In this document: positions 1 to 64,000 of the stretch, piece after piece
Position numbering within the stretch: the stretch's first letter is position 1
Layout: the number at the start of each line of letters is the position of its first letter
NCBI GenBank assembly: GCA_052035235.1
Contig: JBPOHT010000037.1
Location: 16,759 to 80,758 of the forward strand
Source: Pseudomonadota bacterium
Lineage (GTDB): Bacteria > Pseudomonadota > Gammaproteobacteria > Nevskiales > Nevskiaceae
DNA length: 64,000 nucleotides
Direction: 5' to 3'
Position numbers and translations under genes: made by a program
Notes under the pieces: model-generated
What the model saw: the letters and a program-made list of their open reading frames with translations, nothing else
Told to the model about the DNA's origin: nothing
Database searches by the model: none

Positions 1-964
1 GGATCGGCGCCACCGGCTTCTCGAAGCCGTGGGCATTGTCGACGCGGATGCGGCCGGTGGGCTTCTTGCTCTTCTTGTTGTCGCGCTTGCCGCCCTTGCC
101 TTCGGCCAGGTGCAGCTCGGTGCGGTGATGACGGTCGTCGCGGCGACCACCACGGTCGGCACCCGGCGCGGGCGCGGTACCCGGTGCGGGGGTGGCGGCG
201 GTGGTGGCGGCTGCCGGGCGGCGCGGCGCGGCCACGGGGGCCGGGGCCGGCGGCGGCGCCAGGGCGGCCAGGCGCGCGGCCTCGGCGGCACGGCGCACGT
301 TCTCCGCAGCGCGGTTGCGCGAGGACTCGGCCTCGTACTTGGCGCGGTACAGCGGGTCTTCCTTCATGCGACGCTCGTGGGTCTCACGAGCCTCGCGCGC
401 GCTGGCCTCGGCCTCGGCACGCTTGCGTTCTTCTTCCGCGACGGCCTGCTGGCGCTCCAGGTCTTCCTGGGCGCGCTGGGCGGCCAACTCGGCGGCCCGC
501 TCGGCGGCGGCAGCCTTGTCGGCGGCCAGGCGCTGCGCGGCTTCCTCGGCGGCACGGATGGCTTCTTCATCCAGCGGCTGTTCCGGCTCGACAGCAGCGG
601 GCGCAGCAGCGGCGACGGCTTCCGCGCCGCCCTCCATCAGGTCATCCTTGACGTAGGTGCGCTTCTTGCGAACCTCGATGCTGACCGTCTTGGTCGGCGC
701 GCCACGGCCGCCACCGAGCTTGAGCTCGGTGGTTTCCTTGCGCTTGAGCGTGATGCTGCTGCTGCCGCGAGTGCCCAGCGTGCCGCCACCACCGCCCGGC
801 GCCTTCTGGCGCAGGTAGGCCAGCAGCGCCACCTTGTTCTCGGGAGTGACGGAAGACTGTGCGTCGGACACCGACACACCAGCCTCGCTGAACTGCACCA
901 GCAGCTCGGCGACGGGCCGCTTCAGCTCGTTGGCAAAATCTTGAACCGTTACGTTTATCGACAT
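1..964 (-). CDS. infB: Translation initiation factor IF-2, N-terminal part (runs off the left edge)
   Basis: Translated by hand from ATG at 964: MSINVTVQDFANELKRPVAELLVQF...KTVSIEVRKKRTYV...HGFEKPVAPI. Follows nusA and rimP as in the conserved operon. Confidence 0.95.
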   Translation of the reverse strand, partial: MSINVTVQDFANELKRPVAELLVQFSEAGVSVSDAQSSVTPENKVALLAYLRQKAPGGGGGTLGTRGSSSITLKRKETTELKLGGGRGAPTKTVSIEVRKKRTYVKDDLMEGGAEAVAAAAPAAVEPEQPLDEEAIRAAEEAAQRLAADKAAAAERAAELAAQRAQEDLERQQAVAEEERKRAEAEASAREARETHERRMKEDPLYRAKYEAESSRNRAAENVRRAAEAARLAALAPPPAPAPVAAPRRPAAATTAATPAPGTAPAPGADRGGRRDDRHHRTELHLAEGKGGKRDNKKSKKPTGRIRVDNAHGFEKPVAPI

Positions 965-992
965 AGTGTTCCTTCGCCTTCCGCAGGCAGCC

Positions 993-2483
993 TCAGGCGT
1001 AAGCCTTGGTACGCGCCGCCATGATCAGCGCGGAGGCCCGCTCGTCGCCCAGGTCGGGCAACATTTCCACCAATTCATCTGTCGCGAGGTCCGCAAGGCT
1101 CTCGCAGTTGGCAACGCCGGCCTCGGCCAGCGCGTAGGCGGTGTCCTCGTCGATACCCTTCAGCGACAGCAGGTCTTCCGAGGGGGTGGCGCCGGCAGCG
1201 CGTTCGGCCTTGGCGATCGCCTTGGTCAGCAGCACGTCGCGGGCGCGGTTACGCAGCTCCTCGACGATGGCCTCGTCGAACTCGTCGATCTGCAGCAGCT
1301 CTTCGGTCGGCACGTAGGCGATCTCCTCGAGCGAGGTGAAGCCCTCCTGCACCAGCACGCCAGCCACTTCGGCATCGACGTCGAGGCTGTCCATGAAGAC
1401 CTGCAGCACGCCCAGGTTTTCCTGTTCCTTCTTGGCCTCGGCCTCGGCCGCGGTCATGACGTTGAGCGACCAGCCGGTCAGTTCGGAGGCCAGGCGCACG
1501 TTCTGGCCGCCGCGGCCGATGGCCTGGGCCAGCTTCTCTTCCGATACGCCGATGGTCATGGCGTGGGACTCTTCGTCAACGACGATGGTCTCGACTTCGG
1601 CCGGGGCCATGGCGTTGATGACGAACTGGGCGATGTTGTCGTCCCAGGGCACGATATCGACACGCTCGCCGGCGAGTTCGTTGGACACGCTCTGCACGCG
1701 CGAACCGCGCATGCCGACGCAAGCGCCGACCGGGTCGATGCGCTTGTCCTTGGCCTGCACCGCAATCTTGGCGCGCAGGCCCGGATCGCGTGCGGCGCCC
1801 TTGAGCTCGATCAGGCCCTGGGCGATTTCCGGCACTTCGAGATTGAACAGCTCCATCAGGTACTGCGGCGAGGTGCGCGACAGGAACAGCTGCGGACCAC
1901 GAACCTGCGGGCTGACTTCATAGAGGTAGCCGCGCATGCGGTCACCCGGGCGCACCGGCTCACGCGGAATCAGCTGGTCGCGCAGCACGATGGCCTCGGC
2001 GTTGCCGCCCAGGTCCAGGATGACGTTGCCGCGCTCGATGCGCTTGACCAGACCGGTGATCAGCTCACCGACGCGAGCCTTGTAGGCCGCCACGATCTGG
2101 GAACGCTCGGCCTCGCGCACCTTCTGCACGATGACCTGCTTGGCCTTCTGCGCGCCGATGCGGCCGAAGTCCACGGACTCGACCTTGCGCTCGATGACGT
2201 CGCCGGGCTGGGCGTCTTCCTTTTCCTTCTGCGCGTAGGTCAGCTTGATCTGGCGCTCGGGGTACTCGAAGTCCTCGCTGTCGTCCTCCAGGACGGCCCA
2301 GCGACGGTAGGTGTCGTATTCGCCGGTGGTGCGGTCGATGAAGACGCGCAGTTCCGACTCGTCACCGTACTTTTCCTTGCCGGCGGAAGCGAGCGCGGCC
2401 TCCAGGGCCAGGAAAATCATTTCCTTCTCGACGCCCTTCTCGTTGGAGACGACGTCTACCATCAAGAGAATGTTCTTGTTCAC
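993..2483 (-). CDS. nusA: Transcription termination/antitermination factor NusA
   Basis: MNKNILLMVDVVSNEKGV, FGRIGAQKAKQVIVQKVREAER, GACVGMRGSRVQ, AIGRGGQNVRLASELTGW, plus C-terminal acidic repeats. Confidence 0.98.
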   Translation of the reverse strand: MNKNILLMVDVVSNEKGVEKEMIFLALEAALASAGKEKYGDESELRVFIDRTTGEYDTYRRWAVLEDDSEDFEYPERQIKLTYAQKEKEDAQPGDVIERKVESVDFGRIGAQKAKQVIVQKVREAERSQIVAAYKARVGELITGLVKRIERGNVILDLGGNAEAIVLRDQLIPREPVRPGDRMRGYLYEVSPQVRGPQLFLSRTSPQYLMELFNLEVPEIAQGLIELKGAARDPGLRAKIAVQAKDKRIDPVGACVGMRGSRVQSVSNELAGERVDIVPWDDNIAQFVINAMAPAEVETIVVDEESHAMTIGVSEEKLAQAIGRGGQNVRLASELTGWSLNVMTAAEAEAKKEQENLGVLQVFMDSLDVDAEVAGVLVQEGFTSLEEIAYVPTEELLQIDEFDEAIVEELRNRARDVLLTKAIAKAERAAGATPSEDLLSLKGIDEDTAYALAEAGVANCESLADLATDELVEMLPDLGDERASALIMAARTKAYA

Positions 2484-2489
2484 GCGCTA

Positions 2490-2954
2490 CTACTCCCGGT
2501 CATAGTCAGGAACGAGACGCGCCCGTTCCATCTCGGAATATTCGATTTCGATGTCGCCCTGCTCGGTTTCGAGGGTCACGCTCTTGTCGTTGGACGCACG
2601 GATCCAGCCGATGAAGCGGCGGCGTCCGTTCTTGGGGGCCAACAACTGGATACGTGCCTGCTCGTTCATGAAGCGCTCGAAATGCGCCGGCTTGGCCAGC
2701 GGGCGATCGAGGCCGGGCGAGGAGACTTCCAGCGAATACTGGGTACTGATGGGGTCTTCGACATCCATCTGGGCAGCCACTTCGCGGCTGACCTTTTCGC
2801 AATCTTCCACGCCGATGCCGTTGGCGCTGTCGATGAACAGGCGCAGCAGGGCATTGTGGCTGTTCGGGCTGAACTCGAGCAGCACGAGCTCGTAACCCAT
2901 CGATTCCACGACGGGCTCCAGCATCTGTACCAACCTCTCGCGCAACACAGTCAT
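2490..2954 (-). CDS. rimP: Ribosome maturation factor RimP
   Basis: LRLFIDS, DCEKVSR, YSLEVSSPGLDRPL motifs. Start moved to MTVLRERL (ATG 2954). Confidence 0.95.
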   Translation of the reverse strand: MTVLRERLVQMLEPVVESMGYELVLLEFSPNSHNALLRLFIDSANGIGVEDCEKVSREVAAQMDVEDPISTQYSLEVSSPGLDRPLAKPAHFERFMNEQARIQLLAPKNGRRRFIGWIRASNDKSVTLETEQGDIEIEYSEMERARLVPDYDRE

Positions 2955-2975
2955 TTTCAGAAAATCTTCAGAAAT

Positions 2976-2998
2976 GAAAATGGCCCTCAAGGGGCCAT
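2976..2998 (-). terminator. Host intrinsic terminator/attenuator between the tRNA-fMet position and rimP
   Basis: 7-bp stem ATGGCCC/GGGCCAT (2980-2998) followed by a T run on the minus strand. Confidence 0.6.
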
Positions 2999-3024
2999 GT
3001 CGGAGCCTACAAATAATCTTAAAT

Positions 3025-3042
3025 TGGTAGCGGGGGCAGGAT
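3025..3042 (+). repeat. Left prophage attachment site (displaced 3' end of tRNA-fMet)
   Basis: TGGTAGCGGGGGCAGGAT, identical to 37696-37713. Confidence 0.92.
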
Positions 3043-3173
3043 ACGGAACCAATCTGACTCGCGTAATCCGTGTGCCGCTGCTGCCAAGACAGCGCAAATT
3101 ATAGGGGGACACAGCCAAAAAGCATAGAGCAATTTGACCGAAAACAGAAACTCCAACTTATCCACAGGCCCTC

Positions 3174-3443
3174 TCAGGCCTTTTGCAGCATCCCCGGCGG
3201 CCCATCGCGCCACAGCCTGGCCGTCGTCGCCTGGTGGAACAGCAGCGCAGCCTCGAAGAACAGCACCGCCCCCGTGATCGTCTGCCCCCAGGCTAACGGC
3301 GCCAGCAGCATCCCCAGGGATGCCGTGGTCAGCAGCGACAGGGACAGCCGCACCCCCCTGGCCGTCTCTGAATTCGCCTTCATCACACGCCAGTAGCCCA
3401 GGCCCACCAGGCCCGCGCAGATCGCCACATGCAGGTAGATCAT
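3174..3443 (-). CDS. Small phage membrane protein (holin/antiholin candidate)
   Basis: MIYLHVAICAGLVGLGYWRV..., about 3 hydrophobic segments; ATGA overlap with the upstream gene. Confidence 0.6.
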   Translation of the reverse strand: MIYLHVAICAGLVGLGYWRVMKANSETARGVRLSLSLLTTASLGMLLAPLAWGQTITGAVLFFEAALLFHQATTARLWRDGPPGMLQKA

Positions 3444-3793
3444 GAAGCCCGCTCCTTGGTGATTCGGGACAGGAGCCAATCCTTTAGCCCCAGCCAGTTG
3501 TCCCCGACCAATGCAATGATGAACGCCGCCGGCATCAGCAACTGCTGCACCGGGTGCCCGATCAGGTCGGACAGGTACGCCGCCGCAAAGCTCGCCGTCA
3601 TCGCGCTCATCGTCACCGCCCGGAAGAAGTAGAGAAACCCCTTCCGCCCGTGCAGGTCCATGCTGGACAGCGCGCAGAGCGCCCCCGCCACCGCCCCCAG
3701 CAGGATGATGGCGTACTCGCCCAGGATCGGGGACAGGGACGTGATCGTCCCGGCTGCCGCGATGGTCGTAGGATCAGCCTTTCCGGGCAGCAT
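3440..3793 (-). CDS. Phage membrane protein, putative holin
   Basis: MLPGKADPTT...; 3-4 hydrophobic segments and a basic C-terminus; lies in the lysis region. Confidence 0.6.
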   Translation of the reverse strand: MLPGKADPTTIAAAGTITSLSPILGEYAIILLGAVAGALCALSSMDLHGRKGFLYFFRAVTMSAMTASFAAAYLSDLIGHPVQQLLMPAAFIIALVGDNWLGLKDWLLSRITKERAS

Positions 3794-4118
3794 GGTGTTT
3801 CCCCCAAACGATGATGAATGCCGCAGCCGCGGCAAAGGGAAGCACTCCCACCTGATCCAGGCAGAGCGAGCTTCCATAGTCGATTTCCTTGTAGCTCAGC
3901 GCCCCGCACACCGCCGTGGCGCCCTCCTCGATCATGCCCACCCAGCAGATCCACACCAGCACCGCCTCCCGCACATAGTCCAGCAGCAGCCAGAACAGCA
4001 CGGCCCCCTCCACGCCCCGGAAGATGTAGAACAGCCAGCTTTGCTCCTGCGGGTCGCCGTAGGCCGCATACCCGTAGTGGGTCAGGCCCACGACCACCAG
4101 CAGGAGCGCAGCCTTCAC
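3774..4118 (-). CDS. Phage membrane protein
   Basis: 114 aa with several hydrophobic stretches; GTG start overlaps the upstream TGA. Confidence 0.6.
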   Translation of the reverse strand: MKAALLLVVVGLTHYGYAAYGDPQEQSWLFYIFRGVEGAVLFWLLLDYVREAVLVWICWVGMIEEGATAVCGALSYKEIDYGSSLCLDQVGVLPFAAAAAFIIVWGKHHAARKG

Positions 4119-4204
4119 TTCCGGCGCTTCCCGCCACCACCACCGCCTTCCTTCTTGCGGACCGGACCCGGGCCACCGCCACTCGCCTTCTTGCTCACCG
4201 CCAT
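4115..4204 (-). CDS. 29-aa Lys/Gly-rich peptide (absent from the ORF track)
   Basis: MAVSKKASGGGPGPVRKKEGGGGGGKRRK*. AAAGGAGG lies 6 nt upstream and the stop forms a GTGA overlap with the next gene. Confidence 0.55.
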   Translation of the reverse strand: MAVSKKASGGGPGPVRKKEGGGGGGKRRK

Positions 4205-4243
4205 GCTCATCCTCCTTTCGTGGAAACAGCCTTCACAGCATTG

Positions 4244-4684
4244 TCAGTCGGCCGCTGCCGACGCGTGCGCCTGCGGGCGCACCACAGCCATCAGGGCCCG
4301 GCACTGCTCTTGGTTTTCGCGGGAGGCAACGAGCTCGGCAGCGAGGTCAGCTCGTCTATCAGGGGCGTCGGTTTCAGCGGCCGTAGCAAGCTCTCCGGCA
4401 CCATGCACTGCCCAACGGGGGCCTTCGTCGCACAGCCGCACAACACGCTCGCGCACAACAGGAACATTGCGTTCCACTGTCTTGATCCGGTCCACATACT
4501 TGATCACCTCTCGGACATTGTTCTCCGACGTCGCCAGGTCCTGACGCGCCTCCGCCGCGGCGCGGGCCGCCTGGCGCGCCTCCCAGGCCGCATCGGCATC
4601 GCGGCGCCCCTTCCCATAGGCCGCCACGCACAGCACCAAGCCCAGCAGGGCCACCAGCTTCCACAGGTGCGGGAACGCGATCAC
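4244..4684 (-). CDS. Rz-like inner-membrane spanin
   Basis: N-terminal TM helix then a coiled-coil; immediately downstream of the endolysin. Confidence 0.75.
   Translation of the reverse strand: MIAFPHLWKLVALLGLVLCVAAYGKGRRDADAAWEARQAARAAAEARQDLATSENNVREVIKYVDRIKTVERNVPVVRERVVRLCDEGPRWAVHGAGELATAAETDAPDRRADLAAELVASRENQEQCRALMAVVRPQAHASAAAD
4291..4497 (-). CDS. Rz1-like outer-membrane lipoprotein spanin embedded in Rz
   Basis: Lipobox VLCG-C followed by a Pro-rich mature part; fully nested in Rz in another frame. Confidence 0.65.
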   Translation of the reverse strand: MWTGSRQWNAMFLLCASVLCGCATKAPVGQCMVPESLLRPLKPTPLIDELTSLPSSLPPAKTKSSAGP

Positions 4685-4687
4685 GCC

Positions 4688-5191
4688 TCAGTCCTCGATC
4701 AGGTTGCTGGCGATGCGCCGGGCCCAACCGCGGGCGAAGTCCGGCCAGGTCTTCAGGTCCGCCAGGAACAGCAGCCGGTAGCCAGAAAGACGCGAGTCCA
4801 GCTGCTCGGGGTCCATAGCATTCGCCGCCGCCACGGTGGCCGGGCCCATCACCCCGTCGTCCTTCGCGCCGGCGGCGCGCTGCAGGAACTTCACCGCCTG
4901 GGGGATGCTCGAGTTCACCGCCGCATCGAACACGTCGAAGCGCACCGCGGCCGGCAGCAGGTCCAGCTTCAGCTTGTCCCACCAGTCCCGCTTGTAGATC
5001 GGCCGAACCTGCTCGCGCGTCAGGTTGCGGATATCCAGGCTGGGATAGGTATTGGCCGCCAGGCCGTACTTGGTGCCCTTGAGCTGGCCCACGCCCACCT
5101 TCCCGCCCGTCCAGTTCCCCGGGTCTTTCGGGTTGTCAGTGAAGCCACCCTCGTGCCCGATCAGCCGCTCGAATGCCTGGTCGAAGTTCAT
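4688..5191 (-). CDS. Endolysin, glycoside hydrolase family 108 with PG-binding domain
   Basis: MNFDQAFERLIGHEGGFTDNPKDPG, TKYGL, FDAAVNS, LQRAAG..DGVMGPAT, FARGWARRI. Confidence 0.9.
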   Translation of the reverse strand: MNFDQAFERLIGHEGGFTDNPKDPGNWTGGKVGVGQLKGTKYGLAANTYPSLDIRNLTREQVRPIYKRDWWDKLKLDLLPAAVRFDVFDAAVNSSIPQAVKFLQRAAGAKDDGVMGPATVAAANAMDPEQLDSRLSGYRLLFLADLKTWPDFARGWARRIASNLIED

Positions 5192-5200
5192 GGCATCCCC

Positions 5201-8092
5201 TCACGGCGTGTACGTCGTCACCACCGAGCCCGGCTTCGCCACGTTGCCGCCCTGCGGCAGGTAGACGTAGATGCGCCCCTCCGGCGTCGTCTCGTAGTCG
5301 TAGACGCTGCCGCTGCTCGTGCACGAGTCCAGCCACATCATCGTCGCGTCCGCCGTCGGGCCCGTGCCCGCGGCAAAATTCACGCTGTTGATGCCGCTGC
5401 GCGAGTCGCGCGAGATAACGCCCAGGTTCCAGCTGTAGGCGTTGTTCACATCGTGGATGTTGCGGTTCTGGTTCAGGTACACCAGGCAACCCACGCGGAT
5501 GATGATGCCGCCGTCGTGCATCGTAGAGCCGTTGTTCGTGCCGCCCGGCTCATGCCCACCCGAGCGCCAGATGCAGTTGAACTCGAAGGTGATCGGCGGC
5601 AGGCTGCCCGGAACGCCGTGGTAGTTCGCGTCATCCAGCACATTGCCCGCGCCCAAGCAGTCACGGACATACAGCGTGATATGCCCATCCGTGCCAAGGC
5701 CGTTCTTGCCACTGCTGCCGCCGCTGTACTTGAACGAGCAATCCCACAGATAGCCCGTGGCCATGTAGGTGCCCGTCGTCGCCGCCACCTGGAACGGCCG
5801 GCTGCCGCCCTCGAAGTCGATCCCCTTCACCCAGCAGGTACCATCCACCCGCTGGTAGCAGCCGTTGCGCGCATCCAGGAACACCAGCAGGCTCGCGTCC
5901 GGCGCCCGGTTGTTGAACGTCCGCACGTACACCGTCAGCCCGCTCACGTAATAGCTATTGGCCGTCGCCTCCACGTCATCCACGCTGGCCACCGGCACCA
6001 GGCGCGTGTAGTCCCCGTCCGCATCCAGGTTCGCCGCGTCCACCACGCTGCCTACGCTGGTGATCGTCGCCTCGTAGGTGTTCGTCTTCCCCGAGCTCAG
6101 CGCCCAGCTCAGCCCCGTGTTGTTGCGCCGGCTCACCACCCGCCCCGCAAACCCCGGCCATGGCTCCACCACCAGCCCCGCGCTGGTCGGGTTCGCATCC
6201 CGCCAGGAATCGTTGCCGGCGTACACCCCCGGCTTCACATAGATCTGCACATTCCCGCTGCGGCCATGCGCCGCCTGGTACAGGCTCTTCAGCGGGTCGC
6301 TGGCCGTACCCGCATTCGCATCGCTGCCCGTGGCCACGTCCACATACAGCGTCGTACTGGCTGCAGCCGCCTGGAACGGCCGCCGCGCCTCGAAATCGCA
6401 GTCATCGAAGAAAGACGCCGTGCTGAAGCGGTAGATGCCGAAATCCGGCTGGTAAGGGAACCCTACCGGCGGCTTCACCCGCATCTTCTGAAGCAGCCGG
6501 TCCGACGCATACAGCGTCGCGTTCTTCGCCGGCGTCAGCTCCGGCACCGCCGCCGTGTCAATCGCCGCCTGCGTATCGGCGTTGATCGTCTCCTGATACA
6601 GCTGCACCACATGCATGTTGCCGTCGCCGCGCCAGGCCAACCACACCGGCCCCGCGGGAATCCCCGACACCACGAAACTCTGCACCGTCCCATTCGGCAG
6701 CGTGATCCGCACCACGCCGGACCCATCCGCCTTGCGGGAAACCTTGATCTTCACCGTATTGCCCGCCACATAGGCGCGCCCCGCAATCGCCGGAGCAATC
6801 GCGTAATCCAGCGTCTCGTCGTCCTTCACCACCAACACCTGCCCATTGGACCGGTACAGGTACTGCCGGCGTGTCGCCCCCGCCGGGCCAAACGCCACAC
6901 CCACCATGATCGAGCTGGTGTTGATCGTGATCCCGTTGGCCGTCACCTCCCAGCTCTGCGTCAGCGCGTGGGTATTGAAGTCCGTCGACACCACCACATG
7001 TCGCCCCGACTGCGTTGAGACGATATCGAGCCCGCCCGCGTTGTACGTCGCCGTAAAGCCCGACAGCGCCGTCCCGTTCGTGCGCGCCTTGGTGAACCGC
7101 GCAATCTCCGCGAAGAACTCCGGCCGCTGGCCCGCATAGTCCTTGTCCGTGATGCGCGTGTTCACCACGTTCGTGGCGGTCGGCGTCGTCTTCACCAGCG
7201 TCGCCACCGGGCCCGAGTCCACCCGGTACACGTCATAGGCGTTGTCGGCCGACGCGCTGTAGAGGTTGAAGCTCGAACCTACCGGGTTCGCCACCCCGAT
7301 CACCGCCGTCGCGGACGCCCCCGTCAGGCCGGACGACGCCGCAAAGGACAGCGTCGGCGCAGACGTGTAGCTGAACCCCGGAAAGGTGATGAAGATCGCC
7401 GTCACCGCCCCGCCGGCCACCGTGAAGGTGCCTGCCGCATTGCTGCCGCCACCGCCGGTGAAGGCCAGCGCAAAGCTGCCATTCGTACCGCCGGAGCCGC
7501 CCACCAGGCCGGTCGTGCCCACCACCCCATTGCTCAGCCCCGCCGCCGTGCTCGGGTACACCCGCCCGCTGTTCGCCGCCGCGTCCGCATAGCCGTCCGC
7601 CAGCACCGCGCTGTCCGCCGCAGAGGCCGCGCTGGCCAGCGCGCTCGCCGCGTTGGTGGCCGAGCTGGTCGCCGCTGCCGTCGCCGTCGCCTCGCTCGCC
7701 GCCGCCTGCGCCGCGTCGATGCTCGCCTCAGCCGCACTCGTCGTCGCGCTCTGCGCAGACGCCACCGCAACCGCGGCGCTCTCCACCGCGCTCTCCGCCG
7801 CCGCCTCGATCTCCGCTAGCTTCGGCGGCTCGATGTTGTCCGCCGTCCCCACCAGCGCCCCGTTGGCATCCTCGATCCGCACGCCATACGTGCCGTTCCA
7901 GTAGATCGCCGCCTCCCCGCGCGCATCCAGGATCACCGGGTTCGGGTTCGGCACCGTCTGCGTGGCATCGGTGTAGGTCGCCTTGAAGTCGTTCGTCCCG
8001 GCCGCATAGGTGTACACCTTGCCGCCCACCAGGGGATTCCCCTTGAGGTCGAAGTACTGCTGTTTGATGTTCGGGAGCACGTAGGCCGTCAT
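5201..8092 (-). CDS. Tailspike / receptor-binding protein (963 aa), probable depolymerase
   Basis: N-terminal head-binding-type segment (QYFDLKGNPLVGGKVYTYAAGT...NPVILDARG), Ala/Ser linker, then the beta-helix-type motif LYVDVATGSDANAGTASDPLKSL. Confidence 0.75.
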   Translation of the reverse strand: MTAYVLPNIKQQYFDLKGNPLVGGKVYTYAAGTNDFKATYTDATQTVPNPNPVILDARGEAAIYWNGTYGVRIEDANGALVGTADNIEPPKLAEIEAAAESAVESAAVAVASAQSATTSAAEASIDAAQAAASEATATAAATSSATNAASALASAASAADSAVLADGYADAAANSGRVYPSTAAGLSNGVVGTTGLVGGSGGTNGSFALAFTGGGGSNAAGTFTVAGGAVTAIFITFPGFSYTSAPTLSFAASSGLTGASATAVIGVANPVGSSFNLYSASADNAYDVYRVDSGPVATLVKTTPTATNVVNTRITDKDYAGQRPEFFAEIARFTKARTNGTALSGFTATYNAGGLDIVSTQSGRHVVVSTDFNTHALTQSWEVTANGITINTSSIMVGVAFGPAGATRRQYLYRSNGQVLVVKDDETLDYAIAPAIAGRAYVAGNTVKIKVSRKADGSGVVRITLPNGTVQSFVVSGIPAGPVWLAWRGDGNMHVVQLYQETINADTQAAIDTAAVPELTPAKNATLYASDRLLQKMRVKPPVGFPYQPDFGIYRFSTASFFDDCDFEARRPFQAAAASTTLYVDVATGSDANAGTASDPLKSLYQAAHGRSGNVQIYVKPGVYAGNDSWRDANPTSAGLVVEPWPGFAGRVVSRRNNTGLSWALSSGKTNTYEATITSVGSVVDAANLDADGDYTRLVPVASVDDVEATANSYYVSGLTVYVRTFNNRAPDASLLVFLDARNGCYQRVDGTCWVKGIDFEGGSRPFQVAATTGTYMATGYLWDCSFKYSGGSSGKNGLGTDGHITLYVRDCLGAGNVLDDANYHGVPGSLPPITFEFNCIWRSGGHEPGGTNNGSTMHDGGIIIRVGCLVYLNQNRNIHDVNNAYSWNLGVISRDSRSGINSVNFAAGTGPTADATMMWLDSCTSSGSVYDYETTPEGRIYVYLPQGGNVAKPGSVVTTYTP

Positions 8093-8208
8093 GGACCACT
8101 CCGGGTGACGAAAAAAGTGACGGGCACAGCCAAGCCGCCCGGATTCGGGCAGCCAGAGCTGCAAGGGGAGATCAGCGCGCCGAGCGCGCTATGCCGAAGA
8201 CGCCGCGG

Positions 8209-10362
8209 TTAGCGGCTGGCCTCTTCGATGGCCCAGGCCTCAGCCGGCGCGGCGGCCAGGGGACCCGGAAGGCGGCTGATGTAGGACGGCGGACGCACGG
8301 TCAGCAGCTGGTTCTTCGGAGGCGCCAGGGGCACCTGGCGCAGCGCAGCAGTCGCGCGGGATTCCGTGAAGGAGGGCTGCACATAGCGCCGCACCAGGCC
8401 CCAGAGGGGGTTTCCGCTCATCAGGCCAATCAGGCCCTGGCCGCCGACGATGGCCGTATTGCTGTTGTTCACCGAATGGCCGGGCGGCTGCATGTTGATG
8501 ACTTCCGAGACGCGCCCTGCCGCCCGCAGGTTTTCCACCTGCTCGGGTGGGAACAACGCACGCAGTTTGTCGTCGCCGATGGCATCCAGCGCCTTGTTGA
8601 GCTGCGCCTGGGATACTCCCTCGACGCCACCTGCGCCCGCGCCGGCCGCATCGCGGATCTGATCCAGAACGCGAGCGCGGATCGCGGCGGCGGCCTCCGG
8701 CGCATCGGCATCCAGGGCCCGCATGAGGTTGACCAACTGGGTGGGCTTCACGTTCTGCGAGAGCACGTTCTTCTGGATGAAGCCGTCCGGCACGGCATCC
8801 AGGTTCAACGCCTGTCGATAAGCCGGCACCTCATCCAGGAACTGCTGGCGGGCCGCCTCCATCGTGCGGCCCTGCCAGAAGGGGCTTGTGCCACCTGCTG
8901 CCTCGTCGGCGGCACGCTGCACCGCGCGCACTGCTGCCGCCGTTGCGGACCGTTGGATATCCGGAAGGTCGGCCCATTGTGCGTTCCCATACTGGGCCAA
9001 AGCCTCTGCATCACCCACGGTAAATGGAGTGGTCTGCGCTAGGCGACGCTGCACCGCCGGATTGCGCCCAGCATCCAGGTCCTCCAGTTGACGGCGCAGC
9101 CCCTTTTCAACATTGATCAATCCGCCAGCGCCGTGAGTTTCTCGGCGCGTCAGATCCATCAACCGGTTTCCCCTGAGGGGGATATTTGCCGCCTGCGATC
9201 CGTAGGCAACTTGATACAGATCATTGACCAGCGTATTGACCGGATCTGCCGCGGCCCTGATGGCAGCAACAACGCTGTCATCCGCCTCCATGGGCGTCAT
9301 CCGCGCGACGGGAATGCCGGCGCGCTGCTGGTCCAGCCCAGCAAGGATCAGGCGATTGTTCGTGTCGATCTGGCGCGCAATCGGCTCGCCGCCCTGCATC
9401 TTCGCCAGGTTGCGCTCCATGCTCCAGCGGCGCACGCCCTCGGGGCCGGTGCTGCGCAGTTCGTCACCTGGCGTCAACTGCACGCCAAGGCGCTCAGCAT
9501 CGGCGCGACGCGCAAGCTGAACGGGATCGAGCGCCGCGGGGCTGACACCAGCGGCCTGCACCTGCTGGCGGATTCGGTCCTTGACCTGGTTCGCCATGGA
9601 CGCCCAATCAACGCCCTGGGAGCGCAGCACGGTCTCAATTTCCGCATCCACCTGCGCGGCCGATGGAGCCCGGCCGGCTTGCTGCGAGAGCGCGCGGACT
9701 CTCTGGGCAATATTGCCGAAAAGCGCCGATGCGCCCTTGCCCAAGGCAAAACCGGCAGGCCCAAACACAGTTCCGGCACCACCGCCCGCCAGGACCTGTC
9801 CCGCTTTCTGCCCTGCGTAGCCCCCGCGCGATACATCCACCGGCGCCGCAGTGCCTGCAATGGCGCCCTGGCCAGCACCCAGCATGGCAGCACCACCCGG
9901 GCTCGCGGGTATCAATGGCAGCGCCACGGCGCCCAGCAACGCAGGCACAGTGGCCTCACCGCCCAGACGCGCCCAATCGATGCCGCCCTTCAGCGTGGCC
10001 GTCATATCCTCCGAGTTGCGGAGCGCGCCGGCCGCCATACGGTCTGCGACCTCGCGAGAACCGCCCACGTCAGGCAACGCGTGCTGTACAAACTGGTTCA
10101 GCCCTGCCACCTGGCCGCGCAGCCCAGCGATGAATCGCTGCGAAGCAGGAGCCGGCTCCGAATTCTGCTTAGGCGGAGCGGATACGCTTCCAGCACCCGT
10201 GGCAGCATTCCAGAACTGGGCACGCGCATCCTGTTCGCGTCCTGCCGGCACACGGGGCAGCACAACCTGCTCGAAATACTGCGAACGCGCCTGCTCCTGC
10301 TGCTCGGGGCTCAACGCCTGATACTGCGGTGACGCCGCCACTTCCGCCCAAGGCTTGGCCAT
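8209..10362 (-). CDS. DNA ejection/transfer protein, P22 gp16-like
   Basis: N-terminus MAKPWAEVAASPQYQALSPEQQEQARSQYF resembles P22-family gp16 as I recall it; Gly/Ala-rich; last of three ejection genes. Confidence 0.65.
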   Translation of the reverse strand: MAKPWAEVAASPQYQALSPEQQEQARSQYFEQVVLPRVPAGREQDARAQFWNAATGAGSVSAPPKQNSEPAPASQRFIAGLRGQVAGLNQFVQHALPDVGGSREVADRMAAGALRNSEDMTATLKGGIDWARLGGEATVPALLGAVALPLIPASPGGAAMLGAGQGAIAGTAAPVDVSRGGYAGQKAGQVLAGGGAGTVFGPAGFALGKGASALFGNIAQRVRALSQQAGRAPSAAQVDAEIETVLRSQGVDWASMANQVKDRIRQQVQAAGVSPAALDPVQLARRADAERLGVQLTPGDELRSTGPEGVRRWSMERNLAKMQGGEPIARQIDTNNRLILAGLDQQRAGIPVARMTPMEADDSVVAAIRAAADPVNTLVNDLYQVAYGSQAANIPLRGNRLMDLTRRETHGAGGLINVEKGLRRQLEDLDAGRNPAVQRRLAQTTPFTVGDAEALAQYGNAQWADLPDIQRSATAAAVRAVQRAADEAAGGTSPFWQGRTMEAARQQFLDEVPAYRQALNLDAVPDGFIQKNVLSQNVKPTQLVNLMRALDADAPEAAAAIRARVLDQIRDAAGAGAGGVEGVSQAQLNKALDAIGDDKLRALFPPEQVENLRAAGRVSEVINMQPPGHSVNNSNTAIVGGQGLIGLMSGNPLWGLVRRYVQPSFTESRATAALRQVPLAPPKNQLLTVRPPSYISRLPGPLAAAPAEAWAIEEASR

Positions 10363-10364
10363 GA

Positions 10365-11495
10365 TCACTGCCCCCAAAGAGCCGAGAAATCATCCGATTG
10401 AGCAGCCGGTGCGAGCGGCGCCTCAGGCACGGCCCCGGAGTTACGGCGCAAGCCCTCGATCACGGTCCGGCGGTTCTGGGTCTTCTGCGCCAGCACCTCC
10501 TTTGAGTCGCCCGGCTGGGGAAAGTACTGGCGCCTGGCGTTGTCGAATTCGGCAGGGCTGATCACCGCGCCGGATTCCTGACGCAGAATGGCATTCACGA
10601 AGTTGCGCTGCGCCTGCTCCACCTGCTGCTGCTCGGGGCTCTGCGTCCAATTGGTGAGGGTACCCACGGCTTGGGAGAGGCCATCGCCAATGAACGGCAC
10701 GCCTCCTGCAATGCCCTCGGCAGCTCGCTTTACGAGGCCCGGCTGCTGGACGCCAGAAGCAGAAAGCTTGTCCATGGCCGCCTCTGCCTCGGCCGCGCGA
10801 TCCGCATAGATCGCACTCTTGCCCTGGAACTCCGTCATGGGCCGCTGCCGCTGCGAGTTCTCACGGATTCGCGTATCAGCCATGTCCTGCCCACGGCGCG
10901 ATGTAGCCGCGGACACATCCTGACCACGCGCTGTCAGCCCCTCGCTCGCCTTGTTGTGGCGCGCCGTCTCCGCGCGCGTCGCATCCGCGCCGGCCAGCTC
11001 GCGTTCCTTGTTCGCCTGGTTCAAGCGATCCATCGCCGTCAGCGCGTAGCCACGGTACTGTTCCACCCAGGCAGGGTCATAGCCTTCCGGCGCACCAGTC
11101 AGGTCCAGGCCATAGCCCTGCGCCGTCTGCCGGGCCTGCTGCCACCCAGCCTCATCGCGCACGCCGCCCAGCAACTGCGATGCCAGCCCGATCTTGAAGC
11201 GCGCGTTCTCGTCTTGGAGCTTCTGCGTGTCGGCCTGCGTCTTCAGCACGTCGGCTTTCTTCGCATCGATCTCCGCCCGCCCCTTCGCATAATTCTGCGC
11301 CCCCGCAAAATCCCCATACTTCTGCAGGATCTTCTCCGGGTCCGCGCCATCCTGCTGAAGGTCCAGCAGCATGTTCCGCTCACGCCGCTGCTTCTTGAAC
11401 CCCTGGATGCCCTGCGCCAGGCCCAGCAGCGCGTTCTGGCTCTGGTCCTGCGCGGCCTGCACGCCCCGCAGCGGAATCGTCGGATCGATCGCCAT
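10365..11495 (-). CDS. DNA ejection protein, gp20-like
   Basis: Helical Gln/Ala-rich protein between the gp7-like and gp16-like genes. Confidence 0.55.
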   Translation of the reverse strand: MAIDPTIPLRGVQAAQDQSQNALLGLAQGIQGFKKQRRERNMLLDLQQDGADPEKILQKYGDFAGAQNYAKGRAEIDAKKADVLKTQADTQKLQDENARFKIGLASQLLGGVRDEAGWQQARQTAQGYGLDLTGAPEGYDPAWVEQYRGYALTAMDRLNQANKERELAGADATRAETARHNKASEGLTARGQDVSAATSRRGQDMADTRIRENSQRQRPMTEFQGKSAIYADRAAEAEAAMDKLSASGVQQPGLVKRAAEGIAGGVPFIGDGLSQAVGTLTNWTQSPEQQQVEQAQRNFVNAILRQESGAVISPAEFDNARRQYFPQPGDSKEVLAQKTQNRRTVIEGLRRNSGAVPEAPLAPAAQSDDFSALWGQ

Positions 11496-11496
11496 C

Positions 11497-12489
11497 TCAC
11501 AGTGCTCCGTAGTTGACCAGCAGATACCCGTCCGGGCCTTCCATCACCGCGTCCGGCCGCAGCTTCTGCGCCTCGTCCGCCATCACGCCGCGCTCGCGCC
11601 GCCCGAAGATCGTGTACTCGTACAGCGGCAGGCCGCTGGCATGCGTGCCCACGCGCACCACGTCTGTCTTCAGGCGCCGGTCGCTGAAGGCATACGCCGC
11701 GGCCGTGCCCACATTGAGCAGCTGGTTGAAGTTGTTCGTCCGCTGGTTGCCGGCCGCCACGTAGCCGCTGGCCCGCGCGTTGCCGATATCGCCCAGGTTC
11801 TGGGCCGCCTGCGTGGCGTAGTTCTGCCCCTGGCCGCCCAGGTTCTGGGCCGTGGTCTGGCCCACGCCGGCGATGTTGGCGTAGCGGTTCCAGATGTTGT
11901 TGTATTCGTTGGAGGCCGCGCCCTGCGCGTAGTTGGTCAGGTCCTTGGCAAATCCGCCGGACACCAGGCCGCCGCGGGCCGCCGCGCTGCGCTCCAGCGC
12001 CTTCTGGCCCTGGTCCAGGTTCCACTGGTATGCCGGGTTCACCGTCAGCAGCTGGTTGATGTCCGTGGGTGCCGTGGTCAGCGCCGTGCCGGGCACGGGC
12101 GTCTGGGCCGTCGGCGCCGGCAGCGGCTTGGACGGCACCGCCCCGGCCGGCGTGGTCCCCGTGCCCGTAGCCTGGCCCGCGGTGCTGGAGCCCAGCGGCC
12201 CGGCGCTCAGCGCCTGGATCTGCGCATTGGTCACCTGCGGCAGCCCGGTCAGCGCCAGCAGCGGATTCAGCGCGCCCTGCCCGGCCGCCAGCCACGGCAG
12301 CTGGTCGGTGCGGCCCTGGGTGTGGACGTCGCGCGCCAGCTGGTTCGCCTCGCGCGCTGCGGCCTCCTGCGCTGCAGCGGCGCTCTGGGCGCCCTTCGTT
12401 GCGGCATTCGACCCCGTGAGATCGCCGACGATATCACCCACCAGATCGACGCCTGATACCGTCTTGATCACATCCTTAACGAAGCCCAT
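11497..12489 (-). CDS. DNA transfer/pilot protein, gp7-like, with a C-terminal peptidase-S74-type chaperone motif
   Basis: GRTDQLPWLAAGQGAL, PAYQWNLDQGQKALERSAAARGGL.SG; C-terminal FSDRRLKTD...GVMADE...DGYLLVNY. Confidence 0.65.
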   Translation of the reverse strand: MGFVKDVIKTVSGVDLVGDIVGDLTGSNAATKGAQSAAAAQEAAAREANQLARDVHTQGRTDQLPWLAAGQGALNPLLALTGLPQVTNAQIQALSAGPLGSSTAGQATGTGTTPAGAVPSKPLPAPTAQTPVPGTALTTAPTDINQLLTVNPAYQWNLDQGQKALERSAAARGGLVSGGFAKDLTNYAQGAASNEYNNIWNRYANIAGVGQTTAQNLGGQGQNYATQAAQNLGDIGNARASGYVAAGNQRTNNFNQLLNVGTAAAYAFSDRRLKTDVVRVGTHASGLPLYEYTIFGRRERGVMADEAQKLRPDAVMEGPDGYLLVNYGAL

Positions 12490-12856
12490 CTGCATCCCTC
12501 CGGTAGATGCGGCGGCCATCGGCCTCCGCATGAATCACGAAACCCAATCCTTCTGCCAGGCGGCATACCGCCCGGTTACTCACCTTTACCGGCGCCAGCA
12601 GGTACGGCAGGTGCTGCAGCCCATAGGCCACGATCCGGCGTATCGCGAAGGCCGCCCGACCCGGCCGGGTCACGGCCACGTGGAACACCGGCCCGTCGAA
12701 CAGCGCCGCGCCCACCGGCTCATCGCCCATCCACAGCCCGAAGAAGGCCGTCACGCCCCTCGCGCGCTCCAGGAAGGCTTCCACCGGCTCCTGCGTCTCG
12801 TAGGCCGCCCACATCGCCCGCGCGCAGGCCTCATCGAAGCCGAACACCTCGCGCAT
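12476..12856 (-). CDS. Virion assembly protein, GNAT-like (P22 gp14 position)
   Basis: MREVFGFDE...FHVAV...NRAVCRLAEGLGF; TGATG overlap with the upstream gene. Confidence 0.5.
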   Translation of the reverse strand: MREVFGFDEACARAMWAAYETQEPVEAFLERARGVTAFFGLWMGDEPVGAALFDGPVFHVAVTRPGRAAFAIRRIVAYGLQHLPYLLAPVKVSNRAVCRLAEGLGFVIHAEADGRRIYRRDADGLR

Positions 12857-13356
12857 CAGCCGCCACCCGGGAAGGCCGGCAGCACCACGGGGTCCAGCGT
12901 CTTGGCCACGTTCTCCGAGTCCGGGCGCCCCACCACGTTCTGCAGGTAGTTGACGGCGTCCGCCACAATGCGGGCCGACTGGTAGCCCACCGCTGCCTGC
13001 TGCTGCGCCACAGTAGCCGCGCCCTTGGCGCCCACCACGTTCATGGAGACGTCCGGCACCGTCGGCGCCGTCAGGCCGCCCAGGCTCACCTGCGCCAGGT
13101 GCCGGAAGAACCGGTACCAGACCACGTCCAGGTACACTGGCTTGTTGCGATCCCCACCCAAGTACCCGAACGGCTGGCGCTCGCTGGGCAGCCAGTCCTG
13201 GTCGCGCTGCCGGCTGTAGGTCAGGCCACCGCCGCCGTCGAAGACGCCCGTCGTAGCTCCGAAGGCAAAGCCGGCCTGTGACCCCGTGCGCCGGGCGGCT
13301 GTGGCCGCGGTCGCGGCGCCGAAGCCGAAGACCGCGACCGAGCCGGTGCTGGCCAT
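12856..13356 (-). CDS. Phage virion protein (tail needle position)
   Basis: Start at MASTGS with a TGATG overlap; lies between tail hub and ejection genes. Confidence 0.45.
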   Translation of the reverse strand: MASTGSVAVFGFGAATAATAARRTGSQAGFAFGATTGVFDGGGGLTYSRQRDQDWLPSERQPFGYLGGDRNKPVYLDVVWYRFFRHLAQVSLGGLTAPTVPDVSMNVVGAKGAATVAQQQAAVGYQSARIVADAVNYLQNVVGRPDSENVAKTLDPVVLPAFPGGG

Positions 13357-13943
13357 CAGAGCGGCAGGCCGAACTGCGCCGTGGCGAGCTGGTGCGTACC
13401 CTGGGAGGCGTAGACGTCCGCCACGATCGAGCACACCTGCACATCCGTGCCGCCGGCGCTGGTCAGGTCAATCGCCGCGCCACCCACCGTCGCGGCCACC
13501 TGGAAGCTGTCCGTTGCCGAGGAGATCACGTAGTACGGCGTGCCCTCCACCAGGCCGCCCGGCACCACGCCGCCGTAGAACACAATCAGGTCATCATTGG
13601 CGTAGCCATGGGCCACGCAGCGCACCAGATCCACCGCGGGGTCCGCGATGAACTCCTTCGGCGTGCCCCCGCCATTCGGCGTGTAGTAGAGGAACGTCGA
13701 GGCCGCCCAGAAGCCGATCCAGCGCACCGTCGTGGCCGGCACGTCGAAGGTCACGGCCCCGCTGAGCGAGCGGATGCCGCCAGCTGCCACGCCGAAGGCT
13801 GCTGGCATGCGGGCATAGGCCGGCGCTCCGCCGCTCACCTCGTTCGCCCCGGTAAGCCCCGGGAAATCGGTGTGCAGGCTGGCCGTATCCACGGCCAGGG
13901 CATTGAGCATGGCGCCGATGGCGCTGCTGGAAATCGCGGGCAT
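13356..13943 (-). CDS. Phage virion structural protein
   Basis: 195 aa, beta-rich, translationally coupled within the late operon. Confidence 0.55.
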   Translation of the reverse strand: MPAISSSAIGAMLNALAVDTASLHTDFPGLTGANEVSGGAPAYARMPAAFGVAAGGIRSLSGAVTFDVPATTVRWIGFWAASTFLYYTPNGGGTPKEFIADPAVDLVRCVAHGYANDDLIVFYGGVVPGGLVEGTPYYVISSATDSFQVAATVGGAAIDLTSAGGTDVQVCSIVADVYASQGTHQLATAQFGLPL

Positions 13944-15358
13944 CAGTGGCCTCCGGCCTGTGCTTCGACCGTCGCGCCCAGGATCACCCGGCGGCAGTCG
14001 TCCGTAATGGAAACTTCGAATACGCGCTGCCGCCCGCAGCCCAGGCGGAAGAACTGCACCCGGTTGCGGAACTGGCCGATCTTGCCCAGGCCGCGCCGCA
14101 GGTAGTTGCTCCAGGTGTAGCCGCCGTCATCGCTCCAGCGCAGCCGCACCTCGGGGTCATCCTCGGCGCTGCCGACACCCATCTCCGCATCCACTTCCAC
14201 CAGCGTGTAGAACACCCGCTGCAAGTTGTTGGACTGCGTGGCGCTGGTGCGCAGCGCCACCATGGGATCCCCGTCGTCGGTGAACACATCCAGGTCCAGG
14301 CTATACACCCGGCCGTCCTTGTGGTCGCCCACCAGGTGCAGGCCGTTCCAGAACAGGTAGACGTCGCCACGCCAGCGATGCAGCGTGCCGTCCTCCGTGT
14401 CCAGCCAGGCCCGCTCATGCCACTCGCCGGTGGACACGTCATAGACCCACGTCGCATCCCCGGACGGGAAGCTGAACACGATGAACAGGTGCCCTTCCTG
14501 CTCGTAGGCAAAGCCCGTGGCGTCCGCCAGCGTCGGGTACTGCGCCAGCGCAAACTCGATGGCATGCGTGCTGATGCGCTGCGGCGCGTAGCCATTGGCG
14601 CGCCAGATCGAGCCGGCGCCTTCCTCGCTGCGGCCGATCCAGAACAGCGAGTTGTCCGCCTTCACCACGGCGAACCGGGCCATCAGGCCCTTCTCGATCG
14701 TCGTGTTGCCCACCCGCTGGAACGGGAACGAGGCATTGCCCGTGTTCTGCCAGGGCTCGATGGTGGTCTCCCCGAACAGCCACAGCTCCCGGTGATCCGA
14801 GATCGGCAGGAGCAGCGCGTCCGGCGAACTCTCCGCGCTGCCGAAGTCCAGGGCATCCCAGGCACTGCCATCCAGCAGATCCGAGAGGTAGAACTTGCCG
14901 CTGCCATCGCCGGCCACGATGAAGTAGCCGTCCTGGTAGGTCGCCGCCGTCACCCCGTTGGGGAACGAGCTATCCGCGATCTGCGTCAGCGCGCCTGCTG
15001 TGGCGATCCAGCCTGCGGCGCCGTCCACGATCAGCACCTGTGCGCCATTGGTGACGATGCCGACACGGCCGGTGCTGGTGCTGATCACCCCCAGCGTCGT
15101 CTGGGCGCCGCCCGGCGCGCGCCGGTACACGGCATTGCCAGCCACCCAGTACGAGTTCCCCGCCATCACCACGGCCCCGCGCACCGGCCCGGCCGGGAAT
15201 GTCCACTGCCGCAGCAGCCCCGGCGTGCCGTACAGCGCCAGCGGCGCCCGGGGCGACTTGTCGTCGTACTCCAGGAACAGGTTCACGCACCGCTGGGCGT
15301 CGGCCCGGCGCGAGCGAGCCCGGTAGGCCGGACCTACGAATGGCAGCTTCGCGGCCAC
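13943..15358 (-). CDS. Tail hub / packaged-DNA stabilization protein, P22 gp10-like
   Basis: LYGTPGL, DGYFI, AESSPD, LFGETTIEPW.NTG...FPFQR, TWVYD..TGEWHER, LRWSDDGG.TWS, LG..GQF..RV.F.RLG. Confidence 0.85.
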   Translation of the reverse strand: MAAKLPFVGPAYRARSRRADAQRCVNLFLEYDDKSPRAPLALYGTPGLLRQWTFPAGPVRGAVVMAGNSYWVAGNAVYRRAPGGAQTTLGVISTSTGRVGIVTNGAQVLIVDGAAGWIATAGALTQIADSSFPNGVTAATYQDGYFIVAGDGSGKFYLSDLLDGSAWDALDFGSAESSPDALLLPISDHRELWLFGETTIEPWQNTGNASFPFQRVGNTTIEKGLMARFAVVKADNSLFWIGRSEEGAGSIWRANGYAPQRISTHAIEFALAQYPTLADATGFAYEQEGHLFIVFSFPSGDATWVYDVSTGEWHERAWLDTEDGTLHRWRGDVYLFWNGLHLVGDHKDGRVYSLDLDVFTDDGDPMVALRTSATQSNNLQRVFYTLVEVDAEMGVGSAEDDPEVRLRWSDDGGYTWSNYLRRGLGKIGQFRNRVQFFRLGCGRQRVFEVSITDDCRRVILGATVEAQAGGH

Positions 15359-15359
15359 G

Positions 15360-16049
15360 TCAGCACCCCCCGGTGAGGATGTTGAAGCCCGATCCGCAGG
15401 GCAGGCCGATGTCAGCCGGCCGCAGGTTGTTGCGGCGGATCACGTCGCGGGCATTTTTGGCCCGCTGCCGGTCCGTGATGGACAGCTCGCGGCCGAAGGT
15501 GGACTGCGCCTCCTCCGCCAGGGTCCATTCCAGGGCGGACAAATAGCCATGCACCAGCGAGACCTCCGTCCCCTGGTCCGGAAACGCCACCAGCTGGGCG
15601 CCGATGGGCACCTGCATGACGTAGGGCGCGTCCGGCAGCGGCCAGAGATTCAGCGTGCCCAGCGTCGGCCCCGGCGCGTAGTAGGCCACCTCCGGCGGGC
15701 CGGCCTGCGCCGGATAGATGATGGCGGAGAACGGGGCCTGGTTGATCACGCTCACCTGCCGGACGCTGCCGCCCAGGTCATAGGTGGGCATCGAAACCAG
15801 GGCCGGCGGCACACTGCTGGCCGCCACGTCACCGCTGGGGCCCACCGTGTAGGCGCCCACGCCCTGGACCAGCGTCAACGGCACCATCGACACCGCGTAG
15901 ACGTAGATGGACTGCGCCGCCCACTGGTCGATGATCCCGTTGAGCAGGCCAAAGCCCAGCTCCGCGTCGTCGGCCCTGGCTGCCTCGCCAGCCCCCAGCA
16001 CACCCAGGCGCTGGTAGGCCCGCTGGATGATCTGGCTAGCTGTTGCCAC
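15360..16049 (-). CDS. Head-tail adaptor, P22 gp4-like
   Basis: VATASQIIQRAYQRLGV...GE...D...G...LN.IIDQW; lies after the capsid region. Confidence 0.7.
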   Translation of the reverse strand: MATASQIIQRAYQRLGVLGAGEAARADDAELGFGLLNGIIDQWAAQSIYVYAVSMVPLTLVQGVGAYTVGPSGDVAASSVPPALVSMPTYDLGGSVRQVSVINQAPFSAIIYPAQAGPPEVAYYAPGPTLGTLNLWPLPDAPYVMQVPIGAQLVAFPDQGTEVSLVHGYLSALEWTLAEEAQSTFGRELSITDRQRAKNARDVIRRNNLRPADIGLPCGSGFNILTGGC

Positions 16050-16446
16050 GCGCCTTCTCGCCCGCGGGCTTGGCGCTCTTGGCCTTCTCGAAGGCCGCGC
16101 GCTCATCGCGCAGGGCGGTCTCGCGCTCTTCGAGGTTCTTCAGCTGGCCGGCCAGTTCGGCCCGGCCCTCATCGCGTTCCTTCTCGAACGCCTGGCGCTC
16201 GGCCTGCAAGGCCTCCGCCTGCTCCACGACCAGGTCGGCGAATTCGGCCTTGTCCTTCTCCAGCTGGGCCACCTGTTCGGCCAGGTCGGCCTGCTGCTGC
16301 CCAGCCAATTCGCCGGCCGACTCCGGGGCCTCCACCGGGAACGGCTCCTGCGCCCAGCCCTCGCCCAGCGCCGCCAGTTCCTTGGCGTCCTGAACGATCC
16401 GCGCCGGCAGCTCGCGGTGAAACACCCACTTGGGGAAATTCTGCAT
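16036..16446 (-). CDS. Phage protein with coiled-coil
   Basis: MQNFPKWVFH...ELAALGEGW then an acidic coiled-coil; GGAGA RBS. Confidence 0.6.
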   Translation of the reverse strand: MQNFPKWVFHRELPARIVQDAKELAALGEGWAQEPFPVEAPESAGELAGQQQADLAEQVAQLEKDKAEFADLVVEQAEALQAERQAFEKERDEGRAELAGQLKNLEERETALRDERAAFEKAKSAKPAGEKARGNS

Positions 16447-16456
16447 GGTTCTCTCC

Positions 16457-16482
16457 AAAAGAGAGGGCCCCTTGCGGGGCCC
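16457..16482 (-). terminator. Terminator-like hairpin after the capsid gene
   Basis: GGGCCCC-GCAA-GGGGCCC followed by TCTCTTTT on the minus strand. Confidence 0.55.
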
Positions 16483-16516
16483 CTGAGTGACTTCCAGTAC
16501 CGCCGTGCGCAAGGCC

Positions 16517-17761
16517 TCAGCTGGTGAGGCGGGCCGCCCATTGCGGGCGCTGCATGGTGTAGCCGGTCAGCAGGTCGAAGCGGCAGATGCGGCGGTTGTT
16601 GATGATGTCGTAGCCGCGCACGAAGCGCAGGGCCACGTTCTCGTAGACGCCGCGCGCCGCCATGTCCATGCCCTTGGGCAGTTCCATGTCGATGGTCGCC
16701 AGGGTGATGGCGGACTTGTGAAACAGCATGTTCTGCTTGTAGGCCGTATTCGCCGTACCGGACCGGACGGTGATCGGGGCGTTGTCCGCCGGGCGAGCCG
16801 TCACGTTCTGGTAGGCGCCGCCAGCGATGATGGCCGGGCTGATCACCACAGTCGCGTTGCCGGAGCCGTCCGACGCCGTGTCGGCCGTCACCACGAACTG
16901 CTGCAGCTGGCCGGTGGACACCTTGTTGTCCGGGTTCACGGCGTAGACGCCATCGATGGTGAACACGTCACCCTTGCGCAGGCGGTTGGCGGCGGCGGCC
17001 GTCCAGCCGTCCGTCACCAGTGACGTGGTCGCAGCGTACGGGTTGTCCGTGCTGCCGGCGTTGATGATGCCCTGGTTGGCGCCGTTGACCAGCGGCGTGC
17101 CGCCCAGGCCGCCCACGGTGTGGGTCGGCAGGTTCTGCGACATCTGGAAGTCCAGGCCCAGGTTGGTCTTCATCAGGCCGTCCTTCACCTGCTGGGAGTT
17201 GCGGTCCTGGGCGTGGTACACGTTGGCCATGCCGGCCACCAGCTTGGCGTTGGCCACCGGGTCGATGGCCGCCACGCGCCAGCCGTCACGCGGCGCAGCG
17301 TTGTTGTCCAGGTACACCGCCGCATCCAGTGCGGACGCAACGGTCGCCGGCGGCGTGCCCGGGGTGCCGGCCAGGTTCCAGACCGAGGAGTACAGCGAGC
17401 CGATGCGGGTATCCAGTTCCGTCGCCAGGCGGGCACCGGCCGGCTGCAGGTAACGCTTGTCGAACTCGTCGATCGACAGGGTCAGGTCGTAGTCCGAGAA
17501 CGCCCAGTCGATACCGATTTCCGGCTGGATGGTGAGCGGGACAGTGGTCTCGTTCACGTCCTGGATGTTGGCGGTCGCGCCATTGCGGACCGTGAACTGC
17601 ACCGGCTGGCGGATGTTGATGGTCGAGCCGACCTTGGCGCCCTTCTTGGCGAATTCCTCCTCGTACTGGACGTCGATGTTGCCGAGGAAGGCAGACGAGT
17701 TGTGCAGCGCGGCCAGCGTCTTGTTGACGATGATCTGCGAGGTGATGATGTTGTTTGCCAC
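16517..17761 (-). CDS. Major capsid protein, P22 coat family
   Basis: MANNIITSQII, GAKVGSTINIRQP, FDKRYLQPA..LA, GLDFQMSQN, LRKGDVFTIDGVYAVNP, RFDLLTG. Confidence 0.9.
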   Translation of the reverse strand: MANNIITSQIIVNKTLAALHNSSAFLGNIDVQYEEEFAKKGAKVGSTINIRQPVQFTVRNGATANIQDVNETTVPLTIQPEIGIDWAFSDYDLTLSIDEFDKRYLQPAGARLATELDTRIGSLYSSVWNLAGTPGTPPATVASALDAAVYLDNNAAPRDGWRVAAIDPVANAKLVAGMANVYHAQDRNSQQVKDGLMKTNLGLDFQMSQNLPTHTVGGLGGTPLVNGANQGIINAGSTDNPYAATTSLVTDGWTAAAANRLRKGDVFTIDGVYAVNPDNKVSTGQLQQFVVTADTASDGSGNATVVISPAIIAGGAYQNVTARPADNAPITVRSGTANTAYKQNMLFHKSAITLATIDMELPKGMDMAARGVYENVALRFVRGYDIINNRRICRFDLLTGYTMQRPQWAARLTS

Positions 17762-17776
17762 GGTAACTCCTTGGGC

Positions 17777-18550
17777 TTAGCGCTGCCGCTTGCCCGCATT
17801 GCGCTTGCGATCCCACTCGATCCACGCGCTGACGTTGGCCGGGTCGGGCTCGTCGTCACTTGTGGCGGTGGCTTTCACAGGCGCCAGCGGCTTCGGGGCT
17901 GCACTGGTTTTGGGTTTGGCCGCCAGCTCGGTTTCGAGCTGCGCAAGCCGCTTGATCTGCTGCCGCGGCGTCAACTCCGCGATCTCTTCCGCCAGGTCCA
18001 GGTTGTTGGCCAGGTGATGGATCACCTCGTGCGACTTCTCGCAGTCGAGGATGTTTTCCAGCAGCGCGGTCGGCTGGTTTCCGGGTCCGATCAGATCAAC
18101 GGCCTGGATCAGCTCGTTGGTCTTCTGGTCAAAGTCCGGGTACGCCTTTGCGCCGGCCTGCACGGCTTTCTGGATGCCGCTGGTCAGGGCTCGCGCCCCA
18201 TCGTCCACGCTGCGCTGCTGCTGCAGGATTTCCTGCACCTGCTGCCTCGTGAAACGCTCTTCACCGTCGGCACCCTCGCCACCCGGCGCAGGCTGCTGCT
18301 GATTGCCACCACCACGGCGCATCCCTTCCAGTTCCATGTGCTGGCGGGCATTGATGCGGTAGGCCTTGTCGAGCTTTCGCTCCAGGCTGCGGAGACGACG
18401 CTGCTCCTCGGTCAACTCGGGCTTGGCAGCGGGGGGCTGCTGGCCTTCGCTACCGGCTTCCTGCTGCACCACGGCAGGGGTTTGAGTGGTGCCTTCGGCC
18501 GCAGTCGATTCGGGCGCAGCGGCCGGCGCGCCCTGTGTTGCTTCGCTCAT
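17777..18550 (-). CDS. Capsid scaffolding protein
   Basis: Lies between portal and coat; ends PKTSAAPKPLAPV...WIEWDRK. Confidence 0.75.
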   Translation of the reverse strand: MSEATQGAPAAAPESTAAEGTTQTPAVVQQEAGSEGQQPPAAKPELTEEQRRLRSLERKLDKAYRINARQHMELEGMRRGGGNQQQPAPGGEGADGEERFTRQQVQEILQQQRSVDDGARALTSGIQKAVQAGAKAYPDFDQKTNELIQAVDLIGPGNQPTALLENILDCEKSHEVIHHLANNLDLAEEIAELTPRQQIKRLAQLETELAAKPKTSAAPKPLAPVKATATSDDEPDPANVSAWIEWDRKRNAGKRQR

Positions 18551-18600
18551 TTCTCACCTTTCGGTCATCAGCGCCATGAAGCCCTGCGCAGTCGGGCAAC

Positions 18601-18622
18601 AAAAAGGGCGCCGAAGCGCCCT
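18601..18622 (-). terminator. Intrinsic terminator after the portal gene
   Basis: AGGGCGC-TTCG-GCGCCCT then TTTT on the minus strand. Confidence 0.65.
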
Positions 18623-18652
18623 GGTTCTGTGTCTCTTGTGTTTGTAGCCGCG

Positions 18653-20989
18653 CTACACCGCGAACGGCACCGGCGCCAGAACCTCGACGCCCACCGCCAG
18701 GCCGGATTCATCGCGGATCACACGCTTTGGCGCCGTCAGGGCCACGATGGCCTCGTTCGCAGCCGCCCTGACCGCATCCACGGTCTGCTGGGCCTGCGCG
18801 ATCATCTCGGCCATCTGGGCCATGACCGGGTCAACGGTCACAGCCTGGTCCACCGGCTCCAGGCCATCGCCCAGCGCAGGCGGCATCGCCGCGGCCACAG
18901 CCGCATTCAGCGCGGAATCTATCTGCTGGGTCTGGTCATCCAGCTGCGCCACCATGATCTTGATCTGGTCCACCGCCGTGGTGGTCAGCTTCTCCACCTT
19001 GGCCTCGATGGTGATGGAGTCCTTCTCCAGACTGGATTCCGCCAGCTGCTGGCGGAGCTGCATGATCTGCTGCTGCAGCCCCAGCTCCTTCTGGGCGGCT
19101 TGCAGCTTGGCGCCCATACCCTCCCCGGCGATCTTGGCCACCTGCTGCTGGGCCTCCTGCAGCTGGCTGCCACCCTGCTGGATGACCTGCTGCATCTGCT
19201 GCACCTGCTGCTCCAGCGCCGCCATCTGGGCCTTCACGGCCGGCGGGATTTCCTCGCTCTCGTCGGAATAGGCCGCCTGCACCTGCGGCGGCGCCATGGC
19301 CAGCAACACGCGGGCGAACTTGTCGGCATTCGGCCAATCCTGCATCTGGGCCCACAGCGGGCCGATGATCGCCATCAGCTGCGGGCTGCCCTGCAGGATC
19401 TGGTTCAGCGCCTCCACCGACTCCTGCCGCTGCGTCGCGTAGCTCGGGCCCACCTTCACGCGCACGTCGTAGTTGCCCACACCCGGATTGATGGCGACCA
19501 CCTTGCCGGCCTTCTTCCGCACCGCCGTCGGCATGTCGTGGTCGATCTGGACGGACGAGGGCTGCCCATCCATGCCCAGGATGCGCACCTGGCGGTTGGT
19601 GTCGTACACCCGCGGGATCATGTCCACCACGATCCGGCCCAGCTGCTCGATGGAGCGGCCCAGGTTGTCGATGAAATGGAAGTTTGCGGTATCGCCCCGG
19701 CGCTGCACCGCCAGCAGGGCGCGGCCGGACTGCCGGTTCTCATTCTCGCCCACGGCGGCGTTGTGCAGCCCAACGGACGCCTGCAGATCGGCCAGGGCCT
19801 GCTGTCCACCCGCCGCAAACGCCGCCGGCATGGTCGGCGGATTCAGGCGCTGCGGTGCCGGGATCGGATTGCCGTTCTCGTCAGCATGGTCGTAGGGCAA
19901 CCAGGCGCGCGTCGAGGTGCCCGCCTCGTTCCAGGCATTCTGGTGATTCTCGATACCCTCCCAGGCCACCGCCACCGGCGCCTTGGGCTGCAGGGCCACC
20001 GACTCGATCCAGGCCGAGCGCTCATAGTTGTAGGCCCGCTGGCCGTCCATCATGCGGCGGGTCATGCCGCAGATGTGGCGCTTGCCCTCCACGAACAGCT
20101 CGTAGCCGTACACCGGAACCAGGGGGATCCAGATGCTGGGAAACTCGGTCTCCTCCAGTATCTCGTTGCCGTTCATCTGCGCCCAGATGACCTTGCGCTG
20201 GTCCTTCGCATACTCGTTCGTGACCTCGGCGCCATCCTCCCGAAGCTTGGACGCCTGGTACTCGTCGGCATCCATGTCGAAGTGATCACCGGCCCGGGTG
20301 CGGCCATAGACGCGCGTTCGCTCTTCCAACTCCACACGGAAGTATTCGCACACCCGCTGGCCATCGGCATCAAACCAACCCGCGCCATCCGAACGGCCCC
20401 GGCCACGCGCCTTCTTGAACCGGCGCTTGAAGGCGTCGTTCCCCATGCGGCTCTCCACGAAGCCCCACATGGCATCCTGGCCATCCGGCTCCGTGCTTTC
20501 GCAGTCGATCAGGACGCTCTTGGAGTCGAAGACCCGCTTGATACGGATTTCCTGCTCATTCAGCCGGGCGTTGACCACCTCGGGCACCGCGCGCAGCCAT
20601 CCCAGGCCGCAGCGGGCAATCAACTCCAGGGCCGTGTCGTAGGCAATCGACGCACGCGATGCGTACTCGATGTGCCGGAACATGCCCTCGATCTGCTTGG
20701 CCGCGTCGATATCCGCCCCGGAGTCCACAGGGATCGCATTCAGGCCCGGCTTGTTCTGCCGGCCATCATTGACCACCTGCATGATCCGCTCATTGGTGCG
20801 GTCGAAGGTGAAACACGGCCGCGCCGCCGCATTGCCGCCGCCCTCGCGAATCTTGCGCACAGCGTCCGGCCACTGCTCGGGCTTGGACGGGTTGGAGAAC
20901 TCCAGGTCCTCGGTGATCTGCTTGTGCGTCTCCGACATGGCCGCCTTGGCGGCCTCGAACCGCTCACGGGCTTCCTTCACGACGGACAT
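18653..20989 (-). CDS. Portal protein, P22 gp1-like
   Basis: EQWPD.VR..R, RPCFTFDR...I.QVVND.RQN, WIPLVPVYG, MMDGQRAYNY, G.YDVRVKVGPSYATQRQE, long C-terminal coiled-coil; GGAGA RBS. Confidence 0.9.
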   Translation of the reverse strand: MSVVKEARERFEAAKAAMSETHKQITEDLEFSNPSKPEQWPDAVRKIREGGGNAAARPCFTFDRTNERIMQVVNDGRQNKPGLNAIPVDSGADIDAAKQIEGMFRHIEYASRASIAYDTALELIARCGLGWLRAVPEVVNARLNEQEIRIKRVFDSKSVLIDCESTEPDGQDAMWGFVESRMGNDAFKRRFKKARGRGRSDGAGWFDADGQRVCEYFRVELEERTRVYGRTRAGDHFDMDADEYQASKLREDGAEVTNEYAKDQRKVIWAQMNGNEILEETEFPSIWIPLVPVYGYELFVEGKRHICGMTRRMMDGQRAYNYERSAWIESVALQPKAPVAVAWEGIENHQNAWNEAGTSTRAWLPYDHADENGNPIPAPQRLNPPTMPAAFAAGGQQALADLQASVGLHNAAVGENENRQSGRALLAVQRRGDTANFHFIDNLGRSIEQLGRIVVDMIPRVYDTNRQVRILGMDGQPSSVQIDHDMPTAVRKKAGKVVAINPGVGNYDVRVKVGPSYATQRQESVEALNQILQGSPQLMAIIGPLWAQMQDWPNADKFARVLLAMAPPQVQAAYSDESEEIPPAVKAQMAALEQQVQQMQQVIQQGGSQLQEAQQQVAKIAGEGMGAKLQAAQKELGLQQQIMQLRQQLAESSLEKDSITIEAKVEKLTTTAVDQIKIMVAQLDDQTQQIDSALNAAVAAAMPPALGDGLEPVDQAVTVDPVMAQMAEMIAQAQQTVDAVRAAANEAIVALTAPKRVIRDESGLAVGVEVLAPVPFAV

Positions 20990-21000
20990 GCCTACTCTCC

Positions 21001-22437
21001 CTAGCCAGCCCAGATGCCAGGCTGGTGTTGTATTTGATCGCTGACACCGCGGCTCCGGCGCTTGAGCGCCTTGTCCCCACCGCTGAAAGACATCATCACG
21101 GCGTCGGCCATGTTCGGGCTGGGGATGCCCTTGGCCTTCATTTCCACCTTGCTGAGGATCTGGATACGTCCGGAGCCATTCGGCTTGCGGGGTATCCGGC
21201 ACAGCTCCGAGCGCAACTGCTGCACCCAAGGGCCCGCCGCGAAGCTGATCAGCTCTTCGGGGTCCGTGTACTTCTTGTGCACCACGGCCAGATAGGTGCG
21301 GTAGCACCGATCCCGCAGGCCCCAGTACTTCTGCGCACGAAGGTTGTAGAACGTGTCCGCATTGCTGCGGGCCTTGCCGTTGCCATCGCCCAGCGGCTCA
21401 TAAAGCGCGTCCGGATGCTCCGGCTCCGCCCCGCCATGGAACGGGATGGCGTCACACTTCTTGCCTTCCAGCGCATCGCCCACCTGGCGCCGCAGGCTCA
21501 CGCCCAGGCCATCCGCATCCCAGATAAAGGCATCCGCCTTCGCCTCTGCTGCGTGGCCGGTAGCCCAGTCCGTGGCCTCGTTCACGTCGGAGGTCGTGTT
21601 CTCCTCCACGCGGAGGATCACCACGCCGTGCCGGTGCGCGTAGGCGCGCGGATCGGACGTGTCCGATGGGTCATAGGCCACCACCTCGCGGCCCAGCGGC
21701 TTGAACCCCAGCACCAGGTGGGCATCGACGCAGGCGTCGAACCACTCGGGCAGGATGATGGCGTTCTCCACGGTGTCGGCGTACTTCCCTTCCCAGATGT
21801 GGTCGTAAAGCGACCGGGGCATCTCACGGAAATCCTTGAGGCGCTCCTTCTCGAGCACCGCCGGGAACCAGGGGTTGTCCCGGTAATTGAGTTCCACGAC
21901 GATCATGTCGTCGTCTTCGTAGTAGCCGCAGCGCGCCAGTTCAGCCTCGGCCTTCTTCAGCACCAGGCGGCTGAACGCGTCGTTCGAGCTGCCCCGGTTG
22001 GCGCTGATCCAGATTTCAGACTCTTCCTCTCGGATGGTCGGAAACAGGGTCGTGATGGTGTTCTGCGAGAGGGTCTGGCCCTCTTCGATCCAGACTTTCT
22101 TGTACCCGTACAGCGACTTCAGCGACTGGATGTTGCGCGCCAGGCCACGGTAGCTGATGAGGCCACCACTACGGTGGGCAATATCCTTCGCAGACGGGGT
22201 GAAGCCACCCACGCCCAGGGTCCTGATGCGGTCCAGCAACAGGCTGTGCACCGACTCATCGATGGAGTTCTGGAACTCGCGGGCGCACAGCACCTTCTCG
22301 CCACACGCGGCGAAGCGCACGAAGGCGTCGCCAAAACTGATGCTCTTGCCTGGCCCGCGGCCGCCTACCGCTACCTTCAGCCTCTTGGGCTTGACGAAGA
22401 GCGGAAGGAGCTTCTCAGGAATCTGGACGGTCGGCAC
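21001..22437 (-). CDS. Terminase large subunit (PBSX/XtmB type)
   Basis: Walker A GGRGPGKS, CAREFQNSI.ESV, WIEEGQ, TIREEESEIW, NYRDNPWFP, SPNMADAVMM. Confidence 0.92.
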   Translation of the reverse strand: MPTVQIPEKLLPLFVKPKRLKVAVGGRGPGKSISFGDAFVRFAACGEKVLCAREFQNSIDESVHSLLLDRIRTLGVGGFTPSAKDIAHRSGGLISYRGLARNIQSLKSLYGYKKVWIEEGQTLSQNTITTLFPTIREEESEIWISANRGSSNDAFSRLVLKKAEAELARCGYYEDDDMIVVELNYRDNPWFPAVLEKERLKDFREMPRSLYDHIWEGKYADTVENAIILPEWFDACVDAHLVLGFKPLGREVVAYDPSDTSDPRAYAHRHGVVILRVEENTTSDVNEATDWATGHAAEAKADAFIWDADGLGVSLRRQVGDALEGKKCDAIPFHGGAEPEHPDALYEPLGDGNGKARSNADTFYNLRAQKYWGLRDRCYRTYLAVVHKKYTDPEELISFAAGPWVQQLRSELCRIPRKPNGSGRIQILSKVEMKAKGIPSPNMADAVMMSFSGGDKALKRRSRGVSDQIQHQPGIWAG

Positions 22438-22726
22438 CGGGCTTCACGGGCTGCAGCGTCCAGCCGATGCTGAGCTGGCCGCCTTCGAGTTCGTCGGCGT
22501 TCAGCTCCACGGTCATGCGTGTGGCCATCGGCGCGGCGATGCGCTCGCGGAAGCCGGGCAGATCGTCTTTGGCCCACTGCTGGTAGAACCCGTCCAGGCC
22601 GTTCTGGCCACGGCCGTTGGCGCCGTGCTCGATCATCGCCAGCAGCGCAGCCTCACGGGCCGTCTTGCTGACCTTGTTCGGCTTGCCCTTGCGGGACCCG
22701 CCGCCTGTCTTCCTGCCCTTGGCCAT
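22415..22726 (-). CDS. Putative terminase small subunit
   Basis: MAKGRKTGGGSRKGKPNKVS..ARE; directly upstream of terL. Confidence 0.65.
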   Translation of the reverse strand: MAKGRKTGGGSRKGKPNKVSKTAREAALLAMIEHGANGRGQNGLDGFYQQWAKDDLPGFRERIAAPMATRMTVELNADELEGGQLSIGWTLQPVKPGADRPDS

Positions 22727-22836
22727 GACGCTTCGCACTCCGTCGCATTCCGCGATTGGAAACTGCCCCTCCTGCACGCGCGGATTCGCGCCAGTCCTGA
22801 TTTCCGCCCCGGGATTCACCCAGGACAGCGCCCAAC

Positions 22837-22897
22837 AAAAAACCGCCCGAAGGCGGCCTGAAACGCGAAAACCCCGCTCGGGGCGGGGCTTTCTTTT
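22837..22897 (-). terminator. Two tandem terminator hairpins upstream of the late genes (tR'-like)
   Basis: CCCCGC/GCGGGG stem (22872-22888) and CCGCC/GGCGG stem (about 22843-22856), each followed by a T run on the minus strand. Confidence 0.6.
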
Positions 22898-22925
22898 CTC
22901 CGGGCGAACAACGCCAAGATGCGCT

Positions 22926-22954
22926 TTTATACCCTGGACTTACCGTGAGTGCAA
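22926..22954 (-). promoter_or_regulatory. Putative late promoter (pR'-like)
   Basis: TTGCAC-N17-TATAAA on the minus strand, starting 1 nt after the stop of the Q-like gene. Confidence 0.65.
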
Positions 22955-22955
22955 G

Positions 22956-23468
22956 TCAGGGCCTCTGGCCGAGGATTTTTTCGCAGTACCGGCCGGTGCT
23001 GTTGAGCATCAGCAGCGCCGGGACGAAGCGCGAGCGCACCAAGCTGAGCATGACGCTGACGTAGCGCTGGTCGATACCCAGGGCCTGCCCGATCTCGCTC
23101 TGGCTGCGGTGCATGGCGGTGCCGATCAGGGCGAACTGCCAGTCCTTAGGGTATTCCAGGATGATGCCGTGGATACTGCTGGCCCAGTCGTAGCCCATGG
23201 CCTCCTCGGCCAGCACCCGCGACAGCACGCCATCGCTGTGCTCGACGTTGGAGCGTCCGGCGCGGACCATGGCGTTCCAGGTCTCCTCGATGTTGTCGCC
23301 GTTGCCGGTGAGCGAGGTGACGCGGCGCGGCAGGCGGGTCATGAGGAGCCATTCGAACCAGCGCTCCAGCGCCAGATCGCACAGGCGCTCGCGCAGGGTC
23401 TTGGGCTCGCGGCGGCGGGTGCGCGCGGGCGGCGCGGGGGATATCACCATCTGGGCCATCTGGGTCAT
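22956..23468 (-). CDS. Putative late-gene activator/antiterminator (Q position)
   Basis: C-terminal HTH SQSEIGQALGIDQRYVSVML; sits immediately before the promoter-terminator unit. Confidence 0.5.
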   Translation of the reverse strand: MTQMAQMVISPAPPARTRRREPKTLRERLCDLALERWFEWLLMTRLPRRVTSLTGNGDNIEETWNAMVRAGRSNVEHSDGVLSRVLAEEAMGYDWASSIHGIILEYPKDWQFALIGTAMHRSQSEIGQALGIDQRYVSVMLSLVRSRFVPALLMLNSTGRYCEKILGQRP

Positions 23469-24013
23469 GCCACTCTCCGCATGGGTACGACGTTGGAGCC
23501 GGGTTGCGCCGGCGAGGCTTGGAGCTGCACGGCCTTGAAGGCCGCGATGAATTCACGCTGGCGGTAGTGGCGGTTGCGCTCGCCCATATCGCGGATGACG
23601 CCAATGCCACCCATGGCCTGGATGGCCGGCAGCGTGCGCGCATCCTGGAACCCGAGCAGGGGCATGCCCTTGCTGTTGGCGGCACAGACCTCGGCCCAGG
23701 CCGACTCGGCGGCGGCGGCGAGCGCGGCCTGCGGGTCGAGCTTGGGCAGGGGCTTGGCGGGGAGCACAGCCTCGGGCACGTCGAAGTCGTCGTCCCAGCG
23801 CTGGCCACGCAGCCAAGTGGCCGGCAGGGGGATGAAGCGGCGGCGCTCGCGGCACCAGTCCAGCTCCAGGGTCTGGCGGGCCACCGCAGTGATCAGCACG
23901 TCGAGCGCAGGACGGACGCCTTCGGTCTGACGCCAGGCCTTCCAGGCGTCGGCCCGAGCCTCGCGGCGAGGAAATTTTTGGTACCACGCGATGAAATCGG
24001 GTGTTTCCGCCAT
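23465..24013 (-). CDS. Phage replication-associated protein
   Basis: F..WY..FPR...RADAWKAW and RFIPLPATWLRGQRWDD motifs, which I associate with phage replisome proteins. Confidence 0.5.
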   Translation of the reverse strand: MAETPDFIAWYQKFPRREARADAWKAWRQTEGVRPALDVLITAVARQTLELDWCRERRRFIPLPATWLRGQRWDDDFDVPEAVLPAKPLPKLDPQAALAAAAESAWAEVCAANSKGMPLLGFQDARTLPAIQAMGGIGVIRDMGERNRHYRQREFIAAFKAVQLQASPAQPGSNVVPMRRVA

Positions 24014-24298
24014 TTAAGCCCTCTCTCCAATCTGAATTCCTACCAACGCCCCCCCTACCCCCCATGGGGTTGAGAAGGTCCTACCCCTGCTTTCGCAGGC
24101 CCTGGTCTGTGATCGACTCACTCAATCACCCCCGGCTACCAGGCTTCGCCCCGCCGCCAGCCGCGTCCGGGATTTGCACCCGCGAGGCCAGTACCGTGTG
24201 TCTGCGCGTTTCGCTGGCGCTCCCGTCGGTGCGGGTCTCTTTTCTCCGGTGCGGGCGATTCATCCCCTTGGCTTGCGGCGCCGGTGACCGTGTTGCGG

Positions 24299-25048
24299 TT
24301 ACGCGGGCGCTGGGCAGGCCTGTGCAGGCGGCTGCAGCCCCAGGCGGCTGGCCTTGAAGCGGATGGCCGTGGGGCTGCGCCAGTCCATGCGGCGGGCGGT
24401 TTCCTCGGGCCCTACGGAGGGGTACAGGCGCTTCAGGATGGCCAGGTCGGTGCGATCCCAGCGGCAGGCCGGCCGGGAGGGCGTCAGGCCCAGGTATTGG
24501 GCCTTGCGGCGAATGGCATCGAGCGTGCGGCCGGGCAGCGATGCACTGGGCGCGGCGATCGGCCACTCGCGCTTGATGGTCTGCAGCTCGGAGGCAGTCC
24601 AGTTACGCGCGGAGGGGCGCTCGGCGTTGATGCGGATGGCGGATGGGGTCCGGCGCGGTACGGCGGCCCTGGCGGCGGCGATGCCGCCTTCGGCGTAAGC
24701 GGCAGTGGCCGCGGCACGCTCTTCGGGCGTCCACCAGTAGTCGGTGCGGCGCAGGCCCAGGCGCAAGGCCATCTGGCGCGTGGCATCGGGGTCGCGGTCG
24801 GGCAGCAGGGCGACCACGGCGGGCATGCCGCCGCTGGGATACAGGTCGCGCAGGATCTGCTTCTCGGGCTCGGTCCAGGCGCGCGGGCTCTGCAGGCCGA
24901 GCTGCTTGGCCTTCTCGCAGATAGCGGCGCTGGTGCGGCCATGGATGGCCTGGCGGGCGGCGACGATGCCACCGGCCTCCCAGGCGGCGCGCAGGGCGGC
25001 GCAGTCTTGGGCGGTCCAGCGCAGGCGTGGGGCTCGCGGGGAGCTCAT
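24299..25048 (-). CDS. Protein made of five tandem Myb/SANT-like HTH repeats
   Basis: Repeats of W(T/D)xxE/Dxxx(L/A)...RT/SxxA(I/T)xxxAxxLGL. Confidence 0.6.
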   Translation of the reverse strand: MSSPRAPRLRWTAQDCAALRAAWEAGGIVAARQAIHGRTSAAICEKAKQLGLQSPRAWTEPEKQILRDLYPSGGMPAVVALLPDRDPDATRQMALRLGLRRTDYWWTPEERAAATAAYAEGGIAAARAAVPRRTPSAIRINAERPSARNWTASELQTIKREWPIAAPSASLPGRTLDAIRRKAQYLGLTPSRPACRWDRTDLAILKRLYPSVGPEETARRMDWRSPTAIRFKASRLGLQPPAQACPAPA

Positions 25049-25057
25049 GGCAAGCGC

Positions 25058-25924
25058 TTACAGATCGGCGCCAGGTACCAGCTTGAATCCCGCCGCATTG
25101 CGATGACCACCGCCGCCATAGGCAACGGCTACCGCAGAGACATCCAGGCCTTCGTCGGTCGATCGCAGGGAGAAGACACGGCCCGTGGGCGTATCCCAGT
25201 AGCAGGCAGCGAAGGGCTCACCCTTGGCCATCAGGTGGCCGGCGTCACTGCTGAGGGTGTATGGGAGGTTGGCGACCGGCACGTCGTGACCACCGATCAC
25301 CATGCGGCGCTTGGTGACGCCCACCAGCTCGGCAATATCCTTGTGGTGCTTGCGCTCGATAGCAGCGCCTTCGGCACGCAGCAGCTGCACGTCTGTGGCC
25401 ATGAGCTGATCCCAGACCTGGAAGTCGTAGGGGTAGCTGAAGACGTTGGCCTGGATTTCTCGCGTGCCTTCCAGCTTGAACAGCCAGAGGTCGCGGTCCT
25501 GGATATGCTCGAGCAGCTTCGGAGGCTGGAGATCCGGGAGGAAGTAATTCCACGCCAGCATGGCACCGCTGCGATGCATGTCGAACAGCGCATAGATGCC
25601 AGCGTCCGGGAGCCAGCCGCCGATCGGGTGGCCGCTCAGGTCCCAGGCTGGGGGCGGCGGCGCGGGGAAGTCAGCGAGATCCGCGGCGGCTGACTTGTGA
25701 TGGTCCAATACCAGGATGCTGACAGCGGTCTGCGCCATCTCCAGCAGCACGTCGCGCTTGTAGCTGAAATCCACAAGCACCACGCGGCGTCCTGTGACGT
25801 CAGGCGGGGCCGCGCCATAGATGCCGGCATGGAACTCGACCTGATCGCCCAGCGCGGCACGCACGGCCCAGGCAGCGCCGAAGCCGTCGGCACAGTTGCC
25901 GTGATAGATGCAGAGGGTTTTCAT
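25058..25924 (-). CDS. DHH/DHHA1 family phosphoesterase
   Basis: YHGNCADG, VDFSY, LDHH, IQDRDLW, FSLRS, GGGH motifs. Confidence 0.85.
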   Translation of the reverse strand: MKTLCIYHGNCADGFGAAWAVRAALGDQVEFHAGIYGAAPPDVTGRRVVLVDFSYKRDVLLEMAQTAVSILVLDHHKSAAADLADFPAPPPPAWDLSGHPIGGWLPDAGIYALFDMHRSGAMLAWNYFLPDLQPPKLLEHIQDRDLWLFKLEGTREIQANVFSYPYDFQVWDQLMATDVQLLRAEGAAIERKHHKDIAELVGVTKRRMVIGGHDVPVANLPYTLSSDAGHLMAKGEPFAACYWDTPTGRVFSLRSTDEGLDVSAVAVAYGGGGHRNAAGFKLVPGADL

Positions 25925-26110
25925 TGTGCGCTCCAGCACAGCCCCGAGCCGAACGAGGCGGCAGGCTGCAGTGACAGGTGGGAAGACAGATGGGAAGAAG
26001 CGCCCAGTTGCCTATGTCCGCGCTGGGCACGCGGGAGGGAGTGCTGCCGTGGGGGCGGCAGCGCGTGCACAGGCTCACGCTTGGGGAAGATGCCGGGGCT
26101 CAGGGAGGCC

Positions 26111-26326
26111 TTAGCGCAGGGTCGCATGACCACGGCCCGTATAAGCCCCAAGAAGCCAGCCCGCCCACAACGCCAGCAGGCTGATCACCAGTTCCCGCCA
26201 CCACACTCCGGGAACCTCGCCACTCAGCATCACCACCAGCATTCCAGCGGCGATCACCAGCAGGCCCGAGCCGATAGCGAGCAGCCACACGGCCGTCATC
26301 AGCAAACGAGCGGCCAGGGCCTTCAT
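26111..26326 (-). CDS. Small phage membrane protein
   Basis: MKALAARLLMTAVWLL..., two hydrophobic helices; GGAGG RBS. Confidence 0.5.
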   Translation of the reverse strand: MKALAARLLMTAVWLLAIGSGLLVIAAGMLVVMLSGEVPGVWWRELVISLLALWAGWLLGAYTGRGHATLR

Positions 26327-26523
26327 CCCACACCTCCCTGCACCACCGTAATCCCCACCGCCCCACCCGCCGCCGTCATCGCCGAGGCGATCCACAGCGG
26401 CAGCGGAAGAACGATGGCGGCACAGCAGAGCGCCAGCACGGCGAAGAAGACCAGGGCGCGGAACAGCAGGCGCCCCAGCAGGGAGATCGGGTGAAGGCGG
26501 GAAGCAGCGGAGAGCGGCCTCAC
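26323..26523 (-). CDS. Small phage membrane protein
   Basis: Hydrophobic LLGRLLFRALVFFAVLALCCAAIV...; follows cro; start uncertain. Confidence 0.4.
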   Translation of the reverse strand: MRPLSAASRLHPISLLGRLLFRALVFFAVLALCCAAIVLPLPLWIASAMTAAGGAVGITVVQGGVG

Positions 26524-26524
26524 G

Positions 26525-26746
26525 TCACGAAACCTTGACGCCGGAGGGGGTAATATGCTGGGAATCCGCAGAAGTAACTGCGCCCACACCAACACGAGGG
26601 GGAATCTCGTACTTCAGCTTGAGGGCGTGGCGCTCCGGGATAGGACGCCCGTCATCCCACATATAAATCGCATTGGTGGTAATCCCCAACTGGACAGCCA
26701 GCTGGGCGACGCTTCCCACATGGGCGATGGCTTCTTGCTTGGTCAC
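26525..26746 (-). CDS. cro: Cro-like regulator
   Basis: MTKQEAIAHVGSVAQLAVQLGITTNAIYMW; divergent from the repressor. Confidence 0.8.
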   Translation of the reverse strand: MTKQEAIAHVGSVAQLAVQLGITTNAIYMWDDGRPIPERHALKLKYEIPPRVGVGAVTSADSQHITPSGVKVS

Positions 26747-26754
26747 AGGGATAT

Positions 26755-26790
26755 GTAACCATGCTTACTTCGTCACGTCAACATACTTAC
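26755..26790. promoter_or_regulatory. Two operator sites in the cro/cI intergenic region
   Basis: GTAACCATGCTTAC (26755-26768) and GTCAACATACTTAC (26777-26790); a minus-strand TTGACG -35 overlaps the second. Confidence 0.65.
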
Positions 26791-26816
26791 CCCAAGCTCA
26801 ATTACAGTCCGCCGCC

Positions 26817-27191
26817 ATGGATGAACTGAGCACGAGAGTGCGCTCTGCAAGGACGCAGGCAAAAGTAACTCAGGAGATGCTGGCAGTGTCCTGCGGCATC
26901 AAGAGAGAAGCTGTTACAGCCTGGGAAAGCGGAGCCACCAAGACAATTAGCAGCGACGTGCTGTTTGACGCCGCTCGCACGCTCGCGGTCGATCCAGAAT
27001 GGCTGGCAACCGGCCGTGGCACACGGGAACCGCTCGGCACGCGCGAGTCAGCCCCTTCATACTTCGCTGTTCGACCTGCAGCCGCCACGGTCATTGCCCT
27101 CGTGCGCCAGCTTGCCGGGGACTCCAACATCCCTGACGCCGTTTTCGACTCAGTCGCGACTCTGCTGCGCCTCATTCCCCGGCGAGCTTAG
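26817..27191 (+). CDS. CI-like repressor (XRE HTH), with no recognisable S24 peptidase domain
   Basis: LSTRVRSART...TQEMLAVSCGIKREAVTAWESG...LAVDPEWLATGRG; only 124 aa. Confidence 0.8.
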   Translation: MDELSTRVRSARTQAKVTQEMLAVSCGIKREAVTAWESGATKTISSDVLFDAARTLAVDPEWLATGRGTREPLGTRESAPSYFAVRPAAATVIALVRQLAGDSNIPDAVFDSVATLLRLIPRRA

Positions 27192-27199
27192 CCCTGGGC

Positions 27200-27433
27200 T
27201 CACTGGCCAGAAAGGCCAGGCACTAGGATTTGCCACAACTCCAGGCTGAACGCACCTGCCACCTGATCCACGATCTCCAGATTCGGAGGATGCCGCGCGT
27301 GCAGCAGGTTGTTGACGGTCTTCTGTGACGTGCCAGCGCGACGTGCCACCTCGCCCTCAGTCCATTCGTTTTTGATCATCAAATGCCGAAGATTTGAGGC
27401 AAGTGTTTCACGGGGAGAGGAGCGCTTTGCCAT
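27200..27433 (-). CDS. XRE-family HTH protein
   Basis: LASNLRHLM...WTEGEVARRAGTSQKTVNNL. Confidence 0.75.
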   Translation of the reverse strand: MAKRSSPRETLASNLRHLMIKNEWTEGEVARRAGTSQKTVNNLLHARHPPNLEIVDQVAGAFSLELWQILVPGLSGQ

Positions 27434-27442
27434 CGGCGTAAA

Positions 27443-27757
27443 TTAGTCAACCTCTCTAACGCATTGATCCACTCGATGCAAAGTGATGTCGAGCGCCTTC
27501 GTCCGGCTGTTTAGCTCCTCCAGCATTCCACGGAGCCGATCAACTTCAGCGGATACATATCGGGCATGCGCCAGGGTCTCACCACCCTCAGCTGCACCAC
27601 GCCAACCACCCCCGAACGCATAAAAATTCAACACCACCGGCAACACAGCAAACCACCACGGCGAGCTGGCCGCCAGGCATGCAATTAGCCAAATCATGGA
27701 GGTAATACTGACTCCGTAGACACGGCGCATGGTTAAGGGCTTTGTGCCGCTCATCAT
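27443..27757 (-). CDS. Membrane protein with C-terminal coiled-coil (moron-like)
   Basis: AGGAG RBS; hydrophobic IWLIACLAASSPWWFAVLPVVLNF; AT-richer than its neighbours. Confidence 0.5.
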   Translation of the reverse strand: MMSGTKPLTMRRVYGVSITSMIWLIACLAASSPWWFAVLPVVLNFYAFGGGWRGAAEGGETLAHARYVSAEVDRLRGMLEELNSRTKALDITLHRVDQCVREVD

Positions 27758-27817
27758 GGTTCTCCTAAACGTGGCCCGCAGAATATCACTCTGCATGACT
27801 ACCGTTCGTCGGAAAAT

Positions 27818-27870
27818 GTAACTTTGCTTACATTGTAATGTTGCCATGCTTACGTAAGCATGTTTACTAT
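27818..27870 (+). promoter_or_regulatory. Early (pL-like) promoter with three operators, upstream of the DGR-containing operon
   Basis: Operators at 27818-27831, 27840-27853 and 27854-27867; TTGCCA-N18-TACTAT (27841-27870). Confidence 0.65.
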
Positions 27871-27894
27871 GCTCCCACACCCCAGGGAGCACCC

Positions 27895-28335
27895 ATGACC
27901 ACCATCCAGAAGCTCGACGCCGCCGGCAACCTCCTGCCCGCCGACACCACCGCCCACGCCATCCTCGTCATCAACGGCCTGCGCATCGACGTGCGCCCCC
28001 GCGAGTTCTCCGAGAACCACGCCGCCGCCATGGCCGAGTGCCAGGCCGTGGACCTGCTGGGCCTGACCTGGCGCGCCGCCACCCGCCGCGAAGTCCTCGC
28101 CCTCGTGGACGACGAGAACCCCAACGGCCCCTTCGACAAGACCCTCTTCCCCAACCTGCCGGAATACGGCTGGCTCTGGACCTCCACTCCCTACGCCCGC
28201 GAGGAAGACCCTGCCGCTCCGGTTTGTGCCTGGGGCGTCCCCCTCTACGACGGCGACGCCCACCTCGCCAACCGCCGCTACGAAGGGCTCGCCCTCCCCG
28301 TGTCGCCGTTGGCCGCGCCCGCCAGTCAGTCCTAG
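27895..28335 (+). CDS. DGR target protein 1 (DUF1566/Lcl C-type-lectin-like, 146 aa)
   Basis: WRAAT..E...D...P..D...FP.....WTST...AWGV; 3' end carries VR1. Confidence 0.85.
   Translation: MTTIQKLDAAGNLLPADTTAHAILVINGLRIDVRPREFSENHAAAMAECQAVDLLGLTWRAATRREVLALVDDENPNGPFDKTLFPNLPEYGWLWTSTPYAREEDPAAPVCAWGVPLYDGDAHLANRRYEGLALPVSPLAAPASQS
28211..28326 (+). repeat. DGR variable repeat VR1
   Basis: 116 bp, 13 mismatches to TR, all at TR adenines. Confidence 0.95.
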
Positions 28336-28380
28336 GGCCTTGGGGCTTTTCCTCCTCAATCCATCACCGGAGTTCCATTC

Positions 28381-28818
28381 GTGACCACCATCCAGAAGCT
28401 CGACGCCGCCGGCAACCAACTGCCCGCCGACACCACCGCCCACGCCATCCTCGTCATCAACGGCCTGCGCATCGACGTGCGCCCCCGCACCAAGAAGGCC
28501 TGGGCCAAGGCCATCGGCAGCTGCGATGAAGGCGATCTGCTCGCGCTCCCCTGGCGAGCCGCCACCCTGCCGGAAGTCCTGTCCGTAGCCGACTTCAACA
28601 ACCCCAACGGCCCCTTCGACAAGACCCTCTTCCCCAACCTGCCGGAATACGGCTGGCTCTGGACCTCCACCCCCTACGCCCGCGAGGAAGACCCTGCCGC
28701 TCCGGTTTGTGCCTGGGGCGTCGACCTCTGCGACGGCTACGCCGACATCGGCGGCCGCTACGACGAAGGGCTCGCCCTCCCCGTGTCGCCGTTGGCCGCG
28801 CCCGCCAGTCAGTCCTAG
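28381..28818 (+). CDS. DGR target protein 2 (145 aa)
   Basis: Paralog of target 1; GTG start; 3' end carries VR2. Confidence 0.85.
   Translation: MTTIQKLDAAGNQLPADTTAHAILVINGLRIDVRPRTKKAWAKAIGSCDEGDLLALPWRAATLPEVLSVADFNNPNGPFDKTLFPNLPEYGWLWTSTPYAREEDPAAPVCAWGVDLCDGYADIGGRYDEGLALPVSPLAAPASQS
28694..28809 (+). repeat. DGR variable repeat VR2
   Basis: 116 bp, 13 mismatches to TR, all at TR adenines. Confidence 0.95.
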
Positions 28819-28896
28819 GGCTTTGGGGCTTTCCCTTCCATCCATGCGGAACGCAGCGATGCCTATCGACATCACCCATCACCAGGAAGCCCGCGC

Positions 28897-29115
28897 ATGA
28901 GCGGCGTCACCCGCATCGGCTCTGTGGTCGTGGAAACCACAGACCGTGCCCTGGCGCTGCGCGTGGCCCAGGCCGCTGCCAGCGTGCTGGAACACCGCGG
29001 CTTCATGCGCACCGAGGGTGTTGCCGTGCGCTGGGCCAGCGCCTGGCACTACGACGAGCACGGCTTCGGCAGCTCGGAGAGCGGCGCGGCTGCCGGCAAC
29101 CAGGAACAGGGGTAG
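28897..29115 (+). CDS. Hypothetical phage protein
   Basis: 72 aa in the early operon; AGGA upstream. Confidence 0.45.
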   Translation: MSGVTRIGSVVVETTDRALALRVAQAAASVLEHRGFMRTEGVAVRWASAWHYDEHGFGSSESGAAAGNQEQG

Positions 29116-29118
29116 ACC

Positions 29119-29307
29119 ATGACCACCTCACTGCCGCCCGGCTCCTTCACCGCGCCCCACCCGGAGGACTCCTGCCACTCGCAGCCCGACGCACCGGCCG
29201 AGCGCATCGGCGAGTGCGACCTGTGCGGCGAGGTGGACCATCACCTGGTGCAGGGCTCCTGCGAAACCTGCCGCCGCCACTACCGCATGGAGGCTGGCCA
29301 ATGCTGA
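29119..29307 (+). CDS. Small protein with CxxC..CxxC zinc-finger motif
   Basis: ECDLCGEVDHHLVQGSCETC. Confidence 0.5.
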   Translation: MTTSLPPGSFTAPHPEDSCHSQPDAPAERIGECDLCGEVDHHLVQGSCETCRRHYRMEAGQC

Positions 29308-29465
29308 CCATCCAGCGCGTGGAAGCGGCGCCGCTGGCCGGCATCCCCATCAGTCAGGCCGAGCTGCGTGGCGTGACGGTGGACGACTTCCTGCGCCGCG
29401 CCCTGGCGCGCGGCTTCGCCGTGGCCCAGCACAAATCCACGTTCTTCCTCGTCCGCATCCACTGA
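29301..29465 (+). CDS. Hypothetical phage protein (54 aa)
   Basis: GGAGG RBS at 29289; MLTIQRVEAAP... Confidence 0.5.
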   Translation: MLTIQRVEAAPLAGIPISQAELRGVTVDDFLRRALARGFAVAQHKSTFFLVRIH

Positions 29466-29476
29466 CGGAGATCCCC

Positions 29477-29725
29477 ATGCGCAAGCCTATCCCGCCCATT
29501 GTCCTGCAGGAAAACTTCAAACCGCAGTCGCTGGAAGTGCAGAAGCAAACCCTCGCCCGCCTGGTGCACGAGACGGACCTGGACCAGAACCGCGGCTGGC
29601 TGCATCCCAACGTCGCCGCGCTCCGCCGCTACGACCTCAAGTCGATCTTCCACACCCTCTCGAATCTGCCGGCGCCGGTTGCAGCCGGCGAGCCCACCCA
29701 GCCCTCCAGCCAGGAAGCCGCATGA
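29477..29725 (+). CDS. Hypothetical phage protein
   Basis: GGAG RBS; ATGA overlap with the next gene. Confidence 0.55.
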   Translation: MRKPIPPIVLQENFKPQSLEVQKQTLARLVHETDLDQNRGWLHPNVAALRRYDLKSIFHTLSNLPAPVAAGEPTQPSSQEAA

Positions 29726-30234
29726 ACCTGTTCCAGCGCTTTGCCCAGTGGCTCATCCAGCGCGCCAGCGCGCGCGCGCCGGACTTCATCATCGGCGAGC
29801 GTGCCGAGCCGTACATCCGCCGCTGGTGGGTGATCCCGCGCAACCCGTTCTTCAACATCTACCTGCACGAGATCCTGCGCGGCGACCCTGACCGCGCCCT
29901 GCACTGCCACCCCTGGGCCAACGTCTCCATCCTGCTCCAGGGCGGCTATATCGAGCGCCTACCGCTGCGCCAGGCGCAACAGCCGAGCTGGGACTACGTG
30001 CCCGGCTACACCTATGACGTGGTGCGCAAGGCCGGGCAGGCCTGGGGGCGCCTCGGCCACTTCCGCCATCGGCTGTTCGTGCCGGAGGGCGGCCACTGCT
30101 GGAGCCTGTTCCTCACCGGGCCGGTGTATCGCCGCTGGGGCTTCCACTGCAAGGCCGACTGGGTCTACTGGCGCGATTACGTCAGCGACAAGGACAAGGG
30201 CCTGGTTGGGCGCGGCTGCGGGGAGCATGCATGA
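29722..30234 (+). CDS. Cupin-like phage protein
   Basis: YLHEILRGD.DRALHCHPW..S.LLQGGY.E ... FRHRL ... WSLFLTGP...WGF. Confidence 0.6.
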   Translation: MNLFQRFAQWLIQRASARAPDFIIGERAEPYIRRWWVIPRNPFFNIYLHEILRGDPDRALHCHPWANVSILLQGGYIERLPLRQAQQPSWDYVPGYTYDVVRKAGQAWGRLGHFRHRLFVPEGGHCWSLFLTGPVYRRWGFHCKADWVYWRDYVSDKDKGLVGRGCGEHA

Positions 30235-30428
30235 GCGCCACCCAGAACCACCCCGGCACGCCGCGCTGCGCGGACTGCACGCTGCCCATGCACGGCACCG
30301 ACCAGCACGAAGGCCCGGACCAGAAGCTCTATCACGGCGCCTGCTTTGGCCGCCTCTTCACCACGGCGCGCCACTACCAGGAAGGCCAGGGCAATCTGAG
30401 CTTTGCTCACGAAGAGCAGCGGGAGTAA
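30231..30428 (+). CDS. Small Cys/His-containing phage protein
   Basis: CADC...YHGAC; ATGA-coupled. Confidence 0.45.
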   Translation: MSATQNHPGTPRCADCTLPMHGTDQHEGPDQKLYHGACFGRLFTTARHYQEGQGNLSFAHEEQRE

Positions 30429-30507
30429 TGGGATGTTGCTTCCTGAAATTCCCACACGTGGTCACTCGACAGCGGCCGAGCCGACGCAATTCCAAGGGGA
30501 TTCGTAA

Positions 30508-30960
30508 ATGATCGCCGAAGAAATGGCAGAGCACATCATCAAGGGCACGGCGCCGGACCGGAAGACGCTGTGCGGGTGGTATGAGGCCCTGCAACAGGCA
30601 CCGTCCGCAGGCGCAGCAATTGCTGTAGTACGCCACAAGCCGTGCAAGAACCACGGCGGGCGCCCGGATGTTCAGTCGAACATCGACTGGCTGGGCGAAC
30701 CTCCCGCAGAAGGAACCCACCTATTTGCCGGGACGAGGACCGCAGATGGCGTCTCCGATAGCTTCCGCGCCGACGCACTCTACTCCGCCCTCACCCAGGT
30801 CATGGAGTTGCTGCGTCAGGATAGTGATGACCCTGAAGACCCCATGTCGAATTTCCGGTTCGACTCTCGCTGGGAGGAGATAGCGGAGGTCGCGGATGCG
30901 GCGCTGGAGTTACACGCCGAATCGAATCTGCTGCGATCAGGGCAACCCAAGGGCCGCTAG
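30508..30960 (+). CDS. Hypothetical phage protein
   Basis: 150-aa ORF in operon orientation. Confidence 0.5.
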   Translation: MIAEEMAEHIIKGTAPDRKTLCGWYEALQQAPSAGAAIAVVRHKPCKNHGGRPDVQSNIDWLGEPPAEGTHLFAGTRTADGVSDSFRADALYSALTQVMELLRQDSDDPEDPMSNFRFDSRWEEIAEVADAALELHAESNLLRSGQPKGR

Positions 30961-31036
30961 CCGCCCTGATCGCCGCGAACTACCACCACGCATCCCGCCG
31001 CGCCAAAGCGGCCTGACCCACCCACCCGAGAAACCC

Positions 31037-31618
31037 ATGACCAATCTCAGCATCATCCTCGCCGCCGGCGACAGCATCCGCATTTCGCGGCATGGCGCCC
31101 AGACCACCATGCTTCTGGAGGATTGCCAGGCGCTGCAGTCCGCGCCCACGGTCGGCACTGCCGGAGCCTGCACGCAGCCGCGCCACACCAAGCTGGATGC
31201 CAGCGGCACCGAGCTGCCCCTCACCAGCCGCGATCACTCCTTCCTGATCGACCGCAAGGCCGGCCTGATCATCGACGTGCGCGCCCTGCATCGCGGCAAC
31301 CACGAGAGCTGCACCCGCTTCGCCGCCGAGTCCAAGGCCCTGGACCGCACCTGGCGCCTGGGCACCGTGGAGGAGCTGTTCCTCTACGTCGCCGACCGCA
31401 CCAAGCAGGACCCCGCCGTCGATCGGGACCTGTTCCCGCGCCTGGGCAACGACTTGCTCTGGACCTGCACGCCGGATGCAAAGCCGTCCGATCCTGCCGC
31501 TCCGGTTTATGCCTGGGGCGTCAACCTCAGCAACGGCCTCGCCGGCGTCAGCAACCGCAACCGCGAAGGGCTCGCCCTCCCCGTGTCGCCGTTGGCCGCG
31601 CCCGCCAGTCAGTCCTAG
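31037..31618 (+). CDS. DGR target protein 3 (193 aa, with an N-terminal extension)
   Basis: HTKLDASG, IDRKAGL, WRLGTVEEL, DRDLFP, LWTCT; 3' end carries VR3. Confidence 0.85.
   Translation: MTNLSIILAAGDSIRISRHGAQTTMLLEDCQALQSAPTVGTAGACTQPRHTKLDASGTELPLTSRDHSFLIDRKAGLIIDVRALHRGNHESCTRFAAESKALDRTWRLGTVEELFLYVADRTKQDPAVDRDLFPRLGNDLLWTCTPDAKPSDPAAPVYAWGVNLSNGLAGVSNRNREGLALPVSPLAAPASQS
31494..31609 (+). repeat. DGR variable repeat VR3
   Basis: 116 bp, 9 mismatches to TR, all at TR adenines. Confidence 0.95.
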
Positions 31619-31660
31619 GGCTTTGGGCTGCGACCTTTCAATCCACACCGGAGACTCTTC

Positions 31661-32098
31661 GTGACCAAGATCCTAAAGTACGACGCCAAGGGAAACCTGC
31701 TGCCGGCGGATTCCACCAAGCACGCCATCCTGCTGGTCAACGATCTGCGCATCGACGTGCGCAAGCGCAAGGCCGTGCCGCATGCCCAGGCCATGGCCCA
31801 GTGCGCCAAGGTGAATCTGCTGGGTGCCACCTGGCGCTCCGCCACGGTTCGCGAGGCCTGGGCGCTGGCGGACCTCACCAACCCGAACGGGCCGTTCGAC
31901 AAGAACCTGTTCCCGCACTTCCCGGAATACGGCTGGCTCTGGACGTCCGACCCCTATGCCCGCGAGGCCGATTCTGCCGCTCCGGTTTTTGCCTGGGGCG
32001 TCGGCCTCCCCAACGGCTTCGCCTACGTCGGCAGCCGCCACTACGAAGGGCTCGCCCTCCCCGTGTCGCCGTTGGCCGCGCCCGCCAGTCAGTCCTAG
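31661..32098 (+). CDS. DGR target protein 4 (145 aa)
   Basis: Paralog of targets 1 and 2; 3' end carries VR4; directly upstream of avd. Confidence 0.85.
   Translation: MTKILKYDAKGNLLPADSTKHAILLVNDLRIDVRKRKAVPHAQAMAQCAKVNLLGATWRSATVREAWALADLTNPNGPFDKNLFPHFPEYGWLWTSDPYAREADSAAPVFAWGVGLPNGFAYVGSRHYEGLALPVSPLAAPASQS
31974..32089 (+). repeat. DGR variable repeat VR4
   Basis: 116 bp, 14 mismatches to TR, all at TR adenines. Confidence 0.95.
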
Positions 32099-32114
32099 GG
32101 CATAGGGGCTTTTA

Positions 32115-32558
32115 ATGTCTTTTGACCTGCCGCCGATCATCAAGAAAGCCGAGCTTGTCCGGGCCATGGCCGAGGCCGCCGTAGCGACGTGGCCGCGCCA
32201 TCACCGGTATGCGCACGGCGGTGAGCTGCGGCGGCAGGCAAAGGAAGTGGTACGCCTGGCCCACAAGGCCTGGACGGACCGCGGCGAGCGGCCGCAGCAC
32301 CTGACCAGCCTCGCCGCGGCGGTCGATGACCTCAAGGCCGATCTGCGCCTAGGCCAGATGATCCGGGTGTTCCGGAGCTTCGGGCAGTTCGACGCGATCA
32401 TGGTCGAGGCCAAAGACCTCGGGAAACAATGCGGAGCCCTGAAAAGACGGCATCCGCTGCAGGAGCACTCCAAGGGCCAGAATGCGCAGGCCTCTCGCGC
32501 CGGCGCAGCGCGCCCAGATACTGAGTACCCCGGCCGCCTCGCAGGGGCCATGGGATGA
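32115..32558 (+). CDS. avd: DGR accessory variability determinant (Avd, four-helix bundle)
   Basis: Basic helical protein: WPRHHRYAHGGELRR, LKADLRLG, LGKQCGAL; sits between target and TR/RT. Confidence 0.8.
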   Translation: MSFDLPPIIKKAELVRAMAEAAVATWPRHHRYAHGGELRRQAKEVVRLAHKAWTDRGERPQHLTSLAAAVDDLKADLRLGQMIRVFRSFGQFDAIMVEAKDLGKQCGALKRRHPLQEHSKGQNAQASRAGAARPDTEYPGRLAGAMG

Positions 32559-33910
32559 CGAAGCCTGCCTACGCCAACACGGGATGGCCGGCCTGGTCCA
32601 AAGAGTCGGGGGACGCTGCCGCTCCGGTTTATGCCTGGGGCGTCAACCTCAACAACGGCAACGCCAACATCAACAACCGCAACAACGAAGGGCTCGCCCT
32701 CCCCGTGTCGCCGTTGGCCGCGCCCGCCAGTGAGTATCAGAGTGCGGGGCGCATCAGCCGACAGGATCTGTTCAAGGCCTTCTGGACTGCCCGCAAGGGC
32801 AAGGTGCCCAGCTGCAACCGCATGCGCTTCGAAGCCGACTGGCACGAGCGCATCACCTTCCTGGAGCAGCAGATCAACAGCCACATGTGGCTGCCGCTGC
32901 CCACGTCCGTCTTCGTGGCAGAAACCCCCAAGGCCCGGCAGATCCACGCGCCGGACTTCGAGGACCGCGTCGTCCACCACTGGATCGTGCCCAAGCTGGA
33001 ACAGCGCTACGAGCCCATCTTCATCGCGGACTCCTACGCCAACCGTCGCGGCAAAGGCTGCCACGCCGCCGTGCGCCAGCTCACTCGCTTCGTCCGCCAG
33101 GTCGCCAGCGGCCAGGGCCGCGGCTGGTATCTGCAGCTCGATATCGCCAACTGCTTCAACTCCATCAACCGCAAGCGCCTCTGGCGCATGGTCCGCCGCA
33201 TGATGCAGCGCTGGCGCATGCCGGAGATCGAGCAGCGCGTCGTGCACGCCCTGCTCCGCCGCTCCCCGCTGGAGCAGGGCATCCGCAGCCGTGCCTCACC
33301 GGCGCAGCTGGCCAAGGTCCCGTACCACAAGCGCCTGGAGGCCGCGGCGCCCGGCTGCGGACTTCCCATCGGCAGCCTGCCCAGCCAGTTCCTGGCCAAC
33401 GTCTACCTCAACGCCCTGGACCAGTTCGTCAAGCACGTCCTCAAGGCCAAGCGCTACCTGCGCTACGCCGACGACTTCGTCCTGGTCCACGAGAGCCGCG
33501 AGCAGCTCCAGACCTGGCACCGCCAGATCGAGGCCTTCCTGCACCGCGAGCTGGGCCTGCGCCTGAAGGACGACGTCCGCCTGCGGCCGCTGGAAGACGG
33601 CATCGACTTCCTGGGCTACATCGTGCGCCCCACCCACACCCTCGTGCGCCGCCGCGTCGTCACCCACGCCAAGACCAAGCTACAGGCCTGGGAGCGCGCC
33701 CACGTGCGCGCAGACGCCATCGTCGCCACGCCAGAGGCCCTGCGCGCCGGGCTCGCGGTCTGGCGCAGCTACCAGGGCCATTTCCAGCACGCCAATACGC
33801 ACAGGCTCCAGCAGGGCCTGCAGGAGCGCTTCCCCTGGCTGCCCGCGCTCCAACGCCGGCGGCGCACCGATCACAGGCATGAAGGCCGGACATTGAGGAT
33901 TGCCATATGA
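32555..33910 (+). CDS. DGR reverse transcriptase (TR in frame at the 5' end; start uncertain)
   Basis: ARKGK, RQIHAPDFEDRVVHH, FIADSYANRRGKG.H, LQLDIANCFNSI, GLPIGSLPSQFLANVYL, YLRYADDF, IDFLGY. Confidence 0.95.
   Translation: MTKPAYANTGWPAWSKESGDAAAPVYAWGVNLNNGNANINNRNNEGLALPVSPLAAPASEYQSAGRISRQDLFKAFWTARKGKVPSCNRMRFEADWHERITFLEQQINSHMWLPLPTSVFVAETPKARQIHAPDFEDRVVHHWIVPKLEQRYEPIFIADSYANRRGKGCHAAVRQLTRFVRQVASGQGRGWYLQLDIANCFNSINRKRLWRMVRRMMQRWRMPEIEQRVVHALLRRSPLEQGIRSRASPAQLAKVPYHKRLEAAAPGCGLPIGSLPSQFLANVYLNALDQFVKHVLKAKRYLRYADDFVLVHESREQLQTWHRQIEAFLHRELGLRLKDDVRLRPLEDGIDFLGYIVRPTHTLVRRRVVTHAKTKLQAWERAHVRADAIVATPEALRAGLAVWRSYQGHFQHANTHRLQQGLQERFPWLPALQRRRRTDHRHEGRTLRIAI
32616..32731 (+). ncRNA. 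DGR template repeat (TR)
   Basis: Nine AAC codons plus TAT and ATC; A-rich master copy of the four VRs; lies between avd and the RT core. Confidence 0.93.
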
Positions 33911-34251
33911 CGCAGAACACCAACACCGAGCGCGACAGCATGAACGCCACACCCATTCGGGTTTTTGTGATGAACGACATGGAGTGGTGGGCAGGCGCAT
34001 GCACCCCCGAGGAAATGCTCGCCTACTACATGCATGAGACGGGCGTTACTCGCGAGGAAGCGCTGGGCGATGACGATCCCAATGCGCTGCCGGAGCCGCT
34101 GACCGACGAGCAGATGGACAAGCTCCGCATTGCCGAGGTGGACGAAAACGAGCGCCCGACCGGCCAGCGCCCCACCTTCCGCGAGGCCCTGGACGCCATG
34201 ATCGCAGCGGGCCAGGAATTCCCATGCCTGTTTGCCTCAACGGAGTGGTAG
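33907..34251 (+). CDS. Hypothetical acidic phage protein
   Basis: ATGA overlap with the RT stop. Confidence 0.6.
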   Translation: MTQNTNTERDSMNATPIRVFVMNDMEWWAGACTPEEMLAYYMHETGVTREEALGDDDPNALPEPLTDEQMDKLRIAEVDENERPTGQRPTFREALDAMIAAGQEFPCLFASTEW

Positions 34252-34253
34252 CC

Positions 34254-34667
34254 ATGCCGGCAGGACTGGGCATAGCTGATGATCCGGTTGTCGGCCACAA
34301 AACCTTCCTCAGTAAGGAAGGCGGCTTCCGCCACCTGCCGCTGCTGCAGTCCGAAGCCGATGCGATCCTGAAGAAGTGCGATGAGGAAGATGCCAGGCGC
34401 AAGGAGCTGATGCCGGACGAGAGCACCGCCATCCGCATGATGTTCGATGCGTGGCTTCGCTTGAAGCAGCTGGGGTGGAAGGAAGCCATCTATTGCCCCA
34501 AGGACGGGAGCGTGTTTGACGCGATTGAGCCTGGCTCTACTGGCATCCACCACTGCAACTACCAAGGCGAATGGCCCAACGGCAGCTGGTGGACCCACAG
34601 CGAAGACGACGTCTTCCCCAGCCATCCGGTGCTGTTCAAAGTCCCGCAGGAGCCCAAGACCCCATGA
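34254..34667 (+). CDS. Hypothetical phage protein
   Basis: WLRLKQLGWKEAIYCPKDGS; starts 2 nt after the previous stop. Confidence 0.55.
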   Translation: MPAGLGIADDPVVGHKTFLSKEGGFRHLPLLQSEADAILKKCDEEDARRKELMPDESTAIRMMFDAWLRLKQLGWKEAIYCPKDGSVFDAIEPGSTGIHHCNYQGEWPNGSWWTHSEDDVFPSHPVLFKVPQEPKTP

Positions 34668-35347
34668 GCGTCATCGAAGGAGGCCGCATGAACAGCAAAA
34701 GACTGCCCCCAGTCCCGGACGCTTTGGCGTACTCGCGGAACTACGCGATCGCCAGCCCTTACCTGAATAGCACAGCTCGGGAGCACATCGAGGGACTGTG
34801 TGACCTGCTGGAGCAGACCGAAGCAGCGCGCCTGGCCGCCGTCGAATCTGCGGGAGCATTGCAGCCGAGCGTGAGCGCCACAGAGGGCGATAGGATCGCG
34901 GCGTTGGAGAGGCAGTTGGCCGAAGCCCTGGAATCGCGCGCATTCACCCAGCAGTGGTACGCCGAGCGATGGAAGACGCTGGAGGACTGGTTCCGCAGCG
35001 AGGGCAAAGACCTGCCCATCCGCGACCAGTTCTGGAGCATCCTCGCCAACGGCGTCAAGGATGCGAACACCCCGCCGACTTATGCCCAGCAGCTCAACAT
35101 CGCCAAGCACCGCGCCGAACGTGCAGAGAAAGAGCGCGCCGCTTTGATGGGCGGGATGCAGGCTGTCGCGAAGGACGCCGCGACCTTTCGCTATCTCCAG
35201 AAGCTGGCAGAGGATGAGGAGAATCCGAGGCTTCATCCTGCTTTCTATGTTGGGAAAGCGGAGGCTTACGACGTGGCCGCAGGCGAATTGGAAGCCATCC
35301 TGACTCCGGAAATCCGGCAACTGCTGGTTGGGAAGAATCAGGGATGA
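34664..35347 (+). CDS. Hypothetical coiled-coil phage protein
   Basis: ATGA overlaps at both ends. Confidence 0.55.
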   Translation: MSVIEGGRMNSKRLPPVPDALAYSRNYAIASPYLNSTAREHIEGLCDLLEQTEAARLAAVESAGALQPSVSATEGDRIAALERQLAEALESRAFTQQWYAERWKTLEDWFRSEGKDLPIRDQFWSILANGVKDANTPPTYAQQLNIAKHRAERAEKERAALMGGMQAVAKDAATFRYLQKLAEDEENPRLHPAFYVGKAEAYDVAAGELEAILTPEIRQLLVGKNQG

Positions 35348-35643
35348 TCTGCCCAGACTGCAAAGGCGCCAAGGACGTTTTCGCCTTCGTCAACACCGGC
35401 CCCGACGCCAGCAAGCACCGCAGCGGCATGATGCCGTGCCGGCGATGCAGCGGCCGCGGCGCGGTCCCGTTCCAGATGGCGGAGTGGATGCGCCAGGGCC
35501 GGCTGATGCGCGATGCCCGCGTGGCGCGCCGCGAGAGCCTACGGGAAGCAGCCCAACGCCTGGGCATGGGCAGCGCCGTTCTTTCGCGTCTGGAGCAGGG
35601 CTACGAGCCGATACCGGAGTCCTTGTTGAGGGCGATGCAGTGA
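35344..35643 (+). CDS. Zinc finger plus XRE-HTH protein
   Basis: CPDC...CRRC, then RESLREAAQRLGMGSAVLSRLEQG. Confidence 0.7.
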   Translation: MICPDCKGAKDVFAFVNTGPDASKHRSGMMPCRRCSGRGAVPFQMAEWMRQGRLMRDARVARRESLREAAQRLGMGSAVLSRLEQGYEPIPESLLRAMQ

Positions 35644-35648
35644 TCCAG

Positions 35649-35957
35649 TCACTCACCCCGCTGTCTCGGAGCATCGGACCTGTCCGGCCGGCAGGTCGGG
35701 GCCAGTCGAAACTCCGGCATGCGGCCGCCACAGCGGCCACAGACGGCCTTGGCGACCAGCGTGGCGCAGGAGATGTCGCCGTATCGCTCGATCAAGTCCA
35801 GGGGATCAAACTGTCCGCACTTCTGGCACCTGGTGCAGTGCAGCCGGATCCAATCCTGCCCGACGTGATCAGACAGTTCACCGATTGGGCCAGGGTTCGG
35901 GTTTTCGTCGCGGCGCCTCATCAGGCCAGCAGGATACCGCGCACAGCGCCCCGGCAC
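35649..35957 (-). CDS. Small zinc-ribbon protein, antisense to the operon
   Basis: LHCTRC...LIERYG...AVCGRCG; start uncertain. Confidence 0.5.
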   Translation of the reverse strand: MPGRCARYPAGLMRRRDENPNPGPIGELSDHVGQDWIRLHCTRCQKCGQFDPLDLIERYGDISCATLVAKAVCGRCGGRMPEFRLAPTCRPDRSDAPRQRGE

Positions 35958-35992
35958 CTCAACGAGGTCGCCCAGGTCCCGGAGGCGCTTCC

Positions 35993-36142
35993 ATGAAACC
36001 CACGCCGCCTATCCATGCACTGCTGCAGCTACTGGCCCAGCAGGCCGTGCGCGAGCATCTAACAGCAGTTCGCCAACCGAATCAGCAGGATGCGCCCGCG
36101 CGCTCAAATCACCCTCTGCCGAACAAATCGGCCAACCGGTAG
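35993..36142 (+). CDS. 49-aa protein directly upstream of the integrase (directionality-factor candidate)
   Basis: GGAGG RBS at 35981; MKPTPPIHALLQLLAQQAVREHL. Confidence 0.5.
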   Translation: MKPTPPIHALLQLLAQQAVREHLTAVRQPNQQDAPARSNHPLPNKSANR

Positions 36143-36152
36143 CGTGTCCCAG

Positions 36153-37772
<1,620 letters not shown>

Positions 37773-37786
37773 CCAGACAGACGACC

Positions 37787-37815
37787 ATTGTAGTCTGTTA
37801 CCACTGATCAATCAA
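37787..37815 (-). promoter_or_regulatory. Sigma70 promoter for tRNA-fMet
   Basis: TTGATT-N17-TACAAT, 14 nt upstream of the tRNA. Confidence 0.65.
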
Positions 37816-37896
37816 CCACTTTGCGCTGTCTTGAGCCTGCTTTTCGAAGGCTTGGACAACCTCCGGACGATTGGCTCCGGAGTACTGCTTTTGGGG

Positions 37897-37981
37897 TGGT
37901 GCCCACGGAGAGACTCGAACTCCCATGGCTCTCGCCGTTACCACCTCAAGGTAGTGTGTCTACCAATTCCACCACGTGGGC
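37897..37981 (-). tRNA. leuU: tRNA-Leu (GAG)
   Basis: 85 nt, long variable arm, CCA end; downstream of secG (symbol by synteny). Confidence 0.95.
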
Positions 37982-38040
37982 ACTGCTTACCAAAACCACC
38001 GACGGATCACGATGCTGCCGAGGTCTGTCGAGGGGCGCGG

Positions 38041-38069
38041 ATTGTAGCGCCCCTTTTCGAGTTTGTCTC
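38041..38069 (-). promoter_or_regulatory. Putative promoter for tRNA-Leu
   Basis: GAGACA-N17-TACAAT followed by a GC-rich discriminator. Confidence 0.45.
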
Positions 38070-38091
38070 GAATTTGTCGCCGGATTCGTGC

Positions 38092-38466
38092 TTATTCCGG
38101 AACGACCGGCGCTGCCGGGGCGGCAGGCTCGGCAGCCGGGGCCGCTGCAGGGGCATCCGGAGCCGGAACGACCGGTGCGGGCACCGCGGCCGGAGCCTCG
38201 GTCTTCACCGAGTCGACCACCGAAGTGGCTTCCTTGGTGCCGTGGACCAGGTAGGCCAGGGCCAGGCTGGCGATGAAAAACACCGTCGCCAGATAGGACG
38301 TGGCACGCGACAGGAAATTCGCCGAGCCGCGTGAGCCGAAGACGGTGCCCGAGGCGCCGCTGCCGAAGGCGGCGCCGGCGTCGGCGCCCTTACCGTGCTG
38401 CAGCAGGATCAGACCGACGAGGCCGATACCCACCAACACCTGCAGGATGACCAGAAACGTATGCAT
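38092..38466 (-). CDS. secG: Preprotein translocase subunit SecG
   Basis: LILLQHGKGADAGAAFGSGASGTVFGSRGSANFLSRAT. Confidence 0.97.
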   Translation of the reverse strand: MHTFLVILQVLVGIGLVGLILLQHGKGADAGAAFGSGASGTVFGSRGSANFLSRATSYLATVFFIASLALAYLVHGTKEATSVVDSVKTEAPAAVPAPVVPAPDAPAAAPAAEPAAPAAPVVPE

Positions 38467-38495
38467 GAACTCGAAAACCCCGAAGAAAGACTGTG

Positions 38496-39263
38496 TCAGC
38501 TCAGGGACTGCGCCGCAGCGCAGATCGCCAGGAAATCCGCGGCCTTCAGCGAGGCGCCACCGATCAGGCCGCCATCGACATCCGGATTGGCGAAGAGCGC
38601 CTGGGCGTTATCCGCCTTGACACTGCCGCCGTAAAGAATCCGCGTGGAATCCGCAATATTAGCACTACGGGTGCGCAATTGACCACGAATGAAGGCGTGG
38701 GCGTCCTGCGCCTGCTGCGGCGAGGCGGTCTTGCCGGTGCCGATGGCCCAGACCGGCTCGTAGGCGACGACAGCATTGGTGAAGCTCTCCACCCCACAGA
38801 GGTCCAGCACCGCAGCCAGCTGGCGTGCCAGCACGGCCTCGGTCTGCCCACCCTCGCGCTCGGCCAGGGTCTCGCCGACACAGAGCACGGGCACCAGCCC
38901 CGCCTTCTGGGCAGCCTGGTACTTCTGCGCCACCAGGGCATCGGTCTCGCCATAGAGCGCACGACGCTCGGAATGGCCGACCAGGACATGGCCGCAGCCG
39001 GTGTCGCGCAGCATGGCGCCGAGCACCTCACCGGTGAAGGCGCCGGCCTTTTCCTGCTCGCTCAGGTTCTGGGCACCCAGCAGCACCGCGGAGCCCTGCA
39101 GGCGCGCACCCACCGAGTCCAGGTAGGGGAACGGCGGGCAGACCAGGATTTCCACCTGGGCGTTGGCGCCGGCACCGGCCAGCAGGCCATCCAGCAGCGC
39201 GGCGTTCTCGGCGCGATTGCCGTTCATCTTCCAGTTGCCGGCAACCATGTAACGGCGGCTCAT
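38496..39263 (-). CDS. tpiA: Triosephosphate isomerase
   Basis: AGNWKMN, GHSERR, AYEPVWAIGTG, DGGLIGGASL. Confidence 0.98.
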   Translation of the reverse strand: MSRRYMVAGNWKMNGNRAENAALLDGLLAGAGANAQVEILVCPPFPYLDSVGARLQGSAVLLGAQNLSEQEKAGAFTGEVLGAMLRDTGCGHVLVGHSERRALYGETDALVAQKYQAAQKAGLVPVLCVGETLAEREGGQTEAVLARQLAAVLDLCGVESFTNAVVAYEPVWAIGTGKTASPQQAQDAHAFIRGQLRTRSANIADSTRILYGGSVKADNAQALFANPDVDGGLIGGASLKAADFLAICAAAQSLS

Positions 39264-39444
39264 CGCATTCCCCTGTATTCGTGATCAGTTCGGTGAATCG
39301 TGGATTTTAGTGGATAACCCCATGAGGATGCGAAGAAACCGTAGCGAGCATGCCCGAGCTTGCATCGAGGAGCGGCGCCGTACCGAAGTACGGCGAGCAC
39401 CCGAGATGCACGATCGGGCAGCGGAGCAGGCTTGCTTCGTATCC

Positions 39445-40800
39445 TCAGGCGGCTGAAGCGAGGGAATTGGCGGCTTCGCGCACGCGATCGGCGATCAGGC
39501 GTGCACTGCTGTCGGCGAGGTCCTGCGCGTCGGCCTCGACCATGACGCGTACCAGCGGCTCGGTGCCCGAGGCTCGCAGCAGAACGCGGCCCCGCTGGCC
39601 CAGGCCCGCTTCCGCTTCCTTGACCGAGGCCTTGACCCCAGCCGCTTCCAGCACCGGCGCGGCCTTGCCGGTGACCCGCACGTTGATCAGCACCTGCGGA
39701 TATTTCTGCATGCCCGAGGCCAACTCCTGCAGCGTGCGCCCGGTCTGCGCCAGCACTTCCAGCACCTGCAACGCGGTGACGGTACCGTCACCGGTCGTAC
39801 TGCGATCCAGGCACAGCGTGTGTCCGGAGGTCTCGCCGCCGAGCACGCCGCCCTTGGCGCGCAGCATCTCCAGCACGTAGCGGTCACCGACCTTGGCGCG
39901 GTGGAAGTCCACACCCTTGGCCCGCAGGGCATTTTCCAGGCCCAGGTTGCTCATCAGGGTGCCGACGACCGGCCCCTGCAGCATCTGCAGGCGCAGGCGG
40001 TCGTTGGCGAGGATGTACAGGATCTCGTCACCGTCGACCGCCCTGCCCTCGTGGTCGACCATCAGGCAGCGGTCGGCGTCACCGTCGAGCGCGATACCGA
40101 GATCGGCGCCGTGCTCGAGCACCGCCTTCTGCAGGGATCCAAGGTGCGTGGAGCCGCAGCCTTCGTTGATGTTGAAGCCATCCGGCTTGGCGTGGATGGC
40201 GATGACCTGCACGCCGAGACGCTGCAGGGTCTCCGGCGCGGTCTGGTAGCCGGCGCCGTTGGCGCAGTCCAGCACGATCTTCATGCCGTCCAGCCGCGGG
40301 CCGCGGTAGGCGATCAGGCAATGGCTGACGTACTGCTCCACCGAGCGGGCGATGCGCCGCGCGGCGCCCACCTGCTCCGGAGCCACGCAACGCAGTTCCT
40401 CCTCCAGCAAGGCTTCGATGCGCAGCTCGACCTCGTCGCTGAGCTTGCCGCCATCGGGGCCGAAGAACTTCACACCGTTGTCGTAGTGGGGGTTGTGCGA
40501 AGCGGAGATCACCACGCCGGCACAGGCGCCGAGATTGCGGGTCAGCACCGACACGCCCGGAGTGGGCAGTGGCCCCAGCAGGCCCACGTCCATGCCGGCA
40601 GCGGAAAACCCCGCCTCCAGGGCCGATTCGAACAGGTAGCCCGAACGGCGCGTGTCCTTGCCGATCAGCACCTGGCGGCCCGGCTGGCCACCCAGCACCT
40701 TGCCGGCGGCCCAGCCCAGCTTCAGTGCGAATTCCGGGGTCAGCGGCTTCTCACCAACCCGCCCACGGATACCGTCCGTTCCAAAGTACTTGCGGCTCAT
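39445..40800 (-). CDS. glmM: Phosphoglucosamine mutase
   Basis: YFGTDGIRG, ISASHNP, DGDADR, GGETSGH, RASGTEPLVRVM. Confidence 0.98.
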   Translation of the reverse strand: MSRKYFGTDGIRGRVGEKPLTPEFALKLGWAAGKVLGGQPGRQVLIGKDTRRSGYLFESALEAGFSAAGMDVGLLGPLPTPGVSVLTRNLGACAGVVISASHNPHYDNGVKFFGPDGGKLSDEVELRIEALLEEELRCVAPEQVGAARRIARSVEQYVSHCLIAYRGPRLDGMKIVLDCANGAGYQTAPETLQRLGVQVIAIHAKPDGFNINEGCGSTHLGSLQKAVLEHGADLGIALDGDADRCLMVDHEGRAVDGDEILYILANDRLRLQMLQGPVVGTLMSNLGLENALRAKGVDFHRAKVGDRYVLEMLRAKGGVLGGETSGHTLCLDRSTTGDGTVTALQVLEVLAQTGRTLQELASGMQKYPQVLINVRVTGKAAPVLEAAGVKASVKEAEAGLGQRGRVLLRASGTEPLVRVMVEADAQDLADSSARLIADRVREAANSLASAA

Positions 40801-40812
40801 ATCGTTATCTCT

Positions 40813-41679
40813 CTAGCCCAGTTGGCTGTTCGGGGAGTTACGGCTGCTCGCCCCAGCCTGTTTTGCGGATTGTGCGACCTTCAAGGCCTCTACGGTAGGA
40901 CCTACGTCATGGACGCGCAGGATGCGGGCGCCCTGCCAGGCAGCGAGTACCGCGCCCGCCAGGCTGCCCGCCAGCCGGCCCTCCACCGGCTGTCCCAGCA
41001 ATTGTCCGAACATGGATTTGCGCGACAAGCCCACCAACAGGGGGCATTCCAGGTCGGCGAAAGCCTCCAGCCGCCCCAGCAGCGCCAGGTTGTGCTCCAG
41101 CCGCTTGCCGAACCCAAAGCCCGGATCCAGCACCAGCCGCTCGCGCGGGATGCCGGCCGCCAGGCAGGCCTGCATTCGCGCTCCCAGGAAGCCATGGACC
41201 TCGGCCACGACATCGGCGTAGCGCGGGTCCTGCTGCATGGTGCGCGGCTCACCCTGCATGTGCATCAGGCACACCGCGGTGCCGGCCGCAGCGGCCACTT
41301 CTACCGCAGATTCCGCCCGCAGTGCATTGATGTCATTGATTATTTCAGCGCCCGCGCGACAAGCCTCACGCATCACGGCGGGCTTGGTGGTGTCCACCGA
41401 CAGAACCACGTCCAGTTCGCGGGACAGGCGCTCGATCACCGGCACCACCCGTTCCAGTTCCTCGGCTTCGGTCACCGGTGCAGCGCCCGGGCGGGTGGAC
41501 TCGCCGCCGATGTCGATGATGGCGGCGCCCTCGCCCACCATCTGCCGGGCGCGCGCCAGGGCCTGCTCCCGCGTGGCATGAAGCCCGCCGTCGGAGAAGG
41601 AATCGGGAGTGACGTTGAGGATGCCCATCACGACCGGCGCATCCAGCGCCAGTCGCCGCCGGGGTAACTGGAGGAACAT
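40813..41679 (-). CDS. folP: Dihydropteroate synthase
   Basis: MGILNVTPDSFSDGG, DIGGESTRPGA, DPGFGFGK, GLSRKS. Confidence 0.97.
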   Translation of the reverse strand: MFLQLPRRRLALDAPVVMGILNVTPDSFSDGGLHATREQALARARQMVGEGAAIIDIGGESTRPGAAPVTEAEELERVVPVIERLSRELDVVLSVDTTKPAVMREACRAGAEIINDINALRAESAVEVAAAAGTAVCLMHMQGEPRTMQQDPRYADVVAEVHGFLGARMQACLAAGIPRERLVLDPGFGFGKRLEHNLALLGRLEAFADLECPLLVGLSRKSMFGQLLGQPVEGRLAGSLAGAVLAAWQGARILRVHDVGPTVEALKVAQSAKQAGASSRNSPNSQLG

Positions 41680-41686
41680 GGGAAGC

Positions 41687-41717
41687 AAAAAGACGGGGCG
41701 CGTCGCCGCGCCCCGTC
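41687..41717 (-). terminator. Intrinsic terminator after ftsH
   Basis: 11-bp stem GACGGGGCGCG/CGCGCCCCGTC plus TTTTT on the minus strand. Confidence 0.75.
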
Positions 41718-41723
41718 GTCAAC

Positions 41724-43643
<1,920 letters not shown>

Positions 43644-43694
43644 AGCTTTATCCTTGGTTACCGTTACCGCAACGGTTGCCGCAACCGCACGTTA

Positions 43695-44321
43695 CTACGC
43701 CCTGTACCCCCGCGCCAGCAGATAAACCTCACTACTGCGCGGTCGCGAGGCCTTGGGCTTGCGAATCGTTACCGATTCAAAGGCTTTGCGCATCGCCCTG
43801 AGGTAGGCATCGAAGCCTTCCCCCTGGAAAATCTTGACCAGCAGGACGCCCTTTGGTTTCAGGTGGGCCTTGGCAAAGTCCAGCGCCAGCTCGCAGAGAA
43901 GGATGCTGCCGACCTGGTCCGCAGCGTCTATTCCACTCAGGTTGGGGGCCATATCCGACAAAACAAGGTCTACCGCCCGGCTTCCGATCGCAGCCTCCAG
44001 CCGGTGCAGCACGGATTCCTCGCGGAAGTCGCCCAGGATGAACTCCACATCGGCTATCGGCTCCATGTCGAGGATGTCCAGGGCCAGCAGGCGGCCGGAG
44101 GGGCCCAGCAGGGGGCGGGCCAGCTGACTCCAGCCGCCGGGGGCGGCGCCCAGGTCCACGACCACCTGCCCCTGTTTGAGGATGCGGTCCTTTTCCTGGA
44201 TTTCCTTGAGCTTGAACACCGCCCGTGAGCGATAGCCCAGGCGCCGCGCCTCCTGCACGTAGGTGTCGGCCTTGTGCTCGGCAAGCCAGCGGGCGGAACT
44301 GGGACGGCGTTTCTGGCTCAT
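43695..44321 (-). CDS. rlmE: 23S rRNA Um2552 methyltransferase
   Basis: [37 protein letters not shown]. Confidence 0.97.
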
Positions 44322-44333
44322 GGGGCTTTGCCC

Positions 44334-44404
44334 GGGAATGGGGAATCGAGAAGCGGGAATCGTAACAGCGGTTTGGCGTCTACGATTCCCGAGCCCCCAT
44401 TCCA
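44334..44404. repeat. Inverted arrays of degenerate GGGAATC heptamers
   Basis: GGGAATG-GGGAATC-GAGAAGC-GGGAATC ... GATTCCC-GAGCCCC-CATTCCA between greA and rlmE. Confidence 0.55.
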
Positions 44405-44416
44405 GGCTCCCGGCCT

Positions 44417-44893
44417 TTAGATGTAATGCACCGCGATGATTTCGAACTCGCGGGTGCCGGCCGGGGTGGCTACCGCCACCATGTCGCCCTCTTTCTTGCC
44501 GATCAGGGCCTTGGCGATGGGGGAATTCAGCGAAATCAGGCCCACCTTGGCGTCGGCCTCGTCCTCGCCGACGATCTGGTACTTGAGCTCGTCGCCGCTA
44601 TCGACGTCGGACAGGTCAACGGTGACGCCGAAGATGACCTTGCCGGAGGCCGGCAGCTTGGTGACATCGATGACCTGGGCCATGGACAGCTTGCCCTCGA
44701 TCTCCTGGATGCGACCCTCGTTGAAGCCGTGCTGCTCGCGGGCGGCGTGGAATTCCGCGTTCTCGCGCAGGTCACCCTGCTTGCGGGCCTCGTCGATGGA
44801 TTCGATGATCTTGGGCCGCAACTCGCTCTTGCGGTAGCGGAGTTCTTCCTGCAGTTTGCTGGCGCCGCGCGCCGTCATCGGGGTCATGCTCAT
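44417..44893 (-). CDS. greA: Transcription elongation factor GreA
   Basis: [28 protein letters not shown]. Confidence 0.97.
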
Positions 44894-45027
44894 ATTCCGA
44901 ATCTCTTCTCTAAGACGTTACCAAAAGCAAAAGCAGACCCACCGCCCCTCCTTGGGGCGGCAGGTTCTGTCCGGATTCAATCAAAGATACCCCACAATCC
45001 CGGGTACCTGAATGCAGGCCTTCAGAC

Positions 45028-48243
<3,216 letters not shown>

Positions 48244-48257
48244 GGCTTCGGTCGGGC

Positions 48258-49388
48258 TCAGGCGGCCATCATCTTGATGAAACGGTCGAACAGGACGCTG
48301 ACGTCATGCGGGCCGGGGCTGGCTTCCGGGTGGCCCTGGAAGCTGAAGGCCGGCGCGTCGGTCAGGCGGATGCCCTGCAGGGAACCGTCGAACAGCGAAC
48401 GGTGCGTGGCCACGACATTGGCCGGCAGCGTGGCCTCGTCCACGGCGAAGCCGTGGTTCTGGCTGGTGATCATCACCGTGCCGTCGTCCAGGTCCTGCAC
48501 CGGGTGGTTGGCGCCGTGGTGGCCGAACTTCATCTTCAGCGTCTTGGCGCCGGCGGCCAGGCCCAGGATCTGGTGACCCAGGCAGATGCCGAACAGCGGC
48601 AGCTTCCTGGCAATGAACTCGCGCGCGGCGGCGATGGCGTAGTCGCAGGGCTCGGGGTCGCCAGGGCCGTTGGACAGCATCACGCCATCGGGCTTGAGCT
48701 TGAGCACCTCGGCGGCCTTGGTCTGGGCCGGCACCACGGTGATGCGGCAGCCGCGGTCCACCAGCATGCGCAGGATGTTGCGCTTGATGCCGAAGTCGTA
48801 GACCACGACGTGGAACTTCTCGCTCTTCAGCGTGGTTTCGCGATTGGTCTCGAGCTCCCAGGAGCCGGTGGTCCAGGGGTAGGACTTGCTCACCGACACG
48901 ACCTTGGCCAGGTCCATGCCCTTGAGGCCCGGGAACTCGCGGGCCAGCTTGAGCCCGGTCTTCTCCGAGATCTTGCGGCCGGCCAGGATGCAGCCGTTCT
49001 GGGCGCCCTTGTCGCGCAGCAGGCGCGTCAGGCGGCGGGTATCGATGCCGGCGATGGCGACGACCTTCTGGGCCTTCAGGTATTCGCTGAAGTCCTGGGT
49101 CGAGCGGAAGTTGCTGTGACGGCGCGGCACTTCACGCAGCACCAGGCCGGCGAGCTGTACCTTTTCCGACTCGGCGTCCTCGTCGTTGGTGCCGACGTTG
49201 CCGATGTGGGGGTACGTGAGGGTGACGATCTGCTCGCGATATGACGGATCGGTCAGGATTTCCTGATATCCCGTCATTGCGGTATTGAAAACCACTTCGC
49301 CAACGGTCTGACCGTCAACGCCGATGGAGATACCGTGAAAAACAGATCCGTCGGCGAGTGCGAGCAAAGCCGGTTTGGAAGGGGTCAT
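48258..49388 (-). CDS. carA: Carbamoyl-phosphate synthase small subunit
   Basis: [39 protein letters not shown]. Confidence 0.99.
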
Positions 49389-49397
49389 AGAGCGCTG

Positions 49398-49489
49398 GCC
49401 TAATCCTTGGGACGGACACTAAAACGGGGGCTTTTGGCCCCCGTCGTGGATTAGGCGCGAATTCTAGTGTGTGCACTGCACAACGTCCA
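49398..49489 (-). promoter_or_regulatory. carA promoter and structured leader
   Basis: TGGACG-N17-TAGAAT; 8-bp hairpin plus TTTT (49420-49444); 9-bp inverted repeat 49398-49406 / 49448-49456. Confidence 0.5.
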
Positions 49490-49688
49490 TGGCTTTTCGC
49501 GCTTTCCGGTGAATATATTTTGAGGATCTGCCCGCGTCCGGGGCTGTGCCGGGGCGCGGGATGCTTGGGTGCCGGGCAATGTCCCGAGGCGCGCGGTGCA
49601 CGGGACGTACATCCGCGACCCGGGACACGACGCCATGCGCCACAGCGACCCCGCCACGGCGCGGCGCGAGGGGCGCGGGCAGGTCCTC

Positions 49689-50789
49689 TCAAAAACCGAA
49701 ACCCATCTGGCCCTTGTCGGGCGGTGGTGGTGGTGGTGGACGAAAAAGCGCCGTATCCAGCTTGAACCGACGGCCCCTACCCAGCCCCAGCCGGGCAATG
49801 GCGACCTTGAAGCGCTGGGCGATGACCTGGGCGTACTCGCCCTCCCCGGTCATGCGCTTGCCGAATCGCGGGTCATTGTCCTTGCCGCCCCGCATCTGCT
49901 GGACCAGGCTCATGACGTGCTCCGCCCGCTGCGGGTGGTGGACCTGCAGCCATTCGCGGAACAGGTCCTTCACCTCGTGAGGCAGCCTGAGCATGATGTA
50001 GGAGGCCTCCCGGGCGCCGGCATCCTTGGCCGCCTGCAGGATCTGCTCGATCTCGGCGTCGTTGACGAAGGGGATCACCGGGGCCACCAGCACCATCACC
50101 GGGATGCCGGCGTCGGCCAGCTGGCGGACGATGCGCAGGCGAGCCTGGGGGCCGGCGGTGCGGGGCTCCAGGGCCCTTTTCAGCTCCGGCTGCAGGCTGG
50201 TGATGGAAATGGCCACCTCCACCAGGTTGTCCCTGGCCATGTCCGCCAGCAGCGGGATGTCGCGCTCGATCAGGGCGGCGCCCTTGGTGGTGATGGTCAG
50301 GGGGTGGCGGCAGCGCTGCAGCACCTCCAGGATCGCCCGGGTGACTCCGTACTCCCGCTCCACCGGCTGGTAGGGGTCGGTATTGGAGCCCAGGGCGATC
50401 GGCGAGCAGCGGTAGCCGGGCTTGCGCAGCTCTTCCTCCAGCAACCTCGCCGCGTCGGGCTTGTAGAACAGCCGGGTCTCGAAATCCAGGCCCGGCGACA
50501 GGTTCAGGTAGGCATGCGCTGGGCGGGCGTAGCAGTAGATGCAGCCGTGCTCGCAACCGCGATAGGGGTTGATCGACTGCTCGAAGCCGATGTCCGGCGA
50601 CTGGTTGCGGGTGATGATGCTCTTGGAGGCTTCCGGCGTCACCGTGGTGTCCGGCCGCGGCTGGTCGGGCTCGTCCAGCAGCCAGCCGTCGTCGAAGTCC
50701 TCGCGCGCACGGGTCTCGAAACGGCCTTCCGGGTTGGAGGCCGTGCCGCGCCCCTTTATGGCGCCCGGAGGCTGCTCAGGCCAGGACAT
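49689..50789 (-). CDS. Radical SAM protein, PA0069/Rv2578c family
   Basis: [43 protein letters not shown]. Confidence 0.9.
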
Positions 50790-51585
50790 CCCGCATCGAG
50801 TAGAGACCCGGCTGGCGGCCGGCCAGCCAGCTGGCGGCATGCACCGCGCCCTTGGCGAAGATCGCGCGCGAACTGGCCTTGTGCGTGATCTCAACGCGCT
50901 CGCCCTCGCCCAGGAACATGACCGTGTGGTCGCCGACCACATCACCGCCACGCACGGTGGAGAAACCGATGGTCTGGCGCTCGCGGGCGCCGGTATGGCC
51001 GTAGCGCTCGTAGACCGCGCAGTCCTTGAGGTCTCGGCCAGCGCCGCGGGCGGCGGCCTCGCCCATCATCAGGGCGGTGCCGCTGGGGGCATCCACCTTG
51101 TGGCGGTGATGGGCCTCCACCACCTCGATGTCGAAGTCTTCGGCCAGCACGCGGGCGGCGTCTTCCAGCAGCTTCAGGCAGAGGTTGACGCCGATGCTGA
51201 AGTTGCCGGCCTTGAGTACCGGGATGCGCCGGGCGGCGGCATCCACCGCAGCCTGCTGTTCCGGGGTGAAGCCGGTGGTGCCGATCACCACGGCCTTGCC
51301 GTGCTCGATGCAGAACGGCAGCAGCGCCACCGTGGCTTCCGGCCGGGTAAAGTCGATCAGCACGTCGAAGTCGGCCACGACCTGGGCCGGCTGGGTCACG
51401 AGCTTGACGCCGTTGGCGGTCAGCCCGGCGAGTTGGCCGGCGTCCTGCCCGGCCTCGGGGCAACCCTCGCGCTCCAGCGCGGCACCCAGCTTCGCCCGCG
51501 ACGAGGCGTCGGTGGCCTGGATCACGGCGCGGCCCATGCGGCCACTGGCGCCGAGGACGGCGATGCGAACGGGGGACTGGGACAT
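50776..51585 (-). CDS. dapB: 4-hydroxy-tetrahydrodipicolinate reductase
   Basis: [34 protein letters not shown]. Confidence 0.97.
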
Positions 51586-51619
51586 GGCGGCAGCTGCAGA
51601 TTAAAGCGGGGCGCCGATT

Positions 51620-51997
51620 TTACTCCTTCACGCGCTCGGCCTGCTTGGCTTGCTGCCAGTATTTTTCCATCTCGTCGAGCCGGCGCGGGTCGCCCGGCGG
51701 CGGCAGGTCCGCCAGGTGCTTCAGCACATGGCCGAAGCGGCGCTCGAACTTGGCGTTGGTACGCGCCAGGGCGCGCTCGGCGTCCACGCCCAGGTGGCGT
51801 GCCAGGTTCACGGCCATGAACAGCAGGTCGCCGAGCTCGTCCTCGGAGCGGTCGCGTCCCTGCCCCGCCGCCTCCTTCAGCTCGCCGACCTCCTCGGCCA
51901 GCTTGTCCCAGAGCTCGTCCAGGTGGCGCCAGTCGAACTCCAGTTCGGCGGCTTCCAGCTGCAGGCGCAGGGCTTCGCTCAAGGGGTTTGCGCTCAT
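51620..51997 (-). CDS. MazG-like nucleotide pyrophosphohydrolase (single domain)
   Basis: KLAEEVGEL, DELGDLLFMAVNLARHLGVDAE.AL..TN.KF.RRF. Confidence 0.85.
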   Translation of the reverse strand: MSANPLSEALRLQLEAAELEFDWRHLDELWDKLAEEVGELKEAAGQGRDRSEDELGDLLFMAVNLARHLGVDAERALARTNAKFERRFGHVLKHLADLPPPGDPRRLDEMEKYWQQAKQAERVKE

Positions 51998-52623
51998 GGG
52001 GTCTCCGCCACCTTGTTGGCCAGGTTCCACAGCATGCCGGCGGTGGCGCCCCAGATGCGGTGGCGGCCGAAGTTGAGCTCGAAGAACGGCACGTTGAGCC
52101 CCTCGCGGGACAGCAGCTTGTGTTCGAAATTGCGCAGGTCCAGCACGAAGTCCAGCGGCGCCTCGAACACCTCCGCCACCTCGTCCTCGCAGGGCCGGAT
52201 CTCGGGCTCGCCGCTGACGATGCCGACGACCGGGGTGACCAGGTAGCGGGTCATGGTCGGGTAATCGTCCAGGTAGCCCAGCACCTCGACGCTGGCCGGC
52301 GGCAGGCCCACTTCCTCCTCGGCCTCGCGCAGGGCATTGGCGGCGGCGCTGGCATCGCCCTCGTCGCGGCGCCCGCCGGGGAAGCTGATCTGCCCCTTGT
52401 GTGAGCGCAGGCGGTCGGAGCGCACCGTGAGCATCATGGTCAGGCCGTGCTGCCGTCGGATCACCGGCGCCAGCACGGCGGCCGGGCGCAGCGATTTCAG
52501 CAGCGCCGGTGTCAGCAGCAGCTTGTCCATGTTCAGCGGCAGTTCCAGGCGCGACATGGGCCGCGGCGGCTGCTCGGACGTGTCGGCCAGCGCGCGGCGC
52601 AGGCGCGACTCCCAGTCGGTCAT
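51994..52623 (-). CDS. Nudix CoA pyrophosphatase (NudL family)
   Basis: AAVL, LRSHKGQISFPGG, ALREAEEEVG, IWGATA. Confidence 0.9.
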   Translation of the reverse strand: MTDWESRLRRALADTSEQPPRPMSRLELPLNMDKLLLTPALLKSLRPAAVLAPVIRRQHGLTMMLTVRSDRLRSHKGQISFPGGRRDEGDASAAANALREAEEEVGLPPASVEVLGYLDDYPTMTRYLVTPVVGIVSGEPEIRPCEDEVAEVFEAPLDFVLDLRNFEHKLLSREGLNVPFFELNFGRHRIWGATAGMLWNLANKVAETP

Positions 52624-52684
52624 CGTGATTACCGGAATGTATATTTCTGTTCGCCAGTTTACCCCCTTCACCTACAATCGATGG

Positions 52685-53140
52685 ATGAGCACCCCCAACC
52701 TGGAAACCATCGCGGCGGCCTTCCTGGGCTACATCCCGCACATGCGCGAGTGCGGGCTGAGCCTGGTCCGGGGCTCGCCCGAGGGCGTGGAACTGCGCCT
52801 GCCGTTCCGCGAGGAATGGGTCGGCGACCCGATACGCGGCGTGCTGCATACCGGCCCCATCACGGTGCTGGTGGACAGCAGCTGTGGTCTGGCCGTGCTG
52901 GCCGCGACGCCGGTGCCGGAGACCATCGCGACGCTGGACCTGCGCATGGACTACCTGCGCCCGGCCCTGCGCGACAAGGACCTGTATTGCCGCGCCGAGT
53001 GCTTCCGCATGACGACGCACATCGCCTTCGTGCGGGCCACGGTGTGGCAGGACGACCGCGAGCAGCCGGTGGCGATCAGCCAGTCGGCGTTCATGCGCTC
53101 CTCGACCGGCAAGCCCTGGAAACCGGAGCCCCGCGCATGA
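52685..53140 (+). CDS. PaaI-family hotdog thioesterase
   Basis: GVLHTGPITVLVDSSCG, ATLDLRMDYLRPA. Confidence 0.85.
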   Translation: MSTPNLETIAAAFLGYIPHMRECGLSLVRGSPEGVELRLPFREEWVGDPIRGVLHTGPITVLVDSSCGLAVLAATPVPETIATLDLRMDYLRPALRDKDLYCRAECFRMTTHIAFVRATVWQDDREQPVAISQSAFMRSSTGKPWKPEPRA

Positions 53141-53607
53141 GCGAACCCCTGATCGACTCCGTGGCCGATCCCTTCAGCGAGGCCCGCCGCCTGGCACGCG
53201 AGAACGGCGACTTCTCCCTGCTGGTCGCCACCGTTCCCTACGCGAAGTACCTGGGCGTGCAGTTGTCGCTGCACGAGGGCAAGCCGCGCGCGACCCTGCC
53301 CTTCCGCGAGAATCTCGTTGGCAACCCGCGCCTGCCGGCACTGCATGGCGGCATCACCGCGGCCTTCATGGAAAATGCCGCGATGCTGCACCTGCTCTAC
53401 CAGCTGGACACCGCGCGCGTGCCCAAGAGCATCGATTTCTCGATCGACTACCTGCTGCCGGCACGCACCGAGGAGCTGTACGCCGACTGCGAGATCGGGC
53501 GCATGGGCAGCCGCGTGGCGCAAGCCACGATCCGCTGCTGGCAGAAGTCGCAGGAGCGGCCAGTAGCGGTGGCGCGCGCGCATTTCCTGCTGATGACGCC
53601 GGACTGA
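53137..53607 (+). CDS. PaaI-family hotdog thioesterase
   Basis: VGNPRLPALHGG, PKSIDFSIDYL; ATGA-coupled. Confidence 0.85.
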   Translation: MSEPLIDSVADPFSEARRLARENGDFSLLVATVPYAKYLGVQLSLHEGKPRATLPFRENLVGNPRLPALHGGITAAFMENAAMLHLLYQLDTARVPKSIDFSIDYLLPARTEELYADCEIGRMGSRVAQATIRCWQKSQERPVAVARAHFLLMTPD

Positions 53608-53614
53608 AACCCGC

Positions 53615-53875
53615 TTGAAAACCTTCCGCGAGCTGGACGAGGCCACCGGCCAGGCCAAGGGCGCCGCTTTCCGCGCCTTCAAGCGGCTGGAGCCCGGCCT
53701 GCGCGAGGGGCAGGACTTCCTGCTGCTGCGTCCGGAGCACGACGATGCACGCATCGCCGAACTGCGCGCGCAGGACCGGGTCTATCGCAACAGCGTCAAC
53801 ATCGTCCTGCTGGACGATGCCCTGGCCGAAAGACTCCTGAAACACTTGTCGGGCAACCTGGAGCCGGGGCAGTAA
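53615..53875 (+). CDS. Hypothetical protein
   Basis: 86-aa ORF in operon orientation. Confidence 0.55.
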   Translation: MKTFRELDEATGQAKGAAFRAFKRLEPGLREGQDFLLLRPEHDDARIAELRAQDRVYRNSVNIVLLDDALAERLLKHLSGNLEPGQ

Positions 53876-53971
53876 TACGCCTTGTCCCCCGCCGCACGAT
53901 CTGAAATTGCCAGACCGGCGCGCCGGGTTTACGATCCGGGTCCTTACGATTACCACTATCTGGAGAACATC

Positions 53972-54286
53972 ATGTCCGCTGCCGACTTCCTCAAGAAGCT
54001 GCCGTCCGCGTTCAATGCCGCCGAAGCCTCGGGCACCAACTGCACGATCAACTTCGTCTGCTCCAAGCCAGTCAATGTCGTGATCAACAACGGCACCTGC
54101 ACGGCCAACGACGGCACGGCCGGCAACGCCGACCTGACCATCACCATGGAAGACGACGACCTGATCGCGCTGATGAAGGGCGAGCTCAACGGCATGACCG
54201 CGTTCATGACCGGCAAGCTGCAGGTCGACGGCGACCTGATGCTCGCGCAGCGCATGGCCAGCTTCTTCGATGCCTCCAAGCTCTGA
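53972..54286 (+). CDS. SCP2 sterol/lipid-binding domain protein
   Basis: ADLTITM, GELNGMTAFMTGKLQVDGDLMLAQR; GGAGA RBS. Confidence 0.9.
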   Translation: MSAADFLKKLPSAFNAAEASGTNCTINFVCSKPVNVVINNGTCTANDGTAGNADLTITMEDDDLIALMKGELNGMTAFMTGKLQVDGDLMLAQRMASFFDASKL

Positions 54287-54983
54287 TCCTTCGATCAGTG
54301 CCGAACAAGCCCTGGGCAGCGATGCCCGGGGTTTTTCGTTTGCGCTGCAGGAGAACCAGGGTCGCCTGGAGCTGCGCGCCCTGCACCGCCCGGACTACGG
54401 TGCCATCTGGATCGACTGGGGCAGCGCCGAGCAGCGCCGGCGTATCGCCGGCGGACGCAAGCAGTTGATGGCCCGCGCGCTGGGCCTGGCCAGGCGACCG
54501 GATCTGGAAATCCTGGATGCCACCGGCGGCCTGGGCCGCGATGCCTTCACGCTGGCGTCCCTGGGCGCCCGCGTGACGCTGGTGGAGCGCCAGCCGCAGA
54601 TCGCCGACCTGCTGGCCGACGCACACCGGCGCGCCCTGGCCGACCCGGCGCTGGCTGCGGCGGCGGCGCGGATCGAACTGCGCCGCGGTGACGCCGCCAC
54701 GATCCTGCGCGAGGGTCGCTGGGACAGCGTCTACCTGGACCCGATGTATCCGCACAGCGGCAAGACCGCCCTGCCGCAGAAGGAAATGCAGATCTTCCGC
54801 GACCTGGCCGGGGCGGATCCGGATGCCGATGCCCTGCTGGAGCCGGCACTGCAGGCGGCACGCCTGCGGGTGGCGGTGAAGCGGCCGCTGCACGCCCCCT
54901 GGATGGCGGCCCGCAAGCCTTCTCTGGAACAGCGCGGCACGCAGGCGCGCTTCGACATCTATCTGTGCGGGACCTCCCCGTAG
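54270..54983 (+). CDS. rsmJ: 16S rRNA m2G1516 methyltransferase
   Basis: DATGGLGRDAF, VYLDPMYP, RVAVKRP, RFDIY. Confidence 0.9.
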   Translation: MPPSSDPSISAEQALGSDARGFSFALQENQGRLELRALHRPDYGAIWIDWGSAEQRRRIAGGRKQLMARALGLARRPDLEILDATGGLGRDAFTLASLGARVTLVERQPQIADLLADAHRRALADPALAAAAARIELRRGDAATILREGRWDSVYLDPMYPHSGKTALPQKEMQIFRDLAGADPDADALLEPALQAARLRVAVKRPLHAPWMAARKPSLEQRGTQARFDIYLCGTSP

Positions 54984-55052
54984 GAATACGGTGACGCACG
55001 CGCGCCGGCTTGCGATACGCTTGCGGCAGCCGCCAAACCCCTAGAGGAAGAA

Positions 55053-55550
55053 ATGCGACTGCTGAGCCTGGTGCGTCATGCCAAGTCCTCCTGGGACTAC
55101 GAGGAGCTGAGCGATTTCGAGCGTCCGCTGAACGAACGCGGGCGCCGCGATGCACCGGCGATGGCGCAGCGCGCGCGCCGGCTGCTGGGTGTCCCCGACC
55201 GGCTGGTGTCGAGCCCGGCCCTGCGCGCGATCACCACCGCGCACGTCTTCGCCGACAGCTTTGGCCTGGGGCGCGAGGAAATCCTGCTGCAGCCGCGCAT
55301 CTACGAGGCGTCACCGGCCACGCTGGTGCAGATCCTCGGCCAGCTCGACGATGCCGACCGCCACGTGATGCTGTTCGGTCACAACCCCGGCTTCAGCCAG
55401 CTGGCGGGCTTGCTGGCGCCCTGCCCCTTCGACGAGGTTCCGACCTGTGCGGTCGTGCAAGTGGCGCTGGAGATCGAACACTGGCGCGATGCCGGCCCGG
55501 GGCTGGGCAAGCTGCGTCATTACCTGTATCCCAAGGACGGCAGCGACTAA
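55053..55550 (+). CDS. sixA: Histidine phosphatase, SixA family
   Basis: LVRHAKS, DFERPLNERG, SSPALRA, FGHNP. Confidence 0.8.
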   Translation: MRLLSLVRHAKSSWDYEELSDFERPLNERGRRDAPAMAQRARRLLGVPDRLVSSPALRAITTAHVFADSFGLGREEILLQPRIYEASPATLVQILGQLDDADRHVMLFGHNPGFSQLAGLLAPCPFDEVPTCAVVQVALEIEHWRDAGPGLGKLRHYLYPKDGSD

Positions 55551-55595
55551 GGTCGCTGGGAATGGCAGCGACCCAATCGCCGGGGATGGCAGCGA

Positions 55596-56123
55596 TCAGC
55601 CGGCCTTTATCGTCTGCAGCTTGGCCTTGTAGCGCTGCGCGTTCTGCACGTAGTGCTGCGCCTGCAGCTTGAGGAACGCCGCCTCCTGCTCGCCCAGCTC
55701 ACGCACCACCTTGGCCGGCGAACCCATGATCAGCGAGTTGTCCGGGAAGATCTTGCCTTCCGGGATCAGCGACTTGGCGCCGACAATGCTGTTGCGCCCG
55801 ATCTTCACGCGATTGAGGATCACCGAGCCGATGCCGACCAGCGAGTTGTCGCCGATCTCGCAGCCGTGCAGCATCACCAGGTGGCCGATGGTGCAGTCGC
55901 GGCCGATGGTCAGGCGGATGCCGGGATCGGTATGCAGCACCGAGCCATCCTGGACGTTGCTGTTCTCGCCGATCACGATCTCGTCGCAGTCGCCGCGCAG
56001 CACGGCGTTGAACCAGACGCTGGCATTGTGCTCCAAGGTCACGGCGCCGATCAGGGTGGCGTTGGGTGCAACCCAGCAATCCCCCTTAAACTGGGGCTCC
56101 CGTCCATCGAGGGCGTAGATCAT
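55596..56123 (-). CDS. Gamma-carbonic-anhydrase-family hexapeptide-repeat protein
   Basis: [32 protein letters not shown]. Confidence 0.9.
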
Positions 56124-56154
56124 GCGTGGCTTCCGTAGTGGCTTTCGTAAAGGG

Positions 56155-56781
56155 ATGGTCGATTTCCGCAGTCTGGCGGGCAGCCTGCTGCTGCTGCAAG
56201 CCTTGTTGCTGCTCGGCGCCTGCAGCGACAAGACGCCCAAGCTCCCGGCCCTGCCACCGGACACGGTGGTGCTGGCCTTTGGTGACAGCCTGACCTACGG
56301 CACCGGCGCCAGCCCGCGCCAGAGCTATCCGGCGGTGCTGGAGGGGCTGATCGGCCGCAAGGTGGTCAACGCCGGCGTGCCAGGCGAAACCACGGCGGAA
56401 GGACGCGATCGCCTGCCGGAGATCCTGGACGAGACCGAACCCGGCCTGGTGATCCTCTGCCTGGGCGGCAACGACATGCTGCGGCAGATGGACCGCGCCC
56501 AGATGCGCGCCAACCTCAGCGCGATGATCCAGGAGATACGCGGACGTGGCATCCCCCTGATGCTGCTGGGTGTGCCGGAGCCGAAACTGCTGTCGCTGAA
56601 GGCGGAGCCCGGCTACGCGGCGCTGGCGCAGGAGCACGGCCTGCCGATCGAGGACCGGGTCATCGCCGAAGTGCTGGGCGACCGCAGCCTGAAGTCCGAC
56701 CAGATCCATCCCAATGCCCAGGGTTACCGGCAGATGGCAGAGAAGATTGCGGAACTGCTGAAGAAGGCCGGAGCCCTGTGA
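56155..56781 (+). CDS. GDSL/SGNH arylesterase lipoprotein
   Basis: Lipobox LLGAC, FGDSLT, GGND, D.IHPN. Confidence 0.88.
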
Positions 56782-56805
56782 CCTCGCCCGCGGATCGCGA
56801 CGGAA

Positions 56806-57300
56806 TCAGAGCGCGGCGGCAGGCAGGATGCGTGGGCGCGCCGCCAGGCTGAAACCATGGCCGTGCTCCAGCAGGTACTCCAGCCACTTGCCGAGCATCA
56901 GGTTGCGCTGCCATTGCGCGCTGAGGAATTGCCCAGCCTTGGGGTCGCCTTCTTCGGTCGCATCCCAGGGCGGTCGCTGGCTGCAGGCCAGGGCCTCGGC
57001 CACTGCGGCGTCGCGGTAGACGCGCACCCACAGGTCCGGCTGGCGGCGGACGCCGTCCTGGTCCACGAATTCGTATGACAGCTTGAAGCTGACCGTGTAG
57101 CGGTCACGGTCCGTCACGCGCAGGTGCAGCGGCAGGTCGCTCTGGCTGCGGGAAACGGCTTCGTCGAACGGCAGTTCCAGCTCCGGGATCAGCCGCTCCA
57201 GCAGGTGGTAGTTGCGCTCGTAGAGATCGAGCAGGTGCGCCAGCCGCCGCGACTTGCCGCAGCAGGGACAGACGTAACCATGGCCAGTGGAGGCTTGCAT
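56806..57300 (-). CDS. DUF1249/YqiB-like protein
   Basis: LYERNY..L.RL, VRVYRDA.VAE, N..L.KWL.Y....G. Confidence 0.7.
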   Translation of the reverse strand: MQASTGHGYVCPCCGKSRRLAHLLDLYERNYHLLERLIPELELPFDEAVSRSQSDLPLHLRVTDRDRYTVSFKLSYEFVDQDGVRRQPDLWVRVYRDAAVAEALACSQRPPWDATEEGDPKAGQFLSAQWQRNLMLGKWLEYLLEHGHGFSLAARPRILPAAAL

Positions 57301-57356
57301 GTGGTGACTATAAGATAGGGCTCACGACTGGGACAAACAAAACAAAGGAGAGCATC

Positions 57357-58988
57357 ATGGCGATCCGAGAAATCTCCACCAAACCCTACCTCGACCAGAA
57401 ATCCGGCACGGCGGGACTGCGCAAGAAAGTCGCAGTCTTCCAGCAGCCGCACTACCTCGAGAACTTCCTGCAATCGGTCTTCGACTGCGTGCAGGAACTG
57501 CGCGGCGGCACCCTGATCATTGGGGGCGACGGCCGCTATTACAACCGCACGGCGATCCAGACCGCCTGCGCGGTGGCCACCGGCAACGGCGTGGCGCGCA
57601 TCGTCATCGGCCAGGGCGGCCTGCTGTCGACGCCGGCGGCCTCTCACCTGATCCGCAAGCGTGGCGCACAGGGCGGGCTGCTGTTCACCGCCAGCCACAA
57701 TCCGGCCGGACCGGACGGCGACTTCGGCATCAAGTTCAACATTGCCGGCGGCGGACAGGCCAGCGAAGGCCTCACCAACCGCATCTACGAAACCAGCAAG
57801 CAGCTGACGCGCTATCGGGCGCACGAGGGCGGACAGGTGGACCTGGATCGCCGCGGGCTGCAGACGCTGGGCAGCACCGAGATCGAGGTGATCGACTGCG
57901 TCGACGACTACTCGCAGCTGATGCAGGAGCTGTTCGACTTCGACCGCATCCGCGACTGGTTCAAGCAGGGCCACACACTGCGCTTCGACGCGATGCACGC
58001 GGTGACCGGCCCGTATGCCGAGCGCATCTTCGTGGAGCAACTCGGCGCGCCGCTGCTGAGCGTGCAGAACGCGAGCCCGCTGGAAGATTTCGGCGGTGGC
58101 CACCCAGACCCGAACCTGATCTACGCCAAGCCGCTGGTGGACCTGGCCTTCAGCGCCAATGGCCCCGACCTGGCGGCCGCCAGCGACGGTGACGGCGACC
58201 GCAACATGATCCTCGGCAAGGACATCTTCATCTCGCCAGGTGACTCGCTGGCAATGCTGGCGGCCCATCTGCACGAACTGCCCGGCTATCGCCGTGGCCT
58301 GGCCGGCCTGGCGCGCTCGATGCCGACCTGCCGCGCCGCCGACAAGGTGGCCAGCGCGCTGGCAATTCCCCTCTACGAAACGCCCACCGGCTGGAAGTTC
58401 TTCGCCAACCTGCTGGATGCCGGCAAGCTGACGCTCTGCGGCGAAGAAAGCTTCGGCACCAGCAGCGTCCATGCCCGCGAGAAGGATGGCGTCTGGGCGG
58501 TGCTGGCCTGGCTCAACGTGCTGGCGGTGACCGGCCTGTCGGTGAAGGAGATCGCGCAGCGGCACTGGAAGCGCTTCGGCCGACACTACTACGCGCGCCA
58601 CGACTACGACGAACTGCCCGGCCCCGCCGCCGACAGCGTGATGCAGGCACTGGCCAACCAGCTCGCCGAACTGCCGGGACGCAGCTTCGGTGACTACACG
58701 GTCAGCGAGGCCGATGAGTTCAGCTACCGCGATCCGGTGGACAACAGCATCGCCGTGAACCAGGGCCTGCGCGTGATCTTTGGCGATGCGGCGCGCATCA
58801 TCCTGCGGCTGTCCGGCACCGGCACCAAGGGCTCGACGCTGCGCGTGTACCTGGAGCGCTACGAAACACGCGAAAGCGCGCTGAACTGGGAAACCCGCGA
58901 TGCGCTGGCACCGCTGGTCAACCTGGCCGATCGCCTGACGCGCATCGGCGAGCTGACCGGCCGCAAGGCACCGAGCGTGATCACCTGA
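57357..58988 (+). CDS. pgm: Phosphoglucomutase
   Basis: DQKSGTAGLRKK, TASHNP, SDGDGDRNMI, CGEESFG, RLSGTGT.G.TLRVY. Confidence 0.95.
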   Translation: MAIREISTKPYLDQKSGTAGLRKKVAVFQQPHYLENFLQSVFDCVQELRGGTLIIGGDGRYYNRTAIQTACAVATGNGVARIVIGQGGLLSTPAASHLIRKRGAQGGLLFTASHNPAGPDGDFGIKFNIAGGGQASEGLTNRIYETSKQLTRYRAHEGGQVDLDRRGLQTLGSTEIEVIDCVDDYSQLMQELFDFDRIRDWFKQGHTLRFDAMHAVTGPYAERIFVEQLGAPLLSVQNASPLEDFGGGHPDPNLIYAKPLVDLAFSANGPDLAAASDGDGDRNMILGKDIFISPGDSLAMLAAHLHELPGYRRGLAGLARSMPTCRAADKVASALAIPLYETPTGWKFFANLLDAGKLTLCGEESFGTSSVHAREKDGVWAVLAWLNVLAVTGLSVKEIAQRHWKRFGRHYYARHDYDELPGPAADSVMQALANQLAELPGRSFGDYTVSEADEFSYRDPVDNSIAVNQGLRVIFGDAARIILRLSGTGTKGSTLRVYLERYETRESALNWETRDALAPLVNLADRLTRIGELTGRKAPSVIT

Positions 58989-59073
58989 AATCCCGAACCG
59001 GAGTCCGGAGCGGTCAAGGCTGGCAAATTGCACGCCGCGCCCGGACAATGGACGCCGTCCATGGAGGGCGACG

Positions 59074-59706
59074 TTGAATATCCTGCTGGTCGACGACCAC
59101 GAACTGTTCCGCGAAGGCATCAAGCTGCTGCTGGCCAACCTGGCCGAGGACGTCGTCTTCGCCGAAGCCCCGAGTTGCAATGCTGCCCTGGCCCACCCGG
59201 CCAGTTCGCCGCTGGATGTCATCCTGCTCGACTTCCACCTGCCGGGCACGCATGGCTTCGAGGCCTTGCGCGCCCTGCGCGCGCATTTCGAGCAACCGGC
59301 TATCGTGGTGCTGTCGGCCGAGGAGAATCCGGCGCTGATCGTACAGGCCATCGATGAAGGTGCCGCGGGCTTCATCCCCAAGACCTCCAGCCATGCGGTG
59401 ATGATGGCGGCCCTGCGCCTGGTACTGGCCGGCGGAACCTACCTGCCTCCGCATGCACTGCTGGGCGCCGCCTCGCCGACCACCACGGCGCAGCAACCGG
59501 GCGACCTGCTGGCCGAGCTGACGCCGCGCCAGGTGGAGACGCTGAGGCTGGCGATGCAGGGCAAGGCCAACAAGGTGATCGCCCGTGAGATGGATGTGTC
59601 CGAGGCGACGGTCAAGGCGCACCTGTCCGCCTCGTTCCGCGCACTGGGCGTGCGCAACCGCACCGAGGCGGTGTTTACCGCGGCGCGCCTCGGATTAAAG
59701 ATCTAG
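59074..59706 (+). CDS. NarL/LuxR-family response regulator
   Basis: Receiver domain (VDDH, LLDF, GFIPK) plus HTH LTPRQ...NK.IA..M..SE.TVK.H; GGAGG RBS. Confidence 0.92.
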   Translation: MNILLVDDHELFREGIKLLLANLAEDVVFAEAPSCNAALAHPASSPLDVILLDFHLPGTHGFEALRALRAHFEQPAIVVLSAEENPALIVQAIDEGAAGFIPKTSSHAVMMAALRLVLAGGTYLPPHALLGAASPTTTAQQPGDLLAELTPRQVETLRLAMQGKANKVIAREMDVSEATVKAHLSASFRALGVRNRTEAVFTAARLGLKI

Positions 59707-62700
59707 CGTCTCGCGCACTTGCCGCTCCGGCGGCTGTGCAAGCGATTCGTCTGTGCTGAATTCGCAATGCAGCTGCCAGCGCCGAGGGGATTCCGGCTGC
59801 AATGACAGTTGCGTGAATCCGGCACCGCCGTAGACGCGAGTGTCGATCTCGCACTCCCAGCTTCCGCTCACACCCTCGAAGCACAGGACTTCCGCCTGGG
59901 CCAACTCGGCCGCGTCGGCGTTGGCGAAACGGTAAGGGGCATTGAGCCCGGCGGTATGGATGGAGTGCAGGACGACCTCCTCCGCAGCGCCCGGCCGACG
60001 CAAACGAGCGGTCGTGAACAGGCCCAGGTGCTCGTCGCCGGACAGGAACACCAGGCCACGCAACTGGTGTTCGCCGATCAACTCCAGCAGCGACAGCAGG
60101 GTTTCCGGGTAGCCGTCCCAGCCGTCGGAGCGGCGGCAGGCACGCGTGCCCGCATCCTGCTTGCCGAAGGCCAACCGTGCCGGCATGGCATAGCGATGAC
60201 GTGGCAGCAGCACGGCCGGGGACACGATCAGCCGCGGCCGGTCGCGGGGGCCATCCAGCAGCCAGCGGCGCAAGGCGTTCCACTGCTCGGCCCCCAGCAG
60301 TCCCTGTGCACCGATGCCAGTATCGCCATGACGTCCCTGGCGACGGCTGCGGGTATCGAGCAGGAAGACCGGTATGCCCTGCGCCTCGAAAGCGCGCCAC
60401 AGCGGCTCCGCCAGCGCTTCCTCGGCCGTGTGGGTCCAGTGCAGCCGCTGGTAGCGCAGGAAGTACTTCAGCCCGCGCTCCAGGGTTTCCTGGTTGTGCC
60501 GCCGCGCGGGTTCAGGAGCGTCCGGCGGCAAGGGCTCCCAGTTGTCTTCGAGCTCATGGTCGTCTGGCAGGCAGACCACGGGGACCCTTCCCAGGGCACG
60601 GCGTACGCTGCGTTGATGGAGCCAGGCCTCGTATGGCTTGCGATAACGATCGTCCGCCAGGATGGGATCGAACAGGCCGGCGGTGGCATCGGCATAGATC
60701 TGGTCGCCGGTGAGCACGAGCAACTGCGGCGGCTCGTCACCGTCCAGGCGATCGTTCAGCAGTTCCCAAGGCTGCGCCGGGCAACGCTCGTTGAGGATGC
60801 CGGGCGGATAGCCGCAACTGCCCAGCGCCAGCCTCAGGCCGGGTGTGTCGGACGATGCAGGCAATCGCACCAGCCCCGGAGGGCTCGGCGATGTCGTGAG
60901 GTTGATCTGCTCGACCGCCTTTTCGATGGCATCGGCCATCGCCGAAGCAGCGATGTCCTCGTTGGCGGCAGGCGCACGCTCCTGCCAGAGCTTCCGGGCG
61001 GCATTGCTCTCCGACGGATCGAAGGCCCGCTGGTCCATGCAGGGCGGCTGGGGATAGAGCGGCAGCACCAGCAGCTGCCGCACGGCCGCGTCCCTGGTCC
61101 ACGGGGGCAGGTCCTGCGCGAACCAGTCGGTGTCGTGCCCGGTCAGCGGCAACAGGATGCCCTCCGGACCGAGACCGAGCCTGCGCATCAGGTGCCCGTA
61201 GCGCCAGCGCCCCTGGGCATCGGGTTCCACCGGCAGCAGGCACAAGGCCTCCGGACGGCCCAATTGGGGGCTGGCTCCCAGGCCGAGCGTCCATGCGCCC
61301 TGCGGGCGGCGCTGCAGCATCGGCCCCAGCCAGGGCGCTTCGGCTATGTAGGGGCGCTGCTCCACGCGAGGCTGGGATCGCGGCTCTACGGGGGCGTCCA
61401 GGAATCCCAGGATATGAGCGCAGGTCTCCCCTGCCCGGCGGCCGATCAGGCTGTCCTGGTGTCCCATGCCCGGCAGGATGCGCTTCTCGACCTCGCAGCC
61501 GGCATCGCGCAGTATCGCCTCGGCACGATGCGCCGTCGCGACGTCGGCCAGGCCGTTGTCCTGCCCGTGCAGCACGAGTGTCCTGAAACGCCAATGCGCC
61601 TGCAGTGCCTCGCGCGAAACGAAGCGGTTGCGACCGCTGCGATCGGTGATGGTCTGGTGCTGGGTGAAATGGATGACCTGCGCTACGGTGTCCAGGTTCA
61701 GAGGCCCGAACAGGTCGTCGATGTGATCCAGGACCTTGGGGCTCAGTGAGCCCAGGGAAAAGGTGCGCCCATAGATCGCATCCATGCGATGGCGCGAGGC
61801 GAGATACTCGGTGCGGCAAGGCAGCACTGGATTTTCCTGGCGCAACTCCTCGTCGGGATACGGCAGGCTGCCGAGGAAGCGATCCAGCAACTCCATGCCC
61901 AGGCCCTGCTCCGGCTCGGGGCGGAAGTCATAGCGCAGCGGCCCGAACAACTGCTCCAGGTAGGACATCACGTAACCGCGGAAGATGTTCTGCTGGCTCA
62001 TCACCATCACCGGGCCGTTCTGCGACAGCACGACCCGGCGTAGCCGCTGCGGCAGGACGCGACGCTCCACGGCGTATCGGTCCGGACCGCTGTCGGTGGA
62101 TGAGCCACGCGGGCGTAGCAGCCGCTCGATCTCCGCGGCTGTCTTTCCGGCGGACAGGACGGCCTGGCTCAGCATGACCGCACCCATGCAGTGCGCAACG
62201 ACATCCAGCGGCCGCTGGCCACTGCGCCACCAGATGTAGTCCACCGCGGCGGGGATGTCGTTGAGCGCTACCTGCTCGAAGGTCCAGGGCAGGCCAGCCG
62301 TCGGCAGGCCGGCGCTGCTGCGCAGGTCGGCGACCCAGACGTCGCGACCGCTGGCAGCCAGACGGGCCGCAAGACTGGGTTCGAGCACGGGATGCGCATA
62401 GCTGGTGCCGCTGGCACTGTAGCCGTGGATCAGCAGGACCGGCGCCGCCGTGCCGGCATCGACGGTGGCAGTCGGAGCACGGCGGTATCGCGCCAGGCGC
62501 AGGCGCAGCGGCGTACCCTCGGCCTCACCCAGTTCCAGCCAGTGGATTTCCGGCGCCGGCAGTCCCGGCAGCTTGCCCGGCAAGCGCTGCAGCGCCCGGT
62601 GCCGCGGCGTATCCGGCTTGCGCAGGTTCCAGACGTGGATCGTCAGCAGCAGGCGCATGAAGTAGGCGGCAAGCGAGACGAAATCCATCAGGGCTTCGAC

Positions 62701-64000
62701 GTGGCAATCCTGCGTCTCGATACGCATCAGCGGGCGGCCACGCGACGCCAGGTACTGCGGGTCCAGCGTCAGCAGGGCGGGACCGGTCAGTGACCTGCCA
62801 AGCTGTGTCAGGCTGAGCTCCTGCAGCTGACGCCAGGGATTGCTGGGGCGGGCATAGGTGATGTGCTTGTGTCCGAGGATGTCACCGCCCAGCAGGGTCG
62901 CCGCGGGCTGGAAGCCGGCCTGGACATCCGTGGGCGTGAGGTCCTCGACGATCTTCAGCCGATATTCGAAGCGGCGGCACTCGCCGGCGCGGCTGGCGAG
63001 CTTGAGCATGCCCCAGATGCGCTCCAGCACGCCGGGGCCCTGGCTGGATTCTCCGGCAATGGCATTGCGCGCCCATGCCATGAGCCCCAGCACGCTGTCG
63101 CGCAGGCCACGATTGCGCCACCAGGCCCAGGCACCCCGAACCGTGCGCCAGACAAAACCGCTGGCCTCGCGCTCCATCACGATGAGCGTTCCCTGGACGC
63201 GGTAGACACGCGCCAGTTGCCGCTCCTGCCGCTGCCGCTCCTCGCGGGACAGTGCCTGTGCCTGCAGCGCCTGCCACTCGCGCAGCGGAAAGATGCGCAG
63301 TTCCGCCGGGCCCTGGCCACCGACATCGAGCCGGGCGCCGCTCAGCCGGCCCTCCTCGTCGGGCCGGAACAGCTGCGCCAGGCGCAGGGGCTGGTAGTCC
63401 AGCGTCAGCTCCACCCAGCAGTCGCGATCCAGGCCATGGACATCGCGCAGCCCCAGCGGGCCGGCCAGGCGCTCGCAGACGGCGACCTTGGTGCCCTCGC
63501 GCGGCAGCGTGGCACGCTCGATGATCGCCCGCTCGACGTCACCCAGGCGAGGACGGCTGATGGGGGGCGGCACGGCGGGCGGCGGCGCCATCCAGCCCCA
63601 TTGCTGCCGCAGGATGCGCACGGCGCGCAGGGCCACGGCGGCAATCGTCAGGCCCGGATTGGTGCCGAGCGCCGAACTGAGGATGGCGCCATCGAGCACG
63701 ACCAGGCCCGGATGCCAGGCTTCGGCCTGGCCCTGTCGCGCGGGATCGAACACGCGACCACAGTCGTCCACCACGCCCCGGGCGACGTCATCGGCCATCG
63801 CGCAACCACCGAGCGGGTGCACACTGACCACCGGTCCGCGTGCGTCCTGCACCAGGAAACCCATGGAGTCCGGCAGGAAGCGCCAGAGGGGGTTGGGCAT
63901 GGTACGGCCATCGAAGCCGGCCGCGGCACGCAGGGCATCGATACGCTGCAACTGCGCGTCGAACAAGCGCCGCTGCGGCAGCCCCGGCCAGACCACGGCG
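59695..64000 (-). CDS. Multidomain fusion: GMC oxidoreductase C-terminus, alpha/beta hydrolase and PhoD-like phosphatase (5' end beyond the window)
   Basis: SVHPLGGC...NPGLTIAAVALR; LLIHGYSASG...AHCMG...H; LTGDQIYAD, DDHE..DNW, LDTRS, WDGY, LSGDEH; one open frame of at least 1433 aa. Confidence 0.8.
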   Translation of the reverse strand, partial: AVVWPGLPQRRLFDAQLQRIDALRAAAGFDGRTMPNPLWRFLPDSMGFLVQDARGPVVSVHPLGGCAMADDVARGVVDDCGRVFDPARQGQAEAWHPGLVVLDGAILSSALGTNPGLTIAAVALRAVRILRQQWGWMAPPPAVPPPISRPRLGDVERAIIERATLPREGTKVAVCERLAGPLGLRDVHGLDRDCWVELTLDYQPLRLAQLFRPDEEGRLSGARLDVGGQGPAELRIFPLREWQALQAQALSREERQRQERQLARVYRVQGTLIVMEREASGFVWRTVRGAWAWWRNRGLRDSVLGLMAWARNAIAGESSQGPGVLERIWGMLKLASRAGECRRFEYRLKIVEDLTPTDVQAGFQPAATLLGGDILGHKHITYARPSNPWRQLQELSLTQLGRSLTGPALLTLDPQYLASRGRPLMRIETQDCHVEALMDFVSLAAYFMRLLLTIHVWNLRKPDTPRHRALQRLPGKLPGLPAPEIHWLELGEAEGTPLRLRLARYRRAPTATVDAGTAAPVLLIHGYSASGTSYAHPVLEPSLAARLAASGRDVWVADLRSSAGLPTAGLPWTFEQVALNDIPAAVDYIWWRSGQRPLDVVAHCMGAVMLSQAVLSAGKTAAEIERLLRPRGSSTDSGPDRYAVERRVLPQRLRRVVLSQNGPVMVMSQQNIFRGYVMSYLEQLFGPLRYDFRPEPEQGLGMELLDRFLGSLPYPDEELRQENPVLPCRTEYLASRHRMDAIYGRTFSLGSLSPKVLDHIDDLFGPLNLDTVAQVIHFTQHQTITDRSGRNRFVSREALQAHWRFRTLVLHGQDNGLADVATAHRAEAILRDAGCEVEKRILPGMGHQDSLIGRRAGETCAHILGFLDAPVEPRSQPRVEQRPYIAEAPWLGPMLQRRPQGAWTLGLGASPQLGRPEALCLLPVEPDAQGRWRYGHLMRRLGLGPEGILLPLTGHDTDWFAQDLPPWTRDAAVRQLLVLPLYPQPPCMDQRAFDPSESNAARKLWQERAPAANEDIAASAMADAIEKAVEQINLTTSPSPPGLVRLPASSDTPGLRLALGSCGYPPGILNERCPAQPWELLNDRLDGDEPPQLLVLTGDQIYADATAGLFDPILADDRYRKPYEAWLHQRSVRRALGRVPVVCLPDDHELEDNWEPLPPDAPEPARRHNQETLERGLKYFLRYQRLHWTHTAEEALAEPLWRAFEAQGIPVFLLDTRSRRQGRHGDTGIGAQGLLGAEQWNALRRWLLDGPRDRPRLIVSPAVLLPRHRYAMPARLAFGKQDAGTRACRRSDGWDGYPETLLSLLELIGEHQLRGLVFLSGDEHLGLFTTARLRRPGAAEEVVLHSIHTAGLNAPYRFANADAAELAQAEVLCFEGVSGSWECEIDTRVYGGAGFTQLSLQPESPRRWQLHCEFSTDESLAQPPERQVRETLDL

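Follow-up and report, generated by a model that had tools for sequence, protein, structure and literature searches.

The DGR array and the immunity genes

The window, by which we mean the whole 64-kb stretch of DNA that was analysed, contains a prophage whose plus strand carries a one-directional, densely coding early-left gene array of 7.7 kb (27895..35643), as delineated by an ORF and GC3 scan and characterised by short, GC-rich gaps. The array is followed by a serine integrase gene (36090-37739; PHROG 95) and holds four DGR targets, an Avd gene, a template repeat (TR) and a reverse transcriptase (RT), together with several unknowns. Target 1 (27895..28335) was assigned to the Lcl_C lectin fold by Pfam, is preceded by the RBS AGGGAG (27884-27889) and contains a VR that aligns to the TR; targets 2 (28381..28818), 3 (31037..31618) and 4 (31661..32098) likewise have the Lcl_C lectin fold and a VR, and all four are encoded on the plus strand. 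The avd gene (32115..32558, plus strand) was recognised by a Pfam bAvd-like match below the family cut-off (E 8e-5), and its product is 30-41% identical to the Avd-position ORFs adjoining related RT loci. The TR (32616..32735, plus strand) belongs to a five-copy repeat family comprising one TR and four VRs, and in all four VRs the mismatches against the TR occur exclusively at TR adenines. The RT ORF (32555..33910, plus strand; Pfam RVT_1, E 1.9e-21) has a reading frame that stays open through the TR, with an uncertain start codon. Judged by these features, the DGR with its RT, Avd, TR and four VRs is genuine. Between target 4 and avd, we also found a hairpin with a T-rich tail (32091-32110), which the earlier note on this DNA had missed.

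The minus strand of the prophage carries the late and replication genes, then those for a DHH phosphoesterase and a replication-initiator-like protein, and at the end a cro-like gene (26525..26746) with a GTG start. Its 73-aa product matches Pfam P22_Cro (E 1.1e-9) and a PHROG transcriptional regulator, has N15 Cro and P22 Cro as its best PDB matches, and shows weak similarity to DicC. The divergent cI-like gene (26817..27191, plus strand) encodes a 124-aa repressor that matches Pfam HTH_3 (E 5e-11) and PHROG 2328, a transcriptional repressor (E 1.4e-16). In phmmer comparisons, CI residues 1-67 aligned with 434 Cro with an E-value of 7.5e-7, and the matches to the 434 repressor and P22 c2 had E-values of 0.004 and 0.006, respectively; its distant matches in phage records carry the annotation repressor CI. 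Pfam detected no domain beyond the HTH, and the S24 peptidase domain of LexA-like autocleavage was absent. Since it lacks the S24 domain, this CI is, by its domain content, a short repressor of the DicA-like type and not a classical lambda/434/P22 CI. The arrangement of a short HTH-only CI divergent from a Cro-like gene is shared with DicA/DicC of E. coli Qin and with RstR of CTXphi; NCBIfam detected weak similarity of CI to DicA and RstR with scores far under the family cut-offs, so that the resemblance is one of type and not of family membership. Furthermore, no LexA box was found in the prophage, although the host lexA has CTGT-N8-ACAG, and a Xanthomonas-type box was also absent.

Downstream of cI, two minus-strand genes form a leftward operon. 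The first encodes a small predicted membrane protein of 104 aa (27443..27757; RBS AGGAGA, 27766..27761), for which Pfam, PHROG, NCBIfam and PADLOC gave no family match. The second encodes a third HTH protein, of the XRE type and 77 aa long (27200..27433; Pfam HTH_26/HTH_3, approximately E 2e-5), which has weak HipB-like matches and no similarity to CI. PADLOC and NCBIfam yielded nothing informative on this operon.

Operator-like palindromes over predicted outward-facing promoters

The earlier note had claimed five 14-bp operator sites, and a script check with both strands read confirmed the position of every one. Sites 1 (26755-26768, GTAACCATGCTTAC) and 2 (26777-26790, GTCAACATACTTAC) lie in the 70-bp gap between the divergent cro and cI genes, in agreement with the placement given in that note, and carry one and three mismatches, respectively, against the perfect palindrome GTAAGCATGCTTAC. 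The second cluster consists of sites 3 (27818-27831, GTAACTTTGCTTAC), 4 (27840-27853, GTTGCCATGCTTAC) and 5 (27854-27867, GTAAGCATGTTTAC; reverse complement GTAAACATGCTTAC), the last of which has one mismatch. We refer to the two clusters as OR, with two significant sites, and OL, with three. A further OR candidate at 26792-26805 was rejected, since it matches at only 8 of 14 positions, a chance level reached by 422 such windows in the 64 kb.

The consensus GTAA-N6-TTAC that had been put forward for these sites is exact in three of the five, whereas sites 2 and 4 have the left halves GTCA and GTTG; the core that the five sites conserve is instead their right half, (C)ATGCTTAC. For exact GTAA-N6-TTAC, the expectation in the 64-kb window is 0.02 copies, and three are present; the whole 4.95-Mb genome contains ten, including these three. 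When GTAAGCATGCTTAC was searched with up to three mismatches, just the five sites were retrieved from the window (1.0 expected), and a count of five was reached in none of 100 shuffles. Scored with a weight matrix derived from their own sequences, the five sites took ranks 1 to 5 in the whole 4.95-Mb genome. In the leave-one-out analysis, the five scored 15.6-23.6 bits, with the best unrelated genome site at 19.5 bits and nearly all of the other genome positions at or below the five sites. An exact search of a collection of genome contigs for the 18-bp palindrome described below gave matches in unrelated taxa only, and Rfam gave no matches.

The spacing of the sites is also repeated between the clusters. 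A pair with starts 22 bp apart had been reported for both, and this is correct; indeed, a 43-nt direct repeat with 72% identity is common to the two clusters (26748-26790 and 27811-27853). At OL, site 3 starts 22 bp before site 4, and sites 4 and 5 adjoin without a spacer to create a perfect 18-bp palindrome (27845-27862) that had gone unremarked in the earlier note. The centres of sites 4 and 5 are only 14 bp apart, which is unusual for two dimers bound simultaneously, and the palindrome may not permit both to be occupied at once.

Both clusters cover predicted promoters. P_cro (26753..26781, minus strand) has the -35 element TTGACG (26781..26776) and the -10 element TTACAT (26758..26753) separated by a 17-nt spacer; it was read directly from the sequence, having been missed by the consensus scan since its -10 matches at three of six positions. 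Site 1 overlaps its -10 and site 2 its -35. The -10 ends 6 nt before the cro GTG, and transcription is predicted to begin close to that codon (26746), which may make the cro mRNA leaderless. On the other side, the coordinates bear out the proposal of a TTGCCA-18-TACTAT promoter that lies under three sites and ends 24 nt before target 1. This PL equivalent (27841..27870, plus strand) comprises TTGCCA (27841-27846), an 18-nt spacer and TACTAT (27865-27870), with 24 nt separating the -10 hexamer from the target 1 ATG at 27895. Site 3 is located upstream of its -35, site 4 overlaps the -35, and site 5 overlaps the spacer and the -10. PL reads away from cI, and target 1 is the first gene after it; the consensus scan detected no other sigma-70-like promoter on the plus strand in either 26400-28000 or 27800-38200, a scan that may miss promoters in an organism of 67% GC. 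The best sites, 1 and 5, with one mismatch each, cover the -10 elements of the outward-facing P_cro and PL, and lambdoid O1-type sites are placed in the same way.

The second cluster is, in addition, a divergent intergenic region that also faces the leftward two-gene operon, a feature missed by the earlier note. A leftward TTACAT (27821..27816), identical to the -10 of cro and in the equivalent position, is overlapped by site 3, and a further leftward -10 candidate is TACAAT (27837..27832). The OL operators are thus probably common to the leftward operon as well, and the HTH protein of that operon could be what binds them or could act as a co-regulator.

The operators of phage 434 are 14 bp long, follow ACAA-N6-TTGT, are arranged as OR1-3 and OL1-3, and are bound by both the 434 repressor and 434 Cro. 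The prophage resembles this system in its operators, imperfect palindromes of 14 bp whose outer 4-bp half-sites are conserved around a 6-bp centre (4-N6-4), in the two clusters that flank cI and each cover an outward-facing early promoter, and in the CI HTH, which aligns end to end with those of 434 Cro and the 434 repressor. It differs from 434 in the half-site, which is GTAA instead of ACAA, and in the recognition helix, which reads KREAV in the prophage CI in place of KQQSI/TQQSI in the 434 proteins; the differing helix fits a half-site other than that of 434. Further differences are the CI of 124 aa without the S24 autocleavage domain, the OR with two significant sites, the two OL sites that abut without a spacer, and the leftward two-gene operon between cI and OL. 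GTAAG/CTTAC palindromes were also present upstream of CI homologues at two loci, in Lysobacter (L047, GTAAGCGGGACTTAC) and Arenimonas (L014, CGCTTACATGTAAGCG), and the other 704 kb of CI-homologue loci contained no such palindrome. This hints at a link between this CI clade and the GTAA half-site, although two loci are a very small number.

Taken by sequence, position and rarity, the five sites are operator-like palindromes of the prophage immunity switch.

The same layout in other DGR phages

We then searched for relatives of the locus. No relatives sharing the immunity region were found in the genome and viral collections, where CI homologues are at most 51% identical, and no genome of the family has this immunity region. 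A search of 5.8 billion proteins returned one contig only, with 100% identical DNA. The layout itself, with unrelated operators, was nevertheless found in six other temperate phages and prophages, in which palindromes occur at cro/cI and again before the DGR operon.

In Burkholderia phage Magia (MT701587), there are 3 + 2 copies of ATAACCAAAGTTAT, with three between cro and the repressor gene; the second cluster overlaps a promoter with a 12/12 match (TTGACA-16-TATAAT) that is directed toward the first lectin-fold DGR target. The Magia early operon continues after the target with RecT, Avd, RT and integrase, and a terminator is annotated just before the second target/Avd/RT block. Magia is thus similar to the prophage in having cro on the minus strand, the repressor on the plus strand, small minus-strand genes, and a plus-strand early operon that starts with a lectin-fold DGR target and includes Avd, RT and integrase, as well as in its 14-bp palindromic operators at cro/cI and in a promoter cluster. 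The two differ in that the Magia operator ATAACCAAAGTTAT is unrelated and the repressors have no detectable similarity, in that the Magia promoter lies approximately 400 nt upstream of target 1, and in the LexA box that Magia has before a minus-strand gene between cI and OL, whereas the prophage has none. The Magia genome announcement mentions neither operators nor DGR regulation (Gafford-Gaby et al. 2021, PMC7883833).

In the D3-like Pseudomonas phage phPA-G, pairs of ATTGCCGGCGGTTAT occur at cro/cI and again over TTGACT-17-GATAGT, and this second cluster is upstream of an operon with Avd and RT. The closest RT, with 55% identity, belongs to a prophage in a Nevskia MAG (L107), where TAAACCTGTGGTTTA-type sites are found both at cro/cI and 40-80 bp ahead of the leading gene in an operon that encodes three targets, RecT, an exonuclease, SSB, Avd and RT. 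The same arrangement was observed in the Pseudomonas prophages L139, L141 and L142.

An unbiased scan gave a consistent result. It was applied to RT loci with 10 kb of upstream sequence and was made composition-aware, as GC-rich repeats otherwise swamp the results. Two-cluster palindrome families were detected in 6 of the 23 RT loci and in none of 23 shuffled controls, and, when the scan was run on the prophage window, the five sites emerged as the top family. A Rheinheimera soli prophage (L108) has the same gene order, with TGACTATAATCA upstream of both the cI-like gene and target 1; this motif was absent from the results of the unbiased scan and the genome is AT-rich, so that it lends weak support. 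Since the layout recurs with unrelated operators, the link between the switch and the DGR is, at the level of sequence, a recurrent architecture and not an accident of one locus.

Proposed switch and competing readings

The layout indicates that the prophage has a standard OR/OL switch, with the DGR placed in the early-left operon. We consider it reasonably probable that the five sites are the OR and OL of a temperate prophage, that CI and probably also Cro bind them, and that the DGR is under the control of PL. The short 434/P22-type CI would recognise the five sites, and Cro probably would too. At OR, sites 1 and 2 are separated by 22 bp, or two helical turns, and since they overlap the -10 and -35 of P_cro, bound repressor would silence cro and the genes behind it, so that the replication and late genes would also be off when OR is occupied. 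At OL, sites 3, 4 and 5 would act over the -35, spacer and -10 of PL, the counterpart of lambda PL, whose transcript is predicted to start near 27877, approximately 18 nt upstream of target 1, and could, by its sequence, cross the four targets, avd, the TR and the RT toward the integrase. In the lysogen, the repressor would keep the whole DGR silent; upon infection or release from repression, the DGR would be expressed among the earliest genes, and replicating phage genomes would then be exposed to adenine mutagenesis.

Since the second cluster covers the sole recognisable promoter before the DGR, hypermutation probably does not take place while the phage is dormant. That the DGR is repressed in the lysogen and expressed at lytic entry is accordingly a well-supported reading of an OR/OL layout with PL before the DGR. 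We infer the identity of the binder, the activity of the promoter, the continuity of the transcript over 6 kb and the lack of DGR expression in lysogens. A partial experimental precedent for the coupling of a repressor to a DGR is, by analogy, offered by the Bacteroides hankyphage, in which a CI-like repressor, RepC, holds phage genes down, and its silencing increased DGR activity along with the expression of phage genes (PMC12135933). The hankyphage is different in that it is transposable, of the Mu-like type, and its DGR acts on a tail fibre; PMC12135933 describes no operator at its DGR promoter, whereas here the operators directly cover the promoter of an early operon that opens with a target gene.

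It is rather unlikely, in our view, that the operators control target 1 while the avd-TR-RT core has a promoter that serves it at least in part, or is separated from PL by termination; mutagenesis would in that case be less than strictly coupled to the switch, and low diversification could continue in lysogens. The hairpin with TTTTAATG at 32091-32110 stands directly before avd, the sequence becomes AT-richer from 32108, in Magia a terminator is annotated immediately ahead of the second target/Avd/RT block, and in hankyphage lysogens DGR activity is detectable without induction (PMC12135933). However, the operator-covered PL is the only sigma-70-like promoter on the plus strand between 27.9 and 38.2 kb, avd starts merely 16 nt past the target 4 stop, and the same hairpin repeats after every VR. 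A hairpin near the target end has reportedly been described in a paper on DGR target recognition, and by this analogy the hairpin before avd is more likely a part of the target than a terminator. The hairpin means that avd, TR and RT could in part be regulated separately, and this core may need antitermination or a weak promoter of its own.

The sites, or at least OL with its 18-bp palindrome, might instead be bound mainly by the 77-aa HTH protein, which would autoregulate the leftward operon as an accessory or toxin-antitoxin-like unit, with control of the DGR promoter as a side effect or absent. The second cluster does lie in a divergent region that must hold the promoter of the leftward operon, the candidates TTACAT (27821..27816) and TACAAT (27837..27832) overlap or flank the sites, and the protein is a weakly HipB-like XRE HTH. 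We nevertheless regard this reading as improbable, since the same motif and 22-bp pair are also present at cro/cI, the canonical repressor position, the 4-N6-4 geometry fits the 434 family, which includes CI and excludes the 77-aa protein, and the comparator phages that have no third HTH gene keep both clusters.

Finally, it is highly improbable that the repeats are not protein-binding and are left over from the duplication of an AT-rich promoter region, or that the 18-bp palindrome works as a terminator or a hairpin in RNA: the 43-nt direct repeat between the clusters would be compatible with duplication and the terminator scan flags 27845-27862, but each unit is itself palindromic, the five outrank every other match in 4.95 Mb, the 22-bp phasing is maintained in both clusters, analogous paired palindromes exist in the six other phages and prophages, and Rfam has no match, while the 18-bp palindrome was rejected as an intrinsic terminator because its stem has only three GC pairs, its tail TTTACTATGC is a poor T-run, no plus-strand gene ends upstream of it, and its position upstream of the predicted PL start puts it outside the PL transcript.

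Returning to the reading that we prefer, with CI at OR and OL and the DGR under PL, repressor control of an early operon is expected by phage biologists, and the layout is common. Our literature search turned up no description of repressor operators at a DGR promoter, or of a DGR directly under OL/PL control, and the timing and place of DGR mutagenesis in the phage life cycle are largely unknown in general. If the reading is true, diversification would be confined to lytic replication, and the four small lectin-fold proteins would be immediate-early products, which would narrow the search for their binding partners; if it is false, the operators remain an ordinary immunity switch. More tentatively, a broad set of temperate phages from Solimonas/Nevskia, Burkholderia and Pseudomonas could possibly share direct OL/PL control of the DGR as a conserved design, with the repressor as the master timer that sets when hypermutation occurs. 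Production of the template RNA, the RT and the small signal-less lectin-fold targets would then be limited to the first minutes after infection or induction, the progeny of each burst would carry new early intracellular binders, perhaps directed against host defence, and the prophage copy would stay genetically stable. The locus offers a cheap and concrete test of DGR timing, with one promoter, five sites and one small repressor, and the same layout is available in cultured phages, namely Magia and the D3-like Pseudomonas phages.

Induction signals and the leftward operon

We searched the predicted repressor CI (26817-27191) for an S24 autocleavage domain and the whole prophage for a LexA box, and neither was found; upstream of the host lexA (genome C3:30374), we detected TACTGTTCAAACGAACAGTA. 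In contrast, Burkholderia phage Magia carries, at the equivalent position (about 929-976 of its locus, L164), a perfect CTGT-N8-ACAG box and a leftward promoter ahead of a minus-strand gene, possibly one for an antirepressor.

Between cI and OL, the operator cluster ahead of DGR target 1, lies a two-gene operon (27200-27757, minus strand), convergent with cI and encoding a predicted 104-aa membrane protein followed by a 77-aa XRE HTH protein with weak HipB-like similarity. The operon falls within the segment of lowest GC content in the window (0.59 for 27001-28000). It may form an exclusion or toxin-antitoxin-like module; alternatively, it could provide an early regulator, reading antisense toward cI.

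Transcript 5' ends and the hairpins following the VRs

At its predicted 5' end (27871-27890), the transcript from PL, the promoter ahead of target 1, folds into a 6-bp hairpin (GCUCCC/GGGAGC) in which the target-1 Shine-Dalgarno sequence is base-paired, and the 90-nt folded stretch containing it gave a z-score of -1.9. For cro, which starts with GTG, the promoter geometry (26744-26781) suggests that translation proceeds from an mRNA with little or no leader. The cI start codon (ATG, 26817) has no Shine-Dalgarno sequence, and TACAGT occurs at 26803-26808 (region 26803-26819). The cI mRNA may likewise be leaderless or nearly so, as is that of lambda cI when transcribed from PRM.

A conserved hairpin-forming sequence, AGTCCTAGGGC..GGGGCT, was found 3' of every VR (28330-28360, 28813-28845, 31613-31640, and 32091-32110), but not 3' of TR. 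Judging from analogous sequences in other DGRs, this element probably contributes to marking the end of the target, and the copy ahead of avd (32091-32110) also has a terminator-like score.

Operator-like sites elsewhere and a matching public contig

An intergenic region outside the window (contig C32:5574-5622) contains two further sites resembling the operator consensus GTAA-N6-TTAC, GTAAACGAGCTTAC and GTGAATTTACTTAC, spaced 35 bp apart, with no CI or Cro homologue nearby or elsewhere in the genome. Furthermore, palindromes sharing the GTAAG/CTTAC half-site of the prophage operators were observed upstream of two CI homologues of 43-47% identity, from Lysobacter niastensis (L047:3797-3964) and an Arenimonas MAG (L014:3871-3925). 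Since such palindromes were absent from the remaining 704 kb of CI-homologue loci, this distribution hints that the CI-type HTH clade reads the GTAAG/CTTAC half-site.

Finally, a 2,598-bp Logan contig (L166) from the public run SRR34217545 is 100% identical to 25328-27925 of the window, and probably derives from the same strain; its end corresponds to a break at the target-1/target-2 repeat.

Follow-up and report, generated by a model that had tools for sequence, protein, structure and literature searches.

A DGR with one template repeat and four C-type-lectin target genes in a P22-like prophage

The phage-borne DGR of Bordetella phage BPP-1 (mtd-avd-TR-brt) diversifies one target by adenine-specific mutagenesis, the 381-aa tail-fibre protein Mtd, which has N-terminal docking domains and is encoded in the structural module. 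The hairpin or cruciform 3' of the variable repeat (VR) is a feature of the BPP-1 type and is not universal among DGRs. The type example of the CLec2/DUF1566 class of targets, LdtA of Legionella pneumophila, is a surface lipoprotein with export signals, encoded in a genomic island. [quoted passage not shown] (2023, PMC10743442). Published surveys put the share of DGRs with several targets at about 15%, with a maximum of eight CLec2 targets in tandem, in Stenotrophomonas sp. SKA14 (ACDV01000044.1; Wu et al. 2018, PMC5758913; myDGR paper, PMC6602519). By its published description, the SKA14 element has one avd-TR-RT module, small targets of which one is longer than the rest, and A-to-N substitutions only, and no prophage or early-operon context is given.

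We analysed a 64,000-nt window of a Nevskiaceae genome, to which all positions refer. The DGR at 27895-33910 resembled that of BPP-1 in being phage-borne, in its order (target-avd-TR-RT), in A-specific mutagenesis, in C-terminal VRs within a C-type-lectin fold, and in an AAC-rich TR with a GC-rich invariant 3' end. In contrast to BPP-1, it has four single-domain targets of 145-193 aa in the early/lysogeny arm, the TR lies inside the RT ORF, and no clear hairpin was seen 3' of the VRs. The VR class and the Lcl_C/DUF1566 domain family were common to these targets and LdtA, but the targets here are in a prophage and showed no lipobox, twin-arginine motif or hydrophobic leader in a crude test. SKA14 was similar in its single avd-TR-RT module, its many small tandem CLec2 targets with one longer member, and its substitution pattern, whereas the four targets here form two pairs with six other genes between them and stand in a prophage and an apparent early operon. 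The gut 'target2' proteins were alike in being small, in lectin domain, VR placement and sharing of a TR, but differed in domain family, length and type of phage. Pseudomonas phage Bise, a P2-like myovirus whose conventional DGR follows the tail genes, was weighed as a close analogue but rejected.

The TR (32616-32731, forward strand; 116 nt, 23 adenines) lies in frame within the 5' part of the RT ORF and aligned without gaps to VR1 (28211-28326), VR2 (28694-28809), VR3 (31494-31609) and VR4 (31974-32089). Mismatches to the TR numbered 13, 13, 9 and 14, respectively. All 49 fell at TR adenines, for which the chance probability is about (0.2)^49 given that 23 of the 116 positions are A; the 372 non-adenine positions were unchanged throughout. 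The first-pass annotation had reported four gapless VRs, all different, with these mismatch counts and this restriction to adenines; realignment reproduced it exactly and turned up no non-adenine mismatch. The VRs were mutually distinct, with 11-17 differences per pair, all at TR-A sites, and exactly five copies of the repeat (the TR and four VRs) were present in the whole 4.95-Mb assembly. The TR contains nine AAC codons plus TAT and ATC, and the earlier figure of about 6e11 protein variants per target agreed with our recomputation (15^9 x 16 = 6.15e11). Three more TR adenines were invariant here, in GAA at 32688-32689 and AGT at 32729. The 100 nt upstream of VR3 differed from the same region of the other targets at 50-53 positions, and paralog flanks as a whole showed 5-53 differences per 100 nt, compared with zero non-adenine changes inside the VRs. 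That no non-adenine differences arose in the VRs despite flanks diverged at up to 53 positions per 100 nt points to homing after paralog divergence.

The avd gene (32115-32558, forward strand; 147 aa) matched phrog_3206, 'Avd protein of DGR' (E 2e-12), and, at scores below the curated cut-offs, bAvd in Pfam (E 8e-5) and NF033474 in NCBIfam (E 5e-7). A search of Avd against PDB sequences returned spurious gyrase matches only. The DGR RT ORF (32555-33910, forward strand) encodes 451 aa from an ATG at 32555 that overlaps the avd stop, with the RT core starting at about residue 66. The active site was intact, with YADD and the SQ-containing motif 4, GLPIGSLPSQ, and RVT_1 was matched at E 2e-21; the only NCBIfam matches, group II and DRT, were below threshold. 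The best solved relative was 8ub7_A (E 5e-30), a 328-aa RT chain which the database labels merely 'Reverse transcriptase' and which we take to be the BPP-1 RT; the RTs of group II introns and retrons scored far lower. No other RT of DGR type was present in the entire genome. The two RT motifs and the phrog_3206 match confirm the adjacent Avd and RT named in the first-pass annotation. Its assignment to the BPP-1-type, adenine-specific DGRs is fully supported by the A-only mismatches, Avd, RT, C-terminal VRs in C-type-lectin targets and prophage context. We place at roughly 90% the probability that this is a genuine intact DGR, probably recently active, in a P22-like prophage, in which one avd-TR-RT module serves four paralogous CLec2 targets.

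All four target ORFs were intact, on the forward strand, and matched PF07603 (Lcl_C). T1 (27895-28335; 146 aa) consists of a single Lcl_C/C-type-lectin domain (PF07603, E 7e-9), T2 (28381-28818) and T4 (31661-32098) each encode 145 aa, and T3 (31037-31618; 193 aa) is of a divergent 'long' subtype. The T3 frame is open from 30896, and its start is at either 30896 or 31037. Duplication gave rise to the four targets, of the short type in T1, T2 and T4 and of the long type in T3. The VR occupies the C-terminal 116 nt of each target and overlaps the DUF1566/Lcl_C-type domain, as in the CLec2/DUF1566 class (category d of Wu et al. 2018). An AF2 model of T2 (pLDDT 93.3) placed the variable residues, 110-128, on a beta-hairpin. 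A fold search with this model recovered C-type-lectin folds, including the Lcl C-terminal domain 8q4e (rmsd 3.1 A) and phage DUF1566 proteins; the target profile, searched by sequence against solved structures, gave no match. The target-family profile matched 4617 representatives. It found no target homologue in IMG/VR, no homologue of T1-T4 was found by tblastn in 50,697 records of cultured phages, and no PHROG family matched T1-T4.

The element is carried by a P22-like prophage of 34.7 kb that looks complete and is delimited by an 18-bp repeat at tRNA-Met. The left att core copy, TGGTAGCGGGGGCAGGAT (3025-3042), adjoins host rimP-nusA-like genes and is an exact direct repeat of the right copy (37696-37713), which lies at the 3' end of tRNA-Met (37696-37772, minus strand). 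Prophage genes included those for a P22 portal, coat, scaffold, ejection protein, tailspike, endolysin and serine integrase. GC content was 66.7%, and phage matches were to Xylella, Stenotrophomonas and Xanthomonas phages. T1-T4, avd, RT and the integrase share a strand and form a run headed by the targets and ended by the integrase, a large serine recombinase (36090-37739, forward strand; Resolvase, Recombinase and Zn_ribbon_recom). Six small ORFs on the same strand separate the target pairs (28897-30960), including 29722-30234 (phrog_4786). The tailspike gene (5201-8164) is 20 kb from the targets, and every structural gene is on the opposite strand.

Directly 5' of T1, on the forward strand, a promoter-like TTGCCA-18-TACTAT (27841-27870) is overlapped by three operator-like GTAA-N6-TTAC sites (27818, 27840 and 27854; region 27818-27870). 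Two more copies of this operator-like motif, at 26755 and 26777, stand between a repressor gene (26818-27191) and a cro-like gene. Consensus scans and motif clustering suggest promoter and operator function for the site upstream of T1. Lying on one strand behind an operator-overlapped promoter-like site, the four targets, avd, RT and integrase are probably transcribed as the early-left operon of the phage.

Position and missing export signals favour a role of T1-T4 in the cell rather than in receptor binding. No signal peptide, lipobox, twin-arginine (RR) motif or hydrophobic N-terminus was detected in any target by a crude hydrophobicity and motif check; with no signal peptide, and at the head of an operator-overlapped same-strand run far from the tailspike, the targets may act intracellularly. 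We tentatively propose that they are early-expressed intracellular binders of a temperate podovirus, and that the DGR would diversify anti-defence, host take-over or exclusion factors, not receptor-binding proteins. PADLOC detected no defence family among the targets or neighbouring genes, and the RT matched generic RT models only. If the targets act inside the infected cell, DGR hypermutation would serve intracellular phage-host conflict too, beyond attachment, and the four paralogs would be several specificities carried at once by one phage. The prophage offers a tractable case for the role of phage DGRs with targets other than tail fibres: minimal lectin folds of a single domain, lacking export signals, stand first in an apparent repressor-controlled early operon, and this placement recurs in a distantly related Rheinheimera prophage.

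It is also conceivable, though doubtful, that the targets are virion-associated receptor-binding accessories on the tailspike or capsid, analogous to Mtd or 'target2', and that they switch host range as in BPP-1. Their genes stand far from the tailspike, on the strand opposite all structural genes, and are the first of a run whose last gene is the integrase. In contrast to Mtd, they lie outside the tail module and carry no N-terminal tail-docking domain, because 145 aa amounts to one domain. The lack of a PHROG match and of a homologue in the 50,697 phage records also argues against a virion role, whereas the variable residues on the beta-hairpin of the model would suit one. Most viral DGR targets carry a tail-protein annotation (PMC8144416), and host-receptor binding was proposed for the small single-CLec 'target2' proteins (PMC10743442).

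Expression from the prophage in the lysogen, in the service of the host, appears unlikely. The targets would then be, for instance, hypervariable sensors or phage-exclusion factors, like the Legionella CLec2 targets or the conflict sensors of multicellular bacteria. Accessory genes of the lysogeny region are often expressed in lysogens; however, the sole upstream promoter-like site is overlapped by operator-like sites common to the cro/repressor region, which suggests repression in the lysogen. Although cellular DGRs typify the CLec2/DUF1566 class (PMC5758913) and DGR-diversified putative antigen sensors have been described (PMC10907252), we found no signalling or effector domain in T1-T4, and the crude test gave no LdtA-like lipoprotein or Tat signal for surface export.

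By the BPP-1 paradigm, RNA carrying the TR would be reverse-transcribed by an RT-Avd complex, with misincorporation opposite adenines. The cDNA would then swap in for a VR, guided by two 3' sequences, the invariant GC-rich segment and, after it, the VR-specific element. On the surface beta-hairpin, as many as 11 codons (nine AAC, TAT and ATC) would be randomised and a stop codon never created, and the four targets would be held in register with the TR through repeated homing. At the 3' end of the repeat, alignment identified a 46-nt GC-rich invariant segment, followed by CAGTCCTAGGGCnTnGGG after every VR (28327-28344, 28810-28827, 31610-31627 and 32090-32107, forward strand) and by GAGTATCAGAGTGC after the TR, where the former element was absent. 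The VR-specific element was kept even 3' of the divergent T3 and is a candidate for the distal part of the IMH or for a target-recognition element. On inspection of the alignment, the VR and TR 3' ends were consistent with the IMH/IMH* scheme. No convincing hairpin or cruciform was found 3' of the VRs: 91-nt folds around each VR end were not more stable than shuffles (z +0.8 to +2.4), and the only stem seen near a VR end was a weak one with G-T pairs (32091-32110). The lack of a clear hairpin would fit a relic whose VRs were diversified formerly and are no longer mutated by the DGR, but this is very improbable given that every target is intact along with RT, Avd and TR, that 0 of 372 non-adenine positions differ against 5-53 differences per 100 nt in paralog flanks, and that the prophage looks complete with intact att repeats.

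Related cassettes were found in a Rheinheimera soli prophage, three metagenome contigs, three genomes of the same family and three IMG/VR sequences. Their RTs were 51-55% identical to the RT here, and the metagenome contigs were 73-80% identical at the nucleotide level. They too encode small Lcl_C targets of short and long subtypes and have from two to at least five VRs for each TR, but differ in having fewer (2-3) or more (at least five) targets and other intervening genes. The R. soli prophage likewise has a distal target heading a same-strand run, and on the opposite strand a DHH phosphoesterase gene, but it carries a tyrosine integrase, and RdgC is among its intervening genes.

A count of VRs within about 10 kb of the RT, over the 52 related cassettes in which any was detectable, gave one in 20, two in 22 and three in 8; four were present here, and at least five, in tandem, on one IMG/VR contig. 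Split layouts with adjacent and distal targets recurred, for example in R. soli and in a genome of the same family. The first-pass annotation had called four split paralogous targets an unusual architecture, which proved overstated: most cassettes of the clade with a detectable VR have at least two, split layouts recur, and eight targets are published. A search for the same layout elsewhere yielded it in the R. soli prophage, along with further multi-target cassettes among relatives; a count of four VRs was seen only here among the 52. Four targets are at the high end of the range and no new kind; multiple targets are typical of the RT clade and already published. Since several targets per cassette are typical of the clade, the element belongs to a known class, to which it adds a clean, fully bounded example: the prophage is intact, one TR serves four intact targets, and no non-adenine position differs. 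The separation of the targets into two pairs stood as described; the distance between T2 and T3, given earlier as 2.2 kb, is 2.1-2.2 kb depending on the T3 start.

The element is a genuine, clean DGR. The template repeat (TR, 32616-32731; plus strand, 116 nt with 23 adenines) aligned without gaps to four plus-strand variable repeats, VR1 (28211-28326), VR2 (28694-28809), VR3 (31494-31609) and VR4 (31974-32089), with 13, 13, 9 and 14 mismatches, respectively. The first-pass annotation had given these coordinates and counts, and they proved exact: on realignment all 49 mismatches lay at TR adenines, and the non-adenine TR positions showed no differences in 4 x 93 comparisons across the four VRs. 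Pairs of VRs differed from each other at 11-17 positions, every one a TR-adenine site. The sequences preceding the VRs were less uniform: over 100 nt, T1 and T2 differed at 5 positions, T4 differed from T1 or T2 at 19-23, and T3 differed from the other targets at 50-53. Because these flanks differ by 5-53 per 100 nt, common descent does not explain the perfect identity of the VRs at non-A positions; judged from the sequences, repeated copying from the TR can account for it. We regard the evidence for homing after paralog divergence as strong, though indirect. The whole 4.95-Mb assembly held five copies of the repeat (TR and four VRs) and one RT of DGR type.

Nine AAC codons together with TAT and ATC give a theoretical diversity of 15^9 x 16 = 6.15e11 per target, confirming the earlier figure of about 6e11, and no possible substitution at the variable TR codons yields a stop codon. 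Three TR adenine sites, in GAA (32688-32689) and AGT (32729), were constant in all four VRs. The constancy of GAA may reflect selection for Glu, or chance; the matching Glu varies (Val, Gly) in relatives. The 3' part of each VR was invariant and GC-rich, followed by a conserved CAGTCCTAGGGCnTnGGG in the VRs versus GAGTATCAGAGTGC in the TR, a difference that fits a candidate IMH/IMH* pair. No convincing hairpin was seen in the sequence after each VR.

Avd and RT genes adjoin the repeats, as previously annotated. The avd product (32115-32558, plus strand) matched phrog_3206, 'Avd protein of DGR' (E 2e-12), and also the Pfam and NCBIfam Avd models, with scores under those models' cut-offs. The RT ORF (32555-33910, plus strand) matched RVT_1 and contained both reported motifs, YADD and GLPIGSLPSQ. 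Its nearest solved structure was 8ub7_A (328-aa chain, E 5e-30), labelled only 'Reverse transcriptase', which we take to be the RT of Bordetella phage BPP-1. At 32555 the ATG of the RT ORF and the avd stop share the sequence ATGA. The TR is located in frame in the 5' part of this ORF (32555-32760). Downstream of the TR no in-frame ATG precedes the conserved RT N-terminus; the only alternatives, GTG 32705 and TTG 32714, are both within the TR. The open frame and the RT leader MTKPxYAxxGW..SKESGD are kept in two related metagenome contigs, L065 and L066, at 73-80% nucleotide identity. The arrangement differs in Pseudomonas relatives, where TR and RT start overlap in another frame and an ATG falls within the TR.

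The four target ORFs, all on the plus strand, were intact and shared the C-terminal end EGLALPVSPLAAPASQS before the stop. T1 (27895-28335, 146 aa), T2 (28381-28818, 145 aa) and T4 (31661-32098, 145 aa) are of a short type, and T3 (31037-31618, 193 aa) is of a divergent long type, which measures 246-247 aa in relatives. The T3 frame is open from 30896, and its start, 30896 or 31037, is uncertain; its N-terminal region (30896-31160) is shorter than that of the 246-247-aa long targets of contigs L066 and L067, and alignable in part. Pfam Lcl_C/DUF1566 matched all four targets. An AlphaFold2 model of T2 (pLDDT 93.3) matched C-type-lectin-like domains, among them the C-terminal domain of Legionella Lcl (8q4e, rmsd 3.1 A), and in the fold search also resembled small DUF1566 proteins from uncultured phages. 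In the model, a beta-hairpin built of two neighbouring strands (110-115 and 121-125) carries variable residues 110-128. A crude sequence check of T1-T4 found no hydrophobic leader, lipobox or twin-arginine motif.

The target family was rare, with nine proteins among 5.8 billion searched. Four are those of this window and the rest lie on short metagenome contigs (L065-L067), where long and short targets, avd and RT form the same module, 73-80% identical in nucleotide sequence. The RT clade was widespread in Proteobacteria and IMG/VR and was found in three genomes of the same family. A census of the 52 cassettes with detectable VRs, covering the region up to about 10 kb from the RT, gave the number of A-specific VRs for each TR: 20 cassettes had one, 22 two, 8 three, one (this window) four and one at least five. 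The last, viral IMG/VR contig L074 (9.8 kb; RT 37% identical), has at least five tandem A-specific VRs for one TR at 1-3712, a lower bound as the contig end cuts the first VR. Split layouts also recurred. Rheinheimera soli prophage L007 (RT 51% identical) resembles the window in that a target (137 aa) heads a plus-strand run, followed there by RdgC, two further small targets, avd, RT and integrase; its DHH phosphoesterase, on the opposite strand, is 55% identical to the window's. In G021, a genome of the same family, one VR adjoins and two more lie 5-7 kb off. Non-adjacent targets are frequent in phage-associated DGRs, inside the same prophage; target number shifts fast between close relatives; and the tandem maximum is eight, in Stenotrophomonas sp. 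(Wu et al., PMC5758913). In strain SKA14 the eight are small CLec2 targets, the most distant being the longest (myDGR, PMC6602519). The first-pass description of four targets in two pairs as an unusual architecture was thus not upheld, with most cassettes in the census having two or more VRs and both split layouts and eight tandem targets on record; the layout lies at the upper end of a continuum normal for this RT clade and already published.

The prophage spans about 34.7 kb between copies of an 18-bp direct repeat (3025-3042 and 37696-37713), the right copy being the 3' end of tRNA-Met. On its minus strand lie a cro-like gene, replication genes (the DHH phosphoesterase among them), genes for terminase, P22-type portal, scaffold and P22-type coat, for head-closure and ejection proteins, and for a 987-aa tailspike, an endolysin and a spanin. 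Coat proteins of the closest cultured phages were at most 39% identical. A small HTH repressor gene (26818-27191, plus strand) is followed by two minus-strand genes and then an unbroken plus-strand run: T1, T2, six small ORFs, T3, T4, avd, RT, four ORFs and a large serine recombinase. Three GTAA-N6-TTAC palindromes (27818, 27840, 27854) overlap the sole promoter-like site preceding the run, TTGCCA-18-TACTAT (27841-27870); two more (26755, 26777) lie between the cro-like and repressor genes. At one mismatch or fewer the 64 kb held six matches, four of them in these two short clusters; site 27840, read by eye, has two mismatches and falls outside that count. Operator-like sites thus total five, in two clusters (26755-26790 and 27818-27867). 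On these features the DGR looks like part of a putative repressor-controlled early-left operon, at a distance of 20 kb from the tailspike.

Of greater interest is the function of T1-T4, four hypervariable lectins of a single domain and with no apparent export signal, at the start of an apparently early operon. Our tentative reading, at a probability of roughly 0.3, is specifically that T1-T4 act intracellularly. Viral DGR targets are annotated as tail proteins in most cases (Roux et al. 2021, PMC8144416), and gut phages carry small single-CLec 'target2' proteins for which receptor binding is assumed (Baykov et al. 2023, PMC10743442). A role for T1-T4 as virion-accessory receptor binders is a slightly less probable alternative. 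Expression of T1-T4 by the lysogen in the service of its host seems improbable.

Two minus-strand genes (27200-27757) separate the repressor gene from the promoter-like site before T1. One encodes a second small HTH protein of 77 aa; the product of the other, 104 aa long, has a single hydrophobic segment and is coiled in its C-terminal half. No family matched either protein, and both genes are candidates for expression in the lysogen. The stretch between the target pairs includes a gene (29722-30234) whose 170-aa product belongs to phrog_4786 ('cysteine dioxygenase', E 3e-52) and is common to Xylella, Stenotrophomonas and Clavibacter phages and mycobacteriophages. The serine integrase ORF (stop 37739) crosses the right att core into tRNA-Met antisense (37696-37772), so excision would alter the integrase C-terminus.

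Follow-up and report, generated by a model that had tools for sequence, protein, structure and literature searches.

A diversity-generating retroelement with four small, lectin-fold targets in the predicted early operon of a P22-like Solimonas prophage

The textbook role of phage diversity-generating retroelements (DGRs) is tropism switching via tail proteins. To our knowledge, the phage DGR targets studied by experiment, i.e., Mtd of BPP-1, are all virion receptor-binding proteins. The mtd-avd-TR-brt cassette of BPP-1 combines the parts needed for mutagenic retrohoming with a variable repeat (VR) at the C-terminal end of a C-type lectin fold and a template repeat (TR) rich in AAC codons. Mtd itself has 381 residues, docks on the tail fibres via its N-terminal domains and is a proven receptor-binding protein. 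In Legionella, the Lcl domain serves as an adhesin module outside the cell.

A second group of lectin-fold targets was described by Wu et al. 2018 as category d or CLec2, which covers DUF1566, DUF823 as well as Fib_succ_major proteins with Legionella LdtA as the type example (PMC5758913). About half of category d are short DUF1566-only proteins, and placement in phage early operons was not analysed in that study. The temperate Burkholderia phage Magia (MT701587; Gafford-Gaby et al. 2021, PMC7883833) carries a C2-like repressor/Cro switch and an early-left operon that starts with the short lectin-fold target gp57, followed by small ORFs, a nuclease, RecT, the targets gp47 and gp46, Avd, the reverse transcriptase (RT) and the integrase. 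Its targets already bear the label 'lectin fold domain protein; potential DGR target', and the paper suggests just adaptation or host range as their role. For cellular DGRs, Doré et al. 2024 describe targets as putative intracellular antigen sensors in multicellular bacteria (PMC10907252).

The window analysed here, a stretch of 64 kb, holds a complete DGR consisting of a putative Avd, RT, one TR and four VRs. The host element is a P22-like temperate prophage of ~34.7 kb in a Solimonas genome. Each VR forms the 3' end of one of four plus-strand genes, T1 to T4.

27895..28335, plus strand: target T1, 146 aa, first gene of the predicted early operon; VR1 at 28210-28326; Pfam Lcl_C E 5.5e-9, 36.8 bits
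28381..28818, plus strand: target T2, 145 aa, GTG start; VR2 at 28693-28809; Lcl_C E 3.8e-7, 30.9 bits
31037..31618, plus strand: target T3, 193 aa; VR3 at 31493-31609; Lcl_C E 9.2e-10, 39.3 bits
31661..32098, plus strand: target T4, 145 aa, GTG start; VR4 at 31973-32089; Lcl_C E 2.1e-8, 34.9 bits
32115..32558, plus strand: putative Avd accessory protein, 147 aa, directly before the RT ORF, typical in size and position
32555..33910, plus strand: DGR reverse transcriptase, 451-aa ORF; Pfam RVT_1 E 1.9e-21
32615..32731, plus strand: TR core, 117 nt with 23 adenines, coding for ...PVYAWGVNLNNGNANINNRNNEGLALPVSPLAAPAS, in frame within the 5' end of the RT ORF

Over the 117-nt core, all 49 differences between the TR and the four VRs (13 in VR1, 13 in VR2, 9 in VR3 and 14 in VR4) are located at TR adenines, with zero non-adenine differences, and each VR is distinct from the others, an indirect sign of possible ongoing retrohoming. 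Like in BPP-1, the TR codons are mostly Asn (AAC). The RT translation contains IGSLPSQ and YADD, fitting the DGR-type motifs [I/L/V]GxxxSQ and YADD; the true start of the RT may be 3' of the TR. The Avd ORF matched Pfam bAvd with E 8e-5 and 23.5 bits, under the curated cut-off of 40 bits, and NCBIfam DivGenRetAVD with E 5e-7 and 30 bits, under the curated cut-off of 80 bits. The 3' ends of all four VRs are identical (...CCAGTCAGTCC) and part from the TR (...CCAGTGAGTAT) right after a common, invariant 42-mer. In DGRs, the IMH that closes the VR differs from the IMH* of the TR and precedes a GC-rich hairpin; here, the downstream inverted repeat is weak and relies on G-T pairs.

Pfam matches together with an AlphaFold model identify T1-T4 as predicted single-domain proteins of the Lcl_C/DUF1566 C-type lectin fold. 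With respect to the Lcl_C (PF07603) gathering cut-off of 34.9 bits, T1 and T3 score above, T4 falls on the cut-off and T2, which shares 79% identity with T1, lies below. T3 is composed of the Lcl_C domain and a 48-aa N-terminal extension without a family match, and this long form also occurs in the relatives P0013, P0017, P0022 and P0030. The AF2 model of T1 (pLDDT 90.8, pTM 0.84) was compared by Foldseek, and the best PDB match was the C-terminal domain of Legionella pneumophila Lcl (8Q4E; probability 1.00, TM 0.51/0.56), which belongs to the same Pfam family as T1-T4. The rest of the top-50 matches are nearly all C-type lectin-like domains, and the top viral match is a DUF1566 protein. Lcl, unlike T1-T4, is a secreted collagen-like adhesin that is not diversified by a DGR, and its sequence identity is ~14%. 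The variable residues within 111-129 fall on a predicted hairpin with strands 111-116 and 123-126 in the T1 model, so that the 11 variable residues should form a variable binding face on one beta-hairpin. T1-T4 share with category d a VR placed C-terminally in a lectin fold of the DUF1566 type.

LdtA is a lipoprotein that is exported to the cell surface, whereas a Kyte-Doolittle scan and a search for lipobox and Tat motifs revealed no signal-peptide features, lipobox, Tat motif or transmembrane segment in T1-T4. The highest mean over 19 residues is at most 1.06, and export signals are also absent from the longer alternative ORFs. These results bear out two proposals of a first-pass annotation, namely that the targets are small proteins free of signal peptide, lipobox and transmembrane segment and that they adopt a DUF1566/Lcl lectin-like fold. 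A clear signal peptide is present at the N-terminus of P0008, a close relative, and the family can therefore work outside the cell. No PHROGs match was obtained for the targets, and their families carry just the annotation 'unknown function'.

The target genes lie between the immunity region and the integrase of the prophage, and the following features surround them:

26525..27892: immunity region with cro-like, cI-like and second HTH genes and a hydrophobic ORF
26525-26746, minus strand: cro-like gene
26755-26768 and 26777-26790: operator-like palindromes, GTAA-N6-TTAC, between cro and cI
26818 (ATG) to 27191, plus strand: cI-like repressor
27200-27433, minus strand: second HTH gene
27443 to ~27760, minus strand: small hydrophobic ORF
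27818-27831, 27840-27853 (2 mismatches) and 27854-27867: operator-like palindromes, same motif, overlapping the promoter
27841..27870, plus strand: predicted pL-like sigma-70 promoter, TTGCCA-18-TACTAT, 25 nt 5' of the T1 start codon
28897..30960, plus strand: six small early ORFs (72, 62, 82, 170, 65 and 150 aa) between the target pairs
29722-30234, plus strand: the 170-aa ORF, matching phrog_4786, annotated 'cysteine dioxygenase'
33907..35643, plus strand: downstream early ORFs (114, 147, ~258 and 99 aa), 3' of the RT
36090..37739, plus strand: large serine integrase, phrog_95 E 5.7e-82
37696..37713: attR core, 18-bp direct repeat of attL at 3025-3042, delimiting the ~34.7-kb prophage
37696-37772, minus strand: tRNA-Met, overlapping the 3' end of the integrase gene

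Between 26400 and 38000, the plus strand carries one promoter-like site, directly in front of T1, and no convincing plus-strand terminator was detected before int. Of 6 matches to the pattern GTAA-N6-TTAC in the window, where 2.0 would be expected, 4 belong to the promoter and cro/cI clusters. Judged from sequence, the promoter, the operators and a single transcription unit are predicted, and repressor may bind at the palindromes. T3, T4, avd and RT could also be transcribed from a promoter of their own. Apart from the 170-aa ORF, the small ORFs between the target pairs gave no family matches. The 99-aa downstream ORF has an HTH domain and is possibly an excisionase or regulator.

We favour the reading that a temperate P22-like Solimonas phage carries an intact multi-target DGR within its early operon, which runs from cI to the integrase, and that the DGR targets act in the infected cell, and we assign this reading a probability of roughly 55%. 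The pL-like promoter at 27841-27870 would fire when repressor is absent, i.e., upon infection or induction, and yield a transcript covering T1, T2, the six small ORFs, T3, T4, avd, TR-RT, the four further ORFs and probably int. RT and Avd would copy TR RNA with adenine-specific errors, and the cDNA would replace the final ~117 nt of coding sequence in any of the four targets in replicating phage DNA, so that each progeny genome would obtain a set of four variants of its own, which would be among the very first proteins made in the next infection. The products would be soluble single-domain Lcl_C lectins that differ at the hairpin residues and most likely act intracellularly on a host or competitor factor that itself varies, rather than serve the virion in receptor binding. 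Our leading guess is that they are aimed at anti-defence or host takeover, because such a genomic neighbourhood usually encodes those functions. The first-pass annotation had likewise suggested anti-defence decoys or inhibitors as possible roles, besides anti-repressors and superinfection effectors. No homology of the targets to described anti-defence families was found, and we know of no anti-defence family with an Lcl_C-type lectin fold. The sensors of Doré et al. resemble this proposal as DGR-diversified proteins thought to be intracellular and part of conflict systems, but they are large, multidomain and cell-encoded, whereas T1-T4 are tiny, phage-encoded and without an effector domain.

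A doubtful alternative, and the strongest one, is that the small lectins join the virion, for instance at its capsid, tail needle or tailspike, or leave the cell at lysis, and serve as diversified adhesins or receptor-binding accessories in tropism or environmental adhesion. It has the precedent of BPP-1 Mtd (PMC5758913) and the adhesin nature of the Lcl domain (8q4e) on its side, and most viral DGR targets were annotated as tail proteins by Roux et al. 2021 (PMC8144416). Large tail fibres of phages can carry C-type-lectin and DUF1566 domains at their tips, and Baykov et al. 2023 assumed the adhesin or receptor-binding role for small single-domain 'target2' lectins (PMC10743442). Absence of a signal peptide does not by itself discriminate between the readings, because virion proteins lack signal peptides as well. 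We compared the position of the targets with that of the virion genes:

5201..8164, minus strand: tailspike, 987 aa, phrog_32409 (tail fiber) and phrog_16653 (hydrolase), used as comparator
16517-17761, minus strand: major head protein
18653-21307, minus strand: P22-type portal
21001-22437, minus strand: terminase, Terminase_3

Rather than in or beside the tail module, where an Mtd-type target would be placed, T1-T4 are found in the early operon. They lead this operon, which is predicted to be repressor-controlled, on the strand opposite to the virion genes and 19.7 kb from the tailspike, which argues against a virion role. Across the whole 4.95-Mb genome, the invariant 42-mer of the TR has five copies at up to 3 mismatches, which are the four VRs and the TR; no TR copy thus lies outside the DGR, and the tailspike is devoid of a VR. 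The first-pass annotation had placed the targets opposite to the virion strand at about 20 kb from the tailspike and seen no TR similarity at the 3' end of the latter, and both statements hold. BPP-1 differs from the window in the targets as well: the four targets here are lectin-domain-only, encoded early and without docking domains, since the 145-146 residues are wholly taken up by the lectin domain and T3 adds just its 48-aa extension. A phage has two to four such paralogues, each of which would require a docking site.

To see how the layout recurs, 10 related contigs, chosen by length alone, were sampled. In all 10, small Lcl_C genes were located in early, recombination or integration surroundings, in most between a cro/cI switch or recombination genes (RecT, ERF, YqaJ, RecE-like, Sak4-like) and xis/int. 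One contig formed an exception, with the Lcl_C genes in the cro-side early operon beside replication genes. Most of the 10 also encode bAvd and RT, and VR/TR repeats were found in these related loci. The cassette has comparable surroundings in 25 IMG/VR loci, where neighbouring ORFs were surveyed up to 8 kb away and the 296 largest of them included RVT_1 (19), DNA methylases (10), integrases or resolvase (9), ParB (7), recombinases, HTH proteins and one terminase. Among the families listed for these ORFs there was no capsid, portal or tail family, which again speaks against a virion role. Two relatives, L020 and L022, have a GpA-type terminase, unlike the Terminase_3 and P22 portal of the window, and the podophage Xfas53 has a homologue without a DGR in its early-left operon. 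Early-arm placement hence recurs across phages with different virion modules: the cassette stays with the early/integration module on podovirus, GpA-terminase and myovirus backbones.

Synthesis of the lectins in the lysogen, in the service of host or prophage, is unlikely. Roles in excluding superinfecting phages, in sensing or in binding parts of incoming phages would fit the adjoining immunity region, whose hydrophobic small ORF and second HTH gene are found a short way upstream on the opposite strand, and cellular DGRs that diversify intracellular sensors are known (PMC10907252). The T1 promoter is overlapped by three cro/cI-type operator-like sites, however, and repression in the lysogen is therefore predicted, while the patchy spread of the cassette (5 of 61 related genomes) fits phage cargo. 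That the ORFs are mere homing sites of a selfish retroelement, with neutral variation on a binding face that has no selected function, is very improbable: no phenotype is on record and the family annotations are uninformative, but at least 1720 protein clusters share the conserved scaffold, all four frames are kept open, the Glu codon that follows the variable patch retains its adenines in all four VRs, and synteny is kept across distant phages.

Beyond this prophage, we tentatively suggest, as a possibility, that widespread temperate proteobacterial phages may aim a DGR at two to four tiny early cytoplasmic lectins and not at the adsorption apparatus. Such lectins could constitute an antibody-like intracellular library across the phage population, and the next infection would select rare variants that neutralise a host defence or another variable factor of the host or of a rival phage. 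If the targets indeed act inside the cell, phages would own a binder system that mutation can program for conflicts there, and T1-T4 would offer a compact natural scaffold of ~145 aa with 11 variable positions for binder evolution.

The layout itself is real and recurrent and has already been partly catalogued, as category d of Wu et al. 2018 and in Magia. The novelty that the first-pass annotation had attached to it was overstated, as short DUF1566-only DGR targets and the early-operon layout are both known. The element described here is clear and well delimited, and it exemplifies a recurrent class that diversifies early, signal-less, domain-only lectins and is tied to the recombination/integration arm, not to any virion module. 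Its distinguishing features are the four targets and the predicted promoter with operator-like sites directly before the first one. The question of an intracellular role is directly testable, as Magia provides a cultured phage of this layout. Magia resembles the prophage in being temperate, in its repressor/Cro switch and in a lectin-fold target that, like T1, comes first in the operon; unlike the prophage, it is a myovirus, its integrase is of the tyrosine type, and it has three targets, 120-154 aa long. A tblastn search with T1 against 50,697 phage records returned no match, and the similarity to Magia is remote. Three VRs and one TR are present in Magia, and comparison of gp57 with the target family profile by hhalign gave a probability of 93.7%.

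A complete DGR lies on the + strand between 27.9 and 33.9 kb, with an Avd-like accessory gene, a reverse transcriptase (RT), a template repeat (TR) and four variable repeats (VR1-VR4), one at the 3' end of each of four small target genes (T1-T4):

27895-28335, + strand, target gene T1, ending in repeat copy VR1
28381-28818, + strand, target gene T2, ending in VR2
31037-31618, + strand, target gene T3, ending in VR3
31661-32098, + strand, target gene T4, ending in VR4
32115-32558, + strand, Avd-like gene, 147 aa
32555-33910, + strand, RT ORF, 451 aa (RVT_1, E 1.9e-21)
32615-32731, + strand, TR core, 117 nt, within the 5' part of the RT ORF

Repeat finding and alignment identified five repeat copies, of which four terminate T1-T4. 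Over the 117-nt core, VR1-VR4 differ from the TR at 13, 13, 9 and 14 positions, respectively, and all differences fall at TR adenines. The TR-encoded peptide reads …PVYAWGVNLNNGNANINNRNNEGLALPVSPLAAPAS, and 11 codons vary among the four targets (one Tyr, one Ile and nine Asn/AAC); the adenines of the Glu codon that follows them are unchanged in all copies. Judged by the features that define the class, this is a standard DGR, with weak agreement for the Avd and for the hairpin of the IMH at the VR 3' end. Four targets is the highest number among the loci examined. An Rfam search of 26-38.2 kb at a permissive E-value returned the two tRNAs alone, with no match to a DGR RNA family. Within 32555-32760 the TR is in frame near the 5' end of the RT ORF. 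The ATG of this ORF overlaps the stop codon of avd, and its RT domain begins at residue 126.

With up to three mismatches allowed, the 4.95-Mb genome contains exactly five matches to the repeat's invariant 42-mer, and a protein-profile search of the genome led to those same five places only. As these are the four VRs and the TR, there is no remote target, and a VR in the tailspike or elsewhere was ruled out; the 3' end of the tailspike gene had already been described as free of TR similarity.

All four targets match Pfam Lcl_C/DUF1566 (E 4e-7 to 9e-10), the C-type-lectin-like domain to which the first-pass annotation had assigned them. An initial AF2 model of T1 from a 9-sequence alignment reached a pLDDT of 67.8, and its fold search was uninformative. 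It was replaced by an AlphaFold model based on a 112-sequence alignment of small homologues (pLDDT 90.8, pTM 0.84), whose best PDB match is the C-terminal domain of Legionella Lcl (8q4e; probability 1.00, TM 0.51/0.56, rmsd 3.3 Å across 120 columns). The rest of the top 50 structural matches are nearly all C-type lectin-like domains, and the top viral match, from an uncultured tailed phage, is a DUF1566 protein; the lectin-like fold proposed from the sequence was thereby confirmed. In the model, the variable residues (T1 111-129) are predicted to lie on a hairpin of strands 111-116 and 123-126. Lcl itself has been reported as a trimer. The lectin domain fills the whole 145 aa, and T3 has an extra 48-aa N-terminal extension.

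As the same annotation had stated, the targets are small and carry no export features: from either possible start, T1-T4 show no hydrophobic stretch (maximum 19-residue Kyte-Doolittle mean 1.06) and no lipobox or Tat motif. For T1 and T3, longer starts (27838 and 30896, respectively) were discarded, as the shorter ones have Shine-Dalgarno-like sequences and agree with the paralogues; the T1 extension would in addition overlap the promoter. T1-T4 match no PHROGs family, T1 had no tblastn match among 50,697 phage records, megablast of the region matched tRNAs only, a profile search of PDB sequences gave nothing meaningful and a close-family profile scan of a library of genome contigs yielded no confirmed relatives.

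The cassette is part of a 34.7-kb prophage bounded by an 18-bp direct repeat (3025-3042 and 37696-37713; att core TGGTAGCGGGGGCAGGAT) that coincides with the 3' end of a tRNA-Met. The serine integrase ORF crosses the att core to its stop at 37739, and its C-terminus therefore depends on the integration state. The host is a Solimonas species, NusA adjoining attL being 98% identical to Solimonas proteins. The virion module is P22-like and occupies the - strand, opposite to the targets, as had been noted before:

4688-5191, - strand, endolysin
5201-8164, - strand, tailspike, 987 aa
11497-12531, - strand, ejection protein
13943-15358, - strand, Hc3 head-closure protein
16517-17761, - strand, major head protein
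18653-21307, - strand, P22_portal
21001-22437, - strand, Terminase_3 large terminase

The targets adjoin the immunity region instead, and all credible genes from 27895 through the serine integrase are on the + strand:

26525-26746, - strand, Cro-like gene
26818 (ATG) to 27191, + strand, cI-like repressor, divergent from cro
27200-27433, - strand, second, small HTH gene (phrog_4583, annotated repressor)
27443 to ~27760, - strand, small hydrophobic ORF, ~100 aa, containing a long hydrophobic stretch
36090-37739, + strand, serine integrase

The sole sigma-70-like site found on the + strand in 26.4-38 kb (TTGCCA-18-TACTAT, 27841-27870) is a predicted promoter; the T1 start codon follows 25 nt downstream and is preceded by a GGGAG Shine-Dalgarno sequence. 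Three palindromes of the GTAA-N6-TTAC type (27818, 27840, 27854) overlap this promoter and two more (26755, 26777) lie between cro and cI; the GTAA-N6-TTAC pattern occurs six times in the window against 2.0 expected, with four of the six within the two clusters. No convincing + strand terminator was found between T1 and int, the lone terminator-like site being the weak inverted repeat after VR4, which is found behind each VR. With a single predicted promoter, its palindromes and no convincing terminator, we read 27895-37739 from these consensus predictions as an analogue of the lambda/P22 pL operon, which would stay silent in the lysogen and be the first operon expressed. The link of the DGR to the immunity switch is unusually explicit. 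The second HTH gene and the hydrophobic ORF, placed between the cI-like gene and the pL-like promoter and transcribed away from T1, could encode a second regulator and a membrane protein of the superinfection-exclusion type. Midway along the early operon, an ORF of 170 aa (29722-30234) matches phrog_4786 'cysteine dioxygenase' (E 3e-52) and has no Pfam or NCBIfam match.

Close homologues of the targets are few, at nine proteins, four of them the window's own. The target profile nonetheless extends to a very large family whose members, of ~138-148 aa, consist of the domain alone: 4072 representatives were matched at E <= 1e-3 in a 50%-identity library, including many long multi-repeat DUF1566 proteins, and a word-indexed search gave at least 1720 clusters, with lengths of ~80-255 aa overall and of 135-165 aa for the majority of those listed. 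The small-lectin family is present in 5 of 61 related genomes, the patchiness expected of phage cargo. A genome of the same family (G021) has six profile matches, three on each of two contigs (C58 and C47), which suggests two such cassettes in one genome. The homologue P0008, from a 1851-bp ENA contig, has 191 aa, is 55% identical to T1 over the lectin domain and starts with a typical signal peptide, MRKFTPALTGGLVALLLTALGAAPALA…; exported members thus exist close to the signal-less group.

To place the family, ten member contigs were examined, picked by length alone. In nine, the small Lcl_C genes are flanked on one side by the Cro/repressor switch or by recombination genes and on the other by the excisionase/integrase; in the tenth (L017) they are in the cro-side early operon, adjoining replication genes. 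The recombination genes in question are RecT, ERF, YqaJ, DUF3799/RecE-like and Sak4-like. Directly downstream of the Lcl_C genes, bAvd and/or RT is present in 7 of the 10 contigs, and these loci contain VR/TR sets of 1-3 VRs and a TR.

A census of 25 IMG/VR loci compared the largest ORFs within 8 kb (148 upstream, 148 downstream) with Pfam, and the 25 commonest families of each set were considered. Counted as downstream + upstream, these include RVT_1 (17 + 2), further Lcl_C (7 + 3), Phage_integrase or Resolvase (7 + 2), ParB_N (4 + 3) and DNA methyltransferases (7 + 3, i.e., 10 of 296 ORFs); HTH proteins, DnaB/primase and RecT/ERF/YqaJ/DUF3799 also recur. Capsid, portal and tail families are absent from the 25 commonest in either set, and a single terminase (GpA) was seen. 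The methyltransferases, of the C5, N6_N4 and Dam types, rank with the most frequent large neighbours in these loci (L064-L088) and also occur in L017 and in the related locus L020.

A comparable DGR is found in the cultured Burkholderia phage Magia (MT701587, PMC7883833), where a lectin-fold target is likewise the first gene of the early-left operon, followed by a nuclease, RecT, a further pair of targets and then the Avd, RT and integrase genes. In the podophage Xfas53, a homologue sits in the early-left operon with no accompanying RT. L020 and a further locus, L022, have nearly the same early arm as the window, with two short targets, YfdP/DUF2303 or ParB, a long target, Avd and RT, joined in L020 by a serine integrase. 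The cassette spans virion types, from P22-like in the window through lambda-type GpA terminases in L020 and L022 to the myophage Magia. A receptor-binding accessory is expected to travel with the tail that it docks on, and temperate phages carry their host-takeover and counter-defence genes in this early neighbourhood.

Since the cassette is associated with the immunity, recombination and integration arm, comes first in the early operon and encodes products without a docking domain, a role of T1-T4 inside the infected cell is the best-supported reading, to which we assign a probability of about 55%. Variants would enter progeny genomes during lytic growth, be made at the onset of the following infection and exert their effect there, a selection logic that works for an intracellular role. 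Anti-defence would be our leading guess for the class of ligand, given the gene neighbourhood and the frequent methyltransferase neighbours; a recent gut-prophage study (PMC12629997) comments along similar lines on second VRs. The main competing explanation, that the targets join the virion or are released as an adhesin, appears unlikely against this placement, but it stays alive because all phage DGR targets studied by experiment are receptor-binding proteins, Lcl is a domain of adhesins, the absence of a signal peptide is shared with virion proteins and the relative P0008 does carry one. The finding itself is real and cleanly delimited, and the first-pass observation holds on every point; the accompanying proposal of intracellular binders is partly supported.

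Short DUF1566-only targets belong to category d (CLec2) of Wu et al. 2018 (PMC5758913), of which they make up about half, category d accounting for 14% of DGRs. Its type example, LdtA, is an exported lipoprotein, whereas T1-T4 are not. According to Roux et al. 2021 (PMC8144416), most viral DGR targets are annotated as tail proteins and genuine non-membrane targets are 'to be established'. We found no paper analysing the early-operon placement of such targets or testing their function.

The contig of another homologue, P0012 (JGI 3300059473, 28.7 kb), has the early-arm synteny of the window and three Lcl_C genes. No RVT_1 or bAvd match was obtained among the genes downstream of this trio, and the DGR enzymes could have been lost or be located elsewhere.

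T1 and T2 are near-identical at gene nt 1-107, 241-330 and 391-444. Their middle block (nt ~108-240, window 28002-28135 versus 28488-28620; residues ~36-80, the two helices of the fold) is 55-75% identical. It forms another divergent patch, which did not arise through the DGR; mosaic recombination could explain it, as could diversifying selection acting on a different face of the protein.
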